Shown: positions 1 to 64,000 of the stretch, one piece after another
Numbering within the stretch: position 1 is the first letter of the stretch
Layout of the letters: each line of letters begins with the position of its first letter
Source of the DNA: Candidatus Taylorbacteria bacterium RIFCSPLOWO2_01_FULL_48_100
GTDB lineage: Bacteria > Patescibacteriota > Minisyncoccia > Phycocordibacterales > UBA10002
Length of the DNA: 64,000 nt
Assembly: GCA_001821135.1 (NCBI GenBank)
Contig: MHSA01000012.1
Span: forward strand, 6,341 to 70,340
Direction: 5' to 3'
The notes under the pieces: generated by a model
Database searches by the model: none
Told to the model about the DNA's origin: nothing
The model's input: only the letters and a program-made list of their open reading frames with translations
Program-made: the position numbers and the translations under genes

Positions 1-395
1 AACCCGCCCGAACGATTGACATCGTTCAGTCGGGCGGGCGAAATAACACGGCATATAAAATCTCATTGGAGGGAATGACATTGGTTTTCTTGGGTGCGCT
101 CTCGGATGCGGCGCTCCCTCCAGAAGTAAAGTCGGCGTTTGAAGACGTGGATATTTTGTTTGTGCCTGTTGGCGGCGGAGGCGTACTCCACGCTGGTGAC
201 GCGCATAAGCTTTCGGTCGCGCTTGAGCCGAAAATAATTATTCCTATGCATTTTGGAAAAGAAGGTAGTAAAGAACTAGCGCAATTTCTGAAAGAAAGTG
301 GGGAGAAGGGCGCGGAGCCAGTGGAAAAACTCACGCTCAAGAAAAAAGATATTGAAGGAAAAAAAGGCGAGGTAGTTGTGTTGCAGATAAGTTGA
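1..395 (+). CDS. MBL-fold metal-dependent hydrolase, C-terminal part (gene starts upstream of window)
   Basis: Reading frame is open from the window edge. The C-terminal motifs (ILFVPVGG, HAGDAHKLS, IIPMHF) are typical of UPF0173/MBL-fold hydrolases. Stop codon TGA at 393-395. Confidence 0.55.
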   Translation, partial: PARTIDIVQSGGRNNTAYKISLEGMTLVFLGALSDAALPPEVKSAFEDVDILFVPVGGGGVLHAGDAHKLSVALEPKIIIPMHFGKEGSKELAQFLKESGEKGAEPVEKLTLKKKDIEGKKGEVVVLQIS

Positions 396-407
396 AAGAG
401 AGAATAT

Positions 408-489
408 GCTTCGCGAAAAGCGAAATTTTTTCCTCTTTACCCTCTCTACGGGGGTCCTACGAGATAAAAAATTTCGCTTTTCGCTTCGC
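408..489. terminator. Long inverted repeat with an 18 bp perfect stem (cgaaaagcgaaatttttt / aaaaaatttcgcttttcg) and a ~34 nt loop, between the hydrolase gene and the next ORF
   Basis: Read directly from the sequence. Its role as a terminator, attenuator or other structured element is not known. Confidence 0.35.
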
Positions 490-499
490 ATATACATCC

Positions 500-898
500 A
501 TGTTTAATTTCTTGGAAAAAATGCGGGATTCAGAAAACGCGCCGCGCGAACGCGCAGCGTTCGTCGCGGCACTTGTCTTGACGGCGGCAATTGGCGCAGT
601 GTGGTTTTCGTTGTCGGGCGACGCACCGCTCGCTTCAGAAGCGGCGCCGAACGAGAATGTGCCGGTAGAAGAAATTTCTGCGCCGATAGACACCGAAGGT
701 CCTATCTCAAAGTTTCGCGCGGAGATGGCGGATGCCGCCGTTTTTCTTGCCGGGCAAGTTCGCAAAATCGGCGATTTGTGGAAGGGGTTCAAGTTCAATG
801 CGCCTATTGACTATAAACAATCAGAAAGTGCCGCGTTTCAAGAAAATACAGAAAAGACAGAAAGGGCGGAACAGGCAAAACAAATTCTGGGCGAATAA
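500..898 (+). CDS. hypothetical membrane-anchored protein
   Basis: ORF has one hydrophobic segment (AAFVAALVLTAAIGAVWF). No family recognised. Start codon uncertain (500 or 524). Confidence 0.4.
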   Translation: MFNFLEKMRDSENAPRERAAFVAALVLTAAIGAVWFSLSGDAPLASEAAPNENVPVEEISAPIDTEGPISKFRAEMADAAVFLAGQVRKIGDLWKGFKFNAPIDYKQSESAAFQENTEKTERAEQAKQILGE

Positions 899-980
899 AA
901 GTCGCTCACATTACGCCACAGTTTTCGGTTCTTGTGTGAACTCTCCCATTTACTTGCTATAGCAGATAAATGGGAGAGTG

Positions 981-1009
981 TTGACAAAGAAAAGAAGGTG
1001 TGTATAATT
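981..1009 (+). promoter_or_regulatory. sigma70-like promoter: TTGACA, 17 nt spacer, TATAAT
   Basis: Consensus -35 box at 981-986 and -10 box at 1004-1009, upstream of an ORF with AAGGAAGGAAAATG ribosome-binding site (RBS). Confidence 0.5.
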
Positions 1010-1079
1010 GAGTGTGGAGGCAGTAAAGAAACACATGATGTGTTTCTGTTGAAAAACAGCGTAAAAGGAAGGAAGGAAA

Positions 1080-1580
1080 ATGAAAACCAAAGAACTGCGC
1101 GCCAGAAAGCGCGCAACAGTAGCAAAATTGCCGGCTTCGCTAAAGCGACTTCCTGGAACTGTTATCGTTTCAGCACAGCCGAGATGTATCGTCGCAAAAT
1201 GCTTCACCGACAAATCGGTCTTCGCCTACCGCGACTACAACTTTAACTCGTGGCTACCAAAGACACTTCCCGTAAGCGTGGAGATAGGAGTATCGGGATA
1301 TGAACTCACCGATACCACCACCGAAGCAGAGATGGCGAAAGTCGGCAAGAAATTCACCAACCTCTCGCAGATTGAAAATCTCATTCTGCGAACGGAGAAA
1401 GGTGAAAACCATGGTCTCGTCACCAACGGCTATGCCAATATCTTCTTCTTACAAGTTGGTGCTTCCGTCTTCATGGTGCACGCGTACCGGTACGATGACA
1501 GGTGGTCTTTGTGCCTGTACCGCTTCAGCGCGAGGAACGCGTGGTATGCCGAGAGTCGGTTCTTTTCCCCCGCAACTTGA
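1080..1580 (+). CDS. hypothetical protein
   Basis: Has a good RBS, a consensus promoter upstream and an intrinsic terminator downstream. No recognisable domain. Confidence 0.5.
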   Translation: MKTKELRARKRATVAKLPASLKRLPGTVIVSAQPRCIVAKCFTDKSVFAYRDYNFNSWLPKTLPVSVEIGVSGYELTDTTTEAEMAKVGKKFTNLSQIENLILRTEKGENHGLVTNGYANIFFLQVGASVFMVHAYRYDDRWSLCLYRFSARNAWYAESRFFSPAT

Positions 1581-1606
1581 CCGCCTGAGTTCTTGTCCCC
1601 TTGAGA

Positions 1607-1641
1607 CCCCCTTGCTCTTCCGAGAGCAAGGGGGTTTTTGT
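1607..1641 (+). terminator. rho-independent terminator
   Basis: Hairpin cccccttgctcttccgagagcaaggggg followed by TTTTT. Confidence 0.7.
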
Positions 1642-1683
1642 TTGAGGGGATTTTAATGTTCTTTTATGCTATAATAAAGAGGT

Positions 1684-4164
1684 ATGTCAGATGCTAAAAA
1701 GGCGAAAGGGGGTCCGCTTCCGGATGGTGTTCCTGCCGGAGGGCGGATTGCGGGGCGCGAAATAACGACCGAGATGCGCGAGTCGTATCTTGACTACGCG
1801 ATGTCGGTCATAACTATGCGCGCGCTCCCAGATGTGCGCGACGGACTCAAGCCCGTGCATCGCCGCATTCTCTACGCGATGCACGAAATGGGGCTCGCGG
1901 CGTCTGCGAAGTTTCGTAAATCGGCGGCGGTGGTCGGCGATGTTCTAGGCAAGTACCACCCGCACGGCGACATTTCCGTATATGATGCGCTTGTGAAAAT
2001 GGCGCAGTCGTTTTCTTTCCGATACCCGCTGATTTGGGGGCAAGGAAATTTCGGATCTGTGGACGGCGACTCGCCCGCAGCGATGCGCTATACAGAGGCG
2101 AAAATGTCGCGCGTTGCGGGTGAGCTTCTGCGCGATTTGGAAAAGGAGACGGTTGACTGGCGCCCCAACTACGACGCGACACGCAAAGAGCCGACTGTTC
2201 TTCCGACTGGAGTGCCGAGCTTGGTACTGAACGGCACGCTCGGCATTGCCGTCGGTATGGCGACCAACATCCCGCCACACAACTTAAAAGAAGTGGTGGA
2301 TGCAACAGCGCACATTATAGACAACCCCGATGCGACCACAGAAGACCTCTTGCATTTCGTGAAAGGCCCTGACTTTCCGACTGGCGGCGTTGCTTACAGC
2401 GCGAAGGACATTGCGCACGCGTACGCGACTGGCAAAGGTCCCGTCGTAGTGCGAGGCGAGGCGGAGATTATTGAAGAAAAAGCGGGACATTCACAAATCA
2501 TCATTTCCTCTATTCCGTACCGTGTAAACAAAGCGGAATTGATTATACGGATTGCCGATCTCGTGCGCGACAAAAAGCTTGAAGGTATTAAAGGGCTTCG
2601 CGACGAATCAACAAAAGATATCCGCATCGTGATTGACTTAAAACAGGGTGCGTACCCAGAAAAAGTGCTTAACGCGCTCTACAAGCATACGCAGTTAGAA
2701 GATGCATTCCATTACAACTGCGTCGCGCTTGTGGACGGCGTGCCGGAAACCCTCTCGCTTAAAGCACTTTTGGAAGCGTTCGTTGAACATCGCAAAGAAG
2801 TTGTACGCCGCCGCAGCGAGTTTGACCTCGCGCGCGCGAAGGAGCGCGAGCATATTCTATTAGGGCTTACGATTGCGCTAAAAAACATAGACGCGATTGT
2901 TAAGTTAATAAAAAATGCGAAAGATGTGGACGAGGCGCGCGCGGGGCTGAGCAAAACATTTAAGCTATCGGAAATACAAGCGAATGCGATTTTGGAAATG
3001 CGCCTGCAGAAGCTCGCGGGTTTGGAGCGCAAGAAAATTGAAGACGAACTACTTGATGTGCAGAAGTTAATCGGCGAACTGGAAGACCTTCTTGCGCATC
3101 CGAAAAAGATTCTCGGTGTCGTGCGCAAGGAACTCATTGAAGTCGGCGAGAAGTATGGCGACGAACGGCGGACACGGATTGTTAAAACAGGAGTTGCGGA
3201 ACTTTCTGACGAGGATTTAATTCCCGACGAGGAAAGTGTTCTTGTGTTTACGCGCGGCGGCTATGTAAAGCGCACCGCTCCAGATGAGTACCGCAAGCAA
3301 AAGCGCGGCGGTGTCGGCGTTGTTGATTTGGATACGAAAGAAGAGGACTTTGTTGTAAGCACTCTCTCCGCGTCAACGCACAGCGACCTCTTGTTCTTCA
3401 CCGACCGCGGCAAGGTGTATCAGATGAAAATGTACGAAATTCCCGAAGGGAAGCGCGCTACGCGCGGCAAGTCCATTGCCAATTTCCTTGCGCTTGCGTC
3501 GGACGAGCGCGTTACCTCCATTCTCCCAATGCCTAAAACAACAAAAGCGCTCGCAGGGCTCGCGCTGATTATGATAACGAAAAACGGCATCGGCAAGAAA
3601 GTCGCGGCAGAAAGCTTTCACGATGTGCGCCGTTCTGGACTCATTGCAATTTCGCTAAAAACGGGCGACGAACTCATCTCCGCATCGTTTGTAGAAAAAG
3701 GCGATGAATGCGCCGTCGTAACTTCAGGCGGGCAGTCCATCAGATTTAGAGAATCGGATATTCGCGCAATGGGGCGCGGTGCGGGAGGCGTGCGCACCAT
3801 AAAATTACGAAAAAGCGACATCGTTGCGGGTGCTCAAGTAGTAAAAAGGGGTGTAGAAAAAACAGCACTTTTCATTCTTTCTGAGCACGGGTACGGCAAG
3901 GCGACTTTATTTAAAGAATACAAAACGCAAAAGCGCGGCGGCTCGGGCATCAAGACAGCGAAAGTAACAACAAAGACAGGGAAGGTAATCGCGGCGCGCG
4001 TACTCTCCGACGGAGGAGAAGAAGAGGTGATTGCGATTTCCAAAAAGAGCCAGGTAATTCGTATTGCGGCGTCGGAAATACCGCACCTCGGGCGAGCGAC
4101 GCAAGGCGTGCGCATTATGCGACTCCGCGACGGCGATGCGATTGCGTCAGTTACCGTTCTCTGA
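1684..4164 (+). CDS. gyrA: DNA gyrase subunit A
   Basis: 826 aa. N-terminal catalytic region ([28 protein letters not shown]) and C-terminal beta-pinwheel repeats are present. Confidence 0.95.
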
Positions 4165-4234
4165 ACTGCGCTAGATGTTGATTGGCGGGAAACTCTTGGT
4201 GCCGTAGGTCGATGTTTTTTAGACAATTTCGTGT

Positions 4235-4999
4235 TTGAATATAATTATGCAACCAACTTCATTAACAGAAGAAACTATAAAACACCAATACACACTTCTT
4301 TGTGCCTCGCATGAAAAGTTTCTGAAAAAGTTTGGTGTCAAGTTGCCAAAATTACAAGATACAGAAGGAAATTTTACGAAAGATGCGCTTGTGTTGGTGT
4401 ATCTTTCGCTTGGGTATCCAAAAACAAAGCCCGTCTCAAAAACAGAACTCACACATTTCATACGAAGTTTTTATCCCGATACACCAGATGTACAGCAAGC
4501 AAGGCATCTTGGTGCGCAGAGTGGCTGGTGGATTGTCGCGGGCGGTCGCGACAATATTGTCGCTAGTTTGCGTCGCGGGTGGTATCAACTGCATACTCTG
4601 GAAAAGCCATACCCATCTTTTCACCTAGGTCACCGCATTACAGAAACCGCGAATTGGGCTTTACTAAAAAAACAATATGGTTTTCGGTGCGCAACTTGCG
4701 GTTCAGAAGAAGGTGAGCCGCATCTCCACTGGCCAGCTACAAAAACAAAAATACAAATAGCCCATAAAGATCCTAATAAACCATTAGTTGCTGGTAATAT
4801 CATTCCACAATGCCAAAAATGCAACAGAGCAGATAGAAATAGGTGGGTGTATGACGACAAAGGAAGAGTTATTAAATTAGCAGACGCCAATTTTGTGAGA
4901 AACTTTGATACAATGGTAAGGTGGAAAATATATAAAATACTCTGTAGGGAATTTCGTGATAAAAATCCACACAAAAATGAACGAGAAATTTTTGAATAA
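4235..4999 (+). CDS. HNH-family restriction endonuclease (putative Type II R subunit)
   Basis: C-terminal HNH motif (CATCG...IAHKDPNK...NIIPQCQKCN). AT-rich relative to flanks. Overlaps the downstream methyltransferase gene. Confidence 0.55.
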   Translation: MNIIMQPTSLTEETIKHQYTLLCASHEKFLKKFGVKLPKLQDTEGNFTKDALVLVYLSLGYPKTKPVSKTELTHFIRSFYPDTPDVQQARHLGAQSGWWIVAGGRDNIVASLRRGWYQLHTLEKPYPSFHLGHRITETANWALLKKQYGFRCATCGSEEGEPHLHWPATKTKIQIAHKDPNKPLVAGNIIPQCQKCNRADRNRWVYDDKGRVIKLADANFVRNFDTMVRWKIYKILCREFRDKNPHKNEREIFE

Positions 5000-5960
5000 A
5001 ATTGTAACAGGTGACGCCCTTAAACTCCTTAATGACATTGAGGATGGTTCCATTGACTTGGTTTTGACCGACCCGCCTTATTTCTTAGATAAACTGGACA
5101 ATGAATGGAATCAACAAAAGGTTTCGCTTCGTCTCAAAAGTCAGTTGGTGGTAAAATCGCTTCCAGCCGGGATGAAGTTTGACAGAGAACAAGGAAAACG
5201 GTTTTACGAGTGGTACAGTTTGGTATCCAGTCAGTTATTTCGTGTGTTAAAGCCTGGAGGTTTTTTCTTTTCCTTTTCAAGCCCTCGTCTGTATCACCGC
5301 ATGGCTTCCGCAGTTGATGATGCCGGTTTTGAAGTCCGTGATATGTTTCTTTGGCTCTATACACAAAATCAAATGAAAGCGATGGGGTTGGCGCATTTTA
5401 TTGATAAACTTAGAGTGTCCTCTGCAGAAAAAGACGTCTTAAAAGAAGAACTACGCGGTTGGAAGACTCCGCAAGTCAAGTCGTGTTTTGAACCGATTGT
5501 CATGGCGCAAAAACCAACCGATGGAACATATCTCTCAAATATCCAAAAGCACCATGTAGGATTAGTCAATACAAATATACGAATTGGAGACGGGATGTTT
5601 CCGTCAAATGTCAGTATAACGGAGCCAATTCATAAAGTGCTTGACCGTGCGTTTCTTTTACCGAAACCGTCGCAAGAAGAGCGAGGTGTGGATAATATCC
5701 ATGAGACCGTTAAACCACTTGTTCTATGTCAGTACATCATTGCTCTTACTGCGTTTGCAAAAGATGCTGTTGTGCTTGACCCGTTTGTGGGGAGTGGAAC
5801 TACGGCATTGGCGGCAGATCGACTTGGCAAGCAGTTTATCGGACTCGATATAAATAAATCGTATGTTGAGATCGCGCGTCGACGTCTGAAGAAAAAAGAA
5901 ATAGTATCATCATTCGCTTCGTTTATTCCAATTACACGACAACCGCAATTACTTGCTTAG
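4956..5960 (+). CDS. beta-class DNA amino-methyltransferase (N6-adenine or N4-cytosine)
   Basis: Motif IV (SIDLVLTDPPY) lies near the N-terminus and motif I (VLDPFVGSGTTALAA) near the C-terminus. Overlaps the upstream REase gene by 23-44 nt; an alternative start is at 4977. Confidence 0.8.
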   Translation: MIKIHTKMNEKFLNKIVTGDALKLLNDIEDGSIDLVLTDPPYFLDKLDNEWNQQKVSLRLKSQLVVKSLPAGMKFDREQGKRFYEWYSLVSSQLFRVLKPGGFFFSFSSPRLYHRMASAVDDAGFEVRDMFLWLYTQNQMKAMGLAHFIDKLRVSSAEKDVLKEELRGWKTPQVKSCFEPIVMAQKPTDGTYLSNIQKHHVGLVNTNIRIGDGMFPSNVSITEPIHKVLDRAFLLPKPSQEERGVDNIHETVKPLVLCQYIIALTAFAKDAVVLDPFVGSGTTALAADRLGKQFIGLDINKSYVEIARRRLKKKEIVSSFASFIPITRQPQLLA

Positions 5961-5970
5961 TAAATGCAAA

Positions 5971-6498
5971 ATGTTCTCCAACCCATCACAAATTATTTCT
6001 CAATTAGACCTGCAATCCAGCGCGCGGGTGGCGGATATTGGCGCGGGGAGCGGGGCGTATGCACTTGCGGCGGCGAAAGCGGTCGGGGAGCATGGCAAGG
6101 TTTTTGCGGTAGAAGTGCAAAAGGAGCTTTTGTCGCGCATAGAAAAAGAAGCACGCTCAAAAGGCATTCATAATATAGAAACAATGTGGGGGGATGCGGA
6201 GAGCGCGGGCGGAACGCATCTTGCGGACGGCGCGTGTAATGCGGTAATTATTGCAAATGTGCTTTTTCAAGCGTCCGATAAACAGGCGCTCGCGCGCGAA
6301 GCCGCGCGGATTCTGGAACCCCGTGGTCGCGCGCTTGTGGTGGATTGGTCGGGCTCGTTTGGCGGCGCGGGTCCTGCGCCCGCCGCCGTGGTTTCCAAGC
6401 AAAAAGCGCAAGAGATTTTTGAAAGCGCCGGGTTTGTATTGGAACGCGCTGTGGATGCGGGCGCAAACCACTATGGTATAATTTTTAGGAAAAAATAA
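5971..6498 (+). CDS. class I SAM-dependent methyltransferase
   Basis: Motif I (VADIGAGSGAYAL). GC-rich, unlike the preceding R-M pair. Start taken at the internal Met (MFSNPS). Confidence 0.65.
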   Translation: MFSNPSQIISQLDLQSSARVADIGAGSGAYALAAAKAVGEHGKVFAVEVQKELLSRIEKEARSKGIHNIETMWGDAESAGGTHLADGACNAVIIANVLFQASDKQALAREAARILEPRGRALVVDWSGSFGGAGPAPAAVVSKQKAQEIFESAGFVLERAVDAGANHYGIIFRKK

Positions 6499-6609
6499 TA
6501 CCAATCTGCGAATTATACCAATGATACAAATGTCTACGAATAAGAAATGAATTTTATTAGTAGTCATTAGTAGAATTGGTATGTATTAGTATATTGGTAT
6601 GTCCATCTT

Positions 6610-7872
6610 ATGCGTCCATTCCAAATAATACTTCTCGCCGTTTTTGTGATAGCCGCCATTGCGGGGCTGGTCGCCTTTTCGCTTTTTAAGGGCACGCCCC
6701 CCGCAGGGGGGCTTGCGGAACTTGAAGTATGGGGTTCATTTCCGTCATCCGCGTTTTCAAGTGCGACGGCGGACTTGTCTGGAGATGAGTTTAAAATTAC
6801 ATACAAAGAAATCTCCGCGGCTCGGTTTGAGCAAGAACTCATAGAGGCGCTCGCGGCTGGAAGAGGGCCAGATGCGATTATTTTGCCGTCAGAACTTGTA
6901 GTGCGGCATAGCGACAAAATCGTACTGATTCCATTGGAGACACTCTCGGAACGGCAATTTAAAGACGCTTTTGTGGAAGCGGAAGAGGCGTTTTGGACGC
7001 CAGCCGGCGCGCTCGCGATTTCGCTCGCCGTGGACCCTATTGTTATGTACTGGAATCGCGACCGGTTGAGTGCGGGAGGAGTCGCGCGGCCCCCTCGCTA
7101 TTGGGATGAGGTTCTTACGGCAGTTCCGAAGTTGACACTTCGCAATCGGCTCGGGCAAATCCAATCTGCAGGCATTTCTCTCGGCGAGTTTCGCAACATT
7201 ACGAATGCGAAAGAAATTATCTCCGCGCTCTTTTTCCAAAGCGGCGGCAAGCTCATTTCGCGCGCACCGGAAGGATACGCAGTATCGCTTGAGGATTGGG
7301 CGAATGCCGGAAGCGCACTCGGCTTTTTCACTGAGTTTGCAAATCCTGTGAAGTCGCTATACACATGGAATCGCGGTCTGCCACAATCACGCGACATGTT
7401 TGCATCTGGCGACCTTGCGCTGTATTTAGGCTTCGCGTCCGAATATGCGGGGCTTCGCGAAAAGAATCCGCATTTAAATATGTCCGTCGCGCCATTCCCG
7501 CAAACGCGCGATTCTAAACTCACGGTAACATTCGGCAAAGCGTGGGGGCTTGCCGCATTAAAGACGGGAAGAAATCCAGCTGGTGCGATGCGGCTTGGTT
7601 TCGCACTTGCGGATTCCACGCGAATAACAAGATTGGCGGAAGCGCTCGGCACGGTGCCGCCACTTCGCGCACTTCTGGAACGCAAAGCAGACAGTGCCGC
7701 GAAGTCGGTATTTTACGAGGCGGCTTTGCAGGCGCGTAGTTTCCTAGACCCAAACCCTACGGAAACGGCAAAATTATTCCAATCGGTTGTAGAAAATATC
7801 ACCGGCGGCAGAGGGCAGGTAGCGAGCGGGGTAGGCGACTTGCGGAGTGGATTAGAAAGATTACTAAAATAA
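6610..7872 (+). CDS. membrane-anchored extracellular solute-binding-protein-like protein
   Basis: N-terminal TM helix followed by a ~390 aa soluble domain. Weak resemblance to family-1 substrate-binding proteins. No permease genes adjacent. Confidence 0.4.
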   Translation: MRPFQIILLAVFVIAAIAGLVAFSLFKGTPPAGGLAELEVWGSFPSSAFSSATADLSGDEFKITYKEISAARFEQELIEALAAGRGPDAIILPSELVVRHSDKIVLIPLETLSERQFKDAFVEAEEAFWTPAGALAISLAVDPIVMYWNRDRLSAGGVARPPRYWDEVLTAVPKLTLRNRLGQIQSAGISLGEFRNITNAKEIISALFFQSGGKLISRAPEGYAVSLEDWANAGSALGFFTEFANPVKSLYTWNRGLPQSRDMFASGDLALYLGFASEYAGLREKNPHLNMSVAPFPQTRDSKLTVTFGKAWGLAALKTGRNPAGAMRLGFALADSTRITRLAEALGTVPPLRALLERKADSAAKSVFYEAALQARSFLDPNPTETAKLFQSVVENITGGRGQVASGVGDLRSGLERLLK

Positions 7873-7874
7873 AT

Positions 7875-8315
7875 ATGGAGCAAAACACATTTTCAAAATG
7901 TCTGGAGCGAATGGTCGCATTGCAGCGACCCGAGCGTTACCGAGGACTTTTGCAAAATGTGTTTTGCGGAATGTTTATATATGTTGTTCTTGTTGCGCCA
8001 CTTTTTGCTCACGCCGCTCCGATTGTCCCGTGCGGAAACCCAGGTCAAGAGCCGTGCGGCTTCAATCACTTCCTCATCGGCATCAACAATGTAATTAACT
8101 TTTTGATTATGATTGGCGGCTCCATCGCCGCGATTGTGTTTGCATGGGCGGGAATTCTGATTTTGACTGCCGGCGCGAACGAAAGTCAAGTAACTAAAGC
8201 AAAAGGAATGTTCTGGGCAGTGCTAAAGGGTTTCGCGCTGATGCTCGCCGCGTGGATTTTGGTGAAAATGGTGCTGGTTGGGCTTGGGGTTCCGGATGCG
8301 TTCTCATTGCTTTGA
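7875..8315 (+). CDS. VirB2/TrbC-like pilin family small membrane protein (paralog 1 of 6)
   Basis: Signal-like hydrophobic segment, then the shared core (LTAGANESQVTKAKG...) and a second TM helix. This architecture is shared by all six paralogs. Confidence 0.55.
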   Translation: MEQNTFSKCLERMVALQRPERYRGLLQNVFCGMFIYVVLVAPLFAHAAPIVPCGNPGQEPCGFNHFLIGINNVINFLIMIGGSIAAIVFAWAGILILTAGANESQVTKAKGMFWAVLKGFALMLAAWILVKMVLVGLGVPDAFSLL

Positions 8316-8319
8316 TAGT

Positions 8320-8742
8320 ATGGAGAAAGAGACACCAGATGTTGATAGGCGGCAAACATCTAGTGTCTTGGTGTGGTACAATAACACTCATATGCAAAAA
8401 GTGTTTTGGGTAATAATTGGATTTTTGCTTTCCGCAGGGCAAACATACGCACTGCATACTGGCGGTGGTTTGCCGCATCTTGATAACCCGCTTGGACCTA
8501 CTACCAATACATTTGAAGCGCTTGCGGCGAAAATACTTGTGATTGTTTCCGATATAGGCGGCGTGGTGGCGGTATTCTTTATTATTTACGCAGGGTTTTT
8601 GTTTGTAACTGCTGGCGGAAACGAAGATAAGCATAAGAGCGCGAAAAAGGCGATTTTGTATGCAGTCATCGGCACCGCAATCCTCCTCGGTGCGCAAGCA
8701 CTCGCAAAGATTTTAGAGGCAACGATAAACTCGTTGAAATAA
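8320..8742 (+). CDS. VirB2/TrbC-like pilin family small membrane protein (paralog 2)
   Basis: Shared core VTAGGNEDKHKSAKKAILYAVIGTAILLG. Start codon uncertain (8278, 8320 or 8392). Confidence 0.55.
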   Translation: MEKETPDVDRRQTSSVLVWYNNTHMQKVFWVIIGFLLSAGQTYALHTGGGLPHLDNPLGPTTNTFEALAAKILVIVSDIGGVVAVFFIIYAGFLFVTAGGNEDKHKSAKKAILYAVIGTAILLGAQALAKILEATINSLK

Positions 8743-8745
8743 TAT

Positions 8746-9066
8746 ATGAAAAAAATATACGCAACATTCTTAATACTCTCACCGCTTTCTGTTTTTGCCG
8801 CGCCAGCCGATTTCAAGGGACTGGTTAATTTGGCGCTGGACAACATCAATGTTGCGCTTTTTGCGCTCCTAATTCTCGCGTGGTTTGTTGTATTTGCGAA
8901 AATAGCCGGTTATATAGGGGCGGGTGTGGGAGGAGATGAAAAAAAGATGAGTGCTTTCAAACAAACGGCACTTTTTGGTGTTCTTGGTATTGCGGCATTA
9001 TTAGTGTATTGGGGCGCGGCAAAAATTATTTGTTTAAGTTTGCTTGGCCCAGGCAATTGCAATTAA
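8746..9066 (+). CDS. VirB2/TrbC-like pilin family small membrane protein (paralog 3)
   Basis: Signal peptide MKKIYATFLILSPLSVFAAP. Core IGAGVGGDEKKMSAF plus second TM. Confidence 0.55.
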   Translation: MKKIYATFLILSPLSVFAAPADFKGLVNLALDNINVALFALLILAWFVVFAKIAGYIGAGVGGDEKKMSAFKQTALFGVLGIAALLVYWGAAKIICLSLLGPGNCN

Positions 9067-9070
9067 GCAT

Positions 9071-9487
9071 ATGAAAAAATTCATCTTTTCGCTTTTTTTC
9101 GCATCTCCTTTCTTAGTGTTTGCACAGACGCTTCGCGATCAACTTTTGCTCAACAACCCTGCGGCGCGTACTCCGCTTGGTAACATTGTACTTATACTTC
9201 TAGACCTCTTAAGTTTGGTTAGTTTTATTGTAGGCACTCTGGCACTCATCTGGTTCTTCTGGGGCATCATCCAGTATGTCTTAAAAGCCGACAATGAAGA
9301 AAAACAAACGGCAGCGCGCAGTTATATGATTTACGCAGTTATTGGAATGTTCGTTATGTTTTCTATATGGGGGCTTGTAAACTTGGTGCGCAATACCTTT
9401 TTCTTTCCCGGTAGTCCTTTTATTCGCTTAAATCCAGGTGATATTCCAATAGTGCCTCGGCTTCCTGAGGGGAATACAGGAACATAG
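9071..9487 (+). CDS. VirB2/TrbC-like pilin family small membrane protein (paralog 4)
   Basis: Signal peptide MKKFIFSLFFASPFLVFA. Core ADNEEKQTAARSYMIYAVIGMFVMF. Confidence 0.55.
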   Translation: MKKFIFSLFFASPFLVFAQTLRDQLLLNNPAARTPLGNIVLILLDLLSLVSFIVGTLALIWFFWGIIQYVLKADNEEKQTAARSYMIYAVIGMFVMFSIWGLVNLVRNTFFFPGSPFIRLNPGDIPIVPRLPEGNTGT

Positions 9488-9603
9488 TTTGTCTACACCC
9501 CGCCATTTGCGCAGGTTGGATTAGAGAATTGAATTATGAACCTCGATTGTTATTATGAAAAACAACACACTGAAAGAAAAGATACAGCGATTTTGAACGA
9601 CCC

Positions 9604-9834
9604 GTGTTGATTATAAGGGTTTTTAATAAAGATTTTGTGCTCGTCGTGCCCATTTCAAGCAAGGAAAAGGAAGGACGATATTATTACGCTTTCAGAAATT
9701 CAGCCAATAAGTGTAATGTGGTTGTGCTGTCTCAGATTAAGTCAATCAGCAGTAAAAGGTTGGTGAGGAAGGTGGGGGAGATTGGAGCAACTGATTTTTT
9801 TGCAATCGCCATTCGGTTAAAAGATTTGATATAA
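9604..9834 (+). pseudogene. MazF/PemK-family toxin remnant (C-terminal ~75 aa; N-terminal ~30 aa missing, no ATG)
   Basis: ERPVLIIRVFNKDFVLVVPISS...VVLSQIKSISSKRLVRKVGEIGATDFFAIAIRLKDLI matches the MazF C-terminal half. The frame is open back only to a stop at 9571, with no ATG. No antitoxin gene is recognisable. Confidence 0.5.
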
Positions 9835-9840
9835 CAAACG

Positions 9841-9886
9841 GTGCCCCCTTGCGGGGGCACCTCGAAGCTTCCTTGCGGAAGTATAA
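9841..9886 (+). terminator. two adjacent GC hairpins (ggtgccccc-ttgc-gggggcacc and cttcc-ttgc-ggaag)
   Basis: Perfect palindromes read directly from the sequence, with no strong T-run. Probable terminator or RNA structure. Confidence 0.35.
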
Positions 9887-10035
9887 TGTATCGTTCAGTA
9901 TAGCAAAAGCAATATATAAGTCAAACGGAGTAATCCACACCCCGCCCCTTGCGCTGTTTTTAGATGTTGTATAATAACAAGCGGTCTTAAATAACAAAGG
10001 TCTTTATTATTTATTAGTTTATTAAGGAATTTACA

Positions 10036-10392
10036 ATGAAAAAAGTTCTTGCAGGTTTGGGGTTATATGCGATTCCGTTTTTAGCGTTGGCGCAGGGGAC
10101 TGGAACGCTTGTTAGTGCTGTGAATACAATTGGGAAAATAGTAAATCTCATTATTCCGATTGTTGGTGCAGTTCTACTCGTCTTTTTCTTTTATGGTGTA
10201 ATTGGATATGTTAATGCGGGCGGAGAAGACGAAAAACGAACCGCGGCGCGCAACACTATGATTTATGCAGTTATCGGTATGTTCGTTGCATTTTCTATCT
10301 TCGGATTGATACAACTCTTACAACGGTCATTTGGCGTTGGTGATACAGCGGGGTTAACTCTACCCGGTCAAAGCGGATTCTTTAACTTCTAA
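10036..10392 (+). CDS. VirB2/TrbC-like pilin family small membrane protein (paralog 5)
   Basis: RBS AAGGAATTTACAATG. Signal peptide. Core NAGGEDEKRTAARNTMIYAVIGMFVAF. Confidence 0.6.
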   Translation: MKKVLAGLGLYAIPFLALAQGTGTLVSAVNTIGKIVNLIIPIVGAVLLVFFFYGVIGYVNAGGEDEKRTAARNTMIYAVIGMFVAFSIFGLIQLLQRSFGVGDTAGLTLPGQSGFFNF

Positions 10393-10398
10393 TAGGTA

Positions 10399-10644
10399 AT
10401 GGGACCAGTTAACACCTTCATCAACAAAATCGGGGAGAACATTCTGAACCCCCTGATTTACCTTATGTTCGGGGTTGCATCCCTCACATTCGCGTGGGGG
10501 GTGTATGTGTTTCTCGCGAATCTAGACAATGAAGAAAAACGCAAAGAAGGCGGGTGGGCAATGCTCTGGGGTGTGCTCGGGATGGCGATAATGCTTGGAG
10601 CGAAGGGGATTGTAGCGGTTATAAAAGAGACGATTGGGGTGTGA
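10399..10644 (+). CDS. VirB2/TrbC-like pilin family small membrane protein (paralog 6, short)
   Basis: Core NLDNEEKRKEGGWAMLWGVLGMAIMLG. 81 aa. Confidence 0.5.
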   Translation: MGPVNTFINKIGENILNPLIYLMFGVASLTFAWGVYVFLANLDNEEKRKEGGWAMLWGVLGMAIMLGAKGIVAVIKETIGV

Positions 10645-10652
10645 GAATAAAG

Positions 10653-10765
10653 ACACCCCTCCGCCTCGCGGACTCGGCACCTCCCCTTAGGTTAAGGGCA
10701 GGATTGGAAAAAGAAAAACCCTCTCGCCCTTTTCATAAGGGGGAGAGGGTAGGGTGAGGGGGTGT
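10653..10765. repeat. GC-rich palindromic MITE-like repeat, copy 1 (modules A then B), with a terminator-like hairpin at 10791-10824
   Basis: Ends acacccctc...gagggggtgt are inverted. Near-identical to the copy at 14632-14744. Confidence 0.7.
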
Positions 10766-10830
10766 TTGAAACAGAAAATAAGAAAAAAATCACCCCCTCA
10801 CTTGTCCGACAAGTGAGGGGGTGTGTGTTT

Positions 10831-11466
10831 TCATTCCATCCGTCCGCTGATTTTCAGCGGAAAGTTGGTGAGCGAGAGGAATCGAAGGACATTCGGCTTC
10901 CCGATGTCGGGGTCGAGTCCCGGGCCGATGATGTGGATGACCCCATCCGCATTCACCGCCAGCACGCCTTCGCGCTTCGTTCCGTCGTCTGCGAACGCAT
11001 CCATCTGCGAACGCCTGCCGTAGAGGTTCAGCGGCTCGCTCCACTGCTCAATCGGCGTGTTGATTGTGCCGATTGGAGCGAGGATGTTGATTTGTTTCTG
11101 GTCGCGAGCAACAGGCGGTCCCGCTTGCGTGGTAATTCCTGCCTGCGCTGGCGCTTGTTGCACCTGCGGCGGCACATAGGTGTAATCGCCTTTCCAGAAC
11201 ATTTTCGGCCCGATGATGAAGATGCAGAGCACGGCGGTGAAGGCAAGAAGTGCAGCGAGTTTCGCAAACGCAATTCCCGTTTCCCACACTTTTTTCCAAT
11301 CGCGTTTTTTTGCGGTTACGGCAGGGGCGGGTGTCGGAGCTCCTCCAGGCACTGGCGTTGTCGGGTTTTTCTTAAACCACCCCGAGATTTTCGTCCAATT
11401 TCCAATCAGAAGAGCGATAATCGCCAACCCAACCGCGCTCCAGATTATGATTGTCAGCCATTTCAT
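10831..11466 (-). CDS. hypothetical membrane protein with Pro-rich linker
   Basis: Good RBS (AGGAAAAATCTTATG). Two TM helices. Terminator hairpin downstream. Overlapping plus-strand ORFs are judged spurious. Confidence 0.5.
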   Translation of the reverse strand: MKWLTIIIWSAVGLAIIALLIGNWTKISGWFKKNPTTPVPGGAPTPAPAVTAKKRDWKKVWETGIAFAKLAALLAFTAVLCIFIIGPKMFWKGDYTYVPPQVQQAPAQAGITTQAGPPVARDQKQINILAPIGTINTPIEQWSEPLNLYGRRSQMDAFADDGTKREGVLAVNADGVIHIIGPGLDPDIGKPNVLRFLSLTNFPLKISGRME

Positions 11467-11537
11467 AAGATTTTTCCTTTCGGTTCAGTGCAGGACTTTA
11501 TGTCAAGCAACTGTTCTAATATATATTATAGCAAAAA

Positions 11538-11570
11538 AGACACCCGAAGTCAAGGACTTCGGGTGTTGTG
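11538..11570 (-). terminator. rho-independent terminator for the SPFH-family gene
   Basis: On the minus strand: acacccgaagtccttgacttcgggtgt followed by TTTTTT. Confidence 0.6.
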
Positions 11571-11580
11571 AATTAACGAC

Positions 11581-12774
11581 TTATTTGTTGATTTGGATAG
11601 CGCCGCCTTCTACCCAAGTAACGCCTGTTTTTATTTTGTCGGCCTTCTCAATGTTAAGCCGAGCAATATCAACCGCGAATTTTGCCTGCAGAATTTCCGT
11701 AGTTACTCCAGTTGCGGTTATCTGCGAGGTGAGCGCGGCGGCATCGGCAGTAGCAACGGTTGTTATCGCCTTCGCGTGCTTCTCTGCTTTCATCACTTCT
11801 GCGTCACCCTCAAGCTCAGCGATTTTCTTTGCTTTAAGTGCTTTCGCCGCTGTGTCATCCAATTTTGACAACTGAATCTGGACGACCCGTGAGTCAATCA
11901 GATACACGCCAAACTCTTCAATCAAACCGCGCGGACCGTAGTTGAGCGGGTCTAACGCTTCCCAGAAGAAGTCCGACTGCGACCCGGTAACTCCCAATTT
12001 TATGAACGCTTCATATCCACCTGGATATTTGCGCAGATAGTCAATGACCGCTGCCTGTATCACTTGTTCCAAGAGCGAGAAGAACCGCTCGCGATAAGTA
12101 AAAACAATAGGTTGCGGCTTCACTATTTGAAAATTATTCTGAAGCAAGACGCTTGCTTCAAACAAATCCAGAAATTCCACATCGCGCACGAGCACAGGTC
12201 GCGGAAACTTCCAAAGAAGCGAGGTTTCTTCCGTCGTGTCGCCGGTTTGATTGTGGACCGAACTGTCCAGCCATTTCTCAATTGGGGCGTTTTCGGGTAC
12301 TGCGGTATCCGGACGGATGCGCAAGTGAACCACTTTGAATTTGTGTATTTTCCAAAGCGGATACAACACACTTACCCAATAAAACCCGCATAACTCAGCG
12401 AGTGGTCGTTTTTTTTCTTTCTTATTCATACCGAGGACAGCACCAGTAGTATCTTTGACTTCTCCGGTTCGCACGATGGCGTTACTCACTTGAATATGTT
12501 TTTCATCAAAGGTCGGTTTTCCGTCAGATCCTTTGATTAGTTTGCCGGTCGCGTTTTTATTGGCTTCTCTCACATAGAGCCACCCCATATTTTTTTGTTG
12601 ATAGTGCCATCCGTCAATGTTTTCCAACACATCGTCAAGTTTTCCGCCCTTAACGATAAACTCAATTGTGTCTTGGTCTACAAATGTCGCCTGCTGTTTG
12701 TTTTTCGCGGCGTTGTAGAGGAATAGCACAATGAGCGGTATGAGAATTAGTAATCCGACTATCGTTTCTAACAT
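11581..12774 (-). CDS. SPFH/band-7 (flotillin-like) domain membrane protein
   Basis: N-terminal TM helix. Ala/Glu-rich coiled-coil C-terminus typical of flotillin/HflK-like proteins. The assignment is a weak recollection. Confidence 0.45.
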   Translation of the reverse strand: MLETIVGLLILIPLIVLFLYNAAKNKQQATFVDQDTIEFIVKGGKLDDVLENIDGWHYQQKNMGWLYVREANKNATGKLIKGSDGKPTFDEKHIQVSNAIVRTGEVKDTTGAVLGMNKKEKKRPLAELCGFYWVSVLYPLWKIHKFKVVHLRIRPDTAVPENAPIEKWLDSSVHNQTGDTTEETSLLWKFPRPVLVRDVEFLDLFEASVLLQNNFQIVKPQPIVFTYRERFFSLLEQVIQAAVIDYLRKYPGGYEAFIKLGVTGSQSDFFWEALDPLNYGPRGLIEEFGVYLIDSRVVQIQLSKLDDTAAKALKAKKIAELEGDAEVMKAEKHAKAITTVATADAAALTSQITATGVTTEILQAKFAVDIARLNIEKADKIKTGVTWVEGGAIQINK

Positions 12775-12868
12775 AGTTTTTCCTTTCGTTTCAGTTGTTT
12801 ATTGTCAAGGTTCTCTGTGCGGAAATATAGCACAAGGCGCGCTTGTAGTCAAGCGCGCCTAAAAGAAA

Positions 12869-12911
12869 GCCGACACCGAATGTTTGAAGCCCATCAACAT
12901 TCGGTGTCGGC
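12869..12911. repeat. conserved-loop hairpin family Y, copy 1 (16 bp stem, loop tgaagcccatc)
   Basis: gccgacaccgaatgtt-tgaagcccatc-aacattcggtgtcggc followed by a T-run. The same loop sequence recurs at 25301, 44201 and 47908. Confidence 0.6.
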
Positions 12912-12919
12912 TCATTACT

Positions 12920-13099
12920 TTTTTACCGACTCCCCACCAACTTGAGAATTGCGCCTACGCCGACGATAATCGGCCAGGTAACCGCAGTCGTTTCCGGCGA
13001 GATATAGCCGAGCGCGTCAAATAGGAATACGAGCGCGAAGAGAAGCGTGAGGAGCGGGAGAATCCCTATATGGTGTCCGCCTTGTCCTTGTGAAAACAT
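12920..13099 (-). CDS. small two-TM membrane protein (59 aa), hypothetical
   Basis: Translated by hand from the minus strand (MFSQGQGGHHIGILPLLTLLFALVFLFD...). Below the ORF-track size cut-off. Weak RBS. Confidence 0.25.
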
Positions 13100-13230
13100 A
13101 GTATTAAAAGTTATAAATAATAAAAGCGACCATTGTTTCTTACCACACCATTATCGCACACAATACAAACTTACTTGCACGCAATATGTGGATATGTTAG
13201 GGTGCGGGCAGAATAAAGAAAGGAGTAAGT

Positions 13231-13509
13231 ATGAGTACAAAATACACCCGAGGGTGGATTCGAATGCAAGTTCTGGATGGGATTGTTGAAATTGGAAAGT
13301 TCACACCGGGCATCGCTAACAGCGATACCGAGCTTGAACGACAGGATGTCCTGCTTCTAATGTCGCATCTCTCCGGTCGGTTGAATAAATCGATTGAGTG
13401 GAACAGACCACAGCCGAGGCATGGAATCAAAGTGTCCACAGTTGTTGGGTACTTGGAAATAGTACTCAATAGCAACGGAACGCACGAAGAATCCGAATCC
13501 ATCTCATAA
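13231..13509 (+). CDS. hypothetical protein
   Basis: RBS AAAGGAGTAAGTATG. No recognisable domain. Confidence 0.4.
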   Translation: MSTKYTRGWIRMQVLDGIVEIGKFTPGIANSDTELERQDVLLLMSHLSGRLNKSIEWNRPQPRHGIKVSTVVGYLEIVLNSNGTHEESESIS

Positions 13510-13617
13510 ACCTCGCACAAAGGGTATGTGCGGGGTTTTCTTTTGGAAAAGTGAAATTCGTGTTATTATGCAGCCGTTGTGTTTTTAGACGATGTAAAAC
13601 CAAAGGAAAATACTGAA

Positions 13618-14163
13618 ATGGATGATGTGGAGATTTTGCGCGCTTCGCGCGACAACCCGGCGCTGTTTGAGGTGCTTGTTTCTCGTTATGAAGAAGCATT
13701 TTTGCGCAAAGCGAAATATATCTTAAAGGATGACGAAAAGGCGCAGGATGTCGTGCAAGACGCGTTTGTAAAAATATATCTGAACGCGGCGCGCTACCAA
13801 CCAATGCCGGGCGCATCCCTTAAGTCGTGGATGTATAAAGTGCTCGTCAATTTATGTTTTACAGCGTGGAAGAAAGGGAAGCGCGCTCAAGAGTTTAACG
13901 CGCTTTTAGACCCCGAACTTATGGAACTCGTACGCGATGCCGGCGAGGAGTTGGAACGCGAAGCGCGTTATGACCGTGATACCATTGTGTCGCTTCTCTC
14001 CAAACTACCCGTAACATTAGTGCGGGTTATTGAGTTGCATTTTCTTGAAGGCAAGCCCCAGCGCGAGGTCGCGCGCGCAGTGGGCATTTCGGAAGGGGCA
14101 GTGCGGGCGCGGGTGCACCGCGCCAAGCAGGCGATGAAGAAGTTACTTATTTCATCCCGTTAG
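13618..14163 (+). CDS. RNA polymerase sigma-70 factor, ECF subfamily
   Basis: Region 2 (DVVQDAFVKIY) and region 4 HTH (REVARAVGISEGAVRARVHRAKQAMKKLL). RBS AAAGGAAAATACTGAAATG. Confidence 0.8.
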   Translation: MDDVEILRASRDNPALFEVLVSRYEEAFLRKAKYILKDDEKAQDVVQDAFVKIYLNAARYQPMPGASLKSWMYKVLVNLCFTAWKKGKRAQEFNALLDPELMELVRDAGEELEREARYDRDTIVSLLSKLPVTLVRVIELHFLEGKPQREVARAVGISEGAVRARVHRAKQAMKKLLISSR

Positions 14164-14291
14164 AGATAGGACGCGGATGGATAAATCAACACTTCTTTGC
14201 CAACTTTTTGAGTTTAATAAATTTAAAATAGTATTAATCCTACATTGAGAAGCGTCCGCTATCTCTAACGGGATTCACTAAATACTATACT

Positions 14292-14630
14292 ATGGCTGAA
14301 TATATTGAATCAGTAAGGCGGGATATTATGAGGCGCGTGTATGTCGTATTTTTTGTGCGAAAAGTGGTGAAGCCGTTTGTCATTAAAATGGGCTCGGTCG
14401 CCGCGCTTGCTGTTGCGGTCGCCGCGCTCGTATCCGTGCAAAATGTGCTCGGCAATATGCCGTCTCCTGCTGAGTTTGTATCCTTCGGCAAGTTTATATT
14501 CTCGGCATTTGCAAATACGGAACTCTCCGTGCAGGCGCTCTCGCTCGCGGTTGCTGTGCTCGCCGCATTTGCCGTCCGCGACCTCGCGCGCGTTTCGCGA
14601 CTTATCGGAGTACGACGGGTTGCAATGTAA
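14292..14630 (+). CDS. hypothetical membrane protein (possible anti-sigma partner)
   Basis: Hydrophobic 112 aa ORF directly downstream of the ECF sigma gene. No SD sequence. The anti-sigma role is inferred only from position. Confidence 0.35.
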   Translation: MAEYIESVRRDIMRRVYVVFFVRKVVKPFVIKMGSVAALAVAVAALVSVQNVLGNMPSPAEFVSFGKFIFSAFANTELSVQALSLAVAVLAAFAVRDLARVSRLIGVRRVAM

Positions 14631-14631
14631 T

Positions 14632-14744
14632 ACACCCCTCCGCCTCGCGGACTCGGCACCTCCCCTTAGGTTAAGGGCAGGATTGGAAAAAGAAAAACCC
14701 TCTCGCCCTTTTCATAAGGGGGAGAGGGCAGGGTGAGGGGGTGT
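14632..14744. repeat. GC-rich palindromic MITE-like repeat, copy 2
   Basis: Differs from copy 1 by a single mismatch. Lies between convergent genes and abuts the polX stop codon. Confidence 0.7.
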
Positions 14745-16414
14745 CATCTACCTCGGTTTCTTTTCAACCTCACCAGCATCTTTTCAACAGGAAGCGTATT
14801 TACAATATCTTTTTTCTCCGCCCAGCCGCGCCGCGCTTGTCCTATTCCAAGACGAAGCGCCTTGAAGCCGTCGGGTGAGTGCGCGTCGGAACCGATAGAA
14901 AGAAGAACGCCAGCTTGTACGCATTGCCGTATCAGTTCGTCGTGCAAATCAAGGCGCTCCGGCGCCGCGTCAATTTCCAAAACCGTGCCGTTTTCTTTTG
15001 CGGCGGCAATCACCTCGCTCCAGTCAGCGGCAATCGGAGGGCGTTTGTTCAGCATTCGCGCAGATGGGTGAAAGATAATATCCACGAGCGGGTGTTCAAT
15101 CGCTTTAATGAGCCGTTTCGTTTGTTCTTTCACCGAAAGCTCAAAGTGACTATGAACAGATGCGCCCGCAAAGTCCATTTTTGCGAGCGCATCGTCCGCA
15201 AGGTCCAGCGAGCCGTCTTTTTTTATATTCACCTCCGCGCTTTTCAGGATTCTTAATTTTACGCTTTCAGTTTTTAATTTTTTATTCAATGCGTCAATCT
15301 CTTTCACTTGTTCAGCAAACTCTTTTTCATTCATTCCACCAGTCATCGCAAGCCCCTGCGTGTGGTCGGTCATTGCAATGTATTCCAAGCCGAGTGCGCG
15401 CGCTGCGCGCGCCATCTCTTCTATAGAGCGCGTGCCGTCGGTCCAGTCCGAATGCGCCTGCAAGTCGCCTTTTAGGTCGTTATACCCAATTAGGTCTGGG
15501 AGTTTATTGTTTTGACTCGCTTCCAACTCACCTGTCATTTCCCGTAATTCGGGTTCAATATATTTAAGTCCTAATTTCGCATAAAGTTCTTCTTCTGTGC
15601 TAAATAATCCATGCTCATTTAATTTCCACCCTTTTTTGAGCGCTCGTTCGCGAAGCGCGATGTTGTGCGCCCTTGAACCAGTGAAATGGTTGAGCACCGC
15701 GCCCCATGACTCTGGCTGTACGATACGCACATTGATACGCTCTATTTCTGGAAGTTTAGCAATTTTCTTCATCGTTTCTTCCGGCTTTTCAGATACGGCG
15801 AGTATGTCTATGTCGCCGACCGTTTCTTTCATTCTGCGCACAGAGCCCGCGGCAACCGCCTTTTTCACTTCCGGAAATGCGCCGATTTTATGCTCCAGCG
15901 CGTGCGCGACGGGAAGTACCGCGCCGAGAATCATCCTCCCACCGACTTCGCGGCGGAACGCGATGCCTTTGAGAATCTTCTCTTCGCTTTTCTCGCCGAA
16001 GCCCGGTAGCGCGCGCAGGGTACCTGCGCGCGCGGCGGCTTCCAATTCGTCTAGATTTTTGATTTTTAATTTCTCCCACAGCGTCTTTACTGTTTTCGGC
16101 CCTATACCTTCCACCGCGACGAGCTCGCCGACTGCTACCGGCGTTTTCTTTTTCAGCCGTTCATATTCCGCAAAGGTTCCGCGCGCGAGGAGCTCGGCGA
16201 TGTGTGCGGCAATACCCGCGCCGATGCCGGGTATTTCCTTGAGCGCGCCGGGACCACCTATCGCAAAGGTCTCGTAGAGCGGTTCCTCGCGCGCCTCAAT
16301 CGCCAGTGCCGCGCGCTCGTACGCGCGCGGCTTGAACGGCTCGCTCTCCATTTCATACAACGCAGCCGTCTCGCCGAGCAGTTCCGCAATTCGGGTATTT
16401 GAGAGTTGCTTCAT
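14744..16414 (-). CDS. polX: DNA polymerase X family protein with PHP domain
   Basis: Pol beta-like N-terminus (helix-hairpin-helix GIGPKT, GSVRRMKETVGDIDIL) plus a C-terminal PHP phosphoesterase domain. Confidence 0.9.
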   Translation of the reverse strand: MKQLSNTRIAELLGETAALYEMESEPFKPRAYERAALAIEAREEPLYETFAIGGPGALKEIPGIGAGIAAHIAELLARGTFAEYERLKKKTPVAVGELVAVEGIGPKTVKTLWEKLKIKNLDELEAAARAGTLRALPGFGEKSEEKILKGIAFRREVGGRMILGAVLPVAHALEHKIGAFPEVKKAVAAGSVRRMKETVGDIDILAVSEKPEETMKKIAKLPEIERINVRIVQPESWGAVLNHFTGSRAHNIALRERALKKGWKLNEHGLFSTEEELYAKLGLKYIEPELREMTGELEASQNNKLPDLIGYNDLKGDLQAHSDWTDGTRSIEEMARAARALGLEYIAMTDHTQGLAMTGGMNEKEFAEQVKEIDALNKKLKTESVKLRILKSAEVNIKKDGSLDLADDALAKMDFAGASVHSHFELSVKEQTKRLIKAIEHPLVDIIFHPSARMLNKRPPIAADWSEVIAAAKENGTVLEIDAAPERLDLHDELIRQCVQAGVLLSIGSDAHSPDGFKALRLGIGQARRGWAEKKDIVNTLPVEKMLVRLKRNRGR

Positions 16415-16510
16415 TGCCGTTATTATCGCACACGGGCGGCAATCGCAAAACTTGCGTTTTGTCCATTATTGCGATAGGTTGATAACGGATGTTTTTTGAT
16501 TGGAGGAAAA

Positions 16511-16996
16511 ATGAAAACTACTGAAAAAAAGGAACCAGAAATCAAACTATATGGAATTCCTATCTGGTGTCATCATCACTGCGGAAAAATGGGAATTGAA
16601 AAAACAGAATCTTCTTTATTGAAACTTGCGGGAAGTGCGGCGTTCCTAGAAATTGTGAACCCAACACTTTTCAGTGGAAAGAGATATTGGAAGGTTTTGT
16701 GGGAGATCCTGTTTGCTGTGGAAGAGAAGGTGAACGGACAAGTGCTTTTCTCAGACGCTCATTTACGCGCCGCTTTCGGACTCTCAAATGAAATGAAGGT
16801 GTCTAGCGATTGGTTGTTAGAAAAATATGGTGGTGATGTCGCGGCACAAGGGTGTTTCATTCGCTATCAGCAGTTTCTGAATATTCCGGGTCCGGGAACC
16901 GGTAATGATGGAGATCCGAATATCTCCATTGAAATCAACGAGGAAATGAAAAATGCAATCGCGGCACTGTTGCTTACGAAAAGCGTCGCCAACTGA
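16511..16996 (+). CDS. hypothetical protein
   Basis: RBS GGAGGAAAAATG. No family recognised. Confidence 0.45.
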
Positions 16997-17078
16997 TGTT
17001 GATTCACAAAGGGTTTGCTGTCGCAAGACGGCAGACCTTTTCTTTTTAACTAATTTGCTGTTTTTGGCGGTTTCTAGT

Positions 17079-17342
17079 ATGATGTTATTCGTGAAAAAAG
17101 ACATTCACCCGAAGTATTATCCGGAAGCGAAGGTGTCGTGTTCGTGCGGCGCGGTTTTTGCCGTGGGTTCTACCAAGCCGGAATTGCGCGTTGAAATATG
17201 CGGGAACTGCCATCCGTTCTACACAGGCACCGAAAAAATTGTTGACACGGCGGGCCGCGTTGAGCGTTTTAAGTCAAAAATTGCAAAGGCCGCTAGCTTA
17301 CCGCGCGCGGTGAAAAAGGCGGCGAAGAAAAATAAAAAATAA
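17079..17342 (+). CDS. rpmE: 50S ribosomal protein L31
   Basis: KKDIHPKYY...CSCG...[10 protein letters not shown] matches L31. Confidence 0.9.
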
Positions 17343-17350
17343 GACAAAAA

Positions 17351-17445
17351 TCCTCTCGCCCTTTTCCAAAGTGGGAGAGGGTAGGGTGAGGGGGTGTAAG
17401 AAAAAAACACCCCTCCCTTTCCCTCCCCTTAGGTTAAGGGCAGGG
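17351..17445. repeat. GC-rich MITE-like repeat, copy 3 (module order B then A, permuted)
   Basis: cctctcgcccttttccaaagtgggagagggtagggtgagggggtgt, then acacccctccc...ccccttaggttaagggcaggg. Confidence 0.65.
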
Positions 17446-17451
17446 TAAAAC

Positions 17452-18420
17452 ATGAACCTAGAATCCTACAAAAAGAATCCGCGCACGGCGCATCTTGTGG
17501 AGTCGTACGCGAGGATTGAAAAAGAAGAAGCGGAACTCACCGCGCTCGCGGAGCGCGAGCGCGGTATGAAAGAAATGGCGGACAAAGAGCTCGCCGGTTT
17601 TGCGGAACAAAAGGATGCGCTTGCGGCGCAAATGCGTGCTCTTGCGGAAGCTGCGAGAGAAGAAGAGGCGTTTCCTAACGAACTCATTTTAGAAGTGCGC
17701 GCGGGGGTGGGCGGCGATGAAGCCGCGCTTTTTGCGAAAGAGATTGCCGAGATGTACCGCGCGTTTGCGGAGCGGAGCGGCTGGTCGTGGAGTCCTCTGT
17801 ACCTTTCCGAAAACGGAATCGGCGGGTACAAGGAAGCCGCATTTGAAATCAAAGGCAAGCAGTGCTACAAGTTACTCCGTTTTGAGACCGGGGTGCATCG
17901 CATTCAGCGCGTGCCGGAAACAGAAAAGATGGGCCGCGTGCACACCTCTACTGCATCAGTCGCGATTATGCCCGTGCGCGCAAGCGGCGGCTTTGAGATG
18001 AACCCTTCCGACCTTGAAGTAGAGTTTTCGCGCGCGGGCGGAAAGGGCGGGCAGAATGTGAATAAAGTGGAAACCGCCGTGCGCATTTTGCACAAGCCGT
18101 CGGGAATTGTGGTGCGTTCAACTGCGGAGCGGAGCCAGAGCCGCAATCGCGAAAAGGCACTCCATGTTTTGACGGCAAAACTTGAAGCGCAAACCGCTGA
18201 GGCAGAAGCGAAAAAGAGCGCCTCCGCGCGGCGCGCGCAAATCGGCACAGGGGACCGTAGCGAGAAGATTCGTACCTACAATGTGCTTCAAGACCGCGTT
18301 ACCGACCACCGCATTAAAGAATCATGGCACAATCTGCTTGGCATTTTCGCTGGAGAAATCGGGGAGATTGTGGAAGCGCTTCAGATTGCGGAAAAAGAAG
18401 CCGCGCAGGCAACTATTTGA
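17452..18420 (+). CDS. prfA: peptide chain release factor 1
   Basis: GGQ motif ([12 protein letters not shown]) and an RF1-type PxT-like tripeptide (RVPETE). Confidence 0.85.
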
Positions 18421-18452
18421 TTTTTATATGGTTTTTGATACACTTTTGTTCT

Positions 18453-19169
18453 ATGACTGAAACCAAGCAAGCAATAAATGACCCCGTGATGGACGCGCTC
18501 TTTAAGGTGGGCGCACATTACGGCTATGCGAAAACGCGGCGGCACCCTTCCACTGCACCGTATATTTTGGGGATGAAAAACCGCGTAGAGATTATTGATT
18601 TGGAAAAAACAAAAATCCTTTTGGAAGCGGCAAAAGCGTTTGTGAGTACGCTTGGTGCCGAAGGCAAGACGCTCCTTTTTGTCGGAGGAAAACCGGAATC
18701 GGAAGATGCCGTACGAAAAGACGCAACGGAAATAGGTATGCCGTTTGTCGCCGGGCGGTGGGTTGGAGGTATGCTCACCAACTTCGCGCAAATCCGCTCA
18801 CGCGTGGACACGCTTCTTGACCTTAAGGCAAAGCGCGAGCGAGGAGAACTTGCGAAATATACAAAGAAAGAACAGCTCCTCATCAGCCGCGACATTGAAC
18901 GGTTGGAGAAGTTGTTTGCTGGACTTGTTTCGCTGAAAGCGTTACCGGCCGCACTATTTATTGTTGACCCGAAAGAGGAAAAGACCGCCGCGAGCGAAGC
19001 GAAGCGGCTAAATATACCAGTGGTTGCGCTCGCGAGCTCCGACTGCGATATTTCCGAAATAGCGCATCCAGTTATCGCCAATGATTCTTCAATGGCGAGC
19101 ATTAAATATTTTGTAAATGAAATTGCAAAAGCGTATCAAGATGGAAAAACACAAGGCGTAAGCCAATAA
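18453..19169 (+). CDS. rpsB: 30S ribosomal protein S2
   Basis: MDALFKVGAHYGY...VGGMLTNF; typical S2. Start taken at the internal Met. Confidence 0.9.
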   Translation: MTETKQAINDPVMDALFKVGAHYGYAKTRRHPSTAPYILGMKNRVEIIDLEKTKILLEAAKAFVSTLGAEGKTLLFVGGKPESEDAVRKDATEIGMPFVAGRWVGGMLTNFAQIRSRVDTLLDLKAKRERGELAKYTKKEQLLISRDIERLEKLFAGLVSLKALPAALFIVDPKEEKTAASEAKRLNIPVVALASSDCDISEIAHPVIANDSSMASIKYFVNEIAKAYQDGKTQGVSQ

Positions 19170-19174
19170 GAAAC

Positions 19175-19624
19175 ATGGAGATCACCACAAACCAAATCAA
19201 AGCATTGCGCGCTCAAACTGGCGTCTCGGTGATGCAGTGTCGCAAGGCGCTTACGGAGGCGGGCGGAGATGCAGAAAAGGCGCTCCTCCTTCTCAAAAAG
19301 CGCGGCGCGGAGGCGGCGGCGAAAAAGTCGGGGCGGACGCTTGGCGCAGGCGCGGTTGCTTCTTATATCCACCCAGGCGCAACCGTTGGCGCGCTGGTAC
19401 TTCTTTCATCCGAAACGGATTTTGTATCACGCAATCCGGAGTTCCAGGTGCTCGCGCGCGACATCGCGATGCATGTCGCCGCTATGAATCCAGAAAAAGA
19501 TGCGCTGTTAGACCAGCCGTTTATCAAAACGCCGGACGAGACCATCCGCGCGCTCCTTGAGCGCGCCGTGCAAAAGTTCGGCGAGCGCATTGAGGTTGCC
19601 GACTTCACCAGATTTGCGGTGTAA
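19175..19624 (+). CDS. tsf: elongation factor Ts (short form, 149 aa)
   Basis: ITTNQIKALRAQTGVSVMQCRKAL UBA-like N-terminus. Synteny rpsB-tsf. Confidence 0.85.
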   Translation: MEITTNQIKALRAQTGVSVMQCRKALTEAGGDAEKALLLLKKRGAEAAAKKSGRTLGAGAVASYIHPGATVGALVLLSSETDFVSRNPEFQVLARDIAMHVAAMNPEKDALLDQPFIKTPDETIRALLERAVQKFGERIEVADFTRFAV

Positions 19625-19677
19625 CGAAGTGTATAAAGATAATTCTCCCACGCCTTAAAAGTTATTTCAAGTAAGAA

Positions 19678-20313
19678 ATGAAGACCTTTTTTGTCGATGA
19701 GTCAGGTGATTTGGGGACAAAGGAGAGATATTTCATAATCGCTCTACTTGCTCCTCAAAGAGTAAAGCGTATAACGAATTTCATGAGGAGATTCTGTGCG
19801 GAACATGCTATCCCAGAAGTAAAAGCAAGCCAGCTCTCATTTTCGCAGAAAACATTTATTCTAAATAGACTCTGTAGCGCAAACGATTATACCGTTTCGT
19901 ATATTGTTGCCGATAAAACTCATCTTCAGCCGCAACTCCTTGCAGACAAAAATCTCTGTTACAACTATCTGTTTTCGTTCTTGGTGAGCAAGACGATTCG
20001 GAGTATCAGAGAGGATATAACGATTCTGCTTGATAATCACTCAACAAAAGTTAAGTCAATCAACTCTCTCGCTGATTACATTAGGATAAAAGCAATCACC
20101 CAGTGGGGATATATTGACCGACTATATATTTCTTATGTAGATTCAAAAAATTCAAAAGTAGTGCAGGCGACAGATGTCATTGCGAACGCAATCTATGCAA
20201 AATATATCTATGGGAAGGAACACTTTTACAACATGCTGACTATCAGCGAGTCCGTTAAGTTTCCAGCAAACAGATTCGGCAGTATAGGAGTTCCTGTGGA
20301 TAAGTCCACTTGA
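19678..20313 (+). CDS. DUF3800 family protein
   Basis: N-terminal MKTFFVDESGD motif characteristic of DUF3800. AT-rich relative to neighbours. Confidence 0.5.
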   Translation: MKTFFVDESGDLGTKERYFIIALLAPQRVKRITNFMRRFCAEHAIPEVKASQLSFSQKTFILNRLCSANDYTVSYIVADKTHLQPQLLADKNLCYNYLFSFLVSKTIRSIREDITILLDNHSTKVKSINSLADYIRIKAITQWGYIDRLYISYVDSKNSKVVQATDVIANAIYAKYIYGKEHFYNMLTISESVKFPANRFGSIGVPVDKST

Positions 20314-20414
20314 CTTTTTGCTTATCACGACTATCATTAAGAGTGATATAAATCTTGCGCGGAGCTTACTGTAAGTAAGTGGCGTGTGCCGTCACCGAAG
20401 CACAAGTAATCTTG

Positions 20415-20444
20415 AAAAGCCCTGTGGGGCTTTTCTGCTTTTAA
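20415..20444 (+). terminator. rho-independent terminator
   Basis: aaaagccctgtggggcttttctgctttt. Confidence 0.55.
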
Positions 20445-20578
20445 GGATTGATTGTTTTGGCTTTTTCTGATATGGTCTTAGGAATGAAAGTCAAAAAAAT
20501 CGGAAAAAAGAATTTCGGAAAAGTTACGATAAGGAAGAATGTTTTTAATCTTCCCGCGTTTGCGTAGTTTTTTAAGAG

Positions 20579-20812
20579 ATGAAAAATCTATATAATATCT
20601 CAAAAGGACAGTTTATAACACTTTGGGTGTTCTCTGTACTTATATGGATTCGGATAATTAATCATTCATGTGCTTGGTACGCGTCTTGCTCACGATTTAA
20701 CTTTTCTGACGATACAGAGATTGCTGATTGGCTATCATTCATTATTCCTTTTCTTATTATTTTTTACACCATTGGTTGGATAAATCACAGAAAAGAGATT
20801 AAAGGTAAATAA
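20579..20812 (+). CDS. small hypothetical membrane protein
   Basis: AT-rich 77 aa ORF with two hydrophobic segments. Confidence 0.3.
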   Translation: MKNLYNISKGQFITLWVFSVLIWIRIINHSCAWYASCSRFNFSDDTEIADWLSFIIPFLIIFYTIGWINHRKEIKGK

Positions 20813-20833
20813 ATTATATTCCCCATAATTTTT

Positions 20834-21223
20834 ATGTTCCTCGCACTGACAATTTTTATTATTTCGCTTGCCGGACTTGCGGCGCTGTTTGCGTTTAAGA
20901 TTGCGGAAATAAGCGGCAAGGAGACGCTTCTTCAGTCGCTCTCGCATCGCGGCGACGAGCTCCTTTCGCGCGGTAGGAAGACGCTCGCGCGCAAGAGCAA
21001 AGAAGTACATCATATTCATATAAAGCCGGCACTCAAGAAAGCGGGGGAAGCGGCGCGCGAGGCGATTGCGTCCGGTTGCGAGTGGTGCATCCGAGAAATG
21101 CGCCAGGCGGCGCGGTTACTGCGCGGCAAAGAGCCGACCGCGCCGCCAGGCGGCTCGGTGTCGGTCTTCCTCAAACAAATGCTGGATTTTAAGAATGGAA
21201 AAAAGGATGAATTGGATAAATAA
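20834..21223 (+). CDS. hypothetical membrane-anchored protein
   Basis: N-terminal TM helix followed by a basic helical region. Confidence 0.4.
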   Translation: MFLALTIFIISLAGLAALFAFKIAEISGKETLLQSLSHRGDELLSRGRKTLARKSKEVHHIHIKPALKKAGEAAREAIASGCEWCIREMRQAARLLRGKEPTAPPGGSVSVFLKQMLDFKNGKKDELDK

Positions 21224-21283
21224 AAACATTCTCACATTCTTAAGAATACGAGAATGTTTTTAAGATACGATCGTATCTTAATG

Positions 21284-22147
21284 TCATACTAAATGAATCT
21301 CGCCCATACTTTCTGAAATAAAACCTTTTATTTCTAAAAGTGAGAGCACTGCGTTGGTCTTGCTAACGGGTAATTTCGCAGCGGCAATCAACGCGTCGCG
21401 CTCCATAGGAATCGTGAGGAGTTCTAGGATTTTTATTTCTTCCGCAGAGCAGTCGTCATAATTTTGTTTTTTACCTTCCGCATCGGGTTCTACTTTAAAC
21501 CCAAGCGCAATTAGCAACTCTTCATGTGTGCGCACGGGCGTTGCGCCGAGCCGCATCAAAAGGTGCGGACCTTCCGTCGCGCCGGAGAAAATTGAGCCCG
21601 GTACCGTGAGTACATCGCGATTGTATTCGCTTGCGAGCCGTGCGGTAATAAGAGTTCCAGACCTCTTTTCTGCTTCCACCACAAGCACTGAGTCTGATAG
21701 CCCCGCCATAATTCTGTTCCTTTGCGGGAAGCTATATAAGGTCGCGCGGAAATCTGGCGGAAATTCGGAGAGGAGAGCGCCGCCCGCGGCAACGATGTTG
21801 TCGGCGAGCGTTCGGTTCGCCACGGGGTGCATTATTTTCCGGCTCAGCCCCGAGCCAGGCACTGCAACACAAGAGAGTTTCGCTTCCAATGCGGCGCGGT
21901 GCGCAATGCAGTCAATGCCAAGCGCAAGGCCCGATACAATAACAACCGGGTGACCGTACAGCCCCGAAATGAGCTTCTCGCACGCCTCGCGCCCGTACTG
22001 TGAAAAGCGCCGCGAGCCGACCACGGCGAGCCATTTGTGTTTTTCGGGCGGAAGCACACCTTCCACCCACAGCTTTTCCGGCGGGTCGGGTATTTCGCGC
22101 AGCCGCCGCGGAAATTGCTCGGGCGACATTGTTCTTATGGACGACAT
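21284..22147 (-). CDS. dprA: DNA processing protein DprA (Smf)
   Basis: Rossmann-like DprA core (LAVVGSRRFSQYG...VIVSGLALGID...GTLITARLA). Confidence 0.9.
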   Translation of the reverse strand: MSSIRTMSPEQFPRRLREIPDPPEKLWVEGVLPPEKHKWLAVVGSRRFSQYGREACEKLISGLYGHPVVIVSGLALGIDCIAHRAALEAKLSCVAVPGSGLSRKIMHPVANRTLADNIVAAGGALLSEFPPDFRATLYSFPQRNRIMAGLSDSVLVVEAEKRSGTLITARLASEYNRDVLTVPGSIFSGATEGPHLLMRLGATPVRTHEELLIALGFKVEPDAEGKKQNYDDCSAEEIKILELLTIPMERDALIAAAKLPVSKTNAVLSLLEIKGFISESMGEIHLV

Positions 22148-22176
22148 TTCTTTATGGTATCATTATTCGTATCTCT

Positions 22177-23439
22177 ATGTTGGATATAAAATTCATTCGG
22201 GAAAACAAAGAACTCATCGCCGAGGCGGCGCGGAAGAAGCACATCGCGTTCAAGGTGGATGAGCTGATTACCGCAGACGATGAGCGCCGCGCGGTGCTTA
22301 AAATCGTTGAAGACAAACGCGCGGAGCAGAATCGCAAAAGCGAGCAGATTACGCGCGCGCACGACGACAATAAGCGCCAGGCGTTTGTGGAGGAGATGCG
22401 CGCGCTCAAAGTCGGTCTTCAAGAGGAGGAAGAACGGCTGAAAAAGACGACCCAAAAATGGCAGTCGCTAATGCTTCTAGTCCCAAATGTTCCAGATATT
22501 TCGGTGCCGGAAGGGGTTGGCGAGGAAGACAATAAAGAAATGCGGACATGGGGAGAAAAGCCGGAGTTCACATTTGAGCCAAAGAGCCATATTGAACTTA
22601 TGAAGGCGCTTGATATGGCGGATTTTGAACGCGGCGCGGCTGTGTCGGGCTTTCGCGGATATTTCTTGAAGAATGACGGTGCGCTTTTGTCGCTTGCACT
22701 ATGGCGGCTGTGTATGGATTTCTTTACAAAGAAAGATTTTTCGCCAATACTTGCGCCGTCCTTGGTTCGGCGCGAATCACTTCTCGGAACCGGGTATTTG
22801 CCTCAAGGAGAAGACGATTTATACAAAACGCAAGACGGCGACTATCTTGCAGGCACCGCGGAAGTGCCGGTTATGTCGTATTTTGCGGACACAATTTTGA
22901 GTGAGGAAGAATTGCCGAAAAAAATAATTGCGTTCTCTCCGTGTTTTCGGCGTGAGGCGGGGAGCCACGGAAAAGATACAAAAGGGCTGATGCGTGTGCA
23001 TGAGTTTTTCAAGTGCGAGCAAGTGGTGCTTTGCGAAGCGAGCCATCAGGCGTCTGTTGCTTTACACGAAGAGATAAATCGCAACGAGGAGGAATTTATG
23101 GAAACTCTCGGTATTCCCTATCGTACAGTTATCAACTGTGGCGCTGACCTTGGTCTTGGGCAAGTAAAAAAATACGACATTGAATTATGGGTGCCGTCGG
23201 AAAAACGGTATCGGGAAATAAGCTCCGCCTCATACTTCCATGATTTTCAGACACGACGGCTTAATATTCGCTACAAAAACAAAGATGATAAAGCACAATT
23301 TGCCCATTCACTGAATTGCACTGCCGCGCCAACGCCCCGTCTTTTGATTTCCATCCTTGAAAACAACCAGCGCGCGGACGGGAGCATTGCGGTTCCTAAA
23401 GTGCTGGTGCCGTATTTTGGAAAAGAAGAAATAAGATAA
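22177..23439 (+). CDS. serS: serine--tRNA ligase
   Basis: N-terminal coiled coil (MLDIKFIREN) and class II core motifs. Start taken at the internal Met. Confidence 0.9.
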   Translation: MLDIKFIRENKELIAEAARKKHIAFKVDELITADDERRAVLKIVEDKRAEQNRKSEQITRAHDDNKRQAFVEEMRALKVGLQEEEERLKKTTQKWQSLMLLVPNVPDISVPEGVGEEDNKEMRTWGEKPEFTFEPKSHIELMKALDMADFERGAAVSGFRGYFLKNDGALLSLALWRLCMDFFTKKDFSPILAPSLVRRESLLGTGYLPQGEDDLYKTQDGDYLAGTAEVPVMSYFADTILSEEELPKKIIAFSPCFRREAGSHGKDTKGLMRVHEFFKCEQVVLCEASHQASVALHEEINRNEEEFMETLGIPYRTVINCGADLGLGQVKKYDIELWVPSEKRYREISSASYFHDFQTRRLNIRYKNKDDKAQFAHSLNCTAAPTPRLLISILENNQRADGSIAVPKVLVPYFGKEEIR

Positions 23440-23441
23440 CA

Positions 23442-23632
23442 CTCGGAATGCTGCTTTTGCGGAACCGGAAAATTTCCCCTGCGAGGAAATTTTCCTTATC
23501 CGCTCGCCTCGCTCTTCCTCGCAGATTCGGAATCCATGCCCGCTCGGCTCCTCGCCCGCCCGTACCGAAACGGTACATTTCGGGCGGGCCGTTCCGCAAC
23601 CTGTCTGCCGACAGGCAGAAAGCACATTGCTT
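23442..23632. repeat. TIR-bounded structured element, copy 1 (long form with two extra nested hairpins)
   Basis: Shares ~110 nt at near identity with 43881-44015. Outer 20 bp stem ggaatgctgcttttgcggaac/gttccgcaa..agcacattgc. Begins 3 nt after the serS stop. Confidence 0.7.
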
Positions 23633-23800
23633 TCGTTATAAAAAACATATATCAATATAATCTGCGACCGCGTACTATATTGATATGCGAGCGTATTTCA
23701 GTATTTTGCAAAATACTTGTATGGATTAATTCGTGAGAATTAGAGAATATAAAAAATAAAAAAGCCGCCCTTACGAACGGCCTGTTTTTTCAGATGCGGC

Positions 23801-24388
23801 TTAATAACTTTCCGCTTTTTCTTTAAACTGTTCAAAGTTTTGATACAACTCTGTGCGGAATCCGAAAGCCGCCGCACCTTCTGTATTTTCAACATCATCG
23901 TCCCAAAAAACTACCGCTTCTTTTTTCATTCCGGTTTTTTCTAAGATGTATTGAAAGAATGCGGCATCAGGTTTTTTCGAGCTGACATAAGCCGAAGAAA
24001 ATACGCCATCAAACCAATTACTCAATCCTCGTTTTTCTACAAGATTATCGGTACGATACTTTTCGTTGTTGGTCGCAAGATAGATTTTCACCCCTTTTGC
24101 CCTCAACGCTTGAATGGTGGTCTTAAATCTCTTATCAATTGCGGTGTGTTTCTCTGAAAACCAACAATCTAGAAAAGCATCAACGCCGTCTTTCCACCCC
24201 CATTGTTTCAAGTATTTCCGGAGTTCTTTTTTCAGATCTAATTTTCCTACCACACAGAGTTGGAATTCGTTACGAAAGAATGGGCCAGTGACCTCAGTAG
24301 AAATTCCGTATTCGCGCGCAAGCCGATTACTGAACCGTTCGCCGTGAACAATCATCCCGTCTGCATCAAGAATAAGTGCCTTTGTCAT
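23801..24388 (-). CDS. HAD-superfamily hydrolase
   Basis: DxD motif I (LILDADGMIV) and a later DDD motif. Minus-strand terminator downstream. Confidence 0.75.
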   Translation of the reverse strand: MTKALILDADGMIVHGERFSNRLAREYGISTEVTGPFFRNEFQLCVVGKLDLKKELRKYLKQWGWKDGVDAFLDCWFSEKHTAIDKRFKTTIQALRAKGVKIYLATNNEKYRTDNLVEKRGLSNWFDGVFSSAYVSSKKPDAAFFQYILEKTGMKKEAVVFWDDDVENTEGAAAFGFRTELYQNFEQFKEKAESY

Positions 24389-24471
24389 ATCTTTTCTTTG
24401 TTATGTTTCTATCCAAAAAGTATACTACACGAAATAATAAAAATGTACAGAATGTGTATTATAATACCCAC

Positions 24472-25293
24472 ATGCCTCTACGCTCCGAATTTCGCGGGAT
24501 GCGCCGCAGCCGCCGCGCGCGGCGGCTGCGGCTTCTCGCATGGCGCGCGTTTTTCGGCGCATCCGCGCTTGCGCTCCTCTTTTTCGGCTTGTCGTGGTTT
24601 TCGTTTTACGCGCCTTTCCAAATTAAAAAAGTCGTCATTGTTGGAGTGAATAATTCCTCACGCGTAGAAGAACTTCGCGCCGAGGCGGAGGTTGCCCGTG
24701 CGTTTAGGGAAGAGGGCATACGCCTTTTTTCTCCGACAAACTTTTTGCTGTATCCGCGCGCCGCGCTCGCCGCCGCCGTCGCTTCGTCCTCTCCGCGCAT
24801 CGCGTCTGCCGCCGCCGCGCGCGGCGGCGGGATTGTGATTGTCGTCGTTTCCGAACGCGCGCCGTTCGCAGAATGGTGCTCATCTACAAGCGAATGTATT
24901 TTTATTGACGAAAACGGTTTTGGTTTTCCGAATGCGAAAGGAGACGCGCCCCCGATTTCAAATGTCGTTTTTGTTGGTGAAAGTCCGCGCGCCGGCGCGC
25001 GCTATCTTCTGCACGAGAAGTTTCTTTTGCTTCGCGACATTGTTTATTCCGCAGAGCGAATTGGTTTGATTGTTAAAAAAGTAAAGCAAGAAGAGGGGGA
25101 CGATTTTTCGTTGTCGCTTGCCGATAATGCAGAGGCGCGTTTTGTGTTATCTTTTGAAACCGCAAAAATATTTTTAGAACTCCCGACTATTCTCCAGGCC
25201 GCAAACCTAAAAATCTCAGGCGGCTCGGTATATCCCGCACTTCAATATCTTGATATGCGTTTCGGCGGCCAGGTAGTGTTTAAGAGGATATAA
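24472..25293 (+). CDS. FtsQ/DivIB-like cell division protein (TM + POTRA-like)
   Basis: Basic N-terminus, TM helix, then beta-rich extracellular domain. The assignment is weak. Confidence 0.45.
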   Translation: MPLRSEFRGMRRSRRARRLRLLAWRAFFGASALALLFFGLSWFSFYAPFQIKKVVIVGVNNSSRVEELRAEAEVARAFREEGIRLFSPTNFLLYPRAALAAAVASSSPRIASAAAARGGGIVIVVVSERAPFAEWCSSTSECIFIDENGFGFPNAKGDAPPISNVVFVGESPRAGARYLLHEKFLLLRDIVYSAERIGLIVKKVKQEEGDDFSLSLADNAEARFVLSFETAKIFLELPTILQAANLKISGGSVYPALQYLDMRFGGQVVFKRI

Positions 25294-25300
25294 ATTAAAC

Positions 25301-25336
25301 TAGACACACGATGTTGATGTGCTTCAAACATCTGGT
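25301..25336. repeat. hairpin family Y, copy 2 (reverse orientation)
   Basis: cacgatgttgatgtgcttcaaacatctggtg; reverse complement of the Y consensus. Confidence 0.55.
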
Positions 25337-25387
25337 GCCCCTGCAATTTATCATTAAGCCACGATCGTATCTTAATAATAAAACTAA

Positions 25388-25435
25388 TATACACTATCTC
25401 TGACGGTCGTTAGAGATAGTGTATTCAGTCATTTT
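25388..25435. repeat. hairpin family X, copy 1 (acactatctct...agagatagtgt + attttgc)
   Basis: Also present at 44097-44140. A related long-range inverted repeat (gttagagatag) lies at 14155-14290. Confidence 0.5.
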
Positions 25436-25518
25436 GCAAAATGTTTGTATAAGATATTGCAATAAAAAAGTCGCTTCGGTTTCCCAAAGCGACTTGTCTC
25501 GTCGTATGACGAGATGTT

Positions 25519-26538
25519 CTAGTTTCCCCTTGTTGATAGTTGCCGGACGCGCACGAGTTCTGTCGCTTTCGCGACAAACTCTGCGGCAATCTGGTGCTCC
25601 TCCTTAAACGGCTCTTCGCCTGTCATTGCCTTGCGGAGCAGTACACACGCTCCCGAGTACATCTCAAAGTTGATTGAGGTGTTCGCTTCAATAAGCACGC
25701 GGACGCGCTCTTTGCTGTCGCGGTTCGTCGCCTGCCAGATGAGGGACTTTTCGGCAAGGGACTTAATTCTCTGGCCGTCTGCGTCCTCTGCATCGCGGCG
25801 CACTTCTCCGAAGGTGCTCCCGACATACGACATCCATTCAAGGATATAAAGCGTCATTTCTTCTGTCGGAGTGATCGGGTGCAGGTCTTCTTCATTGAGC
25901 CACCGGTGCAAACTTGGTGCCAGAAAAGGCCGATTGCCGCATTTCTTGCAGACGGCGCTGTCAATGTTGAAGAGATACGCATTGAGCGAAATCTCCGCTC
26001 CGCAGAGGGAACATTTTCGGTCCCACATGAGCCCGTCAAAGTTCCATTTTCCGGTCGGACGGACGCCTTCGCCGGCGAGCATTTCCAGTTGCGTTGGCGT
26101 AGTGCCTTTCAGAAGGTCCCACTGGTCAATTCGTCCCATGTCCAGAAGATTTTCGCATTCGCAGTCTTCGTAGAATTCCCAGCGGATGCCACTCCCCATC
26201 CAACAGTTCGCGAGATTGTTTCCAATCAGAATGCACACTGCTTCAGGGCTGTTATGCGTAACCCCGATGACCCAAGTTCTCCGCGGCTCACGACCCCAGA
26301 GATACCGTACGCGCACTTTATTTTTGTCTCGCGTGCGCTCCGTGAAGTACGCGCGGTAATGCGATTGCCGTTCTGGCGCATGTTCATCCCGAAAAGAAAC
26401 CATGGCGGTTTCTGCATCCGGATACATTCCGTGGAGCATCAAACGATTTTCCACGATGCCCGCACCGGCAATAGGGTGCATCAGTACCGGAATAACCGGC
26501 AGTTTTTGCGTTGCAACTACTTGTTGTTCTGCTTTCAT
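25519..26538 (-). CDS. hypothetical Zn-ribbon protein, paralog of the upstream gene
   Basis: Shares with the 26535..27617 protein the motifs W-E-x-Y, GR-D-x-DL, KG-W-F-DG, C-x-L-C-G and C-x2-C-G. The two genes overlap by 4 nt. Confidence 0.6.
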   Translation of the reverse strand: MKAEQQVVATQKLPVIPVLMHPIAGAGIVENRLMLHGMYPDAETAMVSFRDEHAPERQSHYRAYFTERTRDKNKVRVRYLWGREPRRTWVIGVTHNSPEAVCILIGNNLANCWMGSGIRWEFYEDCECENLLDMGRIDQWDLLKGTTPTQLEMLAGEGVRPTGKWNFDGLMWDRKCSLCGAEISLNAYLFNIDSAVCKKCGNRPFLAPSLHRWLNEEDLHPITPTEEMTLYILEWMSYVGSTFGEVRRDAEDADGQRIKSLAEKSLIWQATNRDSKERVRVLIEANTSINFEMYSGACVLLRKAMTGEEPFKEEHQIAAEFVAKATELVRVRQLSTRGN

Positions 26539-27617
26539 TTTCTTTCCTTTCTTTCTGTTTTGTTGAGTTTTCGGTAATTCAAGATGAGTTCGTTAATGAG
26601 AATCGGCAATGTCTCCACCGCCACTCTCATATCCAAGTGCATTTGCTTGATTTTTGGATTGCCCGGATTCTTTTTCTGTTCTTCCAACCATAACGGCGAG
26701 AACTGTTCGCTGACGCGGACAATGGCTTTCACAAGCACTTCTCCGTGACCGTTGGTCGCTTTGCGTACACATGCGGTGAAGATATCCTCTAGTTCTGGCC
26801 GGACAATAAGCCGAAACAAACTTTGGTCGTACAAACTCTTAAAATTGTCAAAGCATCCGCCAAACCAGTCAAAGACGCTCTGAAAATTTAGATTGCACTC
26901 CAACTGTTCAATCGGCCAGAACGCAACGGAATTTGCAACGGGGTCTATGAAATGCTGGATTCCCGCTTCGCCACTCGGCGAAGGAGTCCAGTGTTCCGTG
27001 ATTCGTTGTCTCTTCCACCGCACTTGCGATATGAGTTCCATGATGATGTCGCGGCTTTTGCCGAGTGGGGTTTCCACTCCGCAACTTTCGCACGGCTTGC
27101 GCGAAACATATAGAACCGATGTTCGGTCAAATACGCCCCCGCACAGCGGACATCGGTGTGTTAGAAGAATCCCGTCAAAGTCCCAGTCGCCCTTTGGATA
27201 GACGCCGCGTTGTATGAGCGACTTTCGCTCATCTAACGAAACATCTCCTGCAAGGTCTTGGTAGTCAAACCGCCCTTGCTCGATTAGTTCCGAGAGAGCG
27301 AAATCGCGGTAGATTTCCCACCGCGCGATAGTTAACTTGCAACCGGATGCAAAGTTCCCGATAAGAACTTTGATTGCCGGAAGATCGTTAATCGTCATAC
27401 CAACGACAGCGTCTTCAAACTTGCGTTCGTGCCGAAGATTCTTAACCTGCCGTATGATTGCCCGCCCATTTTTTTCTTCTATCCAGAAGACCACGCGGTG
27501 AGGCAAATATTCCGAAGCAAATGTGTTTCGGAAAGATGAGAAAAGTTCTTTAGCGTATGCTTCACGATAACCGTCCTGAAATGCTTGATTTGCAATGGCT
27601 GGTAGTAATTCTGTCAT
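26535..27617 (-). CDS. hypothetical Zn-ribbon protein, paralog of the downstream gene
   Basis: See the previous entry. 360 aa. Divergently arranged relative to the membrane protein / Clp-like pair. Confidence 0.6.
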   Translation of the reverse strand: MTELLPAIANQAFQDGYREAYAKELFSSFRNTFASEYLPHRVVFWIEEKNGRAIIRQVKNLRHERKFEDAVVGMTINDLPAIKVLIGNFASGCKLTIARWEIYRDFALSELIEQGRFDYQDLAGDVSLDERKSLIQRGVYPKGDWDFDGILLTHRCPLCGGVFDRTSVLYVSRKPCESCGVETPLGKSRDIIMELISQVRWKRQRITEHWTPSPSGEAGIQHFIDPVANSVAFWPIEQLECNLNFQSVFDWFGGCFDNFKSLYDQSLFRLIVRPELEDIFTACVRKATNGHGEVLVKAIVRVSEQFSPLWLEEQKKNPGNPKIKQMHLDMRVAVETLPILINELILNYRKLNKTERKERK

Positions 27618-27716
27618 TTTTCTCCTTTTTTAAGGTTGAGTTTTAACTATTTTCAAGGTGTCTAGTCATAGAATACACGAAACAAACTCAGTGTCAAGGT
27701 CTTAAAGAAACACTCG

Positions 27717-28142
27717 GTGTATGCATTTGAGGAACCGGATTTCTTTGTGCGTGATATAATGTTCAGTATGAATCTTATCGCGTTTTTTCCGCAGTATTTT
27801 GTGTGGCATTATACTGTCGCGCTCATGGATTTTGCGCGCACTGTGTCTAATTTCTTTTGGTTTCTTTGGAACTTTTTTTCCATAGAGCTCCTCGCGCGCT
27901 CGTTTTTCGTGCCGTGGAAGCGGCTCGGTGAGGAGCAAGGGTCGTTCGTCGGGCGCGCGATTGTCGGCGCGGCTATGCGCGCCATCGGCATCATTGCGCG
28001 GCTCGCGCTGTTCGCGCTCGCCGCGCTTTCTTTCGTAGTAACCTTCTTTGCGTTGATTTTCGCGCTCGCGTTGTGGCTCGTTCTGCCGTTAGTAATTGCG
28101 TTTTTGCTTTTTATCGGTATTCGCTCGCTTTTTTCAATATGA
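27717..28142 (+). CDS. hypothetical polytopic membrane protein
   Basis: Four hydrophobic helices. Its stop codon overlaps the start of the next gene (ATGA). Confidence 0.5.
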   Translation: MYAFEEPDFFVRDIMFSMNLIAFFPQYFVWHYTVALMDFARTVSNFFWFLWNFFSIELLARSFFVPWKRLGEEQGSFVGRAIVGAAMRAIGIIARLALFALAALSFVVTFFALIFALALWLVLPLVIAFLLFIGIRSLFSI

Positions 28143-30622
28143 CATTCACAGATATAAAACAATCCACAAAAGTGTATCGTCTTGGAGTTGCGATTGAGCG
28201 ATTTTTTCCTCTGCCGTCGCGCCTTCGCCTTGCGCGCGCGCTTGGTTTTTTCGTTATTGTTTCTTTGGCAGGCGCGCTCCTCTTTTCAATTTTCACCGCA
28301 AGTCCCGATTTTGCCGCGCGCCTCTCCGTATCCGAAGGATTGCTGACGTTTTTGCGCTATGCTCCCGGCGTTTTTTACATTGCGCTCGCCTGCTGGCTCG
28401 CGCTTTTTGCCGCGAACGCTTGTTACTATTCTTTCGCGTGCCACTCTCGCCCACCGCTTCTCCGCGAGCTGTTTTGGAAACCAGTGCCTCCCGTTTCTTT
28501 TGACGCGGCGGTCTTGATTGCGGAACTTTACGGAAACGATATTTTTCGGCGCTTCGCAGATGTTTTTTTAGGAAAGCAGATTTTCGCTCGGCTTGGAATT
28601 TCGCGTGCGGCAGTGCGCGCGTTTTTAGAGAAACCGCGCATCACAGTTTCGGCGGATACGCTTTCATTCTCACCAACAAACGGGCGTGCATTGCTGCTCG
28701 GGGATGTTGTTTTTGCTCTTTTCTCTCTTGATACGGACGGCGCACTTTTTCTTGCAGAACAAGGCGCATCCGTTCCTACCGCCATCGGCACGGCGGCGTG
28801 GGTTGAGCGCGGTCTTGCGAATATGCGCCGAAGCAGGCGCTTTTGGGGGCGTGAAAATTTGGGAAGGATTCACGGCATCGGCAAGGATTGGGCGTATGGC
28901 TCTGCGTGGCGGCTTTCGCGGTATGGTAAAGATATTTCTCTAGTTCCTGTATTTTCGCGAGTTGGGAGCGCCGAAGCCGCGCTTGCGGCGGATTCGGCAG
29001 AGCAAGTGGAATCCGTGCTTTCACGCGAGCGTGAGGCGAACGCGCTTCTAGTGGGCGATGTAGGTTCTCCTCGCGAAGCGGCAGTCGCTTTTCTTGCGGC
29101 GCGCATCAAGGAAGGGAGCGTACTTCCGCAGTTGGAGCACAAACGAATGATTGTTTTTGATACGGAGGCGTTTATAGCAGATACAAAAAACAAAACCGCC
29201 TTTGAAGGCGAGCTTATCCGTTTGTTTAAAGAAGTTGAATCCGCAGGCAATTTGATTATTATTATTCCTAATTTTCCTGAATTCTTGGAAAGCGCGGCAG
29301 GAATTGGAAGCGACGCGGTACGACTTATGGACGATTTTCTCGCCTCTCCGCGCATTCAACTTATTGCGCTCGCGGAAACAGGAGCTTTTCACCGCACGAT
29401 TGAGCCAAATGCAGAACTTATGAAGCGGTTTGAAAGGATTCTCGTGCCTCCAGCAGACGAACGCGCGGTTCTTCCGTATCTTGAAGATGAAGCGTTGCGT
29501 ATGGAAAGCGGCGGCAGGATTTTCTTTACATATCCGGCGATTGAAGCGGCAGTAAAATCAAGTGCACGGTATTTTATGGGCGATTCGCTTTTGGATAAGG
29601 CAACGGATGTGCTGTATGAGGCCGCGAGCAATGTGAGAAAAGAAAACCGCCGTGCTGTTTTGTCGTCAGATATTTTAGCGGTAATTGAGAAGAGGACTGG
29701 CGTACCTGCTGGTGCGCTAACCGAGTCCGAGCGAACATCGCTACTTGAACTGGAATCAAAATTGCGTACGCGCGTTGTGGGGCAGGACGAAGCACTCGCG
29801 GCGGTTGCGGGCGCGCTTCGGCGCGCCCGCGCGGGCATTGCGAATCCAAACCGTCCGTTCGGCTCATTTCTATTTCTCGGACCGACAGGAGTAGGAAAAA
29901 CAGAAACCGCGAAGGCGCTTGCGTCTTCTTTTTTTGGGACGGAAGACGCAACACATCGGCTTGACCTCTCCGAATATAGGACTGCGGATGCAATGGAGCG
30001 GCTTATCGGTTCGTTCGCAGTAGGAAAGCAGGGTGTACTTTCATCGCTTTTGCGCGAAAAGCCGTACGGCGTTCTCCTTTTAGATGAGTTTGAGAAGACG
30101 ACCGTGGAAATCCGGCACTTGTTTTTACAGGTACTTGATGAAGGATTTTTCACTGACTCGTCGGGCAAACAGGTCAATTGCCGCAATCTTTTGATTATCG
30201 CGACATCAAATGCTGGGAGCGACCTTATTTGGAACGCCGTGCGGCATGGGAGCGATTTGCAAGATGAAAAAAGGCGGATTATAGACGCGCTTATTGAACG
30301 CGGCGCGTTCACTCCGGAACTTCTTAACCGTTTTGATGGCGTCGTGCTATTCCAACCGCTTGTGGGGAAAAATCTGCGCACTGTAGCTAAGCTTATGCTA
30401 CAAAAGCTTGTGAAGCGGCTCAGCGAGCGCGGCATTTTGTTTGTGCCGACCGAGCGGCTGACGGACTTTGTGTCGGATGCAGGCGCCGACCCGCAGTTTG
30501 GCGCGCGTGCGATGCAGCGCGCAGTGCAAGACAAAGTAGAGCGCGCGATTGCCGACAAAATACTTAAAGGCGATATACGCCCCGGCTCGCGTGTAGAATT
30601 GTCGCCAGAAGAATTGCATTAA
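28139..30622 (+). CDS. membrane-anchored ClpA/ClpB-like AAA+ ATPase with degenerate first nucleotide-binding domain
   Basis: C-terminal D2 domain is intact (GPTGVGKTE Walker A, LLLDEFEK Walker B, sensor and arginine finger). The D1 region has a non-canonical Walker A (GDVGSPRE) and Walker B (IIIIPNFPE). N-terminal ~280 aa contain TM helices. Confidence 0.75.
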   Translation: MTFTDIKQSTKVYRLGVAIERFFPLPSRLRLARALGFFVIVSLAGALLFSIFTASPDFAARLSVSEGLLTFLRYAPGVFYIALACWLALFAANACYYSFACHSRPPLLRELFWKPVPPVSFDAAVLIAELYGNDIFRRFADVFLGKQIFARLGISRAAVRAFLEKPRITVSADTLSFSPTNGRALLLGDVVFALFSLDTDGALFLAEQGASVPTAIGTAAWVERGLANMRRSRRFWGRENLGRIHGIGKDWAYGSAWRLSRYGKDISLVPVFSRVGSAEAALAADSAEQVESVLSREREANALLVGDVGSPREAAVAFLAARIKEGSVLPQLEHKRMIVFDTEAFIADTKNKTAFEGELIRLFKEVESAGNLIIIIPNFPEFLESAAGIGSDAVRLMDDFLASPRIQLIALAETGAFHRTIEPNAELMKRFERILVPPADERAVLPYLEDEALRMESGGRIFFTYPAIEAAVKSSARYFMGDSLLDKATDVLYEAASNVRKENRRAVLSSDILAVIEKRTGVPAGALTESERTSLLELESKLRTRVVGQDEALAAVAGALRRARAGIANPNRPFGSFLFLGPTGVGKTETAKALASSFFGTEDATHRLDLSEYRTADAMERLIGSFAVGKQGVLSSLLREKPYGVLLLDEFEKTTVEIRHLFLQVLDEGFFTDSSGKQVNCRNLLIIATSNAGSDLIWNAVRHGSDLQDEKRRIIDALIERGAFTPELLNRFDGVVLFQPLVGKNLRTVAKLMLQKLVKRLSERGILFVPTERLTDFVSDAGADPQFGARAMQRAVQDKVERAIADKILKGDIRPGSRVELSPEELH

Positions 30623-30642
30623 ATTTATGTTATCATCTTGCT

Positions 30643-31695
30643 ATGAAATCCAAAGAAAAACAGGAAGGGTTTTCGGCGTTGTATCGGAAATATAGGCCGC
30701 GGGAGTGGGACGAAGTGGTGGGGCAGGAGCATGTTGTAGATGCACTTCAGGGCGCGCTTGCGCTCGGGAGGGTCTCGCACGCGTACCTCTTTGCGGGCGC
30801 GCGCGGGACGGGGAAGACATCCGTCGCAAGAATTTTAGCTAGAGCTCTTAAAACAGCCGAAATTGACCTATATGAAATAGACGCGGCATCCAGCCGAAAG
30901 ATTGATGATGCGCGCGAACTTCGCGACACGGTGCTGTCGCTTCCGTTTGAATCGCCGTATAAAGTGTACATTCTTGACGAAGTGCATATGCTCACAAAAG
31001 AAGCGTTCAACGCGCTCCTCAAAACGCTGGAGGAGCCGCCTCCGCATATCGTCTTCATTCTCGCCACGACGGAAATTGACAAACTGCCGGAGACGATTGT
31101 GTCACGATGCGAACTCCATTCATTTCGGAAGCCAAACCAAAAGATGCTGGCAGAAATTGTGTCGCGCGCGGCAAAAAAAGAAGGGTACGATATAAGCCGC
31201 GCGTCTGCGGAGCTCATTGCGCTTCTGGGCGACGGCTCGTTCCGCGATGCGTACGGCATTTTGCAGAAAACAATTACTATCTCGGCTGATAAAAAGATTT
31301 CAGAAGAAGAAGTGCTGCGCGTAACAGGCGCGCCAAAGGGAGACATTGCAAATCGCATTATTCAATCCCTAGCCGAGCGCAATACAGAGAAAGGGCTTTC
31401 GGCGATTGCGGAAGCAGTCGCGGCGCACGGAGACATGAAGATATTTGCGAAGCTTATTTTGCAAAAAATGCGCTTTGCCCTGCTTTTGCGCATCGCGCCG
31501 GAAATGGAAAAAGAAATTGCGCGCGAACTCTCCGAAAGCGACTTTGCATTTCTGAAAAAAATTCCCGCAAACGGACTTACCTCGCAGACACTTCTTACTT
31601 TTCTTGAATACTACGACCTTATTGGCCGTTCTCACATTTCACATCTTCCACTTGAATTGGCTGTTATAAAGGTTTGCGAGACGGCAAAAAAATGA
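30643..31695 (+). CDS. dnaX: DNA polymerase III subunit gamma/tau (short form)
   Basis: LYRKYRPREWDEVVGQEH, GTGKTS, DEVHML and SRC motifs. Confidence 0.85.
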   Translation: MKSKEKQEGFSALYRKYRPREWDEVVGQEHVVDALQGALALGRVSHAYLFAGARGTGKTSVARILARALKTAEIDLYEIDAASSRKIDDARELRDTVLSLPFESPYKVYILDEVHMLTKEAFNALLKTLEEPPPHIVFILATTEIDKLPETIVSRCELHSFRKPNQKMLAEIVSRAAKKEGYDISRASAELIALLGDGSFRDAYGILQKTITISADKKISEEEVLRVTGAPKGDIANRIIQSLAERNTEKGLSAIAEAVAAHGDMKIFAKLILQKMRFALLLRIAPEMEKEIARELSESDFAFLKKIPANGLTSQTLLTFLEYYDLIGRSHISHLPLELAVIKVCETAKK

Positions 31696-31752
31696 TATGT
31701 GTATAACTTAAGTATTAGAACAGTGATATGATACTATAATAAATAGTGTCTA

Positions 31753-32442
31753 TTGTTCATGATACAAAAAACAAAAGAAAAGGAAGAAGCACTTACTTTA
31801 AGACGAAATGGAATGTCATATAGCGAGATCTTGAAACGAATTTCCGTTGCAAGATCAACCCTATCACTTTGGCTTCGAGATGTTGGTTTATCGCAGAGAC
31901 AAAAGCAATGCCTAACCGAAAAGAAACTTAAAGGAATGGCGCGTGGTTGGGCCAATATTCGAAATAGAAGAATTAGAAAATCAGAATATATAAAAGAAGT
32001 TGCTCGCGCTGAAGCGGAGCAACTTATAATTGATCCGTTGTGGCTAACTGGAGTTGTTTTGTATTGGGCAGAGGGCGGTAAAGAAAGAAAATGGCGAACA
32101 GGTGAGAAGGTTTCTTTTTCCAATATGGAGTGGCGTATGCACGCCATCTTTCTTAGTTGGATTTTTCAATATGCAGGAAAGGGTATGAATGATTTAGTTT
32201 TTGAGATTTATATTCACGAAAGTGCAGATATAAGGTTGGCTAGGAAATATTGGTCAAGATTACTAAAGATAAAACCAATAGAACTTAGAATTTACTTAAA
32301 GCGGAAGAATAACAATCCACACAGGCACAATATTAATAATGAGTATCATGGTCTTTTGCGTATTTGTGTTAGAAGGAGCGTTGATCTGAATCGAAAAATT
32401 GCCGGATGGATTGAAGGTGTGGTACAGTATTTTAGTAAATGA
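31753..32442 (+). CDS. HTH-domain protein, possibly a homing-endonuclease-like nuclease
   Basis: N-terminal HTH (MSYSEILKRISVARSTLSLWL). AT-rich. The motif LWLTGVVLYWAEGGK is LAGLIDADG-like but lacks the acidic residues. Ends 5 nt before tRNA-Gln. Confidence 0.35.
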   Translation: MFMIQKTKEKEEALTLRRNGMSYSEILKRISVARSTLSLWLRDVGLSQRQKQCLTEKKLKGMARGWANIRNRRIRKSEYIKEVARAEAEQLIIDPLWLTGVVLYWAEGGKERKWRTGEKVSFSNMEWRMHAIFLSWIFQYAGKGMNDLVFEIYIHESADIRLARKYWSRLLKIKPIELRIYLKRKNNNPHRHNINNEYHGLLRICVRRSVDLNRKIAGWIEGVVQYFSK

Positions 32443-32447
32443 TACAT

Positions 32448-32518
32448 TGCCGGCTCGTCTAACGGTAGGACGTCTCCCTTTGAAGGAGAAAATTGGGGTT
32501 CGATTCCCTGGCCGGCAG
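32448..32518 (+). tRNA. tRNA-Gln(UUG)
   Basis: Cloverleaf folded by hand: acceptor tgccggc/gccggca, anticodon loop cuUUGaa, T-loop ttcgatt. CCA not encoded. Confidence 0.8.
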
Positions 32519-32736
32519 TCAGTTTGAGATACATTTATTATTCATTGCGGCTGGTAAATTTACACAATTTTATAGAATAATTACCAATTATTAAATAACA
32601 AAGAAATTGAGTTTGCGAGAAAAATACAAAATGATTTCTGTAAAAATAAGATATTTTAATCTTTTATACTACCCTCAAACAACATGTAAGCAATCACGCA
32701 GTTGATTTTTTTGAGAGAAGAGTATACGATAGTTTT

Positions 32737-33639
32737 ATGAAGACAGTGTCAATTTTTCTAGGAAGCGCGTTTGTAATCTTTTTTGTAGCGCAAAATGCGC
32801 TCGCGCTTGCGCTTGTTATTCCATCACCGAAAACGGTCGGCGCGCCGCTCGCGCTCACAATTGAAGAAGACGGCGATACGATGATTGACGGTGCGCGCAT
32901 AACGCAAATTACCGGCTCAACAATTTTCGCGTCTCAATATTGGGGTACCCTTCCTGTGCGTTGGATTATTCGTACGGATGCGAAAACATCTATTAAACAT
33001 CGCTTTGGAAATCCTATTGTGATGTCTCAATTGGCAGTCGGACATTTTATAAGCGTAGAAGGAAGTTTCAACGGCAGTTCCGACTCGCTCGGTATTGATG
33101 CGAAATCAATAAAAAATTGGTCGGTATCAACTGAAGGTTCTTCTTTTGCCGGAACTGTTGTATCTGTTCCTGATGCTGGAGGGGCGTTCATTCTCCAAAT
33201 TGGAGACGGAAGTACCGTGTTCGTGAAGCCGAAAGCTACTTCAACGATAATGCGTGGCGTGGTTTCAATAATGCCAGCGGCGATTGCGCTCGGCGACCGC
33301 GTGCTTGAGACGACGGGCGTATACAACCACATTGACCGCTTGCTTTCCGCCGAGAATGTAAAGATTTTTCAGGATAAGCAGAAATTCTCACCGCGAAACT
33401 TTGAGGGGAAACTAGTTCGGCTGGACAGTATCAATCTGCCTACTATTATGGTGGTGAATGTTGGCGGGAAGGAATACACAGTGCATCTACCCGACAAAAC
33501 AATCATTCTGCGCAAAGATAAAGCAAAGACAACTCTCCAGCGATTTGTGGCGGGCGATACAGTGCGTTTTTACGGAGCGATTCGCGAAGCGGAGTGGTCG
33601 GTTGTAGATGCGGAAGTTGTTAGAACGCTTGAATTTTGA
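32737..33639 (+). CDS. secreted/anchored hypothetical protein with internal repeats
   Basis: N-terminal signal/anchor sequence. Repetitive beta-rich domain architecture. Confidence 0.45.
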   Translation: MKTVSIFLGSAFVIFFVAQNALALALVIPSPKTVGAPLALTIEEDGDTMIDGARITQITGSTIFASQYWGTLPVRWIIRTDAKTSIKHRFGNPIVMSQLAVGHFISVEGSFNGSSDSLGIDAKSIKNWSVSTEGSSFAGTVVSVPDAGGAFILQIGDGSTVFVKPKATSTIMRGVVSIMPAAIALGDRVLETTGVYNHIDRLLSAENVKIFQDKQKFSPRNFEGKLVRLDSINLPTIMVVNVGGKEYTVHLPDKTIILRKDKAKTTLQRFVAGDTVRFYGAIREAEWSVVDAEVVRTLEF

Positions 33640-33654
33640 TACATTACTCCTGTT

Positions 33655-33737
33655 GCGCCGGTCGTATAGCGGCAATTACAGGAGACTGTAAATCTCCCGA
33701 CCGTTGGTCTACGCTGGTTCGAGTCCAGCCCGGCGCA
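33655..33737 (+). tRNA. tRNA-Tyr(GUA), class II with long variable arm
   Basis: Acceptor gcgccgg/ccggcgc, anticodon loop cuGUAaa, variable arm cgaccgttggtct, T-loop ttcgagt. Confidence 0.8.
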
Positions 33738-33748
33738 TTTTTTACCTT

Positions 33749-34912
33749 ATGAATACGAATGTACGATCTGGTTTGCGCACTTGGATTGAGATTGACCGAG
33801 AAGCAATACGGCACAATTTTACCATATTCAAGAAATTGCTCGCGCCGAAAACAAACCCGCCACGAGTCGGTCGGGTAAAGCTTATGGCAGTTGTGAAGAG
33901 TAACGCATATGGCCACGGGCTTGTTGATTTTTCTAAAGAAATGGAAAAACTCGGTGCGGACTTTCTCGGTGTGGACTCTATGACCGAAGCGCGCGCCTTG
34001 CGACGAGAGGGAATCACTCTCCCAATTTTAGTGCTCGGTTACACTATGCCGGAGTTGTTTGCCGAAGCCGCTAGCAACAATATTTCTTTGACTGTTTCTT
34101 TTTTTGAGACATTAGATGCATTCAAAGAGGTAAAATTCGCCAAACTGCTCAAGATTCATATTAAAGTTGACACAGGAATGCACCGGCAGGGATTTTTGTT
34201 CGGAGAACAAAAATCCCTGATGTCAAGAATAAAAACTCAAAAGTCAAGAATTATCGTAGAAGGTCTTTATACGCACTTTGCAAATGCAAAGAATCCCGCA
34301 TTTCCTGCTGATACGCGCACACAGATTACGGAGTTTGATAAGTGGATTGCTGCGTTTAATAAGGCAGGTTTCAAACCAATTGTTCACGCGAGCGCAACGG
34401 CAGGTGCTATGCTCTTTCCAGAAGCGCATTACGATATGGTACGCATTGGTATCGGGCTGTATGGGCTTTGGCCCGCGCGCGAAGCGCGCGCGTTTCTGCA
34501 GGACAAAATATCTTTGCGTCCTGTTCTTGAGTGGAAGTCAATTGTAAGCGAAATAAAAAAGATTCCGAAAGGCGCACGCATTGGTTACGACTTTGCGGAG
34601 ACATTACAAGCAGATACTACTATCGCTATTATTCCGGTCGGGTATTGGCACGGGTATCCGCGCGCGCTTTCTGCAATTGGGCGTGTGCTGATTAAAGAAA
34701 AAGAATGTAGAGTGCTTGGCCGCGTCAGTATGGATATGTTAATTGTTGATGTAACTGGCGTAAAAAATCTGCGCGTCGGCGACGAAGTGGTTATTATAAG
34801 CAACGACCAAACATCTCCCGCTTCTGCTGAAGGTATTTCGCTACTCACCGACAGTTCATGGTATGAAACCGTTACGCGCCTGAACCCGCTCATAAAGAAG
34901 ATTTACATTTGA
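33749..34912 (+). CDS. alr: alanine racemase
   Basis: PLP-binding site (AVVKSNAYGHG). Overall Alr fold motifs. Confidence 0.85.
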   Translation: MNTNVRSGLRTWIEIDREAIRHNFTIFKKLLAPKTNPPRVGRVKLMAVVKSNAYGHGLVDFSKEMEKLGADFLGVDSMTEARALRREGITLPILVLGYTMPELFAEAASNNISLTVSFFETLDAFKEVKFAKLLKIHIKVDTGMHRQGFLFGEQKSLMSRIKTQKSRIIVEGLYTHFANAKNPAFPADTRTQITEFDKWIAAFNKAGFKPIVHASATAGAMLFPEAHYDMVRIGIGLYGLWPAREARAFLQDKISLRPVLEWKSIVSEIKKIPKGARIGYDFAETLQADTTIAIIPVGYWHGYPRALSAIGRVLIKEKECRVLGRVSMDMLIVDVTGVKNLRVGDEVVIISNDQTSPASAEGISLLTDSSWYETVTRLNPLIKKIYI

Positions 34913-35022
34913 CACACAGTCAAGATTGTGTATAATATATGTCAGTCGAAAATATGCTGATTCTGCCTTGCGGCAGGGCTGTTTTCGCAAAAGTTCATTG
35001 TCAGTAGAAGAAACAAAAACAA

Positions 35023-36471
35023 ATGAAAAATCAAAGATACCTTATTGTGCTACTTCTTTTCGTTGCAGCGTTATTCACGCTTACCGTAAACCTCACCGCC
35101 GCCATCAGTGTTCAGAAGGTGTGGCAGCCGGACTCGCAATTGGCTCCTGCCAATACACGGGTCAGCTTCATGCAGTTCTTGCTTTTATCCGACACCACAG
35201 AGCGTGTGGACGGGATTACCATTCAAACGACAGGCACAGATGTATCCGTATACCGCCAGTCTTTGCTGGAAAACGGGTTCGGAGATATTGTTGGGACAAT
35301 AGGCATTAGGGAGAGTAACACCCAGTTTATGCCGCTTTCTTTAATCGTGAAGGCGGGTGAGCCGGTTTATTTGACACTAAAAGGAGACATGGAGCGGATT
35401 ATTGATTCTGGATACAGCGGAACGATTATTGGCACCGATGTGGTCGCAATCTGGACAGGCGCAACTGTTTCGGGTTCATTGCCGTTGGTGGGTACGCGCC
35501 ATACAGTGAACACATCTCTACAAGTAGGGGGAATCACCTCTACTGGTAGGAAAGGTTCTCATCAAAACATCACCGCGGGCGAAAATCAGGTTTTGGGAAG
35601 TATTGAAGTGACCACTTCCTCTGCAGAAAATATGCTTGTATATGGATTGCCGATTGAAATTCATTCAACTGGAGGAGACCCATCGCGGATTAGAAATTTG
35701 GTGGCAATGGACCAAAACGGAGCAATTATCGCGTCATCTCGCGGTACTAGTGTCTTACGCAAAGAGTATGGACATGCAATGTTCGCGCTTTATTCGGAAA
35801 AAGGCGGTATTGTTCTACCAAAAGGAACATCCACCATTTTCTTTAAGGGTGATACAACCGACGCGTTTTCGCGCGGTGGTACGATTGCGGTTGAAACCAA
35901 TCCGTCAGAATGGAATGCCTACGGCGTTCTTTACGGTTATCAAGGCGCTGTATCTGGTCTTGGTTCCGTATTAAGCGCAACTAGCTTTGTGCGAGTGCCG
36001 CGGTTGGATGTGAGTACGACTTCGCCACAGTATATGCAAGTGAACGCTGGCACCTTACAAGTGCCGACGCTCTCAATCTTGCTTGATGCAACAAAGTCAA
36101 GCGAAGACATACGGGTAACGCAAATTCCGATTCTCATGGTTACTTCGCCACAATGGAAACGCGATTTATCGCAACTGACACTATATGACGGCTCAACTTT
36201 GATAAGTTGGTTCCACGACGATTTGGGATTAGATGACGGCATCGCCCAACTCACACTTTATTTTGGGGCAAATGGGTTTGTGGTGCCGAAAGGTACTGCA
36301 AAAACCGTTACTGTTAAATTAAATATCAGTCCAAACGCAATCGGGTTCTACGGTATTGCGTTGGGTGATTTCGCAAATGTTGATGGTGTGGCGCTACAAA
36401 GCGGCAAAACACCAACGATGTCTGTTACGATTGGATATACGATTGTGCATGCTCAGTCCGGCAAGGGTTAA
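35023..36471 (+). CDS. large secreted hypothetical protein
   Basis: Signal peptide (MKNQRYLIVLLLFVAALFTLTVNLTAA). Ser/Thr/Gly-rich beta domains. Terminator downstream. Confidence 0.45.
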   Translation: MKNQRYLIVLLLFVAALFTLTVNLTAAISVQKVWQPDSQLAPANTRVSFMQFLLLSDTTERVDGITIQTTGTDVSVYRQSLLENGFGDIVGTIGIRESNTQFMPLSLIVKAGEPVYLTLKGDMERIIDSGYSGTIIGTDVVAIWTGATVSGSLPLVGTRHTVNTSLQVGGITSTGRKGSHQNITAGENQVLGSIEVTTSSAENMLVYGLPIEIHSTGGDPSRIRNLVAMDQNGAIIASSRGTSVLRKEYGHAMFALYSEKGGIVLPKGTSTIFFKGDTTDAFSRGGTIAVETNPSEWNAYGVLYGYQGAVSGLGSVLSATSFVRVPRLDVSTTSPQYMQVNAGTLQVPTLSILLDATKSSEDIRVTQIPILMVTSPQWKRDLSQLTLYDGSTLISWFHDDLGLDDGIAQLTLYFGANGFVVPKGTAKTVTVKLNISPNAIGFYGIALGDFANVDGVALQSGKTPTMSVTIGYTIVHAQSGKG

Positions 36472-36490
36472 GTTTTAGATTCTCACGCGA

Positions 36491-36522
36491 CCGCGCAAAC
36501 GAAAGTTTGCGCGGTTTTTTAT
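36491..36522 (+). terminator. rho-independent terminator
   Basis: ccgcgcaaac-gaaa-gtttgcgcgg followed by TTTTTT. Confidence 0.7.
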
Positions 36523-36544
36523 TGTGTGATAATCTACAAAAACT

Positions 36545-36703
36545 ATGTCCCAAGACCGACTTATCAAACTCGTATGTCCTTCGTGCAAGAGGGTTAATTA
36601 TTGGAGCGAGAAAAACAAGAAGAAAGTAGAGCGCAAGATAGAACTAGCGAAGTTTTGTAACTGGTGCAGGAAGCGCACGAAGCACAAAGAGGCGAAGAAG
36701 TAA
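36545..36703 (+). CDS. rpmG: 50S ribosomal protein L33
   Basis: 52 aa, hand-translated: KLVCPSCKRVNYWSEKNKKK...FCNWCRKRTKHKE. Below the ORF-track size cut-off. Confidence 0.8.
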   Translation: MSQDRLIKLVCPSCKRVNYWSEKNKKKVERKIELAKFCNWCRKRTKHKEAKK

Positions 36704-36705
36704 AT

Positions 36706-36777
36706 CGGGCCCACCAGGACTCGAACCTGGAACTCTTCTTTTGGAGAGAAGTGTTTTGCCATTGAAACTATAGGCCC
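36706..36777 (-). tRNA. tRNA-Trp(CCA)
   Basis: Minus strand. Acceptor gggccta/tgggccc, anticodon loop cuCCAaa, T-loop ttcgagt. Its 5' end overlaps the miaA stop region by ~10 nt. Confidence 0.8.
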
Positions 36778-37748
36778 TCGTGCTCAAGCATATCAAATAT
36801 TTGCTTTTTTTGCGATGGGAGAAACCACTGTATTTCTTTATTTCTTTTAAACCAAGTCATTTGCCGTTTGGCGTAGAGGTATATTTCCGTTTGCAACTTC
36901 TCAATCATTTCTACTTTAGTCATATATCCGCGTAAGTAGCGCGATAGATATCGGTACTCAAGTCCGAGCGATTCCATCCGTTTCCACGACAGGCCGCGCT
37001 TATGTAGCCGCCGCGCCTCTTCTATCATTTTATACCTTCTAATTCGCGCGAATAAGCGCATAGAGATTTTCTTTTTTAATTCCGCGGGTGGAAGTGTGAT
37101 GCCGAGCCATACAACATTAAGCGAGCGGACAAAGGCAAGGCGTTCTGAAAAACTGGGGTGGGGGCGTGGCCATTCAATTCTGATTGAATGGGGGGGTCCG
37201 CCTGAGGCGGACAGAACGCTCTTGTCGGCGTCCGCGAGCGCGATTTCGATTGCACGCACAAGACGACGCGGATTGTGTGAATCTATTGTTTCCGCGCGGT
37301 GCTTGTTAAGTGTTTTGAGAAGTGCGAATAATTCCGGCGCGGATTTTTTCTCCAGTTTTTTGCGGAGCGCGGGGTTTGGCGGCACATCGGGAATTTGAAC
37401 GCGCCCGAGCGCGGCGTCTATATAGTGACCCGTGCCGCCGCAGATAATAGGGAGGCGGCCGCGCGCAAAAATCTCTGAGATTTTTGCGCGAGCAAGTTTT
37501 TCATAATCCGCCGCCGTGAATTGTTTTTTCGGATACGCAACATCAAGAAGGTGGTGGGGGACTCTGCGCATTTCTTTTTTGGTAATTTTACCAGTGCCGA
37601 CATTGAGTCCCTTGTACACCTGCCGTGAATCGGCAGAAATTACCTCGCCGCAAAATTTGCGCGCAAGCGTTACCGCGAGCGCGCTTTTTCCACTCGCCGT
37701 CGGTCCGACAACGACAATTATTTTTTTCTTTTTCCGTTCACTGCGCAT
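36768..37748 (-). CDS. miaA: tRNA dimethylallyltransferase
   Basis: P-loop (VVVGPTASGKS) and MiaA core. Confidence 0.85.
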   Translation of the reverse strand: MRSERKKKKIIVVVGPTASGKSALAVTLARKFCGEVISADSRQVYKGLNVGTGKITKKEMRRVPHHLLDVAYPKKQFTAADYEKLARAKISEIFARGRLPIICGGTGHYIDAALGRVQIPDVPPNPALRKKLEKKSAPELFALLKTLNKHRAETIDSHNPRRLVRAIEIALADADKSVLSASGGPPHSIRIEWPRPHPSFSERLAFVRSLNVVWLGITLPPAELKKKISMRLFARIRRYKMIEEARRLHKRGLSWKRMESLGLEYRYLSRYLRGYMTKVEMIEKLQTEIYLYAKRQMTWFKRNKEIQWFLPSQKKQIFDMLEHEGL

Positions 37749-37793
37749 ATACTCTGTTCTCGTCTTGTGCTAATTATCCACATCTTTCTTTAT

Positions 37794-37815
37794 CTTCTAA
37801 TTCGCGCGAATTAGA
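37794..37815. promoter_or_regulatory. perfect 22 bp palindrome ttctaattcgcgcgaattagaa upstream of arsR-like gene
   Basis: Read directly. A second near-perfect copy lies at 38144-38165 and a partial copy at 37030-37050. Candidate operator. Confidence 0.5.
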
Positions 37816-37825
37816 AAGTAAGGGT

Positions 37826-38101
37826 ATGATGTATCGTATCATGAAAGAGTATGAACGGATATTGAAAGCGCTGGCGAATCGGAGACGATTGGCTATTGTG
37901 GCGTTTCTTAAGAAAAAGCGCGAGGCGACCGTGGGTGATATTGCTGAACAAATTAAACTGTCCTTCACTTCAACCTCAAAACACTTGAACATTCTTTCCC
38001 GCACCGACATTTTAGATAAACGCCAAGTAGGACTTGAGGTCTATTATTTTATCGGTAAGAGCGTGCCGCCAGTTATCGTGTCCGTTGTTGCACGGCTGTA
38101 A
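37826..38101 (+). CDS. ArsR/SmtB-family transcriptional regulator
   Basis: Winged HTH (ATVGDIAEQIKLSFTSTSKHLNILSRTDIL). Confidence 0.7.
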   Translation: MMYRIMKEYERILKALANRRRLAIVAFLKKKREATVGDIAEQIKLSFTSTSKHLNILSRTDILDKRQVGLEVYYFIGKSVPPVIVSVVARL

Positions 38102-38143
38102 CAAGGTGTTCTCACCACTTTCTTTTTTCCGTGTTTTTACTTA

Positions 38144-38165
38144 TTTTCTAATTCGCGCGAATTAG
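38144..38165. promoter_or_regulatory. second copy of the arsR-associated palindrome (ttctaattcgcgcgaattagca)
   Basis: Read directly. Located downstream of arsR and upstream of the minus-strand tRNA-Leu. Confidence 0.4.
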
Positions 38166-38270
38166 CACATAGATTTGAGAGTGGATTTCATATAAATATA
38201 TTTGTGAATCTCTAAATTCAGAAATTAAAAACAAAGAAAGCACATACTGTATGCAGTGAGTCAAGTAAGA

Positions 38271-38354
38271 TGCCGGAGGAGAGAGTCGAACTCTCATGAT
38301 GTTGCCATCGCGGGATTTTGAGTCCCGTGCGTCTGCCGATTCCGCCACTCCGGC
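38271..38354 (-). tRNA. tRNA-Leu(CAA), class II
   Basis: Minus strand. Acceptor gccggag/ctccggc, anticodon loop cuCAAaa, long variable arm, T-loop ttcgact. Confidence 0.75.
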
Positions 38355-38460
38355 GCACCTTTAGTGTAGCCGAAATTGTCCACTGTGCAACTTTTCCTTT
38401 CTTGCATTATACTATTAGTATCCATTTGTAGATTAGTACAATTCGTATATTGGTATTTTT

Positions 38461-39438
38461 ATGAACCCAGAAAGTTTTCAGAACAATGCGGTGTTTTGGA
38501 TTGAGACGGACAAAATAAAGCCGAACCCGTTTCAGCCGCGCCGCGAGTTTGACCCCGAGAAACTCCGCGACCTATCCGAGTCAATCCGCGCGTACGGCGT
38601 GCTTCAGCCGCTCGTCGTAACACGCAAGGAGGTGGTGAAAGATGACGGGGGTATTGTTGTTGAATACGAATTGCTTGCGGGCGAGCGGCGCCTCCGCGCC
38701 TCAAAACTTGTCGGATTACCACATGTGCCGGCGCTTATCCGCGCGGGCGAAAACAGCGACCGCGAAAAGCTTGAAATATCCATTATAGAAAACCTCCAGC
38801 GCGAGGACTTGAACGCCGTAGAACGCGCGCGCGCGTTCAAGCGGCTTGCCGACGATTTCGGTTTTAAGCATCACGAGATAGGCACGCGAGTTGGTAAGAG
38901 CCGCGTGTATGTTACGAATACGATGCGGATTCTAGATTTACCAAATGAAATTCTTGACGCGGTTTCAAGCGGTATTATAAACGAAGGACACACCCGTCCG
39001 CTTTTAATGCTCGTAGATCGTCCAGAAGAGCAGACGGTTCTTTTTAAAGAAATCTCGGTGAAGAAGATTACTGTGCGCGAGGCGGAAGAGATTGCGCGGA
39101 AAATTGCCGTTGACCGTGCGCGGAAGAAAGATGTCACTGTTGACCCGGAGCTCGTGGCGATTGAAGGCAAGCTCCGCGAGTCGCTCGGAACGCGTGTGCA
39201 TATTGAAAAGCGCGAAAATGGCGGGAAGATTCTCATTGATTTCTTTTCAACTGATGACTTGCTCGCGATTCTAGCGATGCTGGAATCAAAGGAGAAACGG
39301 AGTCCCTCCGAAATGATTGACCGCCATCTTGCAAAAATGAAAGCGGAAAAGCCGCCAGTCGCGCAAGAAAATACCGAAAAAGACGAACCACAAGAAGATG
39401 AAGAAGAACTCTACTCCGTCCGCAATTTTACCGTTTAG
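38461..39438 (+). CDS. parB: ParB/Spo0J chromosome partitioning protein
   Basis: ParB box (GERRLRA) and HTH region. No parA gene adjacent. Confidence 0.85.
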   Translation: MNPESFQNNAVFWIETDKIKPNPFQPRREFDPEKLRDLSESIRAYGVLQPLVVTRKEVVKDDGGIVVEYELLAGERRLRASKLVGLPHVPALIRAGENSDREKLEISIIENLQREDLNAVERARAFKRLADDFGFKHHEIGTRVGKSRVYVTNTMRILDLPNEILDAVSSGIINEGHTRPLLMLVDRPEEQTVLFKEISVKKITVREAEEIARKIAVDRARKKDVTVDPELVAIEGKLRESLGTRVHIEKRENGGKILIDFFSTDDLLAILAMLESKEKRSPSEMIDRHLAKMKAEKPPVAQENTEKDEPQEDEEELYSVRNFTV

Positions 39439-39520
39439 TTTTTGCGATATAGACAGATTATATATATTATGCTAGGCTAATTATAGAAAAAACAAATCTT
39501 AAAATAAAGAGAGGTTAAGA

Positions 39521-39901
39521 ATGACTGTATTAGATTTGGCGAAACTACTCTTGGAAAAGCAAGGATGGACACATCAGAGATTATCGAAAGAGTGTGGCAC
39601 TAGCAGACAGAATATACAAAGATTAATTTCTGGAAAGCCGCGCAAAAAGAAAGGATTTTATTTGGGTGTTCTAAGTGCCGCGTTTCGTTATGGGCTTGAA
39701 GCTGAGGCGATACATGTGATTGTTGGTTCCACTAAAGCGTTGCCAAGTATTCTTCGCGCAGTAATTATGTATCCGGATATCACCCAAGAAGAACTCGCGG
39801 AAATTCGCGAAGCGGAGAAAATCACGCACATGTATTCATTGCCGATCGAAGTGATTAGTTCAATTGTTACAGCAAACCGTTTGAAGAAAAATAAAAAATG
39901 A
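39521..39901 (+). CDS. XRE-family HTH DNA-binding protein
   Basis: HTH (QRLSKECGTSRQNIQRLISG). AT-rich. Confidence 0.55.
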   Translation: MTVLDLAKLLLEKQGWTHQRLSKECGTSRQNIQRLISGKPRKKKGFYLGVLSAAFRYGLEAEAIHVIVGSTKALPSILRAVIMYPDITQEELAEIREAEKITHMYSLPIEVISSIVTANRLKKNKK

Positions 39902-40002
39902 TTTTTCAGAAACACACCGACGACCAGCAATGGCCGGCGGTTTTCTTTTATAAAGTTATAAACATGTATAGTTTTGTTCTGTTGCACAAGTAGTGCTATT
40001 CT

Positions 40003-40839
40003 TTGTGCATGGGTAGGATAAGAATAATTTTACAGAAAGATGTTCTAGAAAAGATGTATGTAAAAAAGAACCTAACGCCTGTTGAAATTGGGAGGCGATT
40101 GAAATGCAGTTTTAAGACGGTCCGCAATCGCCTAAAAGAATTCGGCATTCCTTTTAAAAATCCCGCATTAGCTCGAATGCGGTATCAAAAGTTTGATTGT
40201 ACACACGATCCATTTATTCGCTCGTACATGCTTGGATTTCGGCTCGGTGATTTGAATGTATATAAAAGGGGAGAACATTCGGAGACAATAGTCGTGCGTT
40301 GTCACACCACCCACAAAGCTCAAGTGTTGGTCATTCAATCATTATTTAATCCATTTGGCCGCGTTTCGGTAACACCTCGAGAAGAGCATTTTACAGTAAA
40401 TTGTTTTCTTAATCGGAGTTTTGAGTTTCTTCTTCCTAAAAACGAGCGGGTTTGGCAGTGGATAAAAGACGGTGATTCTGTTGCGCAGAGTTTCATTGCG
40501 GGTTATGTTGATGCTGAAGCCAATTTTATTATCAATCAAGGGCGTGCTCGTTTTAAAATTGATTCCTATGACTACGCAATATTAGAGTGGATATGTTCTT
40601 GGCTTTATAAGAAAAGCATTTCTTATAGTTACAGGTGCATTCGCAAGAAAGGACCATCGTGGAGAAATCAACCTCCTTTAAACGGAGATTTATGGCGGTT
40701 GAATATCAACGAAGCAGGTTCACTGGAAAGATTTATAAAAGAGATTTTTCCTTTTTTACGCCATGCGCATCGGATTAGGGATGTAAAAAAATGTATCACC
40801 AATATCAAATTAAGAAGAAAAAATGGCTCAATTAAATAA
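40003..40839 (+). CDS. LAGLIDADG homing endonuclease (double-motif) with N-terminal HTH
   Basis: Two LAGLIDADG-type motifs (SYMLGFRLGDLNV and SFIAGYVDAEANF). AT-rich. Overlaps the lepA start by 17 nt. Confidence 0.65.
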   Translation: MCMGRIRIILQKDVLEKMYVKKNLTPVEIGRRLKCSFKTVRNRLKEFGIPFKNPALARMRYQKFDCTHDPFIRSYMLGFRLGDLNVYKRGEHSETIVVRCHTTHKAQVLVIQSLFNPFGRVSVTPREEHFTVNCFLNRSFEFLLPKNERVWQWIKDGDSVAQSFIAGYVDAEANFIINQGRARFKIDSYDYAILEWICSWLYKKSISYSYRCIRKKGPSWRNQPPLNGDLWRLNINEAGSLERFIKEIFPFLRHAHRIRDVKKCITNIKLRRKNGSIK

Positions 40840-42622
40840 CATCAGAAATTTCTGTATCATAAGTCATGTGGACCACGGAAAGTCCACCTTGGCAGACCGA
40901 CTACTAGAGATTACCGGTACGATTGAGAAGCGCAAGATGCGCGCGCAGGTGCTGGATTCTATGGATCTTGAGCGCGAGCGCGGTATTACGATAAAGATGA
41001 CGCCTGTTCGTATGGCGTATCAGGAATACATTCTGAATCTTATAGACACTCCAGGGCATATTGATTTCTCGTATGAAGTATCGCGCGCTTTGCGCGCGGT
41101 TGAAGGCGCGGTGCTTCTTGTGGATGCAACACAAGGCGTGCAGGCGCAGACCATAACTGTGCTACACGCGGCGCAGGCGGCTGGGCTCACCATTATTCCA
41201 GTCGTGAACAAAATTGATTCGCAACTCGCGCGTGTTCCCGAAACGAAAAAAGAAATCGCGTTATTGCTTGGGTGCGGAGAAGGCGAGATTTTAGAGGTTT
41301 CTGGAAAAACTGGGCAATGGGTACCAGAACTTTTGGAGGAAGTTATCAAACGAGTACCACCCCCTCGCCCCGCCGACTCGGCACTCCCCCTTAAACAAGG
41401 GGGAGATGGATTTAGGGCACTTATTTTTGATTTTAAATATTCAAACCACGCGGGCGTTGTAGTGTACTGCCGAGTTTTTGGCGGCACGATGGCGAAGGGC
41501 GCGCGATTGAAGTTTGCCGCGGCGGGCAGAGAGTTCACCGTAATAGAAGTCGGCACCTTTTCGCCGGAAGAAACGGCTGCGAACGCGCTCTCGGCTGGAG
41601 AAATTGGGTACATTGTAACCGGTGTGAAGGAACCGGGTGTTGCGTCAGTCGGCGATACGGTAGTTGAGGTAAAGGGTTCGCTCTCTGCACTCCCTGGCTA
41701 TGCGCGCCCGAGCCCAGTCGTGTGGGCGAGCTTCTTTCCTGAAAGTGGAGACGAATTTAACGCGCTTCGCCACGCGCTCGGGCGGCTTCGTCTCTCGGAT
41801 TCTGCGTTTACTGCGGAAGAAGAGTCGTCGGGTGCCTTGGGGCGCGGATTCCGATGTGGGTTTCTAGGAATGCTTCATTTGGAAATAATTTCAGAGCGGC
41901 TTCGCCGCGAATTCAAAATAAATCTAGTTGTAACGCATCCATCTATCGCATATGAAGTACTAACGAAGCGCGTTAAGAAAATTACTGCGTACACCATTAT
42001 GCAGTTTCCTGAACACGGAGAGGTTGAGGAAGTTCGCGAACAGTGGGTGGCGGCGGAGCTCATTTCGCCGCCCGAATATCTTGCGCCCGTGATGCTCCTT
42101 CTCGGCAAGCACGAGGCGCGGGTTGGGGAGACCGAAAATATAGGCAACCGCTTCGTGGTGCGTTTTGAGGCACCACTCAGGGAACTTATGCGCGGATTTT
42201 TTGATGAACTAAAAAGCGTGTCGTCGGGTTTTGCATCCTTATCTTACCGCCTTCTCCGTGAGCTTCGGAAAGCAGATGTCGTAAAAATGGAAATCCTTGT
42301 TGCAGATGACCCTATGCCTGCATTTGGACGGGTCGTTTCGCGCCGCGCTGCAAACGACGAGGCGGAAGCCGTTGTGGAAAAACTATCAAAAATCCTCCCT
42401 CGCCAACAGTTTGAACTGAAAATACAGGCGCGCGTTGACGGAAAGATTGTCGCATCGCGGCGGCTCACTGCGCTCCGAAAAGATGTAACGGGTTACTTGT
42501 ACGGCGGAGACCGCACGAGGAAAATGAAGTTGTGGAAACAGCAGAAAGAAGGTAAGAAACGGCTTGCCGAGCGCGGGCGAGTAGAGATACCCGCCGAAGC
42601 GTTCGTGAAGATGCTTCAGTAG
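40823..42622 (+). CDS. lepA: translation elongation factor 4
   Basis: NFCIISHVDHGKSTLADRLL G-domain and the LepA-specific C-terminal domain. Confidence 0.9.
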   Translation: MAQLNNIRNFCIISHVDHGKSTLADRLLEITGTIEKRKMRAQVLDSMDLERERGITIKMTPVRMAYQEYILNLIDTPGHIDFSYEVSRALRAVEGAVLLVDATQGVQAQTITVLHAAQAAGLTIIPVVNKIDSQLARVPETKKEIALLLGCGEGEILEVSGKTGQWVPELLEEVIKRVPPPRPADSALPLKQGGDGFRALIFDFKYSNHAGVVVYCRVFGGTMAKGARLKFAAAGREFTVIEVGTFSPEETAANALSAGEIGYIVTGVKEPGVASVGDTVVEVKGSLSALPGYARPSPVVWASFFPESGDEFNALRHALGRLRLSDSAFTAEEESSGALGRGFRCGFLGMLHLEIISERLRREFKINLVVTHPSIAYEVLTKRVKKITAYTIMQFPEHGEVEEVREQWVAAELISPPEYLAPVMLLLGKHEARVGETENIGNRFVVRFEAPLRELMRGFFDELKSVSSGFASLSYRLLRELRKADVVKMEILVADDPMPAFGRVVSRRAANDEAEAVVEKLSKILPRQQFELKIQARVDGKIVASRRLTALRKDVTGYLYGGDRTRKMKLWKQQKEGKKRLAERGRVEIPAEAFVKMLQ

Positions 42623-42745
42623 TTAAAAGATGGGGGTGTAAAGCAGCACCATTGAAATGATAATCAGAAAACATACGACCGCCCAAATGATCCCGACTAT
42701 CTTTTTGTGTTTTTTATTGAGTAGCATGTGGTAGAGTATAACACA

Positions 42746-43132
42746 ATGCACCAATTTCGCACGAGAAAAACATTTCGCGATTTTTTGTATTCGCCTGTTG
42801 CAATCGCGCTTTTGGTTACGCTTGCGTTCTTTTTGGTGCGCATTGTGTGGGGTTCATTCGTCGGGTATCGTGAAGCCGCGCGCGCGCGAGTGGTGGCGGA
42901 AGCGCGCGCACTTGAATTAGAAACGGAGAAAACAAGAGCTTCGGTGCGCGCGGCCACGGCGGGGAGCGCGCGCGCTGCGGAGGAGGAGATACGGGAAAAA
43001 CTGCATATGGCTCTTCCTGGCGAGGAAGTGATTGTAATTACTGATGAAGAAGATTTCTCACGCGATGAAATACTTGCTGACGAAGAGACATTGTTGTGGC
43101 AACGGTTTGTAGATTGGGTTATAAATAGATAG
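42746..43132 (+). CDS. septum formation initiator FtsB/DivIC-like protein
   Basis: TM helix, coiled coil, and C-terminal EEIREKLHMALPGEEVIVI. Confidence 0.6.
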   Translation: MHQFRTRKTFRDFLYSPVAIALLVTLAFFLVRIVWGSFVGYREAARARVVAEARALELETEKTRASVRAATAGSARAAEEEIREKLHMALPGEEVIVITDEEDFSRDEILADEETLLWQRFVDWVINR

Positions 43133-43133
43133 T

Positions 43134-43204
43134 GCGGATATGGTTTAGTGGCAGAACAGGTGCTTCCCAAGCATCGGGCGGGAGTTCGATTCTCCCTATC
43201 CGCA
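43134..43204 (+). tRNA. tRNA-Gly(CCC)
   Basis: Acceptor gcggata/tatccgc, anticodon loop uuCCCaa, T-loop ttcgatt. Confidence 0.8.
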
Positions 43205-43256
43205 TAAGCGATTCTCGTTTATACTGTAACATATTTATTGGCGTAATTTTTAATTT

Positions 43257-43505
43257 ATGACGCAAGAAACAGTAACCATTTATTCAACGCCGTCGTGTGT
43301 ATATTGCAATTCGGCAAAGAAATTCTTCACCGAACGCGGTGTTGCGTACACTGAATACAATGTGGCGGACGACATTAAAAAGCGAGAGGAAATGACTGCA
43401 AAGAGCGGGCAGATGGGCGTGCCTGTAATCACAATCGGTTCACGCACAATTATAGGATTCAATCAATCGTTGCTTGAAGAGGCACTCGGAGGCGTGGTAT
43501 CGTGA
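43257..43505 (+). CDS. glutaredoxin/NrdH-like redoxin
   Basis: CVYC active site and thioredoxin fold length (82 aa). Confidence 0.8.
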   Translation: MTQETVTIYSTPSCVYCNSAKKFFTERGVAYTEYNVADDIKKREEMTAKSGQMGVPVITIGSRTIIGFNQSLLEEALGGVVS

Positions 43506-43598
43506 TGCAAACCTCCTATAGTTCAATAGATAGAACATCCCCGTCCTAAGGGGAAGATGTGGGTGCAATTCCTGCTAGGGGGATGCTATACTTATATT

Positions 43599-43874
43599 AT
43601 GTCTCCAGAAGAAAAAGCACTGCTTCTCAAGACCGCGGAGTTGGTGAAAGAAAATAATTCGCTACTCCGCAAGATGCGACGCGGCGCGCGTTTCCGCGCG
43701 GTTCTCCACGCTCTTTATTGGGTAGTTATTATCGGGCTTTCGTTCGGCGCATATTACTTTCTTGAACCCTACATCGCACAGGTGGAAAAAATCTATTCGG
43801 GCATCAGAGGCGATATAGACAATGTACGCGGCACGGCGGATACCATAGGCGACTTCGGGAAGTTGCTGCAATAA
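43599..43874 (+). CDS. hypothetical membrane protein
   Basis: One TM helix. Followed immediately by the copy 2 structured element. Confidence 0.4.
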   Translation: MSPEEKALLLKTAELVKENNSLLRKMRRGARFRAVLHALYWVVIIGLSFGAYYFLEPYIAQVEKIYSGIRGDIDNVRGTADTIGDFGKLLQ

Positions 43875-43880
43875 AAGACG

Positions 43881-44015
43881 CTCGGAATGCTGCTTTTGCA
43901 GAACCGGAAGATTTCCCCTGCGAGGAAATCTTCCTTATCCGCTCGCCTCGCTCTTCCTCGCAGACTCGGAATCCATGCCCGCTCGGCTCCTCGCCGTTCC
44001 GCAAAAGCACATTCC
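43881..44015. repeat. TIR-bounded structured element, copy 2 (short form)
   Basis: Near-identical to 23442-23556 plus the shared 3' arm. Outer stem ggaatgctgcttttgcagaac/gttccgcaaaagcacattcc. Confidence 0.7.
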
Positions 44016-44096
44016 TCACTCTCGTTATTTATTTCAACACTATTCCAATTAAACGCTATAGCAAGTAACTGGAATAGTTTACTCAATTCAACATAC

Positions 44097-44140
44097 ACTA
44101 TCTCTAGCAATCGCCAAAGATAGTGTATCCAATCATTTTG
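44097..44140. repeat. hairpin family X, copy 2
   Basis: tacactatctctagcaatcgccaaagatagtgta + attttgc. Confidence 0.5.
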
Positions 44141-44200
44141 CCTGCCCGCCGACGAGGAGGGCAAAATGTCTGTATATCCCGACATCCTCTTTGGCACCAG

Positions 44201-44232
44201 ATGTTGATGGTTTCAAACATCTGGTGCGTCTC
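44201..44232. repeat. hairpin family Y, copy 3
   Basis: caccagatgttgatggtttcaaacatctggtg. Confidence 0.5.
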
Positions 44233-44270
44233 GGGACATAGTTTATATTTTGTGATAACATATATTTAGA

Positions 44271-44566
44271 GCCGAGGTAGCTCAGTTGGTAGAGCGTCCG
44301 CCTGAAATCTTCGGGCCTTTCCGCCGCAAGGCGGATAGAAAAGCGGGTGAAATCGGGGAACATCCAATGACAAACAATCGGACAATCCCGAGCCAAGCTC
44401 GCCGAATAGGCGAGAAGGTGTAGAGACTATTCCTTTGGGAAGTACCCTCTTTTTAACAAAAGATGGGGAAGCGCCCGCCCCCTACTCCATCAAAGATGGA
44501 CGGGTGATGATATAGTCCAAATTATGGAAGAGCGGTAGGTCGGCAGTTCGATTCTGCCCCTCGGCA
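44271..44566 (+). tRNA. tRNA-Phe(GAA) interrupted by a group I intron in the anticodon loop
   Basis: 5' exon 44271-44303 (acceptor gccgagg, D-arm tagctcagttggtagagc, anticodon-stem 5' strand tccgc, loop cu|). 3' exon 44527-44566 (gaaga, anticodon-stem 3' strand gcggt, variable loop, T-arm ggcag-ttcgatt-ctgcc, acceptor cctcggc-a). Confidence 0.7.
44304..44526 (+). other. group I intron (~223 nt) within tRNA-Phe
   Basis: Contains group I core-like elements: P-like aaaagcgggtgaaa, Q-like aatcccgagc, R-like tagagactat, S-like gatatagtcc. The last 5' exon base is U, the intron ends in G, and an internal guide GGGC can pair with the exon end GCCU. Confidence 0.6.
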
Positions 44567-44600
44567 TTTGTAAAATTAGGAATTTTTTATAAAAACCACT

Positions 44601-44789
44601 ATGGCAAAAATTAACTGGGGTCAGGCGTCGGTTGACGGGCTAAATAAGACGGTGTTGGAGGAAAAGAAGAGATTGGAGTTGGAGCAAGAAAAAAGAAAAT
44701 TACATCTCTCGGCATCAAAATCTGATATTGAAACAGTCAGAAAAGTAATGAACGCGCTCGGTGTTAGTGTGGATGATTTGGTGAAGTAA
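44601..44789 (+). CDS. small hypothetical protein (coiled-coil, possibly DNA-binding)
   Basis: 62 aa, AT-rich. First gene of a tightly packed three-gene island. Confidence 0.4.
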   Translation: MAKINWGQASVDGLNKTVLEEKKRLELEQEKRKLHLSASKSDIETVRKVMNALGVSVDDLVK

Positions 44790-44793
44790 AAAT

Positions 44794-45339
44794 ATGCTTA
44801 ACAAAATTGATTTTGAAAATATAGTTCGGGATTTCTTATTTACATATAGGAAATTTCTATTCTACGCTTATTTGCACAAAAGGGTAAATCACGACGCATA
44901 CGAAGCAAACAGGATAACTTGGGATACCTTGCTTATTAGCTTAGAATCAGATGCATTACTTGGATTAGCAAAAATACTTTATGACAGGGAAAAAAGCTTG
45001 GGAAGGCCATTCAACGACGGCTCGGGAAAAACATTTAATAACGAAGAATTTAATAACGAAGAATTAAATGAGATTCGCAAAAAAATACTAAACCTGAGAC
45101 ATGATTACCTAGCTCACCAAAATTTATCGAAGATGCGTAATATGGATTCACTTTTGAAGGAAAACCGCTTGACAGGTACAGATGGCGTGAAAATGATCGA
45201 TGCGCTTAAAAGTAGGTTCATTCAATATGAAAAAAATCTTAAGCTCGATGTCAATGTGCAAAAACTATTTACCGAAAGCCAAAATAATGCGCTTAACGAC
45301 CTTGATAGTTGGTTGAAATCTTTTAAGACAGCGCTGTAA
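44794..45339 (+). CDS. hypothetical protein with HEPN-like R-x5-H motif (Abi-like candidate)
   Basis: LRHDYLAH fits the Rx4-6H HEPN signature. 181 aa, AT-rich. Confidence 0.4.
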   Translation: MLNKIDFENIVRDFLFTYRKFLFYAYLHKRVNHDAYEANRITWDTLLISLESDALLGLAKILYDREKSLGRPFNDGSGKTFNNEEFNNEELNEIRKKILNLRHDYLAHQNLSKMRNMDSLLKENRLTGTDGVKMIDALKSRFIQYEKNLKLDVNVQKLFTESQNNALNDLDSWLKSFKTAL

Positions 45340-45365
45340 GTAGAGACAATTTTAGAAATAGATTT

Positions 45366-47819
45366 ATGGCGAAAAAAATATCCAAATCTGGAAATAACTT
45401 TCTAACTGAGCGCGAGGGTCAGATTAAATTTTTCGACGATTTCAAGATAAGTGTCGATGTCGAACTTACTCATAATACCGATGGTGTATATAAGGGTACA
45501 TTATTCGAGTTCAAACTCACCGTATCAGACATTAACAAAGCACTTTTTCAAGCCATAAAATATCTCAGTCACAGACGAATTAGAGGTGAACCAGTGCCAG
45601 CGCAGATCTTACTCGTAGCACTCAACGAAGAGAATGCATATTTATTTGATTCTGGCGATTTCCTTACAGAGATTGAAAAGGTTTATGCTGGTGCTGCTAG
45701 TAAAAATAATGCTGATTTTAGCACTAAGATTAAACCGGAAAAAATTGATTACGGTGAGGCATTTGGCCTGCAACATATCAAAAAAATCCTAAACAAAGAA
45801 CACTTCACTAAAATAAATATTGATGTTTTTGATGTTGTCGGTTGGGCAAATCGATTTTACCGAGAAAACCCATCTGCTAGTAAAATCGAACTTTTCAAGG
45901 AGCTGCGTGCACCAAAACATTTTGCAACTTACATTTATCCATGGACAGGCGATGAAAAAGATTTCAAGTACATCATGGACCTTCTCAATGACACGCAACA
46001 CAAAAAAGAACTCGGTGCCTTTTATACACCACCAGCGTATTGTCGCAAAGCCACGGAATTAGTCCGAAAAGCTATTAGGCAAATACCGGTTGGCCACGAT
46101 TACATTATTCTTGATCGATGCGCCGGTACGGGCAATTTGGAAGAATTCTTAACCGATAAAGCGGTAAAAGATATAACTATCGGTGAGTTAAGCCGCTACA
46201 TCGATAACACTCTTAAAATAAAATATCTGCAGGACAAGGCTGATATTATTGCAATATTTTATAACAAGCGAAATTTTAACGAAATCACCGTTGGAGAATT
46301 GGAGAATCACAAAACCGGTCTCTCACTTTACGATTATATTTTTGACGATGAGCTATCTCATACCATCGTCAATACCTACGAGTTAAAAGAATGGATAGTG
46401 TTGAACTGGCGCATAGGAAATCGTGTCAAGCTCATAATTCCACCGCCACAGGAGATTGATAATACTGAATCGTTAGTCGATGGTGGCGATGCACTAAGTG
46501 TGCAATTTGTTACTGGCCAGAAGTCTATCGGTATGACGGATGAATATAATGATAGCATCGATATGCTTTCGGAGTGTGTCAAAAACAAAAAGACAAACAT
46601 TATTTTATATGAAAATCCGCCCTATCGAGATACGACATCTAATACGCATTTAGCAAGTTCTGGGAAAGGCGCGAATTTTGTTAAGGATGAAATGGCATCT
46701 GAAAAGAGGTGGGGTGCTACGCAAAACGATATTGCCAACCAATTTATTTGGTCAGGATGGAAGCATTATCTCACAAAGCCAGATGATTATTTTGTACTTT
46801 TCAGCCCCATAAAGTATTGGAAATCACTTGGTCTTGGTGAAAAGAAATTCATTGACGGCTTTTTGTTTAACCGCCAATTTTTTCATGCTGGTCCTAGTGC
46901 TATCAGTTGTATTTTATGGAACAATACTAACGACAGTCGTGAGTCGTTAACACTTAAAGCTTTTGATATAGACACGAATAACACACCAGAACAAGAAGAC
47001 GACACAATCGTTTATTTCAAAGATATAACAGTCAACAAAGTACATGAATCGTTGAAGCCATATTTTGATAAACGAAGATTTGATGACGATGTCGATATCT
47101 CCGTTGTTGTCGAACTATCTGGTCTTGAATCGTCTAAAAAGATTACAAAAAAACCAATCTACAACAAAAATATAGTCGGCCATATAAGAATCACAAGCTT
47201 CAATCTTGATCCGATAAGCATGTCATTGACTACAGTGGTAACACATAACGGTCTAACGAAGACAATTGGTTTTTATTTGCGTTCTGACAATTTTATTGAA
47301 AAATTACCTCTATTTGCAGCCAAACTGTATCCGCAAAAAAATTGGTATGAGCGCGACACATACTTTACTACAGCCGATGGTGGTGACCGTTATCTAAAAG
47401 ACAAAGATTTTTTGAAAGCATGTTTTATATTTGCTTGTATTAGTCAGCGCAACCATTGTCGGAGCTTCGATGGTAGCGATGGTCGATTTTACAAGAACGA
47501 GCTTTGTTTTGATAAAGGCACGGTGGCAAGTAGCAAACTAAAAAGCTACAAATTTACTAATCAGGAACTGGATTTGATAGATACTTTTACAGATGTGCTT
47601 ACAAAAGCAAAATCTACTAAAGAGTACAACTCAAAGTACACATATGGAACATATCAAATCGACGAAGAACTTAACACTCGCTATAAAAATGATAACGATG
47701 AATGGATCTACGATTATCCGGAACTCAACACGGCGATTAACAGTTTAAAGACGAAATTAGCTAAGTATTATGAGATCGCTATTCAGCCAAAGCTGTTTGA
47801 ATATGAACTACTAAAATAG
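45366..47819 (+). CDS. fused PD-(D/E)xK nuclease / gamma-class N6-adenine DNA methyltransferase / specificity protein (Type IIG/IIL MmeI-like R-M enzyme, or a BREX PglX-like enzyme)
   Basis: N-terminus D...EFK (VDVELTHNTDGVYKGTLFEFK). Methyltransferase motif X (GAFYTPPAY), motif I (ILDRCAGTGNL) and motif IV (ILYENPPYRD). Long C-terminal region. AT-rich. Confidence 0.55.
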   Translation: MAKKISKSGNNFLTEREGQIKFFDDFKISVDVELTHNTDGVYKGTLFEFKLTVSDINKALFQAIKYLSHRRIRGEPVPAQILLVALNEENAYLFDSGDFLTEIEKVYAGAASKNNADFSTKIKPEKIDYGEAFGLQHIKKILNKEHFTKINIDVFDVVGWANRFYRENPSASKIELFKELRAPKHFATYIYPWTGDEKDFKYIMDLLNDTQHKKELGAFYTPPAYCRKATELVRKAIRQIPVGHDYIILDRCAGTGNLEEFLTDKAVKDITIGELSRYIDNTLKIKYLQDKADIIAIFYNKRNFNEITVGELENHKTGLSLYDYIFDDELSHTIVNTYELKEWIVLNWRIGNRVKLIIPPPQEIDNTESLVDGGDALSVQFVTGQKSIGMTDEYNDSIDMLSECVKNKKTNIILYENPPYRDTTSNTHLASSGKGANFVKDEMASEKRWGATQNDIANQFIWSGWKHYLTKPDDYFVLFSPIKYWKSLGLGEKKFIDGFLFNRQFFHAGPSAISCILWNNTNDSRESLTLKAFDIDTNNTPEQEDDTIVYFKDITVNKVHESLKPYFDKRRFDDDVDISVVVELSGLESSKKITKKPIYNKNIVGHIRITSFNLDPISMSLTTVVTHNGLTKTIGFYLRSDNFIEKLPLFAAKLYPQKNWYERDTYFTTADGGDRYLKDKDFLKACFIFACISQRNHCRSFDGSDGRFYKNELCFDKGTVASSKLKSYKFTNQELDLIDTFTDVLTKAKSTKEYNSKYTYGTYQIDEELNTRYKNDNDEWIYDYPELNTAINSLKTKLAKYYEIAIQPKLFEYELLK

Positions 47820-47907
47820 TATAGAAAATCCCACTCTCTTTCAGAAAGTTATCAGATGTTATGCAAAACCCACAATCGGGCAAAAGGTAATCGTTAAAAA
47901 ATTATAA

Positions 47908-47948
47908 CACACACCCGATGTTTGAAGCCCATCAACATCGGGTGTTGT
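47908..47948. repeat. hairpin family Y, copy 4
   Basis: cacccgatgtt-tgaagcccatc-aacatcgggtg; loop sequence identical to copy 1. Confidence 0.55.
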
Positions 47949-47977
47949 GGAATGGATGAATTGCCTAGTTTGATTTC

Positions 47978-48042
47978 ACCTTCAGTTTTGTCTGCCTGTC
48001 CTTGTCTATTTTCGGGAGCTTGATGATGAGGTCATGTTTTTT
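47978..48042. repeat. duplicated fragment of the hsp20 3' end (last ~20 codons plus stop)
   Basis: The reverse complement encodes IIKLPKIDKDRQTKLKVKSN*, matching the hsp20 C-terminus at 48164-48230. The nucleotide repeat is tgtctattttcgggagctt(g/t)atgatgagg. Confidence 0.6.
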
Positions 48043-48163
48043 GTTATCCACATAAAGGGCTTGCGCGATAATCTATCTTGTGTATAATAGTGCTATTAAC
48101 ACCACTGCCCCTGCTCGCAAGAGCAAGGGCAGTTTTGTATATTCGTTTGCGAAAAGATACAAA

Positions 48164-48637
48164 CTAATTACTCCTGACTTTCAGCTTCGTCTGGCGGTCT
48201 TTGTCTATTTTCGGGAGCTTTATGATGAGGAGGCCGTGCTTTTCGGAGGCCTCTGACGCTTCAACATCTATTTCTTGCGGAAGAAGCACTGTGCGCGAGA
48301 ATGAACCCCAGTAGAGCTCTTTGTGGAAAAAGTCCTCGTTTTCAACTTCGTGTGATTCCTCGCGCTTGCCTTTGATGGTTACCATATCGCGCGTAATAGA
48401 CAAATCTAAATCATCCGGCCGCACGCCTGCGACCATTGTTTTTATAATCAAATCATCAGGTGTCTGATACACATCCACGGCAAGCTCGCCATCCTCGCTT
48501 TCGGAGATGAGTTCTTCCGGCACCTCGCTTTTTAATTCTTTTCCATTCTTGCGCGGCACAAGTTTGCGCACGGGCTCCTTCTCTTCTTCAGGAACTGCGC
48601 CCGTGAGCCGTTCAAAAAATGAGCGTTTACGAATCAT
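48164..48637 (-). CDS. Hsp20/alpha-crystallin family small heat shock protein
   Basis: Alpha-crystallin domain (FHKELYWGSFSRTVLLP...IIKLPK). Confidence 0.85.
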   Translation of the reverse strand: MIRKRSFFERLTGAVPEEEKEPVRKLVPRKNGKELKSEVPEELISESEDGELAVDVYQTPDDLIIKTMVAGVRPDDLDLSITRDMVTIKGKREESHEVENEDFFHKELYWGSFSRTVLLPQEIDVEASEASEKHGLLIIKLPKIDKDRQTKLKVRSN

Positions 48638-48683
48638 GGTTGAAAGTATTGTAACATAGACAGTCAAGCGAGTAATCCACAGG

Positions 48684-49364
48684 TTAGCGTGGGAGGCGCT
48701 TCACCTTCTCAAACACCGCAAGCACGACAATAATAGTCGCCCACGCAACTGCAAATGCAATCATCAGCGCGTTGTCTTTTTCGGTATTGATAATCAAATT
48801 AAACGCGGCGTGCAGAGCAACCGCAACGAGCAAGCCAGCAAAAATCGCCGCGTCCTTAATTTTCTTGCTTTTGTAAAAGAAAAACGCGGCGAACGCGCCG
48901 ATAATAGATGATGCGGCAATGTGGAGAAGCGTCGCGCCGATGAAGCGAAGATTCCCCGTGAGCAAGCTTTTGGTAATATCGCCGTTTGCAAGCGGTGCAA
49001 TGAGGAAGAGAGTATTTTCCAGCGCGGCGAAGCCGAGCGCCGCGGTTAGCATATATATCATCGCGTCAATCGGCTCGTCGCAAAATCTCTTGCGTAGCGC
49101 AAGCCACCACGCGAACCCAAACTTGAACACTTCTTCTATTGTCGCCCACAACACAAGCGTCGTGGAAAAAGCGAAACCCATTTTCATAATAGAACGCTCG
49201 GCAAAGTACGCTGTTCCCGCAGCGAGCATTCCACCGATAAAGGTAAGCACGAGCGCGCCGCGCGGTTCCGGATGCAAGCGGTCTTCCTTCAGCCAAAACC
49301 AAAGCCATAGAAGAGCGGGGAGAACGCCGCCAAGAAGAGCATAAAGAAGTGTTGATGCATTCAT
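48684..49364 (-). CDS. PrsW-family intramembrane protease
   Basis: Polytopic membrane protein with EExxK (TIEEVFKFG) and HxxxN (LHAAFNLI) motifs. Confidence 0.55.
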   Translation of the reverse strand: MNASTLLYALLGGVLPALLWLWFWLKEDRLHPEPRGALVLTFIGGMLAAGTAYFAERSIMKMGFAFSTTLVLWATIEEVFKFGFAWWLALRKRFCDEPIDAMIYMLTAALGFAALENTLFLIAPLANGDITKSLLTGNLRFIGATLLHIAASSIIGAFAAFFFYKSKKIKDAAIFAGLLVAVALHAAFNLIINTEKDNALMIAFAVAWATIIVVLAVFEKVKRLPR

Positions 49365-49370
49365 ACTATT

Positions 49371-51446
49371 TTATGCAAGAGACCATTTTTGCACTATAAG
49401 CATACCTTCTTTTTCTTTCGGCTGCTTCCACAACTGCCAAATTTCTTCCGTAATAAACGGCATAAATGGATGGAGGAGTTTCAGTGTGTTTTCTAAAAGG
49501 TAATGAAGTGTCGCGCCTCGCTCCTGCATTGTTTTGCTTTCCTCAATAATTTCGTCTGCGAGGCGATGCCATAGATAATGATAGATTTTTTCGGCGGCGA
49601 GGTGGAAGCGGTACTCCTCCATATCACTGGTGATGTCGCGCGCAAGCGCGTCAAACTCTTTTTTGAGTGCTTCATCTATTTCACCTGTATTTTCGCGCGA
49701 GAGAATATATCGCGCGATATTCCACACCTTGTTTGCAAAGTGTTTATATCCTTTTATTTTATCCTCTGAAATGTTGGTGTCCGTCCCGGGCGTGTTGCCG
49801 ACAATGAGTGCCATTCGCCCCGCATCCGCGCCAAATTTCTTTGCGACATCTATCGGGTCTATGCCGTTGCCGAGGGATTTTGAGAATTTCCTGCCCTGCG
49901 CATCGCGCACAAGGCCGTTCAAATAAACAGTGCGAAACGGAACAACTCCGAGTGCATATTCCGACATCAGAATCATCCGCGCCACCCAGAAAAATAAAAT
50001 ATCAGAACCGGTTTCCAGCACATCAGTCGGATGGTATGTTTCTAAATCCTTTGTTTTCTCAGGCCAACCGAGCGTAGAAAATGTCCAAAGTCCAGATGAG
50101 AACCAAGTGTCCAGAGTATCTTCCTCTCCGTCAATCGGAATCTTGTGCCCGTACCAAATCTGGCGCGAGATGCACCAGTCGCGCAAGTTCTCAATCCAGT
50201 GAAAATATGTTTTCGCAAAGTGTTCAGGAATTATTTTTATCTCACCTTTTTCCACCGGCTCGCGCATAAGCTCTTTCAGCGTTTTATTTCCGCGCACTGG
50301 AATCGGCTTGTTTACATCTATAAACCACTGCAATTTCGGAAGCGGCTCAATGATGCCGCCAGTGCGTTCCGCAGTCGCAATATTGTGCGTAATGTCTTCT
50401 TCCTTTTCTAATAATCCTTTTTCTTTGAGCCATGCGTTCACAATTTCGCGCGCTTCCGTAACCTTCTTACCTTCTACGAGCGCACCCGCATTTTGCATCC
50501 GCGCATATTCATTGATAATGATGCGTGTCTTGTCCAGGCCGTTCCGCTCCGCAATCTCCCAATCCGTCTGGCTATGCGCGGGAGTTATACCAACCGCACC
50601 GGTGCCGAATTCCGGGTCCACTTCCGTGTCTCCTACAACTTTGATGGAAAGCGGAACGCCGGCAAAGTCGGCGAACGCAAATGTCTGCCCGATATATTCC
50701 TTCAACTTTCCATCGGGATGCACCGCAACGCCCGTGTCGCCTAGTTTTGTTTCGGGGCGCGTCGTAGCAATCGGGATAGGGAAGTCCTTCGCGTAGCGAA
50801 AGGTATACAATTTTGTTTTCTGTTCAACATAAACAATCTCATCGTCTGAAATTGTTGTTTGGCCTTTCGGGTCCCAGTTGACAATGCGATTACGGCGGTA
50901 AATAAGCCCATCATCGTGCATCATTTTAAACATCGCACGGACTGCCTCACTGCGTTTTTCATCAAGTGTAAACGCCTCACGCGACCAGTCGCAACTCGCC
51001 CCCATCGCCTTTATTTGTGAGACGATAGTATCGTGGCTCTCTTTTGCAAATTTTTCCACGCGCTTCAGGAATTCATAGCGCCCAAGGTCGTGCCGTGTTT
51101 TCTTTTCTGTTTTATAAATATCTTTCTCAACGCGCGCCTGCGTTGCAATCGCCGCATGGTCGGTGCCTGGAATCCAGAGTGTCTTATATCCGCGCATCCG
51201 TTTGTAGCGCACCAATATATCTTGAATAGTTAGCATCAGCGCGTGCCCCATATGCAACACGCCGGTTACATTCGGCGGAGGCATAATGATAGTGAATGGC
51301 TTCGGTTCCGGAGCTTTGCCCTGCTTCGCCAAGGCTACGGCAGGGTGCGCCTCAGGCGCAAAAAACCCGCTGTCTTCCCACTGCTTGTAAATCCGCGCTT
51401 CGGTATCAGCGGATTGGTACGGCTTCGTGAGTTTTTCGGGCAGCAT
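49371..51446 (-). CDS. valS: valine--tRNA ligase (reduced, no C-terminal coiled coil)
   Basis: HIGH region (PPPNVTGVLHMGHA) and KMSKS region (KFSKSLGN). Editing domain present. Confidence 0.9.
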   Translation of the reverse strand: MLPEKLTKPYQSADTEARIYKQWEDSGFFAPEAHPAVALAKQGKAPEPKPFTIIMPPPNVTGVLHMGHALMLTIQDILVRYKRMRGYKTLWIPGTDHAAIATQARVEKDIYKTEKKTRHDLGRYEFLKRVEKFAKESHDTIVSQIKAMGASCDWSREAFTLDEKRSEAVRAMFKMMHDDGLIYRRNRIVNWDPKGQTTISDDEIVYVEQKTKLYTFRYAKDFPIPIATTRPETKLGDTGVAVHPDGKLKEYIGQTFAFADFAGVPLSIKVVGDTEVDPEFGTGAVGITPAHSQTDWEIAERNGLDKTRIIINEYARMQNAGALVEGKKVTEAREIVNAWLKEKGLLEKEEDITHNIATAERTGGIIEPLPKLQWFIDVNKPIPVRGNKTLKELMREPVEKGEIKIIPEHFAKTYFHWIENLRDWCISRQIWYGHKIPIDGEEDTLDTWFSSGLWTFSTLGWPEKTKDLETYHPTDVLETGSDILFFWVARMILMSEYALGVVPFRTVYLNGLVRDAQGRKFSKSLGNGIDPIDVAKKFGADAGRMALIVGNTPGTDTNISEDKIKGYKHFANKVWNIARYILSRENTGEIDEALKKEFDALARDITSDMEEYRFHLAAEKIYHYLWHRLADEIIEESKTMQERGATLHYLLENTLKLLHPFMPFITEEIWQLWKQPKEKEGMLIVQKWSLA

Positions 51447-51658
51447 ATTCTTATATATTAACAAGAAAAAACCCGCTTTGCACACCCCCGCATTTTAATT
51501 GCGTATTATAAGATAGGTAATTAGTGAATGCGGTGGTGAGAAGTTGCACTTTTATTGTTTTTGTCATAAAGATCCTTTCTGGTATGTGCTAGCATAGTAG
51601 CATACCTATGTCAAGCGTTTTCATTTTGGCGGAAAACAGGCATACTATCCGCACGCGT

Positions 51659-52726
51659 ATGCTTAAGAACTACTGGAACAAAATTAAGAGCAAGTTTTCT
51701 AACGATATTGCGATTGACCTCGGCACTGCGAACACGCTCGTGTATGTGCGCGGGAAGGGAATCGTCATAAACGAGCCGTCGGTGGTCGCCGTGAATCAAA
51801 AAACAAATCAAGTGGTTGCGGTCGGCTCTGCGGCGAAGGAGATGCTCGGCCGCACACCACAGCACATTATTGCGGTGAAGCCGATGGTTGGCGGCGTCAT
51901 TTCGGATTTTGAGGTTACGGAAGAAATGCTTGCGTATCTTTTGCGCCGCGCCGAAGGCGGAAGCCGAAGCATACTTGGACCGCGCGTGATTGTCGGCGTG
52001 CCGGCTGGTGTTACGAATGTTGAAACGCGCGCAGTGCGCGATGCGACCGAAAGCCGCGGCGCGCGCGAAGTGTTTCTTGTGGACGAAGCGCTCGCGGCGG
52101 CGGTTGGTATGCGCCTTCCTATAAAAGAGCCGGTTGGCACGATGGTTGTGGACATTGGCGGCGGCACTTCCGACATCGTAGTCGTTTCTATGGGCGGCAT
52201 CGTGCGCTCAAAGGGGCTTAAGATTGCCGGCGACCGATTCAACAGCGATATCACCAATTTCATTCGTGCTGAACATAAAGTGCTTATTGGCGAAAAGACA
52301 GCGGAGAGCGTAAAAATTGCGCTTGGTTCCGCAATACCACTGCGCGAAGCGCTTCAGACATCCGTGCGAGGTCGCGACATCATTACAGGGCTTCCGCGAG
52401 AAATCGTAGTAACCGACTCGGATGTGCGCGATGCGCTCGCACCGTCGCTGGACATTCTACTTGAGTCAATTCGTGAAGTTCTGGAAGGAACGCCGCCGGA
52501 GCTCGTATCCGACATTATGCGTCGCGGCGTGCATGTGGTCGGAGGCGGTGCTCTTTTACGCGGATTAAGCGAATTGATTGAAGAGCATATGAAGATTCCA
52601 GTGCATATTGGAGAAGAACCGCTTACGGCGGTTGCGCGCGGCGCTGGCATTATCCTTGAACGGCTTGACGAGTTTTCCGATTTACTAACAGAACCCGACT
52701 CCAATGAACTACCTCCTCTGGCATAA
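51659..52726 (+). CDS. mreB: rod shape-determining protein MreB
   Basis: Actin-fold motifs (IAIDLGTANTLVYV, DIGGGTSD). Confidence 0.9.
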   Translation: MLKNYWNKIKSKFSNDIAIDLGTANTLVYVRGKGIVINEPSVVAVNQKTNQVVAVGSAAKEMLGRTPQHIIAVKPMVGGVISDFEVTEEMLAYLLRRAEGGSRSILGPRVIVGVPAGVTNVETRAVRDATESRGAREVFLVDEALAAAVGMRLPIKEPVGTMVVDIGGGTSDIVVVSMGGIVRSKGLKIAGDRFNSDITNFIRAEHKVLIGEKTAESVKIALGSAIPLREALQTSVRGRDIITGLPREIVVTDSDVRDALAPSLDILLESIREVLEGTPPELVSDIMRRGVHVVGGGALLRGLSELIEEHMKIPVHIGEEPLTAVARGAGIILERLDEFSDLLTEPDSNELPPLA

Positions 52727-53480
52727 GCGTACGCGTGCTGGTCTCCTACGCGCTTTGGGTGGCGCGACGGTTGCAGTCGTTGCTATTTTCTTCTTGCAGT
52801 GGCTCGCACCCAATATGCTCGCGCCGTTTGCGGTGCGCATTGCCGAGCCGTTCTTTTTTGTGGAAGCGTCTATCTCGAGCGCAGGTGAAGGTATTTCCGC
52901 ATTTTTCCGCTCGCGCGCTGGTCTCGCGTCAGAAAATGCAGCACTTAAGGAGGCGCTCGCGGACGCGCGCGCCGAGAATGAATTTATGAAAGCGATTTCG
53001 GCAGTACAGAAAGACGGCGCGGTTTTTTCTGGCGTTGGAGAAAATACAATAATCGCGTCAATCCTTTCGCGCCCGCGCTGGAGCGCGTACGATACATTGA
53101 TTATCGGTGCGGGCGTGGCTGGTGGCGTGGAAGTCGGTATGCGCGCGTTCGCGTCTGGGTTTGTAATCGGGGAAGTTGTGGAAGTTGGAAGTCGTACCGC
53201 TTCGGTTTTTCTGTATTCAACGCCGGATAGAAAAGTGGTCGCGCAGATTGCGGGAAAGTTCCCCACAGAACTTGCTGGGAGCGGCGGCGGGACATTTGAG
53301 GCAATCGTTCCGCGTGGACTACCCGTGTCCGTAGGTGACGGCGCGTTCGCTCACGATATTTCTCCGAAATTGTTTGCGATTGTAGATGCAGTTGCCGAAT
53401 CTGGCGAGGGGACAGCAAAAATATATCTACGCCTCCCCATCAACATTTTTGAACTGCGTACAGTGGAGGTTGGTATGTAA
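52704..53480 (+). CDS. mreC: rod shape-determining protein MreC
   Basis: TM helix, coiled coil and beta-domains. Synteny after mreB. Confidence 0.75.
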   Translation: MNYLLWHKRTRAGLLRALGGATVAVVAIFFLQWLAPNMLAPFAVRIAEPFFFVEASISSAGEGISAFFRSRAGLASENAALKEALADARAENEFMKAISAVQKDGAVFSGVGENTIIASILSRPRWSAYDTLIIGAGVAGGVEVGMRAFASGFVIGEVVEVGSRTASVFLYSTPDRKVVAQIAGKFPTELAGSGGGTFEAIVPRGLPVSVGDGAFAHDISPKLFAIVDAVAESGEGTAKIYLRLPINIFELRTVEVGM

Positions 53481-53495
53481 ATACGAAATATCTTT

Positions 53496-53768
53496 ATGTC
53501 TCTCTACCGCATACTCGCAATCATTGTGCTTTTGGTGTCCGCGACTGTGTCACCGCACCCAATCACGCTTGCGCTCGCGGCAATCGGTATTTTTTTGTTT
53601 CCAAGATTTTGGGAAGCGGTTGCGTGTGGTGTATTTTTGGACGCGCTCTACAGCGTGTCGGAACCGCGTTGGTTCGGATTTCAATTCATATATACGGTTA
53701 TAATGCTAGCATTGATTGTCGCAATAGAGCGGTTAAAAAAATCACTGCGATGGTATTCCAGAAATTAA
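53496..53768 (+). CDS. mreD: rod shape-determining protein MreD-like
   Basis: Small polytopic membrane protein positioned between mreC and the PBP2 gene. Confidence 0.5.
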   Translation: MSLYRILAIIVLLVSATVSPHPITLALAAIGIFLFPRFWEAVACGVFLDALYSVSEPRWFGFQFIYTVIMLALIVAIERLKKSLRWYSRN

Positions 53769-55435
53769 AAAAAACAAAAAGGCGAGGAGGAGAAATATCG
53801 CCCGACGAGATTTTTCTTGACGACATTAATCTTCCAAAGTTTGATAAATCGCAACTGGAGGGGCGTATTGAGCGTCCTCTTGGATCTGGCTCTGCGCTTG
53901 CGTTAGGAGCATTTTTCGTTCTCGCGCTATTCGTATTCGGCGGTCGTCTGTGGCAAATTCAGATTACAGAAGGCGAACAATATGCAGAACGGAGCCGCGA
54001 CAATACGCTTAAAACAACGCCGCTTTTCGCGGAACGAGGCGGTATTACAGATAGAAACAGAGAACCGCTCGCGTGGAATACACCCGACCCCGAGCATCAG
54101 GAATTTTTAGCGCGCAGTTATACGGCGCGCGCTGGCTCGGCGCATGTAATTGGTTTTCTCAAATATCCGACCAAGGACTCATCTGGATTTTATTTTCGCA
54201 ATGATTTTAACGGAATTGCCGGCGCTGAACGCGAATATAACGAAGTGCTTTCCGGCGAAAATGGAGTGCGCACAATTGAACTGGATGTGCGAGGAAGCCC
54301 TATTTCAGAGAGTTTAATTAAACCACCGAAACGCGGAAATGATTTACTGCTTTCCGTGGACGCGCGTCTATCCGAAGCATTGTACGGATTTCTGATGGAG
54401 CGCATTCGCGCGGCTCCATTTGAGGGAGGCGCGGCGGCAATTATGGATGTATCAAACGGAGAGATAATAGCACTGACGAGCGCTCCTGAATATGTACCGC
54501 AAGTTCTATCCGACGGCACTGACTCGCGTCGCATAAATGGTTTTGTATCCGACCAGCAGAAGCCGTTTCTGGACCGCTCCGCGGCGGGCTTGTATGCTCC
54601 CGGCTCTGTCGTAAAGCCGCTCCTCGCCGCCGCGGCGCTTGAAGAAAACATCATCTCGCCAGAAAAGAAGATTTTGAGTACGGGCTCCATCTCAATTCCT
54701 AATCCGTACGACCCTACACGCACTTCCGTTTTCAACGACTGGAAGGCGCACGGGTGGGTGGATATGCGCGATGCGCTCGCCGTGTCGTCTGATGTGTATT
54801 TTTATGAAATCGGCGGCGGATTTGAAGATCAAAAAGGACTCGGCATCGCACTCATAGAGAAATACTTTCGCTTGTTCGGCTTAGGCGAAGAACTAGCCGA
54901 CCCGCTTCTTGGGCAAGCGTATGGAACAATTCCAAGTCCCGCATGGAAGAAAATTTCATTTCCAGACGATCCATGGCGTGTTGGCGACACATACAATACA
55001 TCAATCGGACAATACGGAATGTTAACTACGCCTTTGCAAATGCTTCGCGCGATAGGCGCAATTGCAAACGGCGGAAACCTGCTTGAGCCGTCGCTCATTG
55101 CCGGCGAGACGGCGAGTGCGCGCCGAGTGCCCGTGTCGGAAGAACATTTGCGCGTTGCCCGCGAGGGTATGCGCCGCGCCGTAACGTGGGGTACAGCAAG
55201 CGGGCTTTACTTGCCGTTTGTTTCCATAGCGGCAAAAACAGGAACTGCCGAAATAGGTATTGCAAAGAAAAGAGTTCATTCATGGGTAGTCGGTTTCTTC
55301 CCGAGCACAGCGCCGCGCTATGCGTTTGTCGCGCTTTTGGAAAAAGGACCGAGCGCAAACACAATCGGCGGCGTGTATGTAATGCGGCAATTTTTTGAGT
55401 GGCTCTATGCAACTGCGCCGGAGTATCTGAAATAA
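53750..55435 (+). CDS. mrdA: penicillin-binding protein 2 (elongasome transpeptidase)
   Basis: TM anchor, dimerisation domain, and transpeptidase motifs (SVVKP, SSD, KTGTA). Confidence 0.85.
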   Translation: MVFQKLKKTKRRGGEISPDEIFLDDINLPKFDKSQLEGRIERPLGSGSALALGAFFVLALFVFGGRLWQIQITEGEQYAERSRDNTLKTTPLFAERGGITDRNREPLAWNTPDPEHQEFLARSYTARAGSAHVIGFLKYPTKDSSGFYFRNDFNGIAGAEREYNEVLSGENGVRTIELDVRGSPISESLIKPPKRGNDLLLSVDARLSEALYGFLMERIRAAPFEGGAAAIMDVSNGEIIALTSAPEYVPQVLSDGTDSRRINGFVSDQQKPFLDRSAAGLYAPGSVVKPLLAAAALEENIISPEKKILSTGSISIPNPYDPTRTSVFNDWKAHGWVDMRDALAVSSDVYFYEIGGGFEDQKGLGIALIEKYFRLFGLGEELADPLLGQAYGTIPSPAWKKISFPDDPWRVGDTYNTSIGQYGMLTTPLQMLRAIGAIANGGNLLEPSLIAGETASARRVPVSEEHLRVAREGMRRAVTWGTASGLYLPFVSIAAKTGTAEIGIAKKRVHSWVVGFFPSTAPRYAFVALLEKGPSANTIGGVYVMRQFFEWLYATAPEYLK

Positions 55436-55497
55436 TTATTTTAATTTTCCTGTTTTTGGTGTACTATGTACTTATTAAAAATTCGTTTTAATTTTTT

Positions 55498-55968
55498 ATG
55501 GCTGACACTGTCGTTCGTTTGACGAAAGAAAAGTTTGATGAGCTGTCGCAGGAGCTTGCGTCGCTTCAGACAGCGCGCCGCAAAGAAGTAGCGGAGAATC
55601 TTGAATATGCGAAGTCACTCGGCGACCTCTCCGAAAACGCCGAGTACCACGAGGCGCGCGCGACTCAGGCGCAGTTAGAAGACCGCATTGCAAAGCTGGA
55701 TTATCTATTAAAAAGCGCTACAATCGTGGAAGGCCGCAAGGCGGGCGATGCAATAGGCATCGGCTCCTCGGTGCTATTGCGGCGCGAAAAAGACAGTAAG
55801 GAGCTTACATACAAAATAGTAGGTTCGGAGGAGGGTGACATCACTGCCGGGCGCGTTTCTGCGGACTCACCGCTCGCGCAAGCGATGACTGGTAAAAAAA
55901 TCGGCAATACTTTCTTGGTCAAAACCCCTGCCGGCGAGAGTAAGTATGAAATATTGAAAATTGAATAA
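55498..55968 (+). CDS. greA: transcription elongation factor GreA
   Basis: N-terminal coiled coil (LSENAEYHEAR) and FKBP-like C-terminal domain. Confidence 0.9.
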   Translation: MADTVVRLTKEKFDELSQELASLQTARRKEVAENLEYAKSLGDLSENAEYHEARATQAQLEDRIAKLDYLLKSATIVEGRKAGDAIGIGSSVLLRREKDSKELTYKIVGSEEGDITAGRVSADSPLAQAMTGKKIGNTFLVKTPAGESKYEILKIE

Positions 55969-55974
55969 GTTTTC

Positions 55975-57180
55975 TTACGGCAAGAACTGCTTGAACCATT
56001 CCGAGATAGTATTTTTCGCGCGCCGCGCGCTTTCCATTCCAAACGATAGCGATTGTCCTGTTTCCAAGAGTCCCATATTGGCTAGACCGTATGCTACAGA
56101 CCAGCTTGCATCTTTTATTTGGCTTTTTCCATTTTCTACTGCGAGCGAGTTTGCAATACGAGCAGGAAGTCGTAGCGCCGCTTTCGCGAGGTCGTCTATC
56201 GTTGCTAGCGATGAGCCGCCGCCGGTTAGAACAACTCCAGCGGGAAGAAGCCCGCTCCTCCCGATTTTTTTCAGGTGCGCTTCAATAAGTTCAAATATGT
56301 CAGTGAGACGCGCCGCAATAATTTCATCCAGCTTTTTCTTCGGAAATGTCGTGCCGGTAATCGCGCCGCGCTTCACGCTCTCGGCTTCTTCCAGAGGAAT
56401 GCGGAGCCCAAGCGCGATATCGTTGGTCACATTACCGCCTCCGACCGGGAACACCTCAAGTGAAATAGGTATATTGTTTTCAAACACAGCAATAGAAACT
56501 GTTTCAGAACCGATATTTGCAAGCACAACTCCAGCGACTTTTTGCGCGCGCGTAAGAGTCACTGTGCTAGCCGCAAGAGGCGATGGTACCGTTCTTTCTA
56601 CTGCGATGTCGGCTGCTTCCACTGCTTCCAGAAGATTTTCCATATGTTGTCCCATACAAGAAACAAAGAACGAACGCGCTTCAAGCTTTGCACCCTTAAG
56701 TCCAACAGGTGAAGATGGAATGGATTTACCGTCAATTTTGTATTGCAGGACTGTTTGATAAATAACACGCTTGTTTTGAAGAAATGAAGATGGAATTGCG
56801 TTCTGACTTGCTTCCTCGGCTTTTTCTGCGTCAAGCGCCGTGATTTCAGAGTCAGCACGCGAAACCGCAATACTTCCGGAAGCGGTTATTGACGAAAGCC
56901 CGATTCCGCATACGCCGACCACAGCGCGCCGTGGCGTTACACCAGCTACTTTTGCTGCGGCTGCGACCGCGGCGCGCACCGCCTTTGCTGTTTCTTCCGG
57001 ATGTTCTATATATCCTTGCCGTACGCCGAATGTCTCGGCTGATCCGCAACCTAAAATATTAGGCACTGGGTCGCCTGCCTGCCCTGCGTGCGCAGGCATG
57101 GCAGGCAGACCGTGCGCCATAATGAGCGCTTTCACGCGCGCTGTCCCTATATCAATTCCGCAGGAGATTCTTTGAGCCAC
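55975..57180 (-). CDS. ftsA: cell division protein FtsA
   Basis: Actin-like ATPase with GIDIGTARVKAL N-terminus. ftsZ is not adjacent. Confidence 0.85.
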   Translation of the reverse strand: MAQRISCGIDIGTARVKALIMAHGLPAMPAHAGQAGDPVPNILGCGSAETFGVRQGYIEHPEETAKAVRAAVAAAAKVAGVTPRRAVVGVCGIGLSSITASGSIAVSRADSEITALDAEKAEEASQNAIPSSFLQNKRVIYQTVLQYKIDGKSIPSSPVGLKGAKLEARSFFVSCMGQHMENLLEAVEAADIAVERTVPSPLAASTVTLTRAQKVAGVVLANIGSETVSIAVFENNIPISLEVFPVGGGNVTNDIALGLRIPLEEAESVKRGAITGTTFPKKKLDEIIAARLTDIFELIEAHLKKIGRSGLLPAGVVLTGGGSSLATIDDLAKAALRLPARIANSLAVENGKSQIKDASWSVAYGLANMGLLETGQSLSFGMESARRAKNTISEWFKQFLP

Positions 57181-57193
57181 GAGTTTATTGGCG

Positions 57194-57592
57194 TCATGGT
57201 TCCGGCAGTCTAAAAAATTTACACAGCCGTCTTTCTGACTGTGTCATTGTAGCGCTATGTGTCTCTCCTTTCAAATGGAGCAAACCGTGGATAAATAGGT
57301 ACGAGATGCGAGCAGACGGAAGAACGCCTTCGCGTCGGGCCTCTCGCGCCGCAATTTCCGGACAAATGAAGACCTCGCCGTCGCTTTCAGCCAGTCGGAA
57401 CGCAAGCACATTCGGAACATACGATTTTTTACGATATACGCGGTTCAAGGCGCGCATGCGCGCTTTTCCGGCAAAAATGAGGCATACGGAGAATCTTTTG
57501 CCGACCGTTTTGTTTTTTATGCGCGTAAAAAGCGCGCTTTGTGAGAGCTTTTTGTTACGCGTCAGGTTAGTGATGGAGAGAGAGCCGTTCAT
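57194..57592 (-). CDS. ybeY: endoribonuclease YbeY
   Basis: HGLLHLKGETH zinc-binding motif. Confidence 0.8.
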   Translation of the reverse strand: MNGSLSITNLTRNKKLSQSALFTRIKNKTVGKRFSVCLIFAGKARMRALNRVYRKKSYVPNVLAFRLAESDGEVFICPEIAAREARREGVLPSARISYLFIHGLLHLKGETHSATMTQSERRLCKFFRLPEP

Positions 57593-57846
57593 CTCCGCCT
57601 TTTTTCAACCTCTTTTATTTTTCCGAGCTTGGACATCTCTTCGTATGCTTCGCGTCTGTTGATGCGCTTCAACGCGTGTGTCTTGCGTTTGTATTTTGAC
57701 GGCGCACGCTCAAAAAACCGTATGGAACGGACGCGGTTTAATACGCCAGAACCCTGCACACGCTTGGTAAAACGCCGTAGGAAGCTCACATTGTTTTCGT
57801 TGTCGTCACGAACGACTTCTGCGTTTGCAATCATAGATAGAGACAC
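57589..57846 (-). CDS. rpsU: 30S ribosomal protein S21
   Basis: Basic 85 aa protein (VVRDDNENNVSFLRRFTKRVQGSGVL). Confidence 0.75.
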   Translation of the reverse strand: MSLSMIANAEVVRDDNENNVSFLRRFTKRVQGSGVLNRVRSIRFFERAPSKYKRKTHALKRINRREAYEEMSKLGKIKEVEKRRR

Positions 57847-57863
57847 AGCGTAGCGCGTTTCTT

Positions 57864-58985
57864 TTATTTAAGCAAGCGCTTTAGGAAGCCGGCGAGCTTT
57901 TCAACAGGTAATGTTTCTTGGAAGCTTCGCTCGCGGTCGCGCACGAGCGCTGTATCATCAAGCGCTTCTTTTTGTCCTATAATTATGAAATATGGGGTCT
58001 TCAACGATTCAGCGTGCGCAATTTGCGTGGACAATTTCTCGCATGCGATTGATTGTGCGACGGGAAGCCCCGCATTTCGCAAGAGTTCCATAATGTGCAA
58101 GCTGCGTAGTTTCGCTTCAGCTCCAAGCTGGATGAAATAAATGTTTGGACTGCGCGGCGCGGCGCTTCGCGCCCGCGCTTGCCCAGCGCGCCCGCGTACA
58201 AACAGCGTCGCGCCGAGGCATGGTATTTCGCGTCGCGCTCCTGCGCGGCGCGCTAGGTGGTTGTAACGGAACCCCGATGCGAGCACCTCTCCGTTTTCAG
58301 CGCGCATTTCAAAAATGGTATGCGAGCAAATACCGGCAGGTCCGACAAGGTGTTCTTTGATGTCGTACGGTAGGTTTAATCGCTCCAGATACTCAAGCAC
58401 TTCTTTGAAATGCGCGCGCGACGCATCCGACAAGAAGCTTATTGGCTTCGGCGCATTCTCGCGTAGTGCTACGCAGACGCCGTGTTCACACGAAAGTAGC
58501 GAGCACACATTTTCTTTGAGTGCCTGACGGCATGGCGCGTGCATATCGGCAATATTTTTTCTATAAAATGCAGAAAGTTCGCGTGTAAATCTGCCGAACG
58601 AATCACGGTCTCCAAGCGAGTTGAGGTATAGCGTTACAGGTTCCGCGACAGTTGCGCGAAGCGTTTCAATAGCGGTTTTTATGAGAATTGCTTCCGCTAT
58701 GCTTTTATACGACCCAAGAAGGTCAAGATGCGCCGAGAGCATATCGGATTCCTTCCCGCGCGTTTCGCGGTAGAGCATTACTGGTTGTGGCATTCGGTCC
58801 ATCTTTTCTTCTTCATATCTGCGAATGAGCGCCATTTTTTCTTCCACGCGGTCTTCGCGCTCTACGCGCGCCGCCTCTATCGGCACGAATCCGTAATAGA
58901 TTGGTATTTCGGAGACACGCGAAAGTCCGAACGCAGTGCGCGCTGGCGGTGCGGAAAATGTGCGTTCTGGTACTGGTGGGTGCAT
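57864..58985 (-). CDS. histidyl-tRNA synthetase-like class II aaRS (HisS or HisZ-like paralog; N-terminus divergent)
   Basis: HisRS-type motif (ASGFRYNHL) and C-terminal anticodon-binding domain (PYFIIIGQKEALDDTALVRDRE). Start taken at the internal Met to avoid overlap with lepB. Confidence 0.55.
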   Translation of the reverse strand: MHPPVPERTFSAPPARTAFGLSRVSEIPIYYGFVPIEAARVEREDRVEEKMALIRRYEEEKMDRMPQPVMLYRETRGKESDMLSAHLDLLGSYKSIAEAILIKTAIETLRATVAEPVTLYLNSLGDRDSFGRFTRELSAFYRKNIADMHAPCRQALKENVCSLLSCEHGVCVALRENAPKPISFLSDASRAHFKEVLEYLERLNLPYDIKEHLVGPAGICSHTIFEMRAENGEVLASGFRYNHLARRAGARREIPCLGATLFVRGRAGQARARSAAPRSPNIYFIQLGAEAKLRSLHIMELLRNAGLPVAQSIACEKLSTQIAHAESLKTPYFIIIGQKEALDDTALVRDRERSFQETLPVEKLAGFLKRLLK

Positions 58986-58995
58986 ATGATTAAAA

Positions 58996-59493
58996 TTACG
59001 GAACAAGAGTAGTTGTCGTTGCTCCTGGGAAAAATCCGATTTGCGTAAGCGGCCACAGGCGCAGAAATGCGCGACCCTTGATATTTGCGCGCGGAAGAGG
59101 GCCCCAATAGCGCGAATCAAAACTCTCGTTGCGATTGTCTCCTTCTACGAAATATTCGCCATCTTTAAGAATTACGCTGTTCGTTAGGCCTTGCACGGTG
59201 CTTAATTTCTCAGGAAATAAAAATTCTACAGTTTCCCCCGGGAGCCCTATCACGCGCTTAATCAGATATTTACTCGGCTCAACGGGCGAGCGAAAGATGA
59301 CCACCTCGCTCTTCGTGGGCTCGCGGAATCTGTACGAAAGTTCGTCAACTATAAGATAGTCATTGTTGTGGAACGAAGGGACCATTGAGTCGCCCGATAC
59401 GAGGAATGGTTGAGCAATTAGGAGGCGGAATGGAATAACAATAACTGCGGCAATCACTGCAAAATGGAAAATCTCTGCAATTTTTTTCGCCAT
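58996..59493 (-). CDS. lepB: signal peptidase I
   Basis: SGDSMVP catalytic Ser box, KRVIGLPGE, and GDNRNESFDSRYWG. Confidence 0.9.
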   Translation of the reverse strand: MAKKIAEIFHFAVIAAVIVIPFRLLIAQPFLVSGDSMVPSFHNNDYLIVDELSYRFREPTKSEVVIFRSPVEPSKYLIKRVIGLPGETVEFLFPEKLSTVQGLTNSVILKDGEYFVEGDNRNESFDSRYWGPLPRANIKGRAFLRLWPLTQIGFFPGATTTTLVP

Positions 59494-59576
59494 ACGGATA
59501 TATTATAGCGCGCACGGCGCGCGACACAAGAAAAAAGTTGTGGCGTGACGCTCAATATCGTGGTATGTTATAAAAA

Positions 59577-60095
59577 ATGTTGTACACGATAGTCGGACTT
59601 GGAAATCCTGGAGAAAAATACGAGCAAACGCGCCACAACGCTGGGCGTATGGCGGTTTTGGCGTTGAAAGATGTGTCCGCAAGAATCATAACCCCCGACA
59701 CTTTTATGAATAAGTCGGGAGAGGCGGTGAAGCCACTTATAAAGAACGCGAAACAGGCGGAAAAGCTTGTTGTTGTTCACGACGACCTTGATGTGCCGTT
59801 TGGAACATTCAAGATTTCTTTCAACAAAAGCTCCGGCGGACACAAAGGAGTGGAATCAATCATCCGTGCTGTGAAAACACAGGCGTTCACGCGCATCCGC
59901 ATAGGCATTTCACCCATTACATCAGGAGGAAAATTAAAGAAGCCGAAAGGCGAGGAGGATGTAGAGCGCCACATACTCGGCAAGTTCAAGCCCGCAGAGC
60001 TCGCGGTTCTCCAAAAATTGCACAAAAAAATAAACGAATCCGTTATCTGCCTAATAACCGAGGGGCGTGAAAAAGCGATGAATAGGTTTAATTAG
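59577..60095 (+). CDS. pth: peptidyl-tRNA hydrolase
   Basis: VGLGNPG...TRHNAG N-terminal motif. Confidence 0.9.
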   Translation: MLYTIVGLGNPGEKYEQTRHNAGRMAVLALKDVSARIITPDTFMNKSGEAVKPLIKNAKQAEKLVVVHDDLDVPFGTFKISFNKSSGGHKGVESIIRAVKTQAFTRIRIGISPITSGGKLKKPKGEEDVERHILGKFKPAELAVLQKLHKKINESVICLITEGREKAMNRFN

Positions 60096-61284
60096 ATGTC
60101 TTGTACGACAGTGTCATCCTCTGCTCTTTTGGTTCAAAGATGGTGATGGTGAAGTTATAGGATTTTCCAAGTTCCAACGAAGAGCGCAGTTTCGTTTCAT
60201 CGCCGCCAAACTCGGAAATATGCACGAGCCCGGCGACACCTTCCTCAATAGACGCGAGCGCGCCGTATTTGTTGTACTTTATAATCACGCCCTGCACTGT
60301 GTCGCCTTTCTTAAATCGCTTTTCTGCATCCATCCATGGGTTCGGTTGGAGCGCTTTGATGGAGAGCGAAACCTTGCCATCTTTGATATCTATAATCTTC
60401 ACTTTTACCTTTTCGCCTGTCTTGTAACGCAGGCGCGGATTTTCTACCAACGCCCAATCCATTTCCGAAATATGTACAAGACCTTCAAGCCCGTCTTCAA
60501 TTTTTACAAACACACCGAAATCCACCGCGCCTGTTATCGCGCCGTCCATATCATCGCCAATCGTATACTTGCCGACCATCTGCGCGCGGTCTTTTTCCGT
60601 AAGTGCCTTCTCAGAAAAAATAAGCTTACCTTCTTTTGGAAGCACGGAAATAATCGCCACTGTTAGCTTTTGTCCAACAAGTTTTTTTAGTTCTTCAAGT
60701 ATTTTATCTTTATCTCCATCTTCAACACGCGGGTAGTGGTTTGCGCCGAGTTGGGACGCTGGGAGGAAGCCCTGGATTCCTTGCCATTCCATAATGAGAC
60801 CGCCCTTATTCGCTTCGCCAACCGAGATGTCAAACGATTTGTGTTCGCGCGACGCGGCTTCCGCGTCGCCCCAAAGCATCGCTTGGCGCGCTTCCTTGAG
60901 CGAGAGTTCTATGTAGCCGTGCTTACTGTCCGTCTCAATAACCTTCGCGGTTACAGAGTCGCCAATCAACACTTTCTTAAGAATTTCGCGAGCCGCAAGG
61001 TATTCGCGCCCGTAAATCACGCCAGTGCCAAACGGAGGCAGGTCTATGTAGATGCGGCCGCGAGCGTTCGCAATGACGATGCCTTCGGCGAGGTCGCCGA
61101 CTTTCGGTGGGTTCTTTACTCCTGCGAGCGCTTTTGCGCTAGGAGTCAATTCATTGATAATTTCTTTTCTCTCCTTGTGTTTATAGGAAGAAAGAGTAAC
61201 GGTTTTTGCCTCAGTCACAAAATTAAAAGGTAAGTTACTAATAAGTGCCTTTTCATCCCGACCGTAGTGGAGGGGATTATGCAT
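60088..61284 (-). CDS. rpsA: 30S ribosomal protein S1 (four S1 domains)
   Basis: Repeated S1 OB-fold motifs (G.V..I...G.FV). Confidence 0.8.
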   Translation of the reverse strand: MHNPLHYGRDEKALISNLPFNFVTEAKTVTLSSYKHKERKEIINELTPSAKALAGVKNPPKVGDLAEGIVIANARGRIYIDLPPFGTGVIYGREYLAAREILKKVLIGDSVTAKVIETDSKHGYIELSLKEARQAMLWGDAEAASREHKSFDISVGEANKGGLIMEWQGIQGFLPASQLGANHYPRVEDGDKDKILEELKKLVGQKLTVAIISVLPKEGKLIFSEKALTEKDRAQMVGKYTIGDDMDGAITGAVDFGVFVKIEDGLEGLVHISEMDWALVENPRLRYKTGEKVKVKIIDIKDGKVSLSIKALQPNPWMDAEKRFKKGDTVQGVIIKYNKYGALASIEEGVAGLVHISEFGGDETKLRSSLELGKSYNFTITIFEPKEQRMTLSYKTSN

Positions 61285-61349
61285 ACGCGCCCCTTACGGG
61301 ACAGGCGACTTTAATATAGCAGAAATTATCTGTAATGTATACTACCCTT

Positions 61350-64000
61350 ATGAAGGAAGCGGTGTTTAATGAGTTGTACAAAAATCTGAACGCAGAACAG
61401 CGCGAGGCGGTGGATGCGATTCAGGGTCCTGTGATGGTGATTGCCGGTCCTGGGACGGGGAAGACATCTATACTCACTTTGCGCATCGCAAACATACTGA
61501 AGCGCACCGACACGCCCGCGGACACAATTCTTGCGCTTTCATTTACCGAAGCGGGCGTGTCCGCGATGCGCAAAAAGATATTGGGAATAATCGGGCCGCG
61601 CGCGTACGAAGTGCGGATTCACACCTTTCATAGTTTTGCGAACGACTTGATAAAAAGGTATCCAGAGGCGTTTCCGCGCATTGTCGGCTCTGAGCATATG
61701 GAGGACTTGGAACAAGTGAAGATTGTGGAAGAATTGCTAAACAAGTATGCTTCTGAAAAATTGCGGCCAAAAAACAATCCAACATACTATGTTTTACCCG
61801 TGATTGATGCCATAAGGCAATTAAAACGAGAGGCAGTGTCGCCGAAGGAGTTTGAGAAGTTGTTGAAAAATGTAGAAAAAAATGAAAAGCACACGCGAAG
61901 CAAAGAACTTGCAAAACTCTACCATGCATACGAAAAGGAATTGCGCCGACGGCGTTTGTACGACTTTGAAGATATGATTACAGAGGCGGTGGGTGCGCTC
62001 CAGACGGCACCGGAGTTTAAGCAGGAATTGCAGGAGGAGTATCAATACATTCTCGCCGACGAGCATCAGGATGCGAACCGAAGCCAGAACCGTCTGTTGG
62101 AACTTCTCTGCGATTACGATACTGCTCCTAACTTGTTTATCGTCGGCGACGAGAAGCAGGCGATTTTCCGTTTTCAAGGCGCATCACTGGAAAACTTTTT
62201 GTATTTCAAGCGGCGGTTTCCGAAAGCGCGCATCATCGCGCTTGTGCACAATTATCGCTCCCAACCCACTGTGCTCGTGGCGGCACATTCGCTAATAGGC
62301 AAGTCCGTGGCGGCGGGAAGCATCTTCCACATAGAACTCGCGGCGCGTGCAGGGCACGCGCCGCTCCAAATACAAATTGCCGAAGCAGCAGATGAACGCG
62401 ATGAGCTTGCGTGGCTATCGGGCAAAATTGAGCGGATGATTAAAAAGGGAACTTTACCGGAAGAAATCGCCGTACTTGTGCGCGAGAATAGAGATGCGGA
62501 GAAGGTAGAACGCGCGCTTCGCGCGCGCGGAATACCAGCCGTTCGTCGTGGAGACGCAAATGCACTTGACTCGGTGCGCATAGATGCTTTGCGAAAGTTG
62601 TGCGCGGCAATTCTTGAACCGTCCAACGATGCGCTTCTCGCTCCCGTTTTGTTTTTTGATTTTCTGAAGTTACCCGCGCTCTCGGTTATTGATATGGTGC
62701 GCGATAAAGACAAAGGTTTTCTTATTCGCCGAATGGCGCGGTACGGAAAGGAATGCGAGAAAATGCAGGAAAAAATTTTGGAGTGGAACAAGATTTCGCA
62801 CAACGAACCGCTTGTTGAAGCGGTTGAAAGCATTGCGCGCGAGTCGGGTTTTATTGAACAAATGCTCGCGCGAGAAGACGCGCGTGAAGAGCTTCGCGCA
62901 TATGCGGTATTTCTCGGAAGCGCGGAGCGCCTCGCGGAGCGCGATAAACGCGCGAAGTTGGTCGATTTCACCGCGCGTCTCGCGCGAGCGGAGGCGCACG
63001 GTATCGGTATCGCGGCATCACGCGAAGCGCATAGCGGCGTACAAGTGATGACAGCGCACAAAGCAAAAGGTTTGGAATTTGATGCCGTGTTTATCGTGTT
63101 CGCACAGGAAGGGAAGTGGGGAGGAAGGCGAAGCCGCACGCTGTTCGATTTACCTATATATGCAGATACAAAAGAAAATACAGATGACGGTTCGCACGAC
63201 GAGCGGCGGCTCTTCTATGTTGCGCTTACGCGCGCGCGCAAGGAAGTGTTTGTGAGTTGGCACGCCACAAACGAGGACGGCCGCGCGCTCCTCCCTAGCC
63301 GTTTTATTTTTGAGATGGAGGAAAAGACGAGGGAGCATATACAAATTACATCCCTCCCCCTCGCTCCGCTCGGGTACTCCCCTCAAGGTGAGAATAAAAG
63401 AGATTCCCCTTTGGAAGGGGGTGTCTCCAGTAGGGAGACGGGGGATGTTTTGCAAAACAAGAAATATCTGAACTTTTTATTCCTCAATCAGGGTTTTGCC
63501 GTAACGCATCTCAATAATTTTCTGGAATGTCCTCGCAAATACTTTTTCTTAAACTTGGTGCGCTTGCCGCGCGCACAGTCGGGCGCGGAACTGTACGGTT
63601 CGGCAATACATACCGCGCTCGCGGCGCACTTCAATGCGTACCGTCGCGATGAAGACAAGCCGTTTGCCGACACCTACCGCATTTTTGAGGGCGCACTGCG
63701 GCGCACGCATCTATCGCTTTTGGATTTTAGAGAATATCTGGCGCAGGGGAAAAAAGAGTTGAAGGGTTATCTTTCTTCGCGCGCGTTCCCGCGCGCGTGT
63801 TGGAACGAATATCATATCGCCGGTGTTATGCTGAAAGTTGGAAAAGAAGAATTAGAACTCACGGGCAACTTGGATAAAGTTGGGATGTTATCAAATGGAA
63901 GTGTGTCAGTAATTGACTACAAAACAGGGAAGCCGCGAACGCGGAACGAGATTTTAGGAAAGACAAAAACGAGCGACGGCAACTATTATCGCCAACTCGT
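61350..64000 (+). CDS. UvrD/PcrA-like helicase fused to a C-terminal PD-(D/E)xK (RecB/Cas4-like) nuclease, partial (continues past window end)
   Basis: Hand-translated; not in the ORF track because it is open at the window edge. Helicase motifs: AGPGTGKT, FIVGDEKQAIFRFQGA, VHNYRS, TAHKAKGLEFDAVFIV, LFYVALTRARKEV. Nuclease motifs: LECPRKYFF and SVIDYKTGK. Confidence 0.75.
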   Translation, partial: MKEAVFNELYKNLNAEQREAVDAIQGPVMVIAGPGTGKTSILTLRIANILKRTDTPADTILALSFTEAGVSAMRKKILGIIGPRAYEVRIHTFHSFANDLIKRYPEAFPRIVGSEHMEDLEQVKIVEELLNKYASEKLRPKNNPTYYVLPVIDAIRQLKREAVSPKEFEKLLKNVEKNEKHTRSKELAKLYHAYEKELRRRRLYDFEDMITEAVGALQTAPEFKQELQEEYQYILADEHQDANRSQNRLLELLCDYDTAPNLFIVGDEKQAIFRFQGASLENFLYFKRRFPKARIIALVHNYRSQPTVLVAAHSLIGKSVAAGSIFHIELAARAGHAPLQIQIAEAADERDELAWLSGKIERMIKKGTLPEEIAVLVRENRDAEKVERALRARGIPAVRRGDANALDSVRIDALRKLCAAILEPSNDALLAPVLFFDFLKLPALSVIDMVRDKDKGFLIRRMARYGKECEKMQEKILEWNKISHNEPLVEAVESIARESGFIEQMLAREDAREELRAYAVFLGSAERLAERDKRAKLVDFTARLARAEAHGIGIAASREAHSGVQVMTAHKAKGLEFDAVFIVFAQEGKWGGRRSRTLFDLPIYADTKENTDDGSHDERRLFYVALTRARKEVFVSWHATNEDGRALLPSRFIFEMEEKTREHIQITSLPLAPLGYSPQGENKRDSPLEGGVSSRETGDVLQNKKYLNFLFLNQGFAVTHLNNFLECPRKYFFLNLVRLPRAQSGAELYGSAIHTALAAHFNAYRRDEDKPFADTYRIFEGALRRTHLSLLDFREYLAQGKKELKGYLSSRAFPRACWNEYHIAGVMLKVGKEELELTGNLDKVGMLSNGSVSVIDYKTGKPRTRNEILGKTKTSDGNYYRQL

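Follow-up and report, generated by a model that had tools for sequence, protein, structure and literature searches.

A chromosomal array of six predicted VirB2-like pilin paralogs in Candidatus Taylorbacteria

Arrays of genes for VirB2-like pilins have been catalogued in Patescibacteria: a survey from 2025 (Quinonero-Coronel et al., PMC12102498) lists 441 of them, which consist of 2-11 genes that are ~25% identical, and in 1135 of 1948 assemblies virB4 had pilin genes in its vicinity. In Candidatus Southlakia epibionticum ML1, a series of six pilin genes within the type IV secretion system (T4SS) cluster SEML1_0006-0019 is essential (Wang et al. 2023, PMC10633639; PMC12857230). On the basis of the Southlakia case, VirB2-like arrays belong to the small number of surface systems specific to Patescibacteria that genetics has shown to be essential for epibiotic growth. 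According to reviews, a pilus on a T4SS of Patescibacteria has never been seen and is only a possibility (PMC12857230).

Comparable proteins are known from other bacteria. The VirB2/TrbC pilins (PF04956; VirB2 of Agrobacterium, TrbC of RP4, TraM of pKM101, and TraA of F) are small, possess a cleavable leader, and consist of two hydrophobic helices with a short charged loop. Several divergent VirB2-type genes in tandem occur as the trwL copies of the Bartonella Trw system and as the virB2 paralogs of Anaplasma phagocytophilum (via PMC12102498). These arrays lie in or beside T4SS operons of diderm pathogens; their members are thought to diversify the exposed surface and have been interpreted as variants (cited in PMC12102498). 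The Mbov_0395 family (NF045849) of Mycoplasma ICEs comprises single-copy, ICE-borne two-helix proteins (Mbov_0395 has 80 aa) of a monoderm conjugation system.

The Taylorbacteria locus and described arrays

The analysed stretch of DNA, a window of 64 kb, is 100% identical to assembly GCA_001820885.1 (Candidatus Taylorbacteria); its source is a CPR bacterium, in agreement with the link to CPR families drawn in the initial annotation. Six other contigs are 99.95-100% identical to the window. The array is invariant among these near-identical strains, which therefore give no information on population-level variation. Six plus-strand genes for small membrane proteins make up the array (7875-10644), and all of the ORFs that had been listed for it are present at their positions. 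It is embedded in a conserved housekeeping block with the order gyrA, methyltransferase, SBP, array, SPFH, sigma factor, and PolX. The features are:

6610..7872, plus strand: SBP-like gene for a predicted membrane-anchored solute-binding protein (Pfam SBP_bac_1/8 matches)
7875..8315, plus strand: P1, predicted VirB2-like hairpin protein, 146 aa (PF18895 25.2 bits; hhalign 96.2%)
8392..8742, plus strand: P2, predicted VirB2-like hairpin protein, 116 aa (PF18895 41.3 bits; TrbC 26.3 bits)
8746..9066, plus strand: P3, the most divergent paralog, 106 aa (hhalign 97.3%, E 2.5e-11 against the P4/P5 profile)
9071..9487, plus strand: P4, predicted VirB2-like hairpin protein, 138 aa (PF18895 42.5 bits)
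9490..9834, plus strand: PemK/MazF-type toxin pseudogene between P4 and P5 (intact ORF only 9604-9834)
9933..10035, plus strand: promoter-like block and 5' leader of P5 (DNA alignment of five species)
10036..10392, plus strand: P5, predicted VirB2-like hairpin protein, 118 aa (PF18895 47.0 bits, the best Pfam match)
10399..10644, plus strand: P6, predicted leaderless hairpin protein, 81 aa (PF18895 28.9 bits)
10791..10823, no strand assigned: hairpin located where P6 (plus) and a 211-aa gene (minus) converge; its stem has 15 bp, and T-runs are present on both strands

For P1, alternative starts are possible at 7914 or 7971. The start of P2 (MQKVFW..) was set by ortholog conservation, the ORF being open from 8278; the likely start of P4 is 9071, with an ORF open from 9044.

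With the arrays catalogued in Patescibacteria, the locus shares the family PF18895, the tandem layout (here split by one non-pilin gene), an identity of ~25%, and the phylum; with the Southlakia array it also shares the number of six members. In contrast to these systems, it is not located beside virB4 or any other T4SS gene. It belongs to the Paceibacteria, in which arrays are less abundant than in Microgenomatia and Saccharimonadia (PMC12102498). Given the 441 catalogued arrays, in a survey that includes GCA_001820885.1, and the essential six-pilin array of Southlakia, this kind of array is already known. The finding is correct, but it is not new and adds no new kind of system. Neither PMC12102498 nor PMC10633639 mentions per-paralog orthology, a leaderless sixth member, or a variable outer segment of P1.

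In the window and the 10 kb upstream of it, no gene for a T4SS/T4P ATPase, VirB4, VirB6, VirD4, or another T4SS component was found. Likewise, the called genes in the flanks of the relatives contain no T4SS components, and neither in the window nor in these flanks do virB3 or virB4 adjoin the six genes. Table S1 of PMC12102498 lists GCA_001820885.1 under Paceibacteria with the entry 'Presence of VirB4: Yes'. As no T4SS gene lies nearby, the link to such a system is based on homology and on this published table. An 817-aa protein devoid of a Pfam match (45366-47819) was assessed as a possible hidden component of a T4SS, but this role was rejected, because no support for it was found.

Family assignment and protein architecture

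P2, P4, P5, and P6 pass the gathering score of the Pfam family PF18895 (T4SS_pilin; 26.6 bits); P1 is 1.4 bits short of it, and P3 has no Pfam match. The P1 ortholog of L019, a more distant relative, passes with 36.1 bits. A comparison of profiles by means of hhalign matched the P3 orthologs to the P4/P5 profile and linked the P1 orthologs to the other paralogs (E 2.7e-9). Local alignments of the paralogs gave identity values of 21-44%, and 13 of the 15 pairs scored 5.9-25.6 SD above composition-preserving shuffles. The weakest pairs, P1-P3 and P3-P6, were only 2.2 and 2.4 SD above the shuffles. P4 is the closest paralog of P5 (44% identity, z-score 25.6). A local HMM applied to the 64 kb window returned exactly these six ORFs and no others. 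The initial annotation had regarded the six consecutive plus-strand genes as paralogs, and the PF18895, hhalign, and shuffle results bear this out: to judge from sequence, they are homologous, divergent VirB2-like T4SS pilin paralogs. In PMC12102498, an array is defined by at least two PF18895/PF04956 genes (E < 0.001, >50% of the profile covered), which are in tandem or split by one non-pilin gene. Five of the six genes qualify here, and the PemK fragment is the only interruption.

All six proteins are below the gathering threshold of TrbC (PF04956; 27.9 bits). The best score is that of P2 (E 8.9e-6), P6 reached 14.8 bits, and the others did not match. Partial matches with scores below the cutoff (40 bits) were obtained with the NCBIfam model NF045849 for P2 (32.0 bits), P5 (28.1 bits), P4 (27.1 bits), and P6 (20.7 bits). 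The PF18895 matches and the sub-threshold TrbC scores of P2 and P6 agree with the earlier assignment to a VirB2/TrbC-type, pilin-like family that is expanded in CPR bacteria. None of the six matched the T4P model N_methyl (PF07963) at E <= 1 or contains a motif of the type G-F-T-L-x-E. With the solved VirB2/TraA structures, neither a profile search of PDB sequences nor Foldseek gave a significant match. The only match of interest in the profile search was TraM of pKM101 (E 0.33), and it covers the leader region. For the P5 model, Foldseek returned from the PDB only generic helical hairpins of chemoreceptors and pore-forming toxins (E >= 0.35); this search is uninformative, because P5 is a two-helix protein.

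According to hydropathy, all six proteins consist of two hydrophobic helices and a short polar loop. The predicted layout is an outward N-terminal segment, TM helix 1, a short charged loop (G-G-[ND]-E-[ED]-K..), TM helix 2, and an outward C-terminal tail. By inspection, P1-P5 have a Lys-/Arg-rich n-region and an h-region, followed by the sites AHA, TYA, VFA, VFA, and ALA, respectively; they would thus carry Sec-type signal peptides with AXA-like sites at their ends, whereas P6 appears to lack such a signal. An in-frame stop codon is located 6 nt upstream of the P6 start, and the protein begins at the hairpin itself. The single architecture that had been proposed for all members therefore holds for the hairpin, but not for the signal/anchor helix, which is missing in P6. 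Similarly, the proposed conserved core A-G-G-(N/D)-E-(D/E)-K is present as a loop motif in register, but it is only approximate, as the six paralogs agree in a single alignment column only (a Gly). The AF2 model of P5 comprises a signal helix (residues 3-20) and the hairpin helices 25-61 and 65-99; block-mean pLDDT values are 82-92 over residues 31-90. Further individual traits are the predicted signal peptide of P1 (..LFAHA/AP), whose removal would leave a mature N-terminus with the short Cys-Cys loop PCGNPGQEPCG, two conserved C-terminal Cys residues in P3, and a conserved Pro-rich C-terminal tail in P4. Elsewhere, the family contains single polypeptides of 2-17 fused hairpins; for one of these, located in another array, the ORF was confirmed to be continuous.

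The Taylorbacteria proteins share with the VirB2/TrbC pilins the small size, the leader (predicted for P1-P5), the two helices with their charged loop, and a weak sequence similarity (P2). They differ in their sub-threshold scores, the monoderm host, the lack of an adjacent virB3/virB4, and the presence of six different genes instead of one. Cyclisation, acetylation, and a pilus are not evidenced for the Taylorbacteria proteins. With the Mbov_0395 family they have in common the two-helix design and a monoderm setting; as stated above, that family is single-copy and ICE-borne, and all Taylorbacteria scores are below its cutoff.

Conservation of the array and competing explanations

In species with a GyrA identity of 84-87%, 1:1 orthologs exist for every one of the paralogs. 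In the ortholog matrix, identity values are 62-91% on the diagonal and 25-51% off the diagonal; P2, P3, and P4 are 87%, 83%, and 91% identical to their L007 orthologs. The highest ortholog conservation is that of P6 (identity of 81-90% in close relatives and 53% in L019), and in the alignment none of its orthologs has a signal peptide. All contigs spanning the whole array (L007, L013, and L015) contain the six genes in the same order, and L016 and L010/L020, whose contigs are incomplete, agree with it. A scan of the genome collection with a narrow alignment matched only four close relatives.

As dS was above 1 and thus saturated, only relative dN values were used, not dN/dS. For P2, P3, P4, and P6, dN is 0.076-0.10, to be compared with 0.095 for GyrA and 0.09 for PolX. 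The values of P1 (0.30), the fastest member, and P5 (0.23) correspond to a rate which is 2.5-3 times that of the other members. Variation is concentrated in the N-terminal segment of P1, which is predicted to face outward, and in the ends of P5. In the P1 ortholog alignment, the loop between two conserved Cys residues varies in length. Across species, the outer segment ranges from a 5-residue Cys-Cys loop to an extension of ~180 aa; the L020 ortholog, which has 302 aa, carries a Pro-rich N-terminal extension. In one lineage P5 is duplicated (extra copy in L010/L009). Within the window array, neither recent duplication nor gene conversion is apparent, the closest pair being 44% identical. By these comparisons the six genes are an old, fixed set.

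We consider it likely that the locus is a chromosomal VirB2-like array whose products are used by a T4SS and act as non-redundant subunits of one structure, not as alternative variants. The fixed orthologs, the unequal rates, the leaderless P6, and the variable P1 segment are more readily reconciled with a set of co-operating subunits than with interchangeable variants; the tight gene spacing and the fused polypeptides of 2-17 hairpins also count towards paralogs acting together. The Taylorbacteria locus is a clean comparative case: the order of the six genes is fixed and conserved across species, their rates are unequal, P6 lacks a leader, and P1 has a variable outer segment. This speaks for paralogs which act jointly as separate parts; the putative function is assigned by homology. 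From the homology with VirB2/TrbC and the genetics of Southlakia we infer that the six proteins may be stored in the membrane, would be used by a monoderm-type T4SS encoded elsewhere in the genome, and might build a surface filament or a conduit towards the host cell. P5, together with P4, is a candidate for the bulk subunit, and P1 may be a display subunit, because its outer N-terminal segment varies in length; P6 would contribute a highly conserved leaderless component. Several points count against the pilus reading: T4SS genes are absent from the window and the 10 kb upstream, the solved VirB2/TraA structures gave no significant match, all TrbC scores are sub-threshold, and, according to reviews, a pilus has never been seen on a T4SS of Patescibacteria. 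In addition, the multi-hairpin fusions can hardly be accommodated in the helical polymer of classical VirB2, unless cleavage occurs.

A stricter version of the subunit model is tentative and doubtful. Here, the paralogs would be obligate, non-interchangeable blocks of one heteromeric VirB2-type surface structure in a monoderm, with a P4/P5-type bulk, P1 with its variable N-terminal extension as display or tip subunit, the leaderless P6 as base or initiator, and the fused polypeptides as covalent versions of this assembly. If true, it would represent the first filament or conduit of the VirB2 class that is heteropolymeric, and its organisation would be closer to that of major and minor T4P pilins than to any known conjugative pilus.

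That the proteins are not pilus subunits and act independently of any T4SS is, in our estimate, unlikely: the hairpins would then form a membrane-embedded hetero-oligomer, e.g. a channel or scaffold, which acts alone or with the presumably co-transcribed SBP. Such an assembly would agree with the lack of T4SS genes in the window and 10 kb upstream and of a specific VirB2 match in the structural searches, and fused proteins with 6-17 hairpins would be accommodated more easily in a membrane bundle than in a helical polymer. Moreover, in all lineages examined (L007, L013, L016, L019, and L020), the SBP gene is the immediate upstream neighbour of the array: in the window its stop is located 2 nt before the P1 start, and in L020 start and stop codons overlap at the junction of SBP gene and array. 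However, the array of L017, which is unrelated, does not show this link. The sequence homology, which is to T4SS_pilin and, weakly, to the TrbC and ICE pilin-like models, also argues against a T4SS-independent function, as do the frequent proximity of pilin genes to virB4 in the surveyed assemblies and their position inside the essential Southlakia cluster.

A repertoire of interchangeable pilin variants, which diversify fast to match hosts or to evade recognition, appears quite unlikely. This idea is modelled on the Bartonella Trw and Anaplasma VirB2 paralogs, and versatility in host range has also been put forward in PMC12102498. It would be in accord with the low identity of the paralogs, whose outward-facing ends differ most, with the length variation of the P1 outer segment, and with the P5 duplication. 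In contrast to those variants, the Taylorbacteria copies are anciently fixed and most of them are under housekeeping-level constraint: related species have 1:1 orthologs in the same order, four of the six genes evolve as slowly as GyrA and PolX, and signs of recent duplication or gene conversion are missing in the window array. The absence of a signal peptide from P6 in every lineage points to a distinct role. The invariance of the array among the near-identical strains speaks in the same direction, but is little informative at 99.95-100% identity. The initial annotation had read the tandem diversification as a hint of surface-appendage variation; taken to mean ongoing variation, this view is not supported, as the paralogs are old and individually conserved, and only P1 and P5 evolve faster than GyrA.

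That the likeness of the six ORFs is mere shared hydrophobicity of unrelated small membrane proteins, as the single invariant column, the missing Pfam match of P3, and the sub-threshold score of P1 might suggest, is refuted for all practical purposes by the PF18895 matches, shuffle z-scores of up to 25.6, profile-profile probabilities of 96-97% (E 1e-9 to 1e-11), the common loop motif in register, and the tandem order conserved across species.

Transcription units, toxin remnant, and array boundary

The gaps along SBP-P1-P2-P3-P4 are 2, 76, 3, and 4 nt, and P6 starts 6 nt after the P5 stop. This spacing suggests two transcription units, SBP-P1-P2-P3-P4 and P5-P6. P5 has its own conserved promoter-like block with TTGCGC (9949-9954) and TATAAT (9970-9975), and before its ATG the only Shine-Dalgarno-like site of the array (AAGGA). 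In the five-species alignment TATAAT is invariant and the leader is conserved. A consensus scan did not list the block, because the spacer is 15 nt long.

A toxin remnant had been noted between paralogs 4 and 5, and a PemK match confirms it. The ORF 9604-9834 matches positions 30-108 of the 109 positions of the PemK_toxin profile (PF02452) with 35.6 bits; if an in-frame TGA is read through, the match grows to positions 19-108 and 43.1 bits, and a second in-frame TGA is located further upstream. The intact ORF does not contain a full-length domain, and no antitoxin gene adjoins it; by its sequence, the PemK/MazF element is classified as a pseudogene. It is part of a species-specific insertion of ~430 bp between P4 and the conserved block upstream of P5; this insertion is absent in L007, L013, L015, and L016.

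An Rfam search of 6400-11200 gave nothing at or near any threshold. Downstream of P6, the hairpin with T-runs on both strands looks like a bidirectional terminator that closes the array.

Family membership and known counterparts

Contig MHRG01000010.1 of GCA_001820885.1, a genome of Candidatus Taylorbacteria (Paceibacteria, CPR) from the Rifle aquifer, matches the window with 100% identity. Here the array sits in a housekeeping neighbourhood, in which gyrA, a small SAM methyltransferase gene and the gene of a membrane-anchored SBP_bac_1/8 protein (SBP) precede it. On the other side come, convergent to the array, the genes of a 211-aa membrane protein and of an SPFH-like one; beyond these lie those of a sigma factor and of PolX.

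Genes of the array and the hairpin downstream
7875-8315, plus strand: P1, 146 aa
8392-8742, plus strand: P2, 116 aa; start set by ortholog conservation, ORF open from 8278
8746-9066, plus strand: P3, 106 aa
9071-9487, plus strand: P4, 138 aa; start set by ortholog conservation, ORF open from 9044
10036-10392, plus strand: P5, 118 aa
10399-10644, plus strand: P6, 81 aa
10791-10823: hairpin downstream of P6, 15-bp stem, T-runs on both strands

The initial annotation had proposed six divergent pilin-like paralogs, and this array is real: the six plus-strand ORFs at 7875-10644 are homologous. In Pfam, P2 (41.3), P4 (42.5), P5 (47.0) and P6 (28.9) exceed the gathering score of T4SS_pilin (PF18895), which is 26.6 bits; P1 stays just under it (25.2) and P3 has no PF18895 match. 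P2 also comes near the TrbC/VirB2 threshold (PF04956) but remains below it (26.3 versus 27.9), and the NCBIfam model for the Mycoplasma ICE 'pilin-like conjugal transfer protein' gave sub-threshold matches to four of the six proteins. P1 and P3 are tied to the other four in several ways. Compared profile to profile with P4/P5, the ortholog alignment of P3 gives 97.3% (E 2.5e-11) and that of P1 96.2% (E 2.7e-9). One P1 ortholog passes PF18895 with 36.1 bits. Of the 15 local alignments among the six, 13 lie 5.9-25.6 SD over shuffles, and the other two, P1-P3 and P3-P6, reach only 2.2 and 2.4 SD. A local HMM, run over the 64 kb window, found P1-P6 and no further ORF.

The VirB2/TrbC-type classification was likewise correct, and pilins of this kind are already known from Patescibacteria. 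Quinonero-Coronel et al. 2025 (PMC12102498) searched 3,035 genomes of this group, including GCA_001820885.1, with PF18895 and PF04956; VirB2-like pilins were reported in 1,948 VirB4-containing assemblies and lay near virB4 in 1,135 of these. In their Table S1, GCA_001820885.1 stands under Paceibacteria, and VirB4 is given as present. Wang et al. 2023 (PMC10633639) found the pilin series of the Southlakia T4SS cluster to be essential; a 2025 review (PMC12857230) counts six divergent VirB2-like pilins there and treats a pilus on a monoderm T4SS as an open possibility. As the phenomenon itself has been described, our additions are comparative details only.

Conservation and evolutionary rates of the array

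Recurrence of the gyrA-methyltransferase-SBP-array block was scored wherever a related contig extends upstream of the array; L015 and L010 start inside it. The block occurs in L007 (GCA_007376285.1), L013 and L016, with a GyrA identity to the window of 84-87%, and in L019 (71%). L020 has kept methyltransferase, SBP and array, the place of gyrA being taken by other genes. The 250-aa hypothetical gene and the N6/N4 DNA methyltransferase gene found at 4235-5960, between gyrA and the small methyltransferase gene, are missing at this position in L007, L013, L016 and L019; the pair looks like a species-specific insertion, and the methylase is possibly an orphan or derived from a restriction-modification system.

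The close relatives whose contigs span the whole array (L007, L013, L015) each possess six genes in the same order, and what is present on the incomplete contigs L016 and L010/L020 fits this arrangement. The identity matrix of window versus L007 is strongly diagonal, with 62-91% for orthologs and 25-51% for paralogs. The six genes are an ancient, fixed set, whose members evolve at unequal rates: as dS is saturated, only relative dN is meaningful, and the values of P2, P3, P4 and P6 (0.076-0.10) are the same as those of GyrA (0.095) and PolX (0.09), while P1 (0.30) and P5 (0.23) change 2.5-3 times faster. One-to-one orthologs in fixed order and a housekeeping-level dN in four of six genes counter the proposal that tandem diversification had created interchangeable surface variants.

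Some lineages deviate in detail. P1 is the extreme case of variability; in its orthologs, two conserved cysteines just behind the signal site enclose a loop whose length ranges from 5 to about 45 residues. The P1 ortholog of L020 comprises 302 aa and has a proline-rich N-terminal extension of about 180 aa. Between SBP and P1, L020 encodes an additional secreted protein of 722 aa without Pfam match, and these three genes are joined via overlapping start and stop codons; the stretch concerned is 6266-9339 of L020, compared with 7875-8315 in the window. P5 is duplicated in the L010/L020 lineage. The L019 array has five genes: P1, P2 and P6 are recognisable, and the two genes between them belong to the P3/P4/P5 group.

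Protein architecture, fused relatives and possible function

Of the architecture and core motif ascribed to all six proteins, the helical hairpin is common to all; P6 lacks an N-terminal signal or anchor helix, and the motif is approximate, with a single glycine invariant across the six. By inspection, P1-P5 begin with a basic n-region and a hydrophobic stretch, followed by the sites AHA, TYA, VFA, VFA and ALA, respectively. In the mature part, two hydrophobic helices, the first of them long, are joined by a charged loop (in P5, for example, NAGGEDEKRTAARN); a short segment precedes them at the N-terminus, and the tail behind them is variable. The AlphaFold2 model of P5, based on 24 aligned sequences, has its signal helix at 3-20 and the two helices of the hairpin at 25-61 and 65-99; across residues 31-90, block-mean pLDDT is 82-92. 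Comparison within the orthologous groups shows a nearly invariant hairpin core in each; residues differ mainly in the N-terminal segment, which faces outward, and in the C-terminal tail. P6 has no leader in any lineage and is the best conserved of the six.

The family is very large: with a profile of the six proteins, a search of a set of 1.84 billion gave 59,516 representatives of 50%-identity clusters that reach E <= 0.001, of which 7,577 reach E <= 1e-10. The top-scoring matches are single polypeptides with 2-17 hairpin units, among them P0035 (6), P0033 (8) and P0048 (17); examples of size are 552 aa for 6 units and 1775 aa for 17. Such fused PF18895 hairpins go unmentioned in the Patescibacteria T4SS papers cited here. 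P0035 is a continuous table-11 ORF (1777-3435 of L017, an unrelated locus) and lies inside another PF18895 gene array. When array members occur fused, this is classic evidence of physical co-operation between their separate counterparts.

From these sequence comparisons we favour distinct, co-operating subunits. The six proteins would be inserted Sec-dependently with both ends outside the cell, stored in the membrane, and extracted and assembled by a VirB4-type machinery encoded elsewhere; the assembly would be a filament or conduit directed at a host cell. P5 and P4 might provide the bulk, P1 a variable display subunit and P6 a conserved leaderless component. No VirB4, VirB6, VirD4 or type IV pilus ATPase gene was found in the 64 kb window or 10 kb upstream. 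A T4SS-independent membrane complex linked to the SBP, whose gene ends 2 nt before P1, is unlikely. Interchangeable variants of the antigenic type are slightly less probable still; both the pattern of conservation and the existence of fused relatives speak against them.

Gene spacing, insertions and repeats

Besides SBP-P1, gaps are short at P2-P3 (3 nt), P3-P4 (4 nt) and P5-P6 (6 nt). Upstream of P5, five species share a conserved block in which the TATAAT (9970-9975) is invariant and the leader is conserved too; taken together, tight spacing and this promoter-like block suggest an operon organisation.

The toxin remnant noticed between the fourth and fifth paralog is genuine. ORF 9604-9834 matches positions 30-108 of the 109 of the Pfam profile PemK_toxin; read back through an in-frame TGA, the match extends to 19-108 and scores 43.1 instead of 35.6 bits, and there is another in-frame TGA farther upstream, which makes the ORF a pseudogene. 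The pseudogene is part of an insertion of about 430 bp, and four related species have no insertion at this position. The more distant L019 has 3.3 kb of inserted DNA (6850-9982) that separates the fourth pilin gene from the P6-like one; on it lie a spermine-synthase-like gene, two genes of the MNT (NTP_transf_2) type and one for a HepT toxin. This part of the array has thus received toxin-antitoxin cargo more than once, and the spacer seems to collect it. The PemK-bearing insertion also contains a strong minus-strand promoter-like site (TTGACT-16-TATACT with TG, 10/12 matches, 9924-9897), followed by a 9-bp GC-rich hairpin (9861-9840) with a T-rich tail; 9840-9924 could encode a small RNA of about 50-60 nt just downstream of the PemK fragment, on the strand opposite to that of the fragment.

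A dispersed intergenic repeat, which contains a CCCTCTCGCCC...GGGGAGAGGG hairpin, occurs at 10650-10765 and 14629-14744 (116 nt each, 98% identical) and, as a partial copy, at 17341-17403. The first copy begins 6 nt past the P6 stop, and the first two flank the 4 kb block from SPFH to the sigma factor. The copies of a second direct repeat (118 nt, 96% identical) lie 20 kb apart at 23439-23556 and 43878-43995, the latter near tRNA-Gly/tRNA-Arg genes and the edge of a low-GC island (44000-48000; 0.375-0.39 versus about 0.49 elsewhere). This island encodes a 181-aa protein with a weak HEPN_AbiU2 match and an 817-aa protein without Pfam or NCBIfam match, and may represent horizontally acquired defence-type cargo.

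Follow-up and report, generated by a model that had tools for sequence, protein, structure and literature searches.

The repeats found in the window (the whole 64-kb stretch of DNA analyzed here) are, with good support, dispersed GC-rich units that are prone to form hairpins and triplexes and are related to the orphan BoxC repeats of Escherichia coli. Knowledge of BoxC/PIT repeats in that species dates from the 1990s; no function or origin has been established for them. A joint explanation, in which a family of triplex-type units originated in a cassette with a DUF559 nuclease gene and was spread by the action of that nuclease, has in our view a slightly better than even chance of being correct.

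An earlier note on this DNA had described two near-identical copies of a repeat composed of two modules, A and B, and a third copy in which the order of the modules is reversed. The first two (10653-10765 and 14632-14744) indeed match at 112 of 113 positions (99%) and are grouped by a repeat family search (98% over 116 nt), and the third (17351-17445) contains both modules in B-A order. The parts of these copies, along with a neighboring hairpin, are as follows:

Copy 1, module A: 10653 to 10702, plus strand; a long-form unit with its C-rich strand on the plus strand, made up of a head (ACACCCCTCC), a 17-nt insert (GCCTCGCGGACTCGGCA) and a hairpin (CCTCCCCTTAGGTTAAGGGCAGG); placed by the triplex-type scan on the minus strand at 10655-10702.
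Copy 1, spacer: 10703 to 10718, no strand; attggaaaaagaaaaa, lying between the two units, with an identical spacer in copy 2.
Copy 1, module B: 10719 to 10765, minus strand; a short-form unit (nhmmer E = 6e-10; triplex-type scan 10722-10763), which on the plus strand reads as C arm CCCTCTCGCCC, loop, G arm GGGGGAGAGGG, TA, mirror block GGGTGAGGGGG and TGT.
Hairpin beside copy 1: 10791 to 10823, no strand; a perfect 15-bp hairpin, CACCCCCTCACTTGTC-cga-GACAAGTGAGGGGGTG, terminator-like on both strands (-32.7 kcal/mol, z = -8.3).
Copy 2, module A: 14632 to 14681, plus strand; a long-form unit that begins 1 nt past the TAA stop of the gene for a 112-aa protein.
Copy 2, module B: 14698 to 14744, minus strand; a short-form unit, the outermost base of which overlaps the TGA stop of PolX.
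Copy 3, module B: 17351 to 17397, minus strand; a short-form unit with three hairpin changes, beginning 9 nt past the rpmE stop.
Copy 3, module A: 17407 to 17445, plus strand; a short form, ACACCCCTCC-CTTT-CCCTCCCCTTAGGTTAAGGGCAGGG; placed by the triplex-type scan on the minus strand at 17409-17445.

The inverted termini noted previously are present in copies 1 and 2, where ACACCCCTCC and GAGGGGGTGT are inverted at 9 of 10 positions, but the left end had been given as acaccccctc and requires correction to ACACCCCTCC. The 23-mer CCTCCCCTTAGGTTAAGGGCAGG occurs exactly three times in the window, as does the module B hairpin at up to three mismatches, with zero occurrences expected in each case; GAGGGGGTGT, at up to one mismatch, occurs nine times (1.35 expected). 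All three copies occupy short intergenic gaps, as had been stated. The neighbors of copy 1 are a T4SS-pilin-like gene (10399-10644, plus strand) and a convergent 211-aa gene (10831-11466, minus strand); copy 2 lies between the 112-aa gene (14292-14630, plus strand) and the convergent PolX gene (14744-16414, minus strand), and copy 3 between rpmE and prfA. The open reading frames at 10554-10757 and 14377-14736, already suspected of being spurious, do exist, run through the repeat in a frame other than that of the real genes, and should be left unannotated.

The reversed order in copy 3 had been attributed to modular permutation, an interpretation that does not hold: it is an effect of orientation and involves no shuffling. 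When module B is reverse-complemented, it aligns with module A, and the two represent one unit type; both are detected by a single nhmmer profile, and A-B is thus a tail-to-tail arrangement and B-A a head-to-head arrangement of the same kind of unit. The elements of about 113 bp are, on well-supported evidence, inverted pairs of two unit subtypes, and solo units occur beside both kinds of pair. Each unit is GC-rich and about 40-50 nt long. Its head, ACACCCC(C)TC, is separated by a 2-20-nt spacer from a hairpin whose 5' arm is rich in C and whose 3' arm is rich in G. On the G-rich strand, a C block is followed by a complementary G block and by a second G block mirroring the first; this is the broad BoxC/PIT/triplex-motif architecture, and its presence in the window units is well supported. 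The units also fit the REP/BIME description of an imperfect palindrome (20-40 nt in that class) that occurs solo or in alternating clusters.

The predicted folds of the repeats beat those of shuffled sequences on either strand (z = -3.2 to -4.9). A scan for the succession of C block, G block and mirror block finds seven sites in the window, where shuffled sequence yields about 0.4; six are units of the family and one is the hairpin at 10791-10823. In a non-circular form of the test, the starting set was 136 asymmetric C/G hairpins; 20 of these have the G arm perfectly mirrored within 32 nt downstream, while the controls on the same hairpins give a direct copy downstream in two and a mirror upstream in one. 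A G-quadruplex reading of module B was rejected: although the module has four G runs, a mirror-repeat layout fits the conserved head better, and fits module A too. Also rejected was a reading of the heads as DNA uptake sequences, which are far denser than the roughly nine head motifs per 64 kb seen here. CACCTCCCCTTA resembles an anti-Shine-Dalgarno mimic in letters only. At gathering thresholds, Rfam gives no match on the repeats, and reports only tRNAs and a group I intron.

The location of the units could point to functional elements of RNA or transcription, such as terminators, stabilizers of mRNA 3' ends, or hairpins controlling translation, kept by selection at gene ends. All three intergenic copies are found at gene ends and fold more strongly than shuffles, module A of copy 3 stops 6 nt before the prfA ATG, and in several relatives GGCAGGAGG forms the end of the unit, a few bases ahead of an ATG. 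However, the units lack a U tract, and a consensus terminator scan of the window did not pick the unit hairpins, reporting instead the separate hairpin at 10791-10823 and a weak six-pair site at 14738-14754. The former is preceded by an A run and followed by a T run, shares the unit head motif in its stem, and has an orthologous counterpart that is kept in one relative (L026); it resembles a bidirectional intrinsic terminator serving the convergent gene pair. The units themselves occur in either orientation relative to transcription, are present or absent at orthologous sites or swapped there for other variants, are also found in frame within genes, and match no Rfam family, and their E. coli relatives showed neither promoter nor terminator activity (PMC4666352). 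The tally of unit contexts is crude, ORF-based and unreliable for small genes, and is used here only qualitatively. A selected role of this kind is unlikely, and we regard the window copies as passive DNA at gene ends.

Two further sites, beyond those listed in the earlier note, lie within genes:

Unit in lepA: 41357 to 41405, plus strand; a long-form unit, in frame, coding for PPPRPADSALPLKQGG; repeat family match of 83% over 36 nt.
Pair in a helicase gene: 63348 to 63448 (approximate boundaries), plus strand; a degenerate unit pair, in frame, coding for ITSLPLAPLGYSPQGENKRDSPLEGGVSSRETGDV, in the linker of a UvrD-like helicase/PD-(D/E)XK nuclease ORF.

The head of the lepA unit falls on conserved VPPP codons. 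A LepA that is 88% identical and lacks the unit has 27 unrelated nucleotides where the window has 45, with conserved flanks, and the extra LepA residues derive from the repeat. The helicase/nuclease ORF extends past the end of the window, and its linker exceeds that of most homologs by about 16-20 aa. In a by-eye alignment, 27 of 29 nt in the degenerate pair match a unit from locus L119, and the pair is probably a member of the family. An ORF of 278 aa upstream of lepA was considered as a LAGLIDADG endonuclease on the basis of a by-eye likeness, and was rejected, with no Pfam match.

Outside the window, an exact 20-mer from the family is found at 18 sites on 17 contig stretches in three other genomes, whose orthologous proteins are 74-83% identical to those of the window. 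The dispersal proposed earlier is thus real, and it rules out the local duplication of one segment that had been named as the reading that would overturn it. Pairs at unrelated loci are 92-94% identical to copy 3. The element orthologous to copy 2 is present in L024 and L027 and absent in L026, and the 87-90% relatives have an occupied site behind PolX, the 72% relative, in which the convergent genes overlap by 33 nt, an empty one. Other unit variants fill orthologous gaps in relatives; the first nhmmer profile was narrow and missed variant units in L024 and L026, which were found by reading those gaps. In another case, the difference between L104 and L105 consists of a 78-nt unit. Presence and absence at orthologous sites imply insertion or loss of units, and unit-bearing loci vary between close relatives, as seen at a few loci without statistical comparison.

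Part of the previous description of the repeats as a MITE-like family stands: they are dispersed, small and gene-less, have inverted termini, and have larger gene-carrying relatives, as expected for MITE-like derivatives. The remainder does not, since neither a target-site duplication at any copy nor a transposase was found. A classical MITE, meaning a deletion derivative of an insertion sequence with a DDE transposase that moves by cut-and-paste via terminal inverted repeats, would fit a 113-bp element with nearly inverted ends, the 99% identity of two copies, which includes the spacer, and dispersal across genomes. It would not fit the flanks of copies 1-3 (aaag/ttga, taat/catc and aaat/taaa), which like the L104/L105 polymorphism contain no target-site duplication. 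Single units and head-to-head pairs are also unexpected for an element with fixed terminal inverted repeats, no unit is adjoined by a transposase, and the larger relatives with the same ends encode only a DUF559 nuclease of 114-122 aa. We consider this origin highly improbable.

In Patescibacteria and Deinococcus, two inverted units bound a cassette of about 0.45-0.5 kb that contains a leader with a -10-like TACAAT and the gene for this DUF559 (Vsr-like PD-(D/E)XK) protein. Its stop codon is usually located within the loop of the 3' hairpin. The cassette protein matches DUF559 (PF04480; E = 2.4e-34, 117.9 bits, cut-off 20.6) and is homologous to PDB 3HRL (E = 6.8e-24), and the D, E-x-D-G-x-x-H, D and R residues (D52, E63, D65, H69, D76 and R79) are invariant from Patescibacteria through E. 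coli YcjD. Units flank the DUF559 gene in L007, L013, L014 and L015 (loci L007-L023 were chosen for the presence of units, not for the gene), and do so as well in L104/105, L110, L119, L121 and L117, which were chosen by protein alone. The L117 cassette has its own matching end sequences; in L117, L121 and Deinococcus, each cassette has a left end that matches its right end, and these ends vary from lineage to lineage. Whole cassettes are found inside conserved operons, in one case between secY and adk and in another, that of Deinococcus, within the hpa operon. The Deinococcus cassette has 18-nt perfect inverted termini, the 11-mer cores of which occur only at the cassette within 50 kb.

In three cyanobacteria and in Photobacterium, related units flank or adjoin a DUF559 gene in a less complete arrangement, and in repeat-rich cyanobacteria this adjacency could be due to chance. 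The arrangement at E. coli ycjD is also less complete: the protein terminates in ...SPSP*, the stop codon falls within a degenerate BoxC, and 168 nt downstream is TM_ECO no. 9. By a crude test, C-termini read into units in 36 of 120 DUF559 homologs, compared with none of 120 LepA proteins and three of 120 helicases. Locus L114 has no 3' unit, L115 and two cyanobacterial loci exhibit the reverse arrangement, and the DUF559 gene of N. gonorrhoeae is flanked by a different, direct repeat. In one E. coli strain without ycjD, the fabI-sapF interval holds the eef efflux operon, with junctions that lack BoxC, and does not represent a clean empty site.

The identity of the flanked gene bears on a model in which the units are a REP/BIME family moved in trans by a RAYT, an IS200/IS605-type Y1 transposase encoded elsewhere in the genome. 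Palindromic units of 35-50 nt that lie at gene ends, either singly or in groups that alternate in orientation, and that lack target-site duplications would be consistent with such a family. The gene between the units, however, is DUF559 and not a Y1 transposase, and a tblastn search of 1.2 Mb with an approximate IS200 TnpA query, a weak test, gave a best E of 7.7. Movement by a RAYT is quite improbable.

It may instead be that the repeats are structure-prone orphans without an enzyme of their own, whose spread, conversion and decay come about by replication slippage, template switching and recombination at hairpin or triplex DNA, and that DUF559 carries units for another reason, such as regulation of a toxic nuclease gene or shared permissive gaps. 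A 2015 survey of the related E. coli repeats reported genomic instability around the motifs and no mobility genes nearby (Holder et al. 2015, PMC4666352). E. coli genomes that lack ycjD still have BoxC copies (in the rows examined), the 64-kb window contains no DUF559 gene (nor was one assigned to the source genome within the sequence searched), and a deletion between two similar heads could account for the difference between L104 and L105. Such a view does not readily accommodate the constant way in which gene and unit overlap, with the stop placed in the loop of the hairpin all the way from Patescibacteria to E. coli, nor cassette ends that match within a cassette and differ by lineage, whole cassettes within the secY-adk and hpa operons, and Deinococcus head motifs confined to the cassette. 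We find it rather doubtful.

In the nuclease-driven explanation, the DUF559 protein is a candidate enzyme for mobilizing the repeats, and from their context it is moderately likely that the gene-less pairs and solo units of the window are non-autonomous derivatives of cassette ends. A PD-(D/E)XK nuclease is not by itself a transposase. The candidate nuclease would recognize the extruded structure of a unit, whose hairpin often has a conserved C-C or G-G mismatch, and would then nick or cut it; host repair or replication could afterwards copy, convert or delete units. Such a model would explain spread without target-site duplications, the near-identity of units across diverged genomes, and the turnover of intergenic gaps and variable protein loops. 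More tentatively, and with somewhat less than an even chance, DUF559 (YcjD-family, Vsr-like) may be the missing partner of BoxC/PIT repeats in at least four phyla. The cassette of about 0.5 kb would be the autonomous form, and the orphans, including E. coli BoxC, would be gene-less and spread or homogenized by nuclease-triggered repair, in a RAYT/REP-like system with a PD-(D/E)XK enzyme. A link between DUF559 and triplex-motif repeats does not appear in PMC4666352. If it is true, whether YcjD cuts or converts BoxC DNA is testable in E. coli, and there would be a second repeat-plus-enzyme system beside REP/RAYT, with a different enzyme fold. For genomes of the candidate phyla radiation, it would provide a source of assembly breaks and explain spurious ORFs, among them DUF559 proteins whose annotation takes in a tail derived from the repeat, as well as length variation in proteins such as LepA.

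Like BoxC/PIT/TM_ECO repeats, the units show three blocks in succession, in which a C arm is followed by its complementary G arm and then by a mirror G block, are intergenic and multi-copy, are found either singly or in inverted pairs that combine two subtypes, frequently have a conserved stem mismatch, and occupy loci that vary between close relatives. The letters are also very similar (GGGAGAGGG..TAGGGTGAGGGG), and GGGGGAGAGGG-TA-GGGTGAGGGGG in module B is similar to GGGGAGAGGG-TTA-GGGTGAGGGG of E. coli. The E. coli motifs likewise form inverted A+B pairs, and triplex formation in vivo is unsupported for them (PMC4666352). The window units differ in having stems of 10-11 nt, a first loop of up to 9 nt, and a second loop of 2-3 nt or a 17-nt insert; the strict TM_ECO pattern, CCCTCNCCC N3-6 GGGNGAGGG N3 GGGNGAGGG, has no matches in the window and one in an E. 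coli control locus. The host is a bacterium of the candidate phyla radiation, while the census of the pattern in PMC4666352 is of proteobacteria. The window family is also denser (about one per 9 kb, versus 23 per 4.6 Mb in K-12) and has in-frame copies in genes.

Other systems share some of these features. Rickettsia palindromic elements (RPEs), reportedly described by Ogata et al. in 2000, are said to be inserted in frame in protein-coding genes at tolerant loops, which calls to mind the lepA loop and the helicase linker. RPEs are, however, 100-150 bp long, AT-richer and unrelated in sequence, whereas the window family is mostly intergenic; we know of no nuclease gene associated with RPEs. 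The Correia elements of Neisseria, which are MITEs, have fixed ends and TA target duplications. They are similarly gene-less, about 100-150 bp long, equipped with inverted ends, and located at gene ends, where they are transcribed with their neighbors, but the window family lacks a duplication and its ends occur alone and in either order. The compact, selfish-looking DUF559 cassette with its promoter-like leader resembles PD-(D/E)XK homing endonucleases that are free-standing or reside in introns, for example I-Bth0305I (PDB 3R3P), to which the DUF559 match is weak (E = 0.0027). Homing is directed at one allelic site, in contrast to units at many unrelated sites, most of them gene-less.

REP/BIME elements and the RAYT transposases associated with them, reportedly the subject of work by Nunvar in 2010, Bertels and Rainey in 2011, and Ton-Hoang in 2012, are likewise short imperfect palindromes at gene ends, clustered in alternating orientation and without target-site duplications. 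In both systems, a small gene is located between inverted copies of the repeat on which its product is thought to act. In the family described here, that gene encodes a Vsr-like PD-(D/E)XK nuclease and not an HUH/Y1 transposase, the units possess a mirror-repeat third block, and the stop codon of the gene is found inside the 3' unit.

The copies at 10653-10765 and 14632-14744, described in an earlier note as near-identical, agree at 112/113 positions, including a 16-nt spacer, and the third, at 17351-17445, does carry both modules in the order B-A. The gene contexts proposed for the three copies agree with the public gene calls on the contig, and the two ORFs that the note had considered spurious both exist, crossing the repeat in a frame that differs from that of the real genes. 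The module A hairpin (a 23-mer) has three exact occurrences in the window and the module B hairpin also occurs three times, with none expected in either case, while the terminal 10-mer, allowing at most one mismatch, is found 9 times against 1.35 expected.

What had been called modular permutation is replaced here by one unit type in two orientations, since the reverse complement of module B aligns with module A and with units of other genomes, and solo units are present in other genomes. On this alignment, the heads point outward in A-B, a tail-to-tail pair, and B-A is the head-to-head arrangement. Every unit combines the head ACACCCC(C)TC with a C-rich spacer and a hairpin whose 5' arm is rich in C and whose 3' arm is rich in G. 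In copies 1 and 2, module A is of a long form, in which a 17-nt insert (GCCTCGCGGACTCGGCA) separates the head from the hairpin; copy 3 has the short form of module A. A second repeat family, with two CTCG-motif-rich 118-nt copies (CGCTCGCCTCGCTCTTCCTCGCAGACTCGG) that are 96% identical (23439-23556 and 43878-43995), resembles this 17-nt insert. In two stretches from other genomes (L015 4555-4640 and L013 82-165), ~85 nt (tccttacaggagctgtacacctttcgcattctgaa...) are inserted into loop 2 of a long-form unit; conservation of this sequence between two genomes suggests that it may be a small RNA or an element nested in the unit.

Other palindromes are present in the window. A third family, CACC(A/G)GATGTT(T/G)A..CATC(T/G)GGTG, is found at 12874-12908, 25303-25337, 44198-44228 and 47912-47945. 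Palindromes built on TAGAGATAG / CTATCTCTA (14144-14284, 25389-25424 and 44093-44128; 4 exact 9-mers against 0.15 expected) include a pair that brackets the gap between a sigma-factor gene and a 112-aa gene, and three copies of TTCTAATTCGCGCGAATTAG (at 37033, 37791 and 38140) lie near tRNA-Trp and tRNA-Leu. A tRNA gene at 44270-44567 is apparently split by a group I intron, which Rfam places at 44294-44532; the sequence immediately preceding the intron resembles the 5' part of a tRNA, and 44538-44567 looks like a 3' part with a T arm. ARAGORN makes no call for this tRNA.

The units are dispersed well beyond this contig. Exact matches to a 20-mer of the module A hairpin number 7, 8 and 3 in three other metagenome-assembled genomes. 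The proteins of these genomes share 74-83% identity with their orthologues in the window, and despite this level of divergence the long form of A is identical over its full length in one stretch (L012). Pairs in head-to-head order at unrelated loci match copy 3 at 92-94% identity. Individual sites are polymorphic. After PolX, the pair is present in relatives at 87-90% protein identity; in the 72% relative there is no pair, and the two convergent genes there have a 33-nt overlap. A relative whose PrfA is 94% identical has another unit variant between rpmE and prfA, and in the 72% relative the pilin-p211 gap contains a head-to-head pair of other variants together with a conserved terminator hairpin. 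One stretch (L010) has a unit at a gene end where the window has none, and two contigs encoding an identical DUF559 protein (a Vsr-like PD-(D/E)XK nuclease family) differ by a 78-nt unit. Target-site duplications are not seen at any of the copies. This turnover between relatives, the presence of units in both orientations, the absence of U tracts and the reported lack of terminator activity of the related E. coli repeats (PMC4666352) make RNA-level roles, such as the termination or RNA stabilisation once suggested for the copies, unlikely.

Units also occur inside two genes of the window:

41357-41405, in frame: long-form unit in lepA, its head coinciding with conserved VPPP codons
63348-63448, in frame: degenerate unit pair in the linker of a helicase-nuclease ORF

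In a LepA of 88% identity, 27 unrelated nt stand in place of the 45 found in the window, between conserved flanks, and the loop that contains the unit differs greatly in length from one related LepA to another. LepA homologues from related candidate-phyla-radiation bacteria (P0001-P0120) range from 506 to 814 aa, with much of the variation in the loop after VPPP; some of the inserts are proline/glycine-rich and resemble translated repeats, and a few homologues have an extra PF13366 domain. A 278-aa ORF (40003-40839) shares 17 nt with the start of lepA; no Pfam model matches it at E <= 0.001, and by eye it looks like a LAGLIDADG homing endonuclease, a tentative assignment. The helicase-nuclease linker is ~16-20 residues longer than in most homologues, and this case is weaker because the closest homologue also has a long linker, of different sequence.

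Of the 17 stretches that the 20-mer picked out, 4 have the unit directly next to a 117-aa gene. This gene encodes a DUF559 protein (E = 2.4e-34), homologous to PDB 3HRL and matching the homing endonuclease domain 3R3P weakly. Gene and units form a cassette of ~0.5 kb between inverted heads: a head-outward unit is followed by a short A/G-rich leader with TACAAT, the ORF and an inverted unit, and the stop codon lies inside the hairpin loop of that 3' unit. The nuclease gene is physically embedded in the repeats. The same architecture is found at further loci picked by the DUF559 protein alone:

L104/L105: cassette between groES and secG
L110: cassette adjoined by a gene-less pair
L119: cassette between secY and adk
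L121: cassette
L117: cassette whose ends are different, yet match each other

Two loci picked in this way are exceptions, L114 lacking the 3' unit and L115 having the reverse arrangement. At L110, the left unit of the gene-less pair differs by reading at ~1 position from the cassette's own left unit. We slightly favour a model in which gene-less pairs derive from cassette ends. For models based on REP/RAYT or on DDE-type MITEs, the defining enzyme does not appear in the sequences examined, and the DDE-type model is further weakened by the absence of a target-site duplication at any of copies 1-3.

The link between DUF559 and such repeats extends outside this lineage. A DUF559 protein search of a plasmid collection gave 36 records, of which six were inspected. 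In Deinococcus sp. NW-56, a DUF559 gene lies within the hpa operon, on the opposite strand, between perfect 18-nt inverted termini whose 11-mer cores are found nowhere else in 50 kb. Units flank the DUF559 gene in three cyanobacteria, and in Photobacterium a pair is located ~50 nt downstream of it. The N. gonorrhoeae gene does not fit: its flanks are a different, direct repeat. In strain 2022NG-0032, these direct repeats of ~35 nt (cagcctgcacaagctgttttccttgcagc) are not triplex-type units; the record, filed as a 2.17 Mb plasmid, looks like a chromosome. The sole DUF559 gene of E. coli K-12, ycjD, encodes a protein 42% identical to those of Patescibacteria. It ends in ...SPSP*, its TGA falls within the loop of a degenerate BoxC, and TM_ECO no. 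9 is 168 nt downstream. The median number of BoxC places in an E. coli genome is 18. By a crude test, about a third of 120 DUF559 homologues have C-termini reading into such units (endings include STCP, SPSP, PLLxKERVG and SPQGEGPGVRAA), against 0/120 for LepA and 3/120 for helicases. No link of DUF559 or YcjD to these repeats appears in the literature searched, the coverage of which was limited. Across 5426 E. coli genomes, the fabI-sapF interval is occupied in one of two ways, by ycjD with BoxC in about 3350-3450 genomes (K-12 1351164-1351828) or by the eefRABC efflux operon with an MFS transporter gene (one strain inspected, BEN2908); a sapF-side hairpin is common to both.

It may be, at somewhat less than even chances, that the DUF559 protein acts catalytically on the units, given the conserved overlap of gene and unit, the match between the two ends of a cassette, the insertion of cassettes in operons and the conservation of catalytic-type residues. 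Plausibly, the nuclease would nick the extruded unit structure and repair would then copy or convert units. Vsr is a mismatch nuclease, so the conserved stem mismatch in the units is suggestive in this regard. Against such a role, there is no DUF559 gene within the 64-kb window and none known in the source genome, and ycjD-less E. coli strains, with the eef operon in the same interval, retain BoxC. Orphan repeats driven by their structure, with no enzyme, are a possible but less likely alternative. It is the nuclease association that deserves further work.

On the G-rich strand, the head of the unit is the mirror of the G arm, as in GGGGGAGAGGG-TA-GGGTGAGGGGG for module B and GGGGAGGG-AAA-GGGAGGGG for short A. 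A scan of the window for a C block, a complementary G block and a mirror block yields 7 sites against ~0.4 in shuffles: 5 of the units in the three copies, the lepA unit and a terminator hairpin. In a test free of any assumption about the mirror, 20 of 136 asymmetric C/G hairpins from non-redundant loci have a perfect G-arm mirror <=32 nt downstream, compared with 2/136 for a direct copy downstream and 1/136 for a mirror upstream.

This layout is that of the BoxC / PIT / TM_ECO motif of E. coli (Holder et al. 2015, PMC4666352), and the module B sequence is near the E. coli type A motif. TM_ECO has 23 copies in E. coli K-12, including five inverted pairs, each of type A plus type B; a one-mismatch stem is frequent, and the study reports neither promoter nor terminator activity, more variable loci around the motif and no neighbouring transposase or integrase (PMC4666352). 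BoxC-like motifs on a Deinococcus plasmid (L132, 30-77 and 37265-37309) have a hairpin within loop 2 (ACCCTCTCCCCTGGTGGGAGAGGG-CCTGGCGAAGCCAGG-GGTGAGGGG), paralleling the long-form units of the window. The strict published TM_ECO pattern is absent from the window and present at an E. coli control locus; the family is therefore filed as a variant of the broad class and not as TM_ECO proper. The repeats are a real feature and a variant of the broad BoxC / PIT class, and the family is very probably BoxC-like.

Follow-up and report, generated by a model that had tools for sequence, protein, structure and literature searches.

A repeat unit of approximately 135 nt, in which a long outer stem closes a branched core, was found twice within the 64-kb stretch of DNA analysed here (hereafter the window), in both cases just 3' of a stop codon, and further copies were recovered 3' of unrelated genes in other assemblies. 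The element probably represents a lineage-restricted family of small, non-coding, structured interspersed repeats comparable to ERIC, bcr1, Correia and BOX; the family itself, found in Taylorbacteria (candidate phyla radiation) and close relatives, is new, although the kind of object is already known. With this class it shares its size, closure by inverted repeats, non-coding nature, presence/absence variation, decay, clustering, mutual insertion and the maintenance of its fold by compensatory change. It does not stand alone and is instead the first module of mosaic arrays made up of several hairpin families.

The two window copies are 96% identical over 118 nt without a gap (23439-23556 against 43878-43995), in agreement with the original prediction, which had described near-identical stretches after the stop codons of serS and of the ORF at 43599-43874. 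Three sub-motifs, searched for with up to three mismatches, occur in the window at these two sites only (chance expectation 0.00-0.06). Copy 1 begins directly 3' of serS (22177-23439, stop codon 23437-23439), and copy 2 begins 4 nt 3' of the stop codon (43872-43874) of a 91-aa ORF, ORF91 (43599-43874). The limits set here are 23440-23639 and 43879-44028, respectively; the extent first proposed was slightly too narrow, as it left out the conserved lead of 5 nt, C[A/G]CTC, and also a short tail that is conserved. The minus-strand ORFs at 23308-23655 and 43793-44197, which had been put down to the repeat as artefacts, are both present in the mechanical ORF list. The features of the two copies, and of the arrays that follow them, are as follows.

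23440-23444, plus strand: copy 1 lead motif, CACTC (CGCTC in every other copy)
23445-23465, plus strand: copy 1 outer stem P1, 5' arm, GGAATG-C(bulge)-TGCTTTTGCGGAAC
23467-23495, plus strand: copy 1 hairpin P2, 11-bp stem and 7-nt loop
23496-23537, plus strand: copy 1 central junction, with conserved unpaired CTTATCCGCTCGCCTCGCTC and the weak, variable hairpin P3 (TTCC...GGAA)
23538-23548, plus strand: copy 1 hairpin P4, GCC-CGCTC-GGC
23549-23556, plus strand: copy 1 invariant junction TCCTCGCC, 3' of P4
23557-23589, plus strand: nested hairpin insertion 1, stem GCCCGCCCG/CGGGCGGGC (stem starts at 23554, borrowing GCC)
23591-23599, plus strand: copy 1 P1 3' arm, first part, GTTCCGCAA
23600-23619, plus strand: nested hairpin insertion 2, CCTGTCTGCCGACAGGCAGA, splitting the P1 3' arm (mini-hairpin family CCTGTC[CT]GCCGA..GGC[AG]G)
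23620-23639, plus strand: copy 1 P1 3' arm, second part, AAGCACATTGC (one G.G mismatch), and tail TTTCGTTAT
23646-23795, unstranded: rest of the serS 3' non-coding array, comprising a hairpin (23646-23687), an empty palindrome AGTATTTTGCAAAATACT (23700-23717) and a terminator (23762-23783)
43879-43883, plus strand: copy 2 lead motif, CGCTC
43884-43904, plus strand: copy 2 P1 5' arm
43906-43934, plus strand: copy 2 hairpin P2, differing from that of copy 1 by one compensated pair (A-T to G-C)
43935-43995, plus strand: copy 2 central junction, P3, P4 (43977-43987) and invariant TCCTCGCC (43988-43995)
43996-44028, plus strand: copy 2 P1 3' arm GTTCCGCAAAAGCACATTCC (43996-44015) and tail TCACTCTCGTTAT
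44039-44227, unstranded: hairpin array after copy 2, with modules at 44039-44078, 44093-44128, 44133-44169 (a palindrome with a mini-hairpin nested in it) and 44194-44227 (the CACCAGATG family)

In both window copies GGAATGCTGCTTTTGC[G/A]GAAC pairs with GTTCCGCAAAAGCACATT[G/C]C to form an outer stem of 20-21 bp, the 5' arm of which reads GGAATG-C-TGCTTTTGC[G/A]GAAC and contains one conserved bulged C. An enclosing stem of about 20 bp had been predicted for each copy, and it is present in the minimum-free-energy fold of either strand, with z-scores of -4.2 to -5.1 for the folds and none of 200 shuffles as stable. The internal palindrome ctgcgaggaa/ttcctcgcag, by comparison, is found in both window copies as described but is not conserved in the intact copies of three other loci (L020, L024 and L025). 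The unit as a whole consists of the CGCTC lead followed by P1, which closes a multi-branch core of P2 (11 bp, or 13 bp with one G.U when read on the minus strand), a weak P3 and P4 (3 bp). Joining these helices are C/T-rich unpaired stretches that repeat the motifs CGCTC and CCTCGC, and the conserved inner hairpin has the form GGAA.ATTTCC-N7-GGAAAT.TTCC. CGCTC is found 3-5 times per element, against a window background of 2.0 per kb, and CCTCGC three times per element, against 0.5 per kb, both mostly in unpaired positions.

Public data add three insertion sites and a diverged serS copy to those of the window. Exact protein matches assign the window to contig MHRG01000010.1 of GCA_001820885.1 (Candidatus Taylorbacteria bacterium RIFCSPHIGHO2_02_FULL_47_18, a MAG from the Rifle aquifer), and fifteen assemblies from the same population carry identical copies. 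Intact copies also lie 3' of a gene encoding 216 aa (L020 and L022) and 3' of RNase J (L024), the latter with a 33-nt hairpin nested at its centre, and a 1.5-kb contig binned as Rubrivivax (L002) has the left arm and inner hairpin only, 3' of MurJ; the identities of the upstream genes at these further loci were taken from Pfam. At the L020 site in a sister strain (L021 and L023) the element breaks off within the inner hairpin, and from an AAAAA(T)CCC microhomology onwards a different repeat family takes the place of its distal part. Homologues of SerS and ORF91 were used to retrieve orthologous loci. One of these, L025 (84% SerS identity), carries a strongly diverged, intact copy directly 3' of the serS stop codon, and in L040, from the same sample, the ORF91 ortholog is followed by GACGCTCGG|CATAGGTACTTCCTCGCT, an element of the L025 type that has lost the sequence between two CTCGG repeats. 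In relatives whose SerS identity is 75-83% there is no element after serS, the next gene following 2-70 nt downstream; these empty serS sites are without the whole array. No element was found 3' of ORF91 in L038 or L039.

Decayed copies, either truncated or deleted, account for three of the eight loci (L002, L023 and L040), and the element is therefore dispensable for the upstream gene, which counts against the role proposed below. Copies come and go over short evolutionary times, through gain, truncation and deletion. The copy numbers given here are lower bounds, as the pattern scan of the metagenome collection, which returned five loci, missed L009 and L011, the JGI contigs of the window itself, even though both carry the pattern. 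A scan of the genome collection with the left arm gave three chance matches and one real partial copy. With a covariance model built from the five intact copies, two copies were found in the window, and no further or divergent copies in the window and approximately 145 kb of related loci. No element was detected in scans of viral contigs, blastn found no similarity to plasmids or phages, and in distant mode it found no match in any of the complete E. coli genomes (5,426). In Rfam 15 no family reached its gathering score, thus the element is not a catalogued terminator class; the permissive mode (E <= 10) gave noise only (E >= 0.19), none of it on the element core.

The fold is kept in the further copies, and it is kept by compensatory changes. 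In an alignment of the five intact copies (161 columns), all of which have terminal inverted repeats with arms of 20-21 nt and a single bulge, the helices P1, P2 and P4 are recovered by RNAalifold. Across these three helices 97% of cells pair, and 13 of the 34 pairs are changed on both sides with none changed on one side only, the covariation in P1 and P4 coming mostly from the one divergent sequence, L025. None of 500 column shuffles reached any of the observed pairing measures, and when partner columns were slid by 1-3 positions, pairing was 35-54% and the doubly changed pairs numbered 0-2. The L025 sequence folded alone gives this architecture as well (z = -6.5). When the window is compared with the L025/L040 genomes, dS is near saturation (serS 1.5, ORF91 1.3), with 54% identity at third codon positions; P1, in comparison, is 51% identical and 95% paired, and the lead CGCTC, CTTATCCGCTCG and TCCTCGCC are 100% identical. 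As the unpaired motifs are fully conserved whilst the stems have diverged and yet still pair, the motifs are constrained in sequence and the stems in pairing. The fastest-changing part is P2, in which six sequences differ by several compensated pairs; outside P2 the window-type copies are 92-98% identical to one another.

Two features of the data bear on how these figures are to be read. The arms are genome-specific, the two window sites sharing one set and the two L025/L040 sites another, which suggests gene conversion or re-spread and means that the changes are not independent events. In addition, hairpin modules are common to different genomes at 90-100% identity, thus horizontal exchange may inflate the apparent conservation relative to dS. 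A competing 10-bp pairing, CTGCGAGGAA/TTCCTCGCAG, was considered as a possible switch and rejected, since both window copies have it but L020, L024 and L025 do not. A putative pseudoknot between the P2 loop and the CCTCGC motifs would have several alternative partners in the five sequences.

At all five independent gene ends the element is co-oriented with the upstream gene and begins 0-4 nt after the stop codon, with a spacing from stop codon to lead of 0 nt for serS, 4 nt for ORF91, 3 nt for RNase J, 2 nt for MurJ and 4 nt for the 216-aa gene; given the first orientation, the chance of four further matches is 1/16. These host genes are unrelated and include housekeeping genes such as serS, RNase J and MurJ. 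With these spacings all three reading frames relative to the upstream gene are represented, and L025 has lost the plus-strand ATG; read-through into, or extension of, the upstream protein was rejected on these grounds. The pair was likewise rejected as the template and variable repeat of a DGR: neither repeat is within coding sequence, and the copies differ at four positions by transitions that run both ways (G/A, A/G, T/C and T/C), not adenine-specific changes. A second, unrelated 120-nt repeat family also begins 1-9 nt after stop codons.

Canonical terminators, composed of an A run, a GC hairpin and a T run, lie downstream of the hairpin array in the window, L025, L020 and L023. The window terminator, with its stem at 23762-23783, is two-way, being flanked by A and T runs, and is shared with a convergent HAD gene on the minus strand (23801-24388). 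As the element lies between the stop codon and a canonical terminator, we infer that transcripts of the upstream gene include it as their 3' UTR. A role for the fold at the RNA level is a possibility that we put forward tentatively. The element would then be a non-autonomous repeat, co-transcribed with the upstream gene, whose 20-bp closing stem and branched core could act on the 3' end of the mRNA, most likely as a barrier to 3' exonucleases or as a site for RNase III-type processing of double strands, and in this way determine where the upstream mRNA ends and how stable it is. Copies may have spread to the 3' ends of unrelated housekeeping genes, and been turned over, by recombination or by a trans-acting enzyme, with smaller GC-rich hairpins inserting into them.

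Such insertions are evident in copy 1. The two extra hairpins by which it had been said to differ from copy 2 are present at 23557-23589 and 23600-23619, and the latter does split the outer stem, lying within the 3' arm. They are taken to be secondary insertions because the orthologous serS copy in L025 is without both and because the hairpin families recur in nested positions elsewhere. The family of insertion 1 is also found at window positions 3-38, L025 12736-12767 and L034 4243-4272; in L025 and L034 it is nested inside CACC..GGTG hairpins, and in L034 this host hairpin overlaps and rewrites the stop region of serS. The CACC..GGTG hairpin occurs at four window sites and is itself nested in the L024 element. 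The 5' part of insertion 2, CCTGTCTGCCGACAGGCAGA, is also found in a mini-hairpin, CCTGTCCGCCGATGAGGCGGG. In L025 and at window 44133-44169 the palindrome CAGTATTTTGC|GCAAAATACTTG holds this mini-hairpin at its centre; in its empty form the palindrome occurs at window 23700-23717 (the orthologous serS site), in L020 and in L040. A loose pattern for the mini-hairpin family gave 11 matches in the sequences analysed, against 0.09 expected per 64 kb.

The modules found after copy 2 also follow the element in L025 and L020, and shared modules, ordered differently from site to site, come after it in the window, L020, L025, L040 and L002, as in the mosaics of REP/BIME. The nested CACC..GGTG, GCCCGCCCG and CCGCCGA hairpins likewise resemble REP/BIME units in being palindromes of 20-40 nt in high copy number. 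Overall, the window contains 38 perfect hairpins of at least 9 bp, where approximately two would be expected.

The main alternative, which we consider unlikely, is that the element is a purely selfish palindrome of the MITE or REP/REPIN type which acts at the DNA level, its hairpins being needed only as single-stranded DNA or as a cruciform, and which is mobilised in trans by an HUH/Y1 RAYT-like or DDE transposase encoded elsewhere. Its placement after stop codons and its co-orientation would then reflect target choice or the tolerance of insertions in compact genomes, and the 120-nt family that likewise starts just after stop codons would fit such a choice. The 20-bp terminal inverted repeats also fit, as do the truncated and deleted copies and the nesting of small hairpin families in other palindromes; like a MITE, the element is small (approximately 135 nt), non-coding, present in five gene contexts and absent at orthologous sites. 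The fold is stable as single-stranded DNA too (z = -3.4). On the plus strand P1, P2 and P4 contain no G.U, all variation in the stems being Watson-Crick, and this pattern fits a DNA palindrome, or quasi-palindrome repair by template switching, as well as it fits RNA. Every copy is flanked by the same 5-nt direct repeat, CGCTC / C[AG]CT[CT], a feature also seen in bcr1 (PMC3184786).

However, this repeat is identical at all sites and conservation runs 5-10 nt past its right-hand copy, so that it is not a demonstrable target duplication. The suggestion in the original prediction that this is a miniature element with terminal inverted repeats is therefore supported in part: the element is dispersed and has the inverted repeats, but no variable target-site duplication was seen and no transposase or recombinase was found in the 64-kb window or the neighbouring loci. 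Nor was a RAYT (Y1 transposase) found in the window, and the ends of the only IS seen, of the rve family in L023, do not match the arms. Inverted repeats bound by a transposase are usually more conserved than unpaired motifs; here the opposite is the case, and a single orientation at all five sites also counts against a selfish palindrome.

A more far-reaching proposal, which we regard as improbable, is that the element and its modules form a self-propagating system of an undescribed kind and that, at the same time, the 135-nt unit is a regulatory platform in the 3' UTR. No classical transposase would be needed for the modules to insert at stop codons and into the tips of each other's palindromes, which might happen by a route through single-stranded DNA (HUH-like) or one that is RNA-templated. 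A protein or an RNA would be bound by the unpaired CGCUC/CCUCGC motifs, of which there are four to five, and would so control the fate of core-gene mRNAs in a streamlined genome of the candidate phyla radiation.

It is very unlikely that the minus strand is the functional one, as a small RNA gene transcribed towards the upstream gene. Such a transcript might contain a micro-ORF of 13-14 codons (AGGAG-N10-ATG...TAA) or present purine-rich GGA/GAGCG motifs for protein binding, and would be ended by the outer stem together with the U-rich complement of the stop-codon region. The consensus fold is indeed stronger on this strand (-66.1 kcal/mol, as compared with -53.3 kcal/mol on the plus strand, and 16 pairs changed on both sides as compared with 14), and three single-sided departures from pairing (A.C in copy 2, C.A in L024 and C.A at the P2 apex) all become G.U. 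These departures are at least as compatible with a DNA palindrome or an RNA made from the minus strand as with one from the plus strand, but three cases carry no statistical weight (p about 0.25). The micro-ORF is found in four of the five intact copies (MDSESARKSEASG in copies 1 and 2, MVSESARKSEASG in L020 and MDSRAKRGRSEPSG in L025), with the indel in L025 keeping the frame and the sole difference between the window copies being synonymous; however, the intact L024 copy has no ATG and a hairpin insertion inside the ORF, and a purine-rich strand gives charged peptides in any frame. A weak promoter-like site is found on the minus strand at 23701-23674 but none near copy 2, and in the window and L025 the two-way terminator shields the element from the convergent gene.

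A structured recombination site, similar to an integron attC or to an att site and marking the insertion of accessory blocks next to core genes, is highly improbable. The start at the stop codon, the fixed orientation, the conservation of structure over sequence and the conserved bulged base are all in its favour, as is the variable nature of the DNA to the right of the element. After serS the window has the HAD gene and L025 an unrelated gene of 113 aa, neither of which is present in other relatives, and copy 2 is followed by a 4-kb block that L038 does not have (an intron-bearing tRNA, an AbiU2-like ORF and an 817-aa ORF), whilst a SocA/Panacea gene follows the L024 copy and the IS lies near that of L023. 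The stem ends, however, lack RYYYAAC/GTTRRRY core sites, the outer ends being GGAATG/CATTCC and the inner GAAC/GTTC being replaced by GAGAC/GTCTC in L025; no tyrosine recombinase is encoded in the window or the loci, the copies follow housekeeping genes rather than lying in cassette arrays, and no matching second site bounds the variable blocks.

Finally, the idea that the element is nothing but an outsized intrinsic terminator of the upstream gene that has been duplicated, for which its position right after stop codons and the T-rich tail found beyond the 3' arm in four of the five copies (for example TCACTTTTGTTTTTAC in L020 and GTGTTTTC in L025) might be cited, is scarcely plausible, as the stem closes a multi-branch loop of approximately 90 nt, 5-6 non-T bases precede the T-rich stretch, a simple terminator scan does not call the element and canonical terminators are found further downstream in the same intergenic regions.

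The genomes of candidate-phyla-radiation bacteria are small, and yet this window shows several families of structured repeats that are sited at stop codons, nested in one another and turning over between close strains; full-text literature searches found no relevant report on interspersed palindromic repeats in these bacteria. Within this setting the family described here, probably a structured interspersed repeat, is an unusually clean case of a dispersed repeat whose fold has been kept by compensatory change despite near-saturated synonymous sites, and it offers a handle on whether repeats act at mRNA 3' ends and on how they spread in organisms without obvious transposases. There is also a practical aspect, as such repeats give rise to spurious ORFs and probably disrupt the assembly and binning of metagenomes (compare L002, in a Rubrivivax bin). 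The features most worthy of attention are the way in which small hairpins nest in the centres of palindromes and the strictness with which the element is placed at stop codons.

Comparison with known systems places the element close to several repeat families, whilst by sequence it is not a member of ERIC, bcr1, Correia or BOX. Like ERIC, a 127-bp imperfect palindrome, it is a long imperfect palindrome of similar size found in intergenic regions at gene 3' ends, and ERIC also has size variants due to internal insertions, no known transposase and a reported effect on the stability of the transcript that carries it (PMC10969869). It differs in having no sequence homology (5,426 E. coli genomes), in belonging to a different phylum, in that every copy abuts a stop codon in the same orientation, and in its multi-branch core, which replaces the one long hairpin. 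The bcr1 repeats of the Bacillus cereus group (approximately 155 bp) are likewise distributed in a non-conserved manner between close strains, have an identical 5-bp direct repeat at every copy and show compensatory changes that keep a cruciform-like fold; they are also transcribed (PMC3184786). In contrast, the present element is unrelated in sequence and host, has CGCTC as its flanking repeat with conservation continuing past it, and its transcription is inferred.

The Correia elements, which are MITEs of Neisseria, are 100-155 bp long with long inverted repeats that form a stem of at least 20 bp in the transcript, and cleavage of this stem by RNase III alters the fate of the mRNA (PMC10969869). 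Their TA target duplications, IHF sites, promoters, presence in both orientations and hundreds of copies were not seen for the element. The BOX, RUP and SPRITE repeats of pneumococci are similar in being modular, structured, intergenic, clustered and mutually inserting (PMC10969869, PMC3049150), but their module sequences and architecture differ from those found here, where mostly perfect hairpins nest at palindrome centres.

Attribution to attC sites, canonical terminators or REPs was rejected, as the element lacks their defining properties. It resembles an integron attC in beginning at the stop codon of the preceding ORF, in its fixed orientation, in the conservation of structure over sequence, and in its extrahelical bases and variable length, but no core sites were found, and no IntI integrase or cassette array was found in the window or the loci. 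With the REP/BIME repeats of E. coli and Pseudomonas it has in common palindromic mosaic arrays situated at gene 3' ends and between convergent genes, and roles in mRNA stabilisation and recombination have been described for those repeats (PMC3184786). However, REP units are 20-40 nt long, very numerous and linked to RAYTs, whereas the element is 135 nt long, has a branched fold and is present in low copy number; only the small nested hairpins resemble REPs. For clustered small repeats that insert into one another, as these hairpins do, there is documented precedent (PMC10969869, PMC3184786).

Perfect hairpins with a stem of at least 9 bp number 38 in the whole window, against 0–4 in shuffled sequence, and many of the 38 are modules common to related genomes. 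Both the element and its hairpin modules, of the Taylorbacteria type, are also borne by JBASTF010000603.1 (L002), a 1.5-kb contig deposited within a Rubrivivax MAG, into which it was probably misbinned.

The palindrome CAGTATTTTGC|GCAAAATACTTG occurs in two states, with or without a GC-rich mini-hairpin of ~21 nt, CTGTCCGCCGATGAGGCGGG, placed exactly at its centre.

States of the palindrome
window 23700-23717, empty
window 44133-44169, filled by the mini-hairpin
L025 (relative, 84% SerS identity) 7410-7445, filled by the mini-hairpin

Downstream of serS, comparison of two genomes finds both states at the orthologous site, and from the sequences the apices of other palindromes appear to be targets of small hairpins.

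Within the element itself lies a minus-strand micro-ORF whose ATG is preceded by AGGAG at a distance of 10 nt and whose end falls at a conserved GGATAAG; this micro-ORF is intact in four of the five intact element copies and broken in that found after RNase J (L024).

Micro-ORF copies in the window
23506-23556, minus strand, 13-14 codons
43945-43995, minus strand, 13-14 codons

A second structured repeat family of ~120 nt, ACACCCCTCCGCC...GGGTGAGGGGGTGT, is unrelated to the 135-nt element and likewise begins 1–9 nt 3' of stop codons; at the sister-strain locus L023 it has taken the place of the element's distal portion.

Copies of the second repeat family
window 10643-10767
window 14622-14746
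window 17345-17444
also in L021/L023, the sister-strain locus

Variable gene blocks lie near both window copies of the element. A tRNA gene split by a group I intron (window ~44271-44570; Rfam Intron_gpI match at 44294-44532, 58.6 bits), for which ARAGORN gave no call, starts a ~4-kb block that is missing from the relative L038 and continues with ORFs of 62 aa, 181 aa (AbiU2/HEPN-like) and 817 aa. The interval that separates serS from the following conserved gene holds one gene in the window and an unrelated one in L025. Each is convergent with serS, and both terminate at the same terminator and hairpin array, which serS shares; neither gene is present in other relatives.

Genes following serS
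window 23801-24388, minus strand, HAD hydrolase
L025 7526-7867, minus strand, 113-aa gene

A further hairpin family, CACC.GATGTT-loop-AACATC.GGTG (33 nt), is found in both orientations, either free-standing in intergenic DNA or nested within the 135-nt element, with the loop GATGGGCTTCA kept in most copies and compensated changes in the stem.

Copies of the CACC..GGTG hairpin
window 12868-12912
window 25303-25337
window 44194-44227
window 47911-47945
L024 9105-9137
L025 7250-7285

In L034, a relative with 81% SerS identity, such a hairpin (4220-4290), itself with a GCCCGCCCG hairpin nested inside, extends into the 3' end of serS and supplies the final codons and the stop codon, the product being 423 aa as against 420, thus indicating that hairpin modules are able to rewrite the 3' ends of genes.
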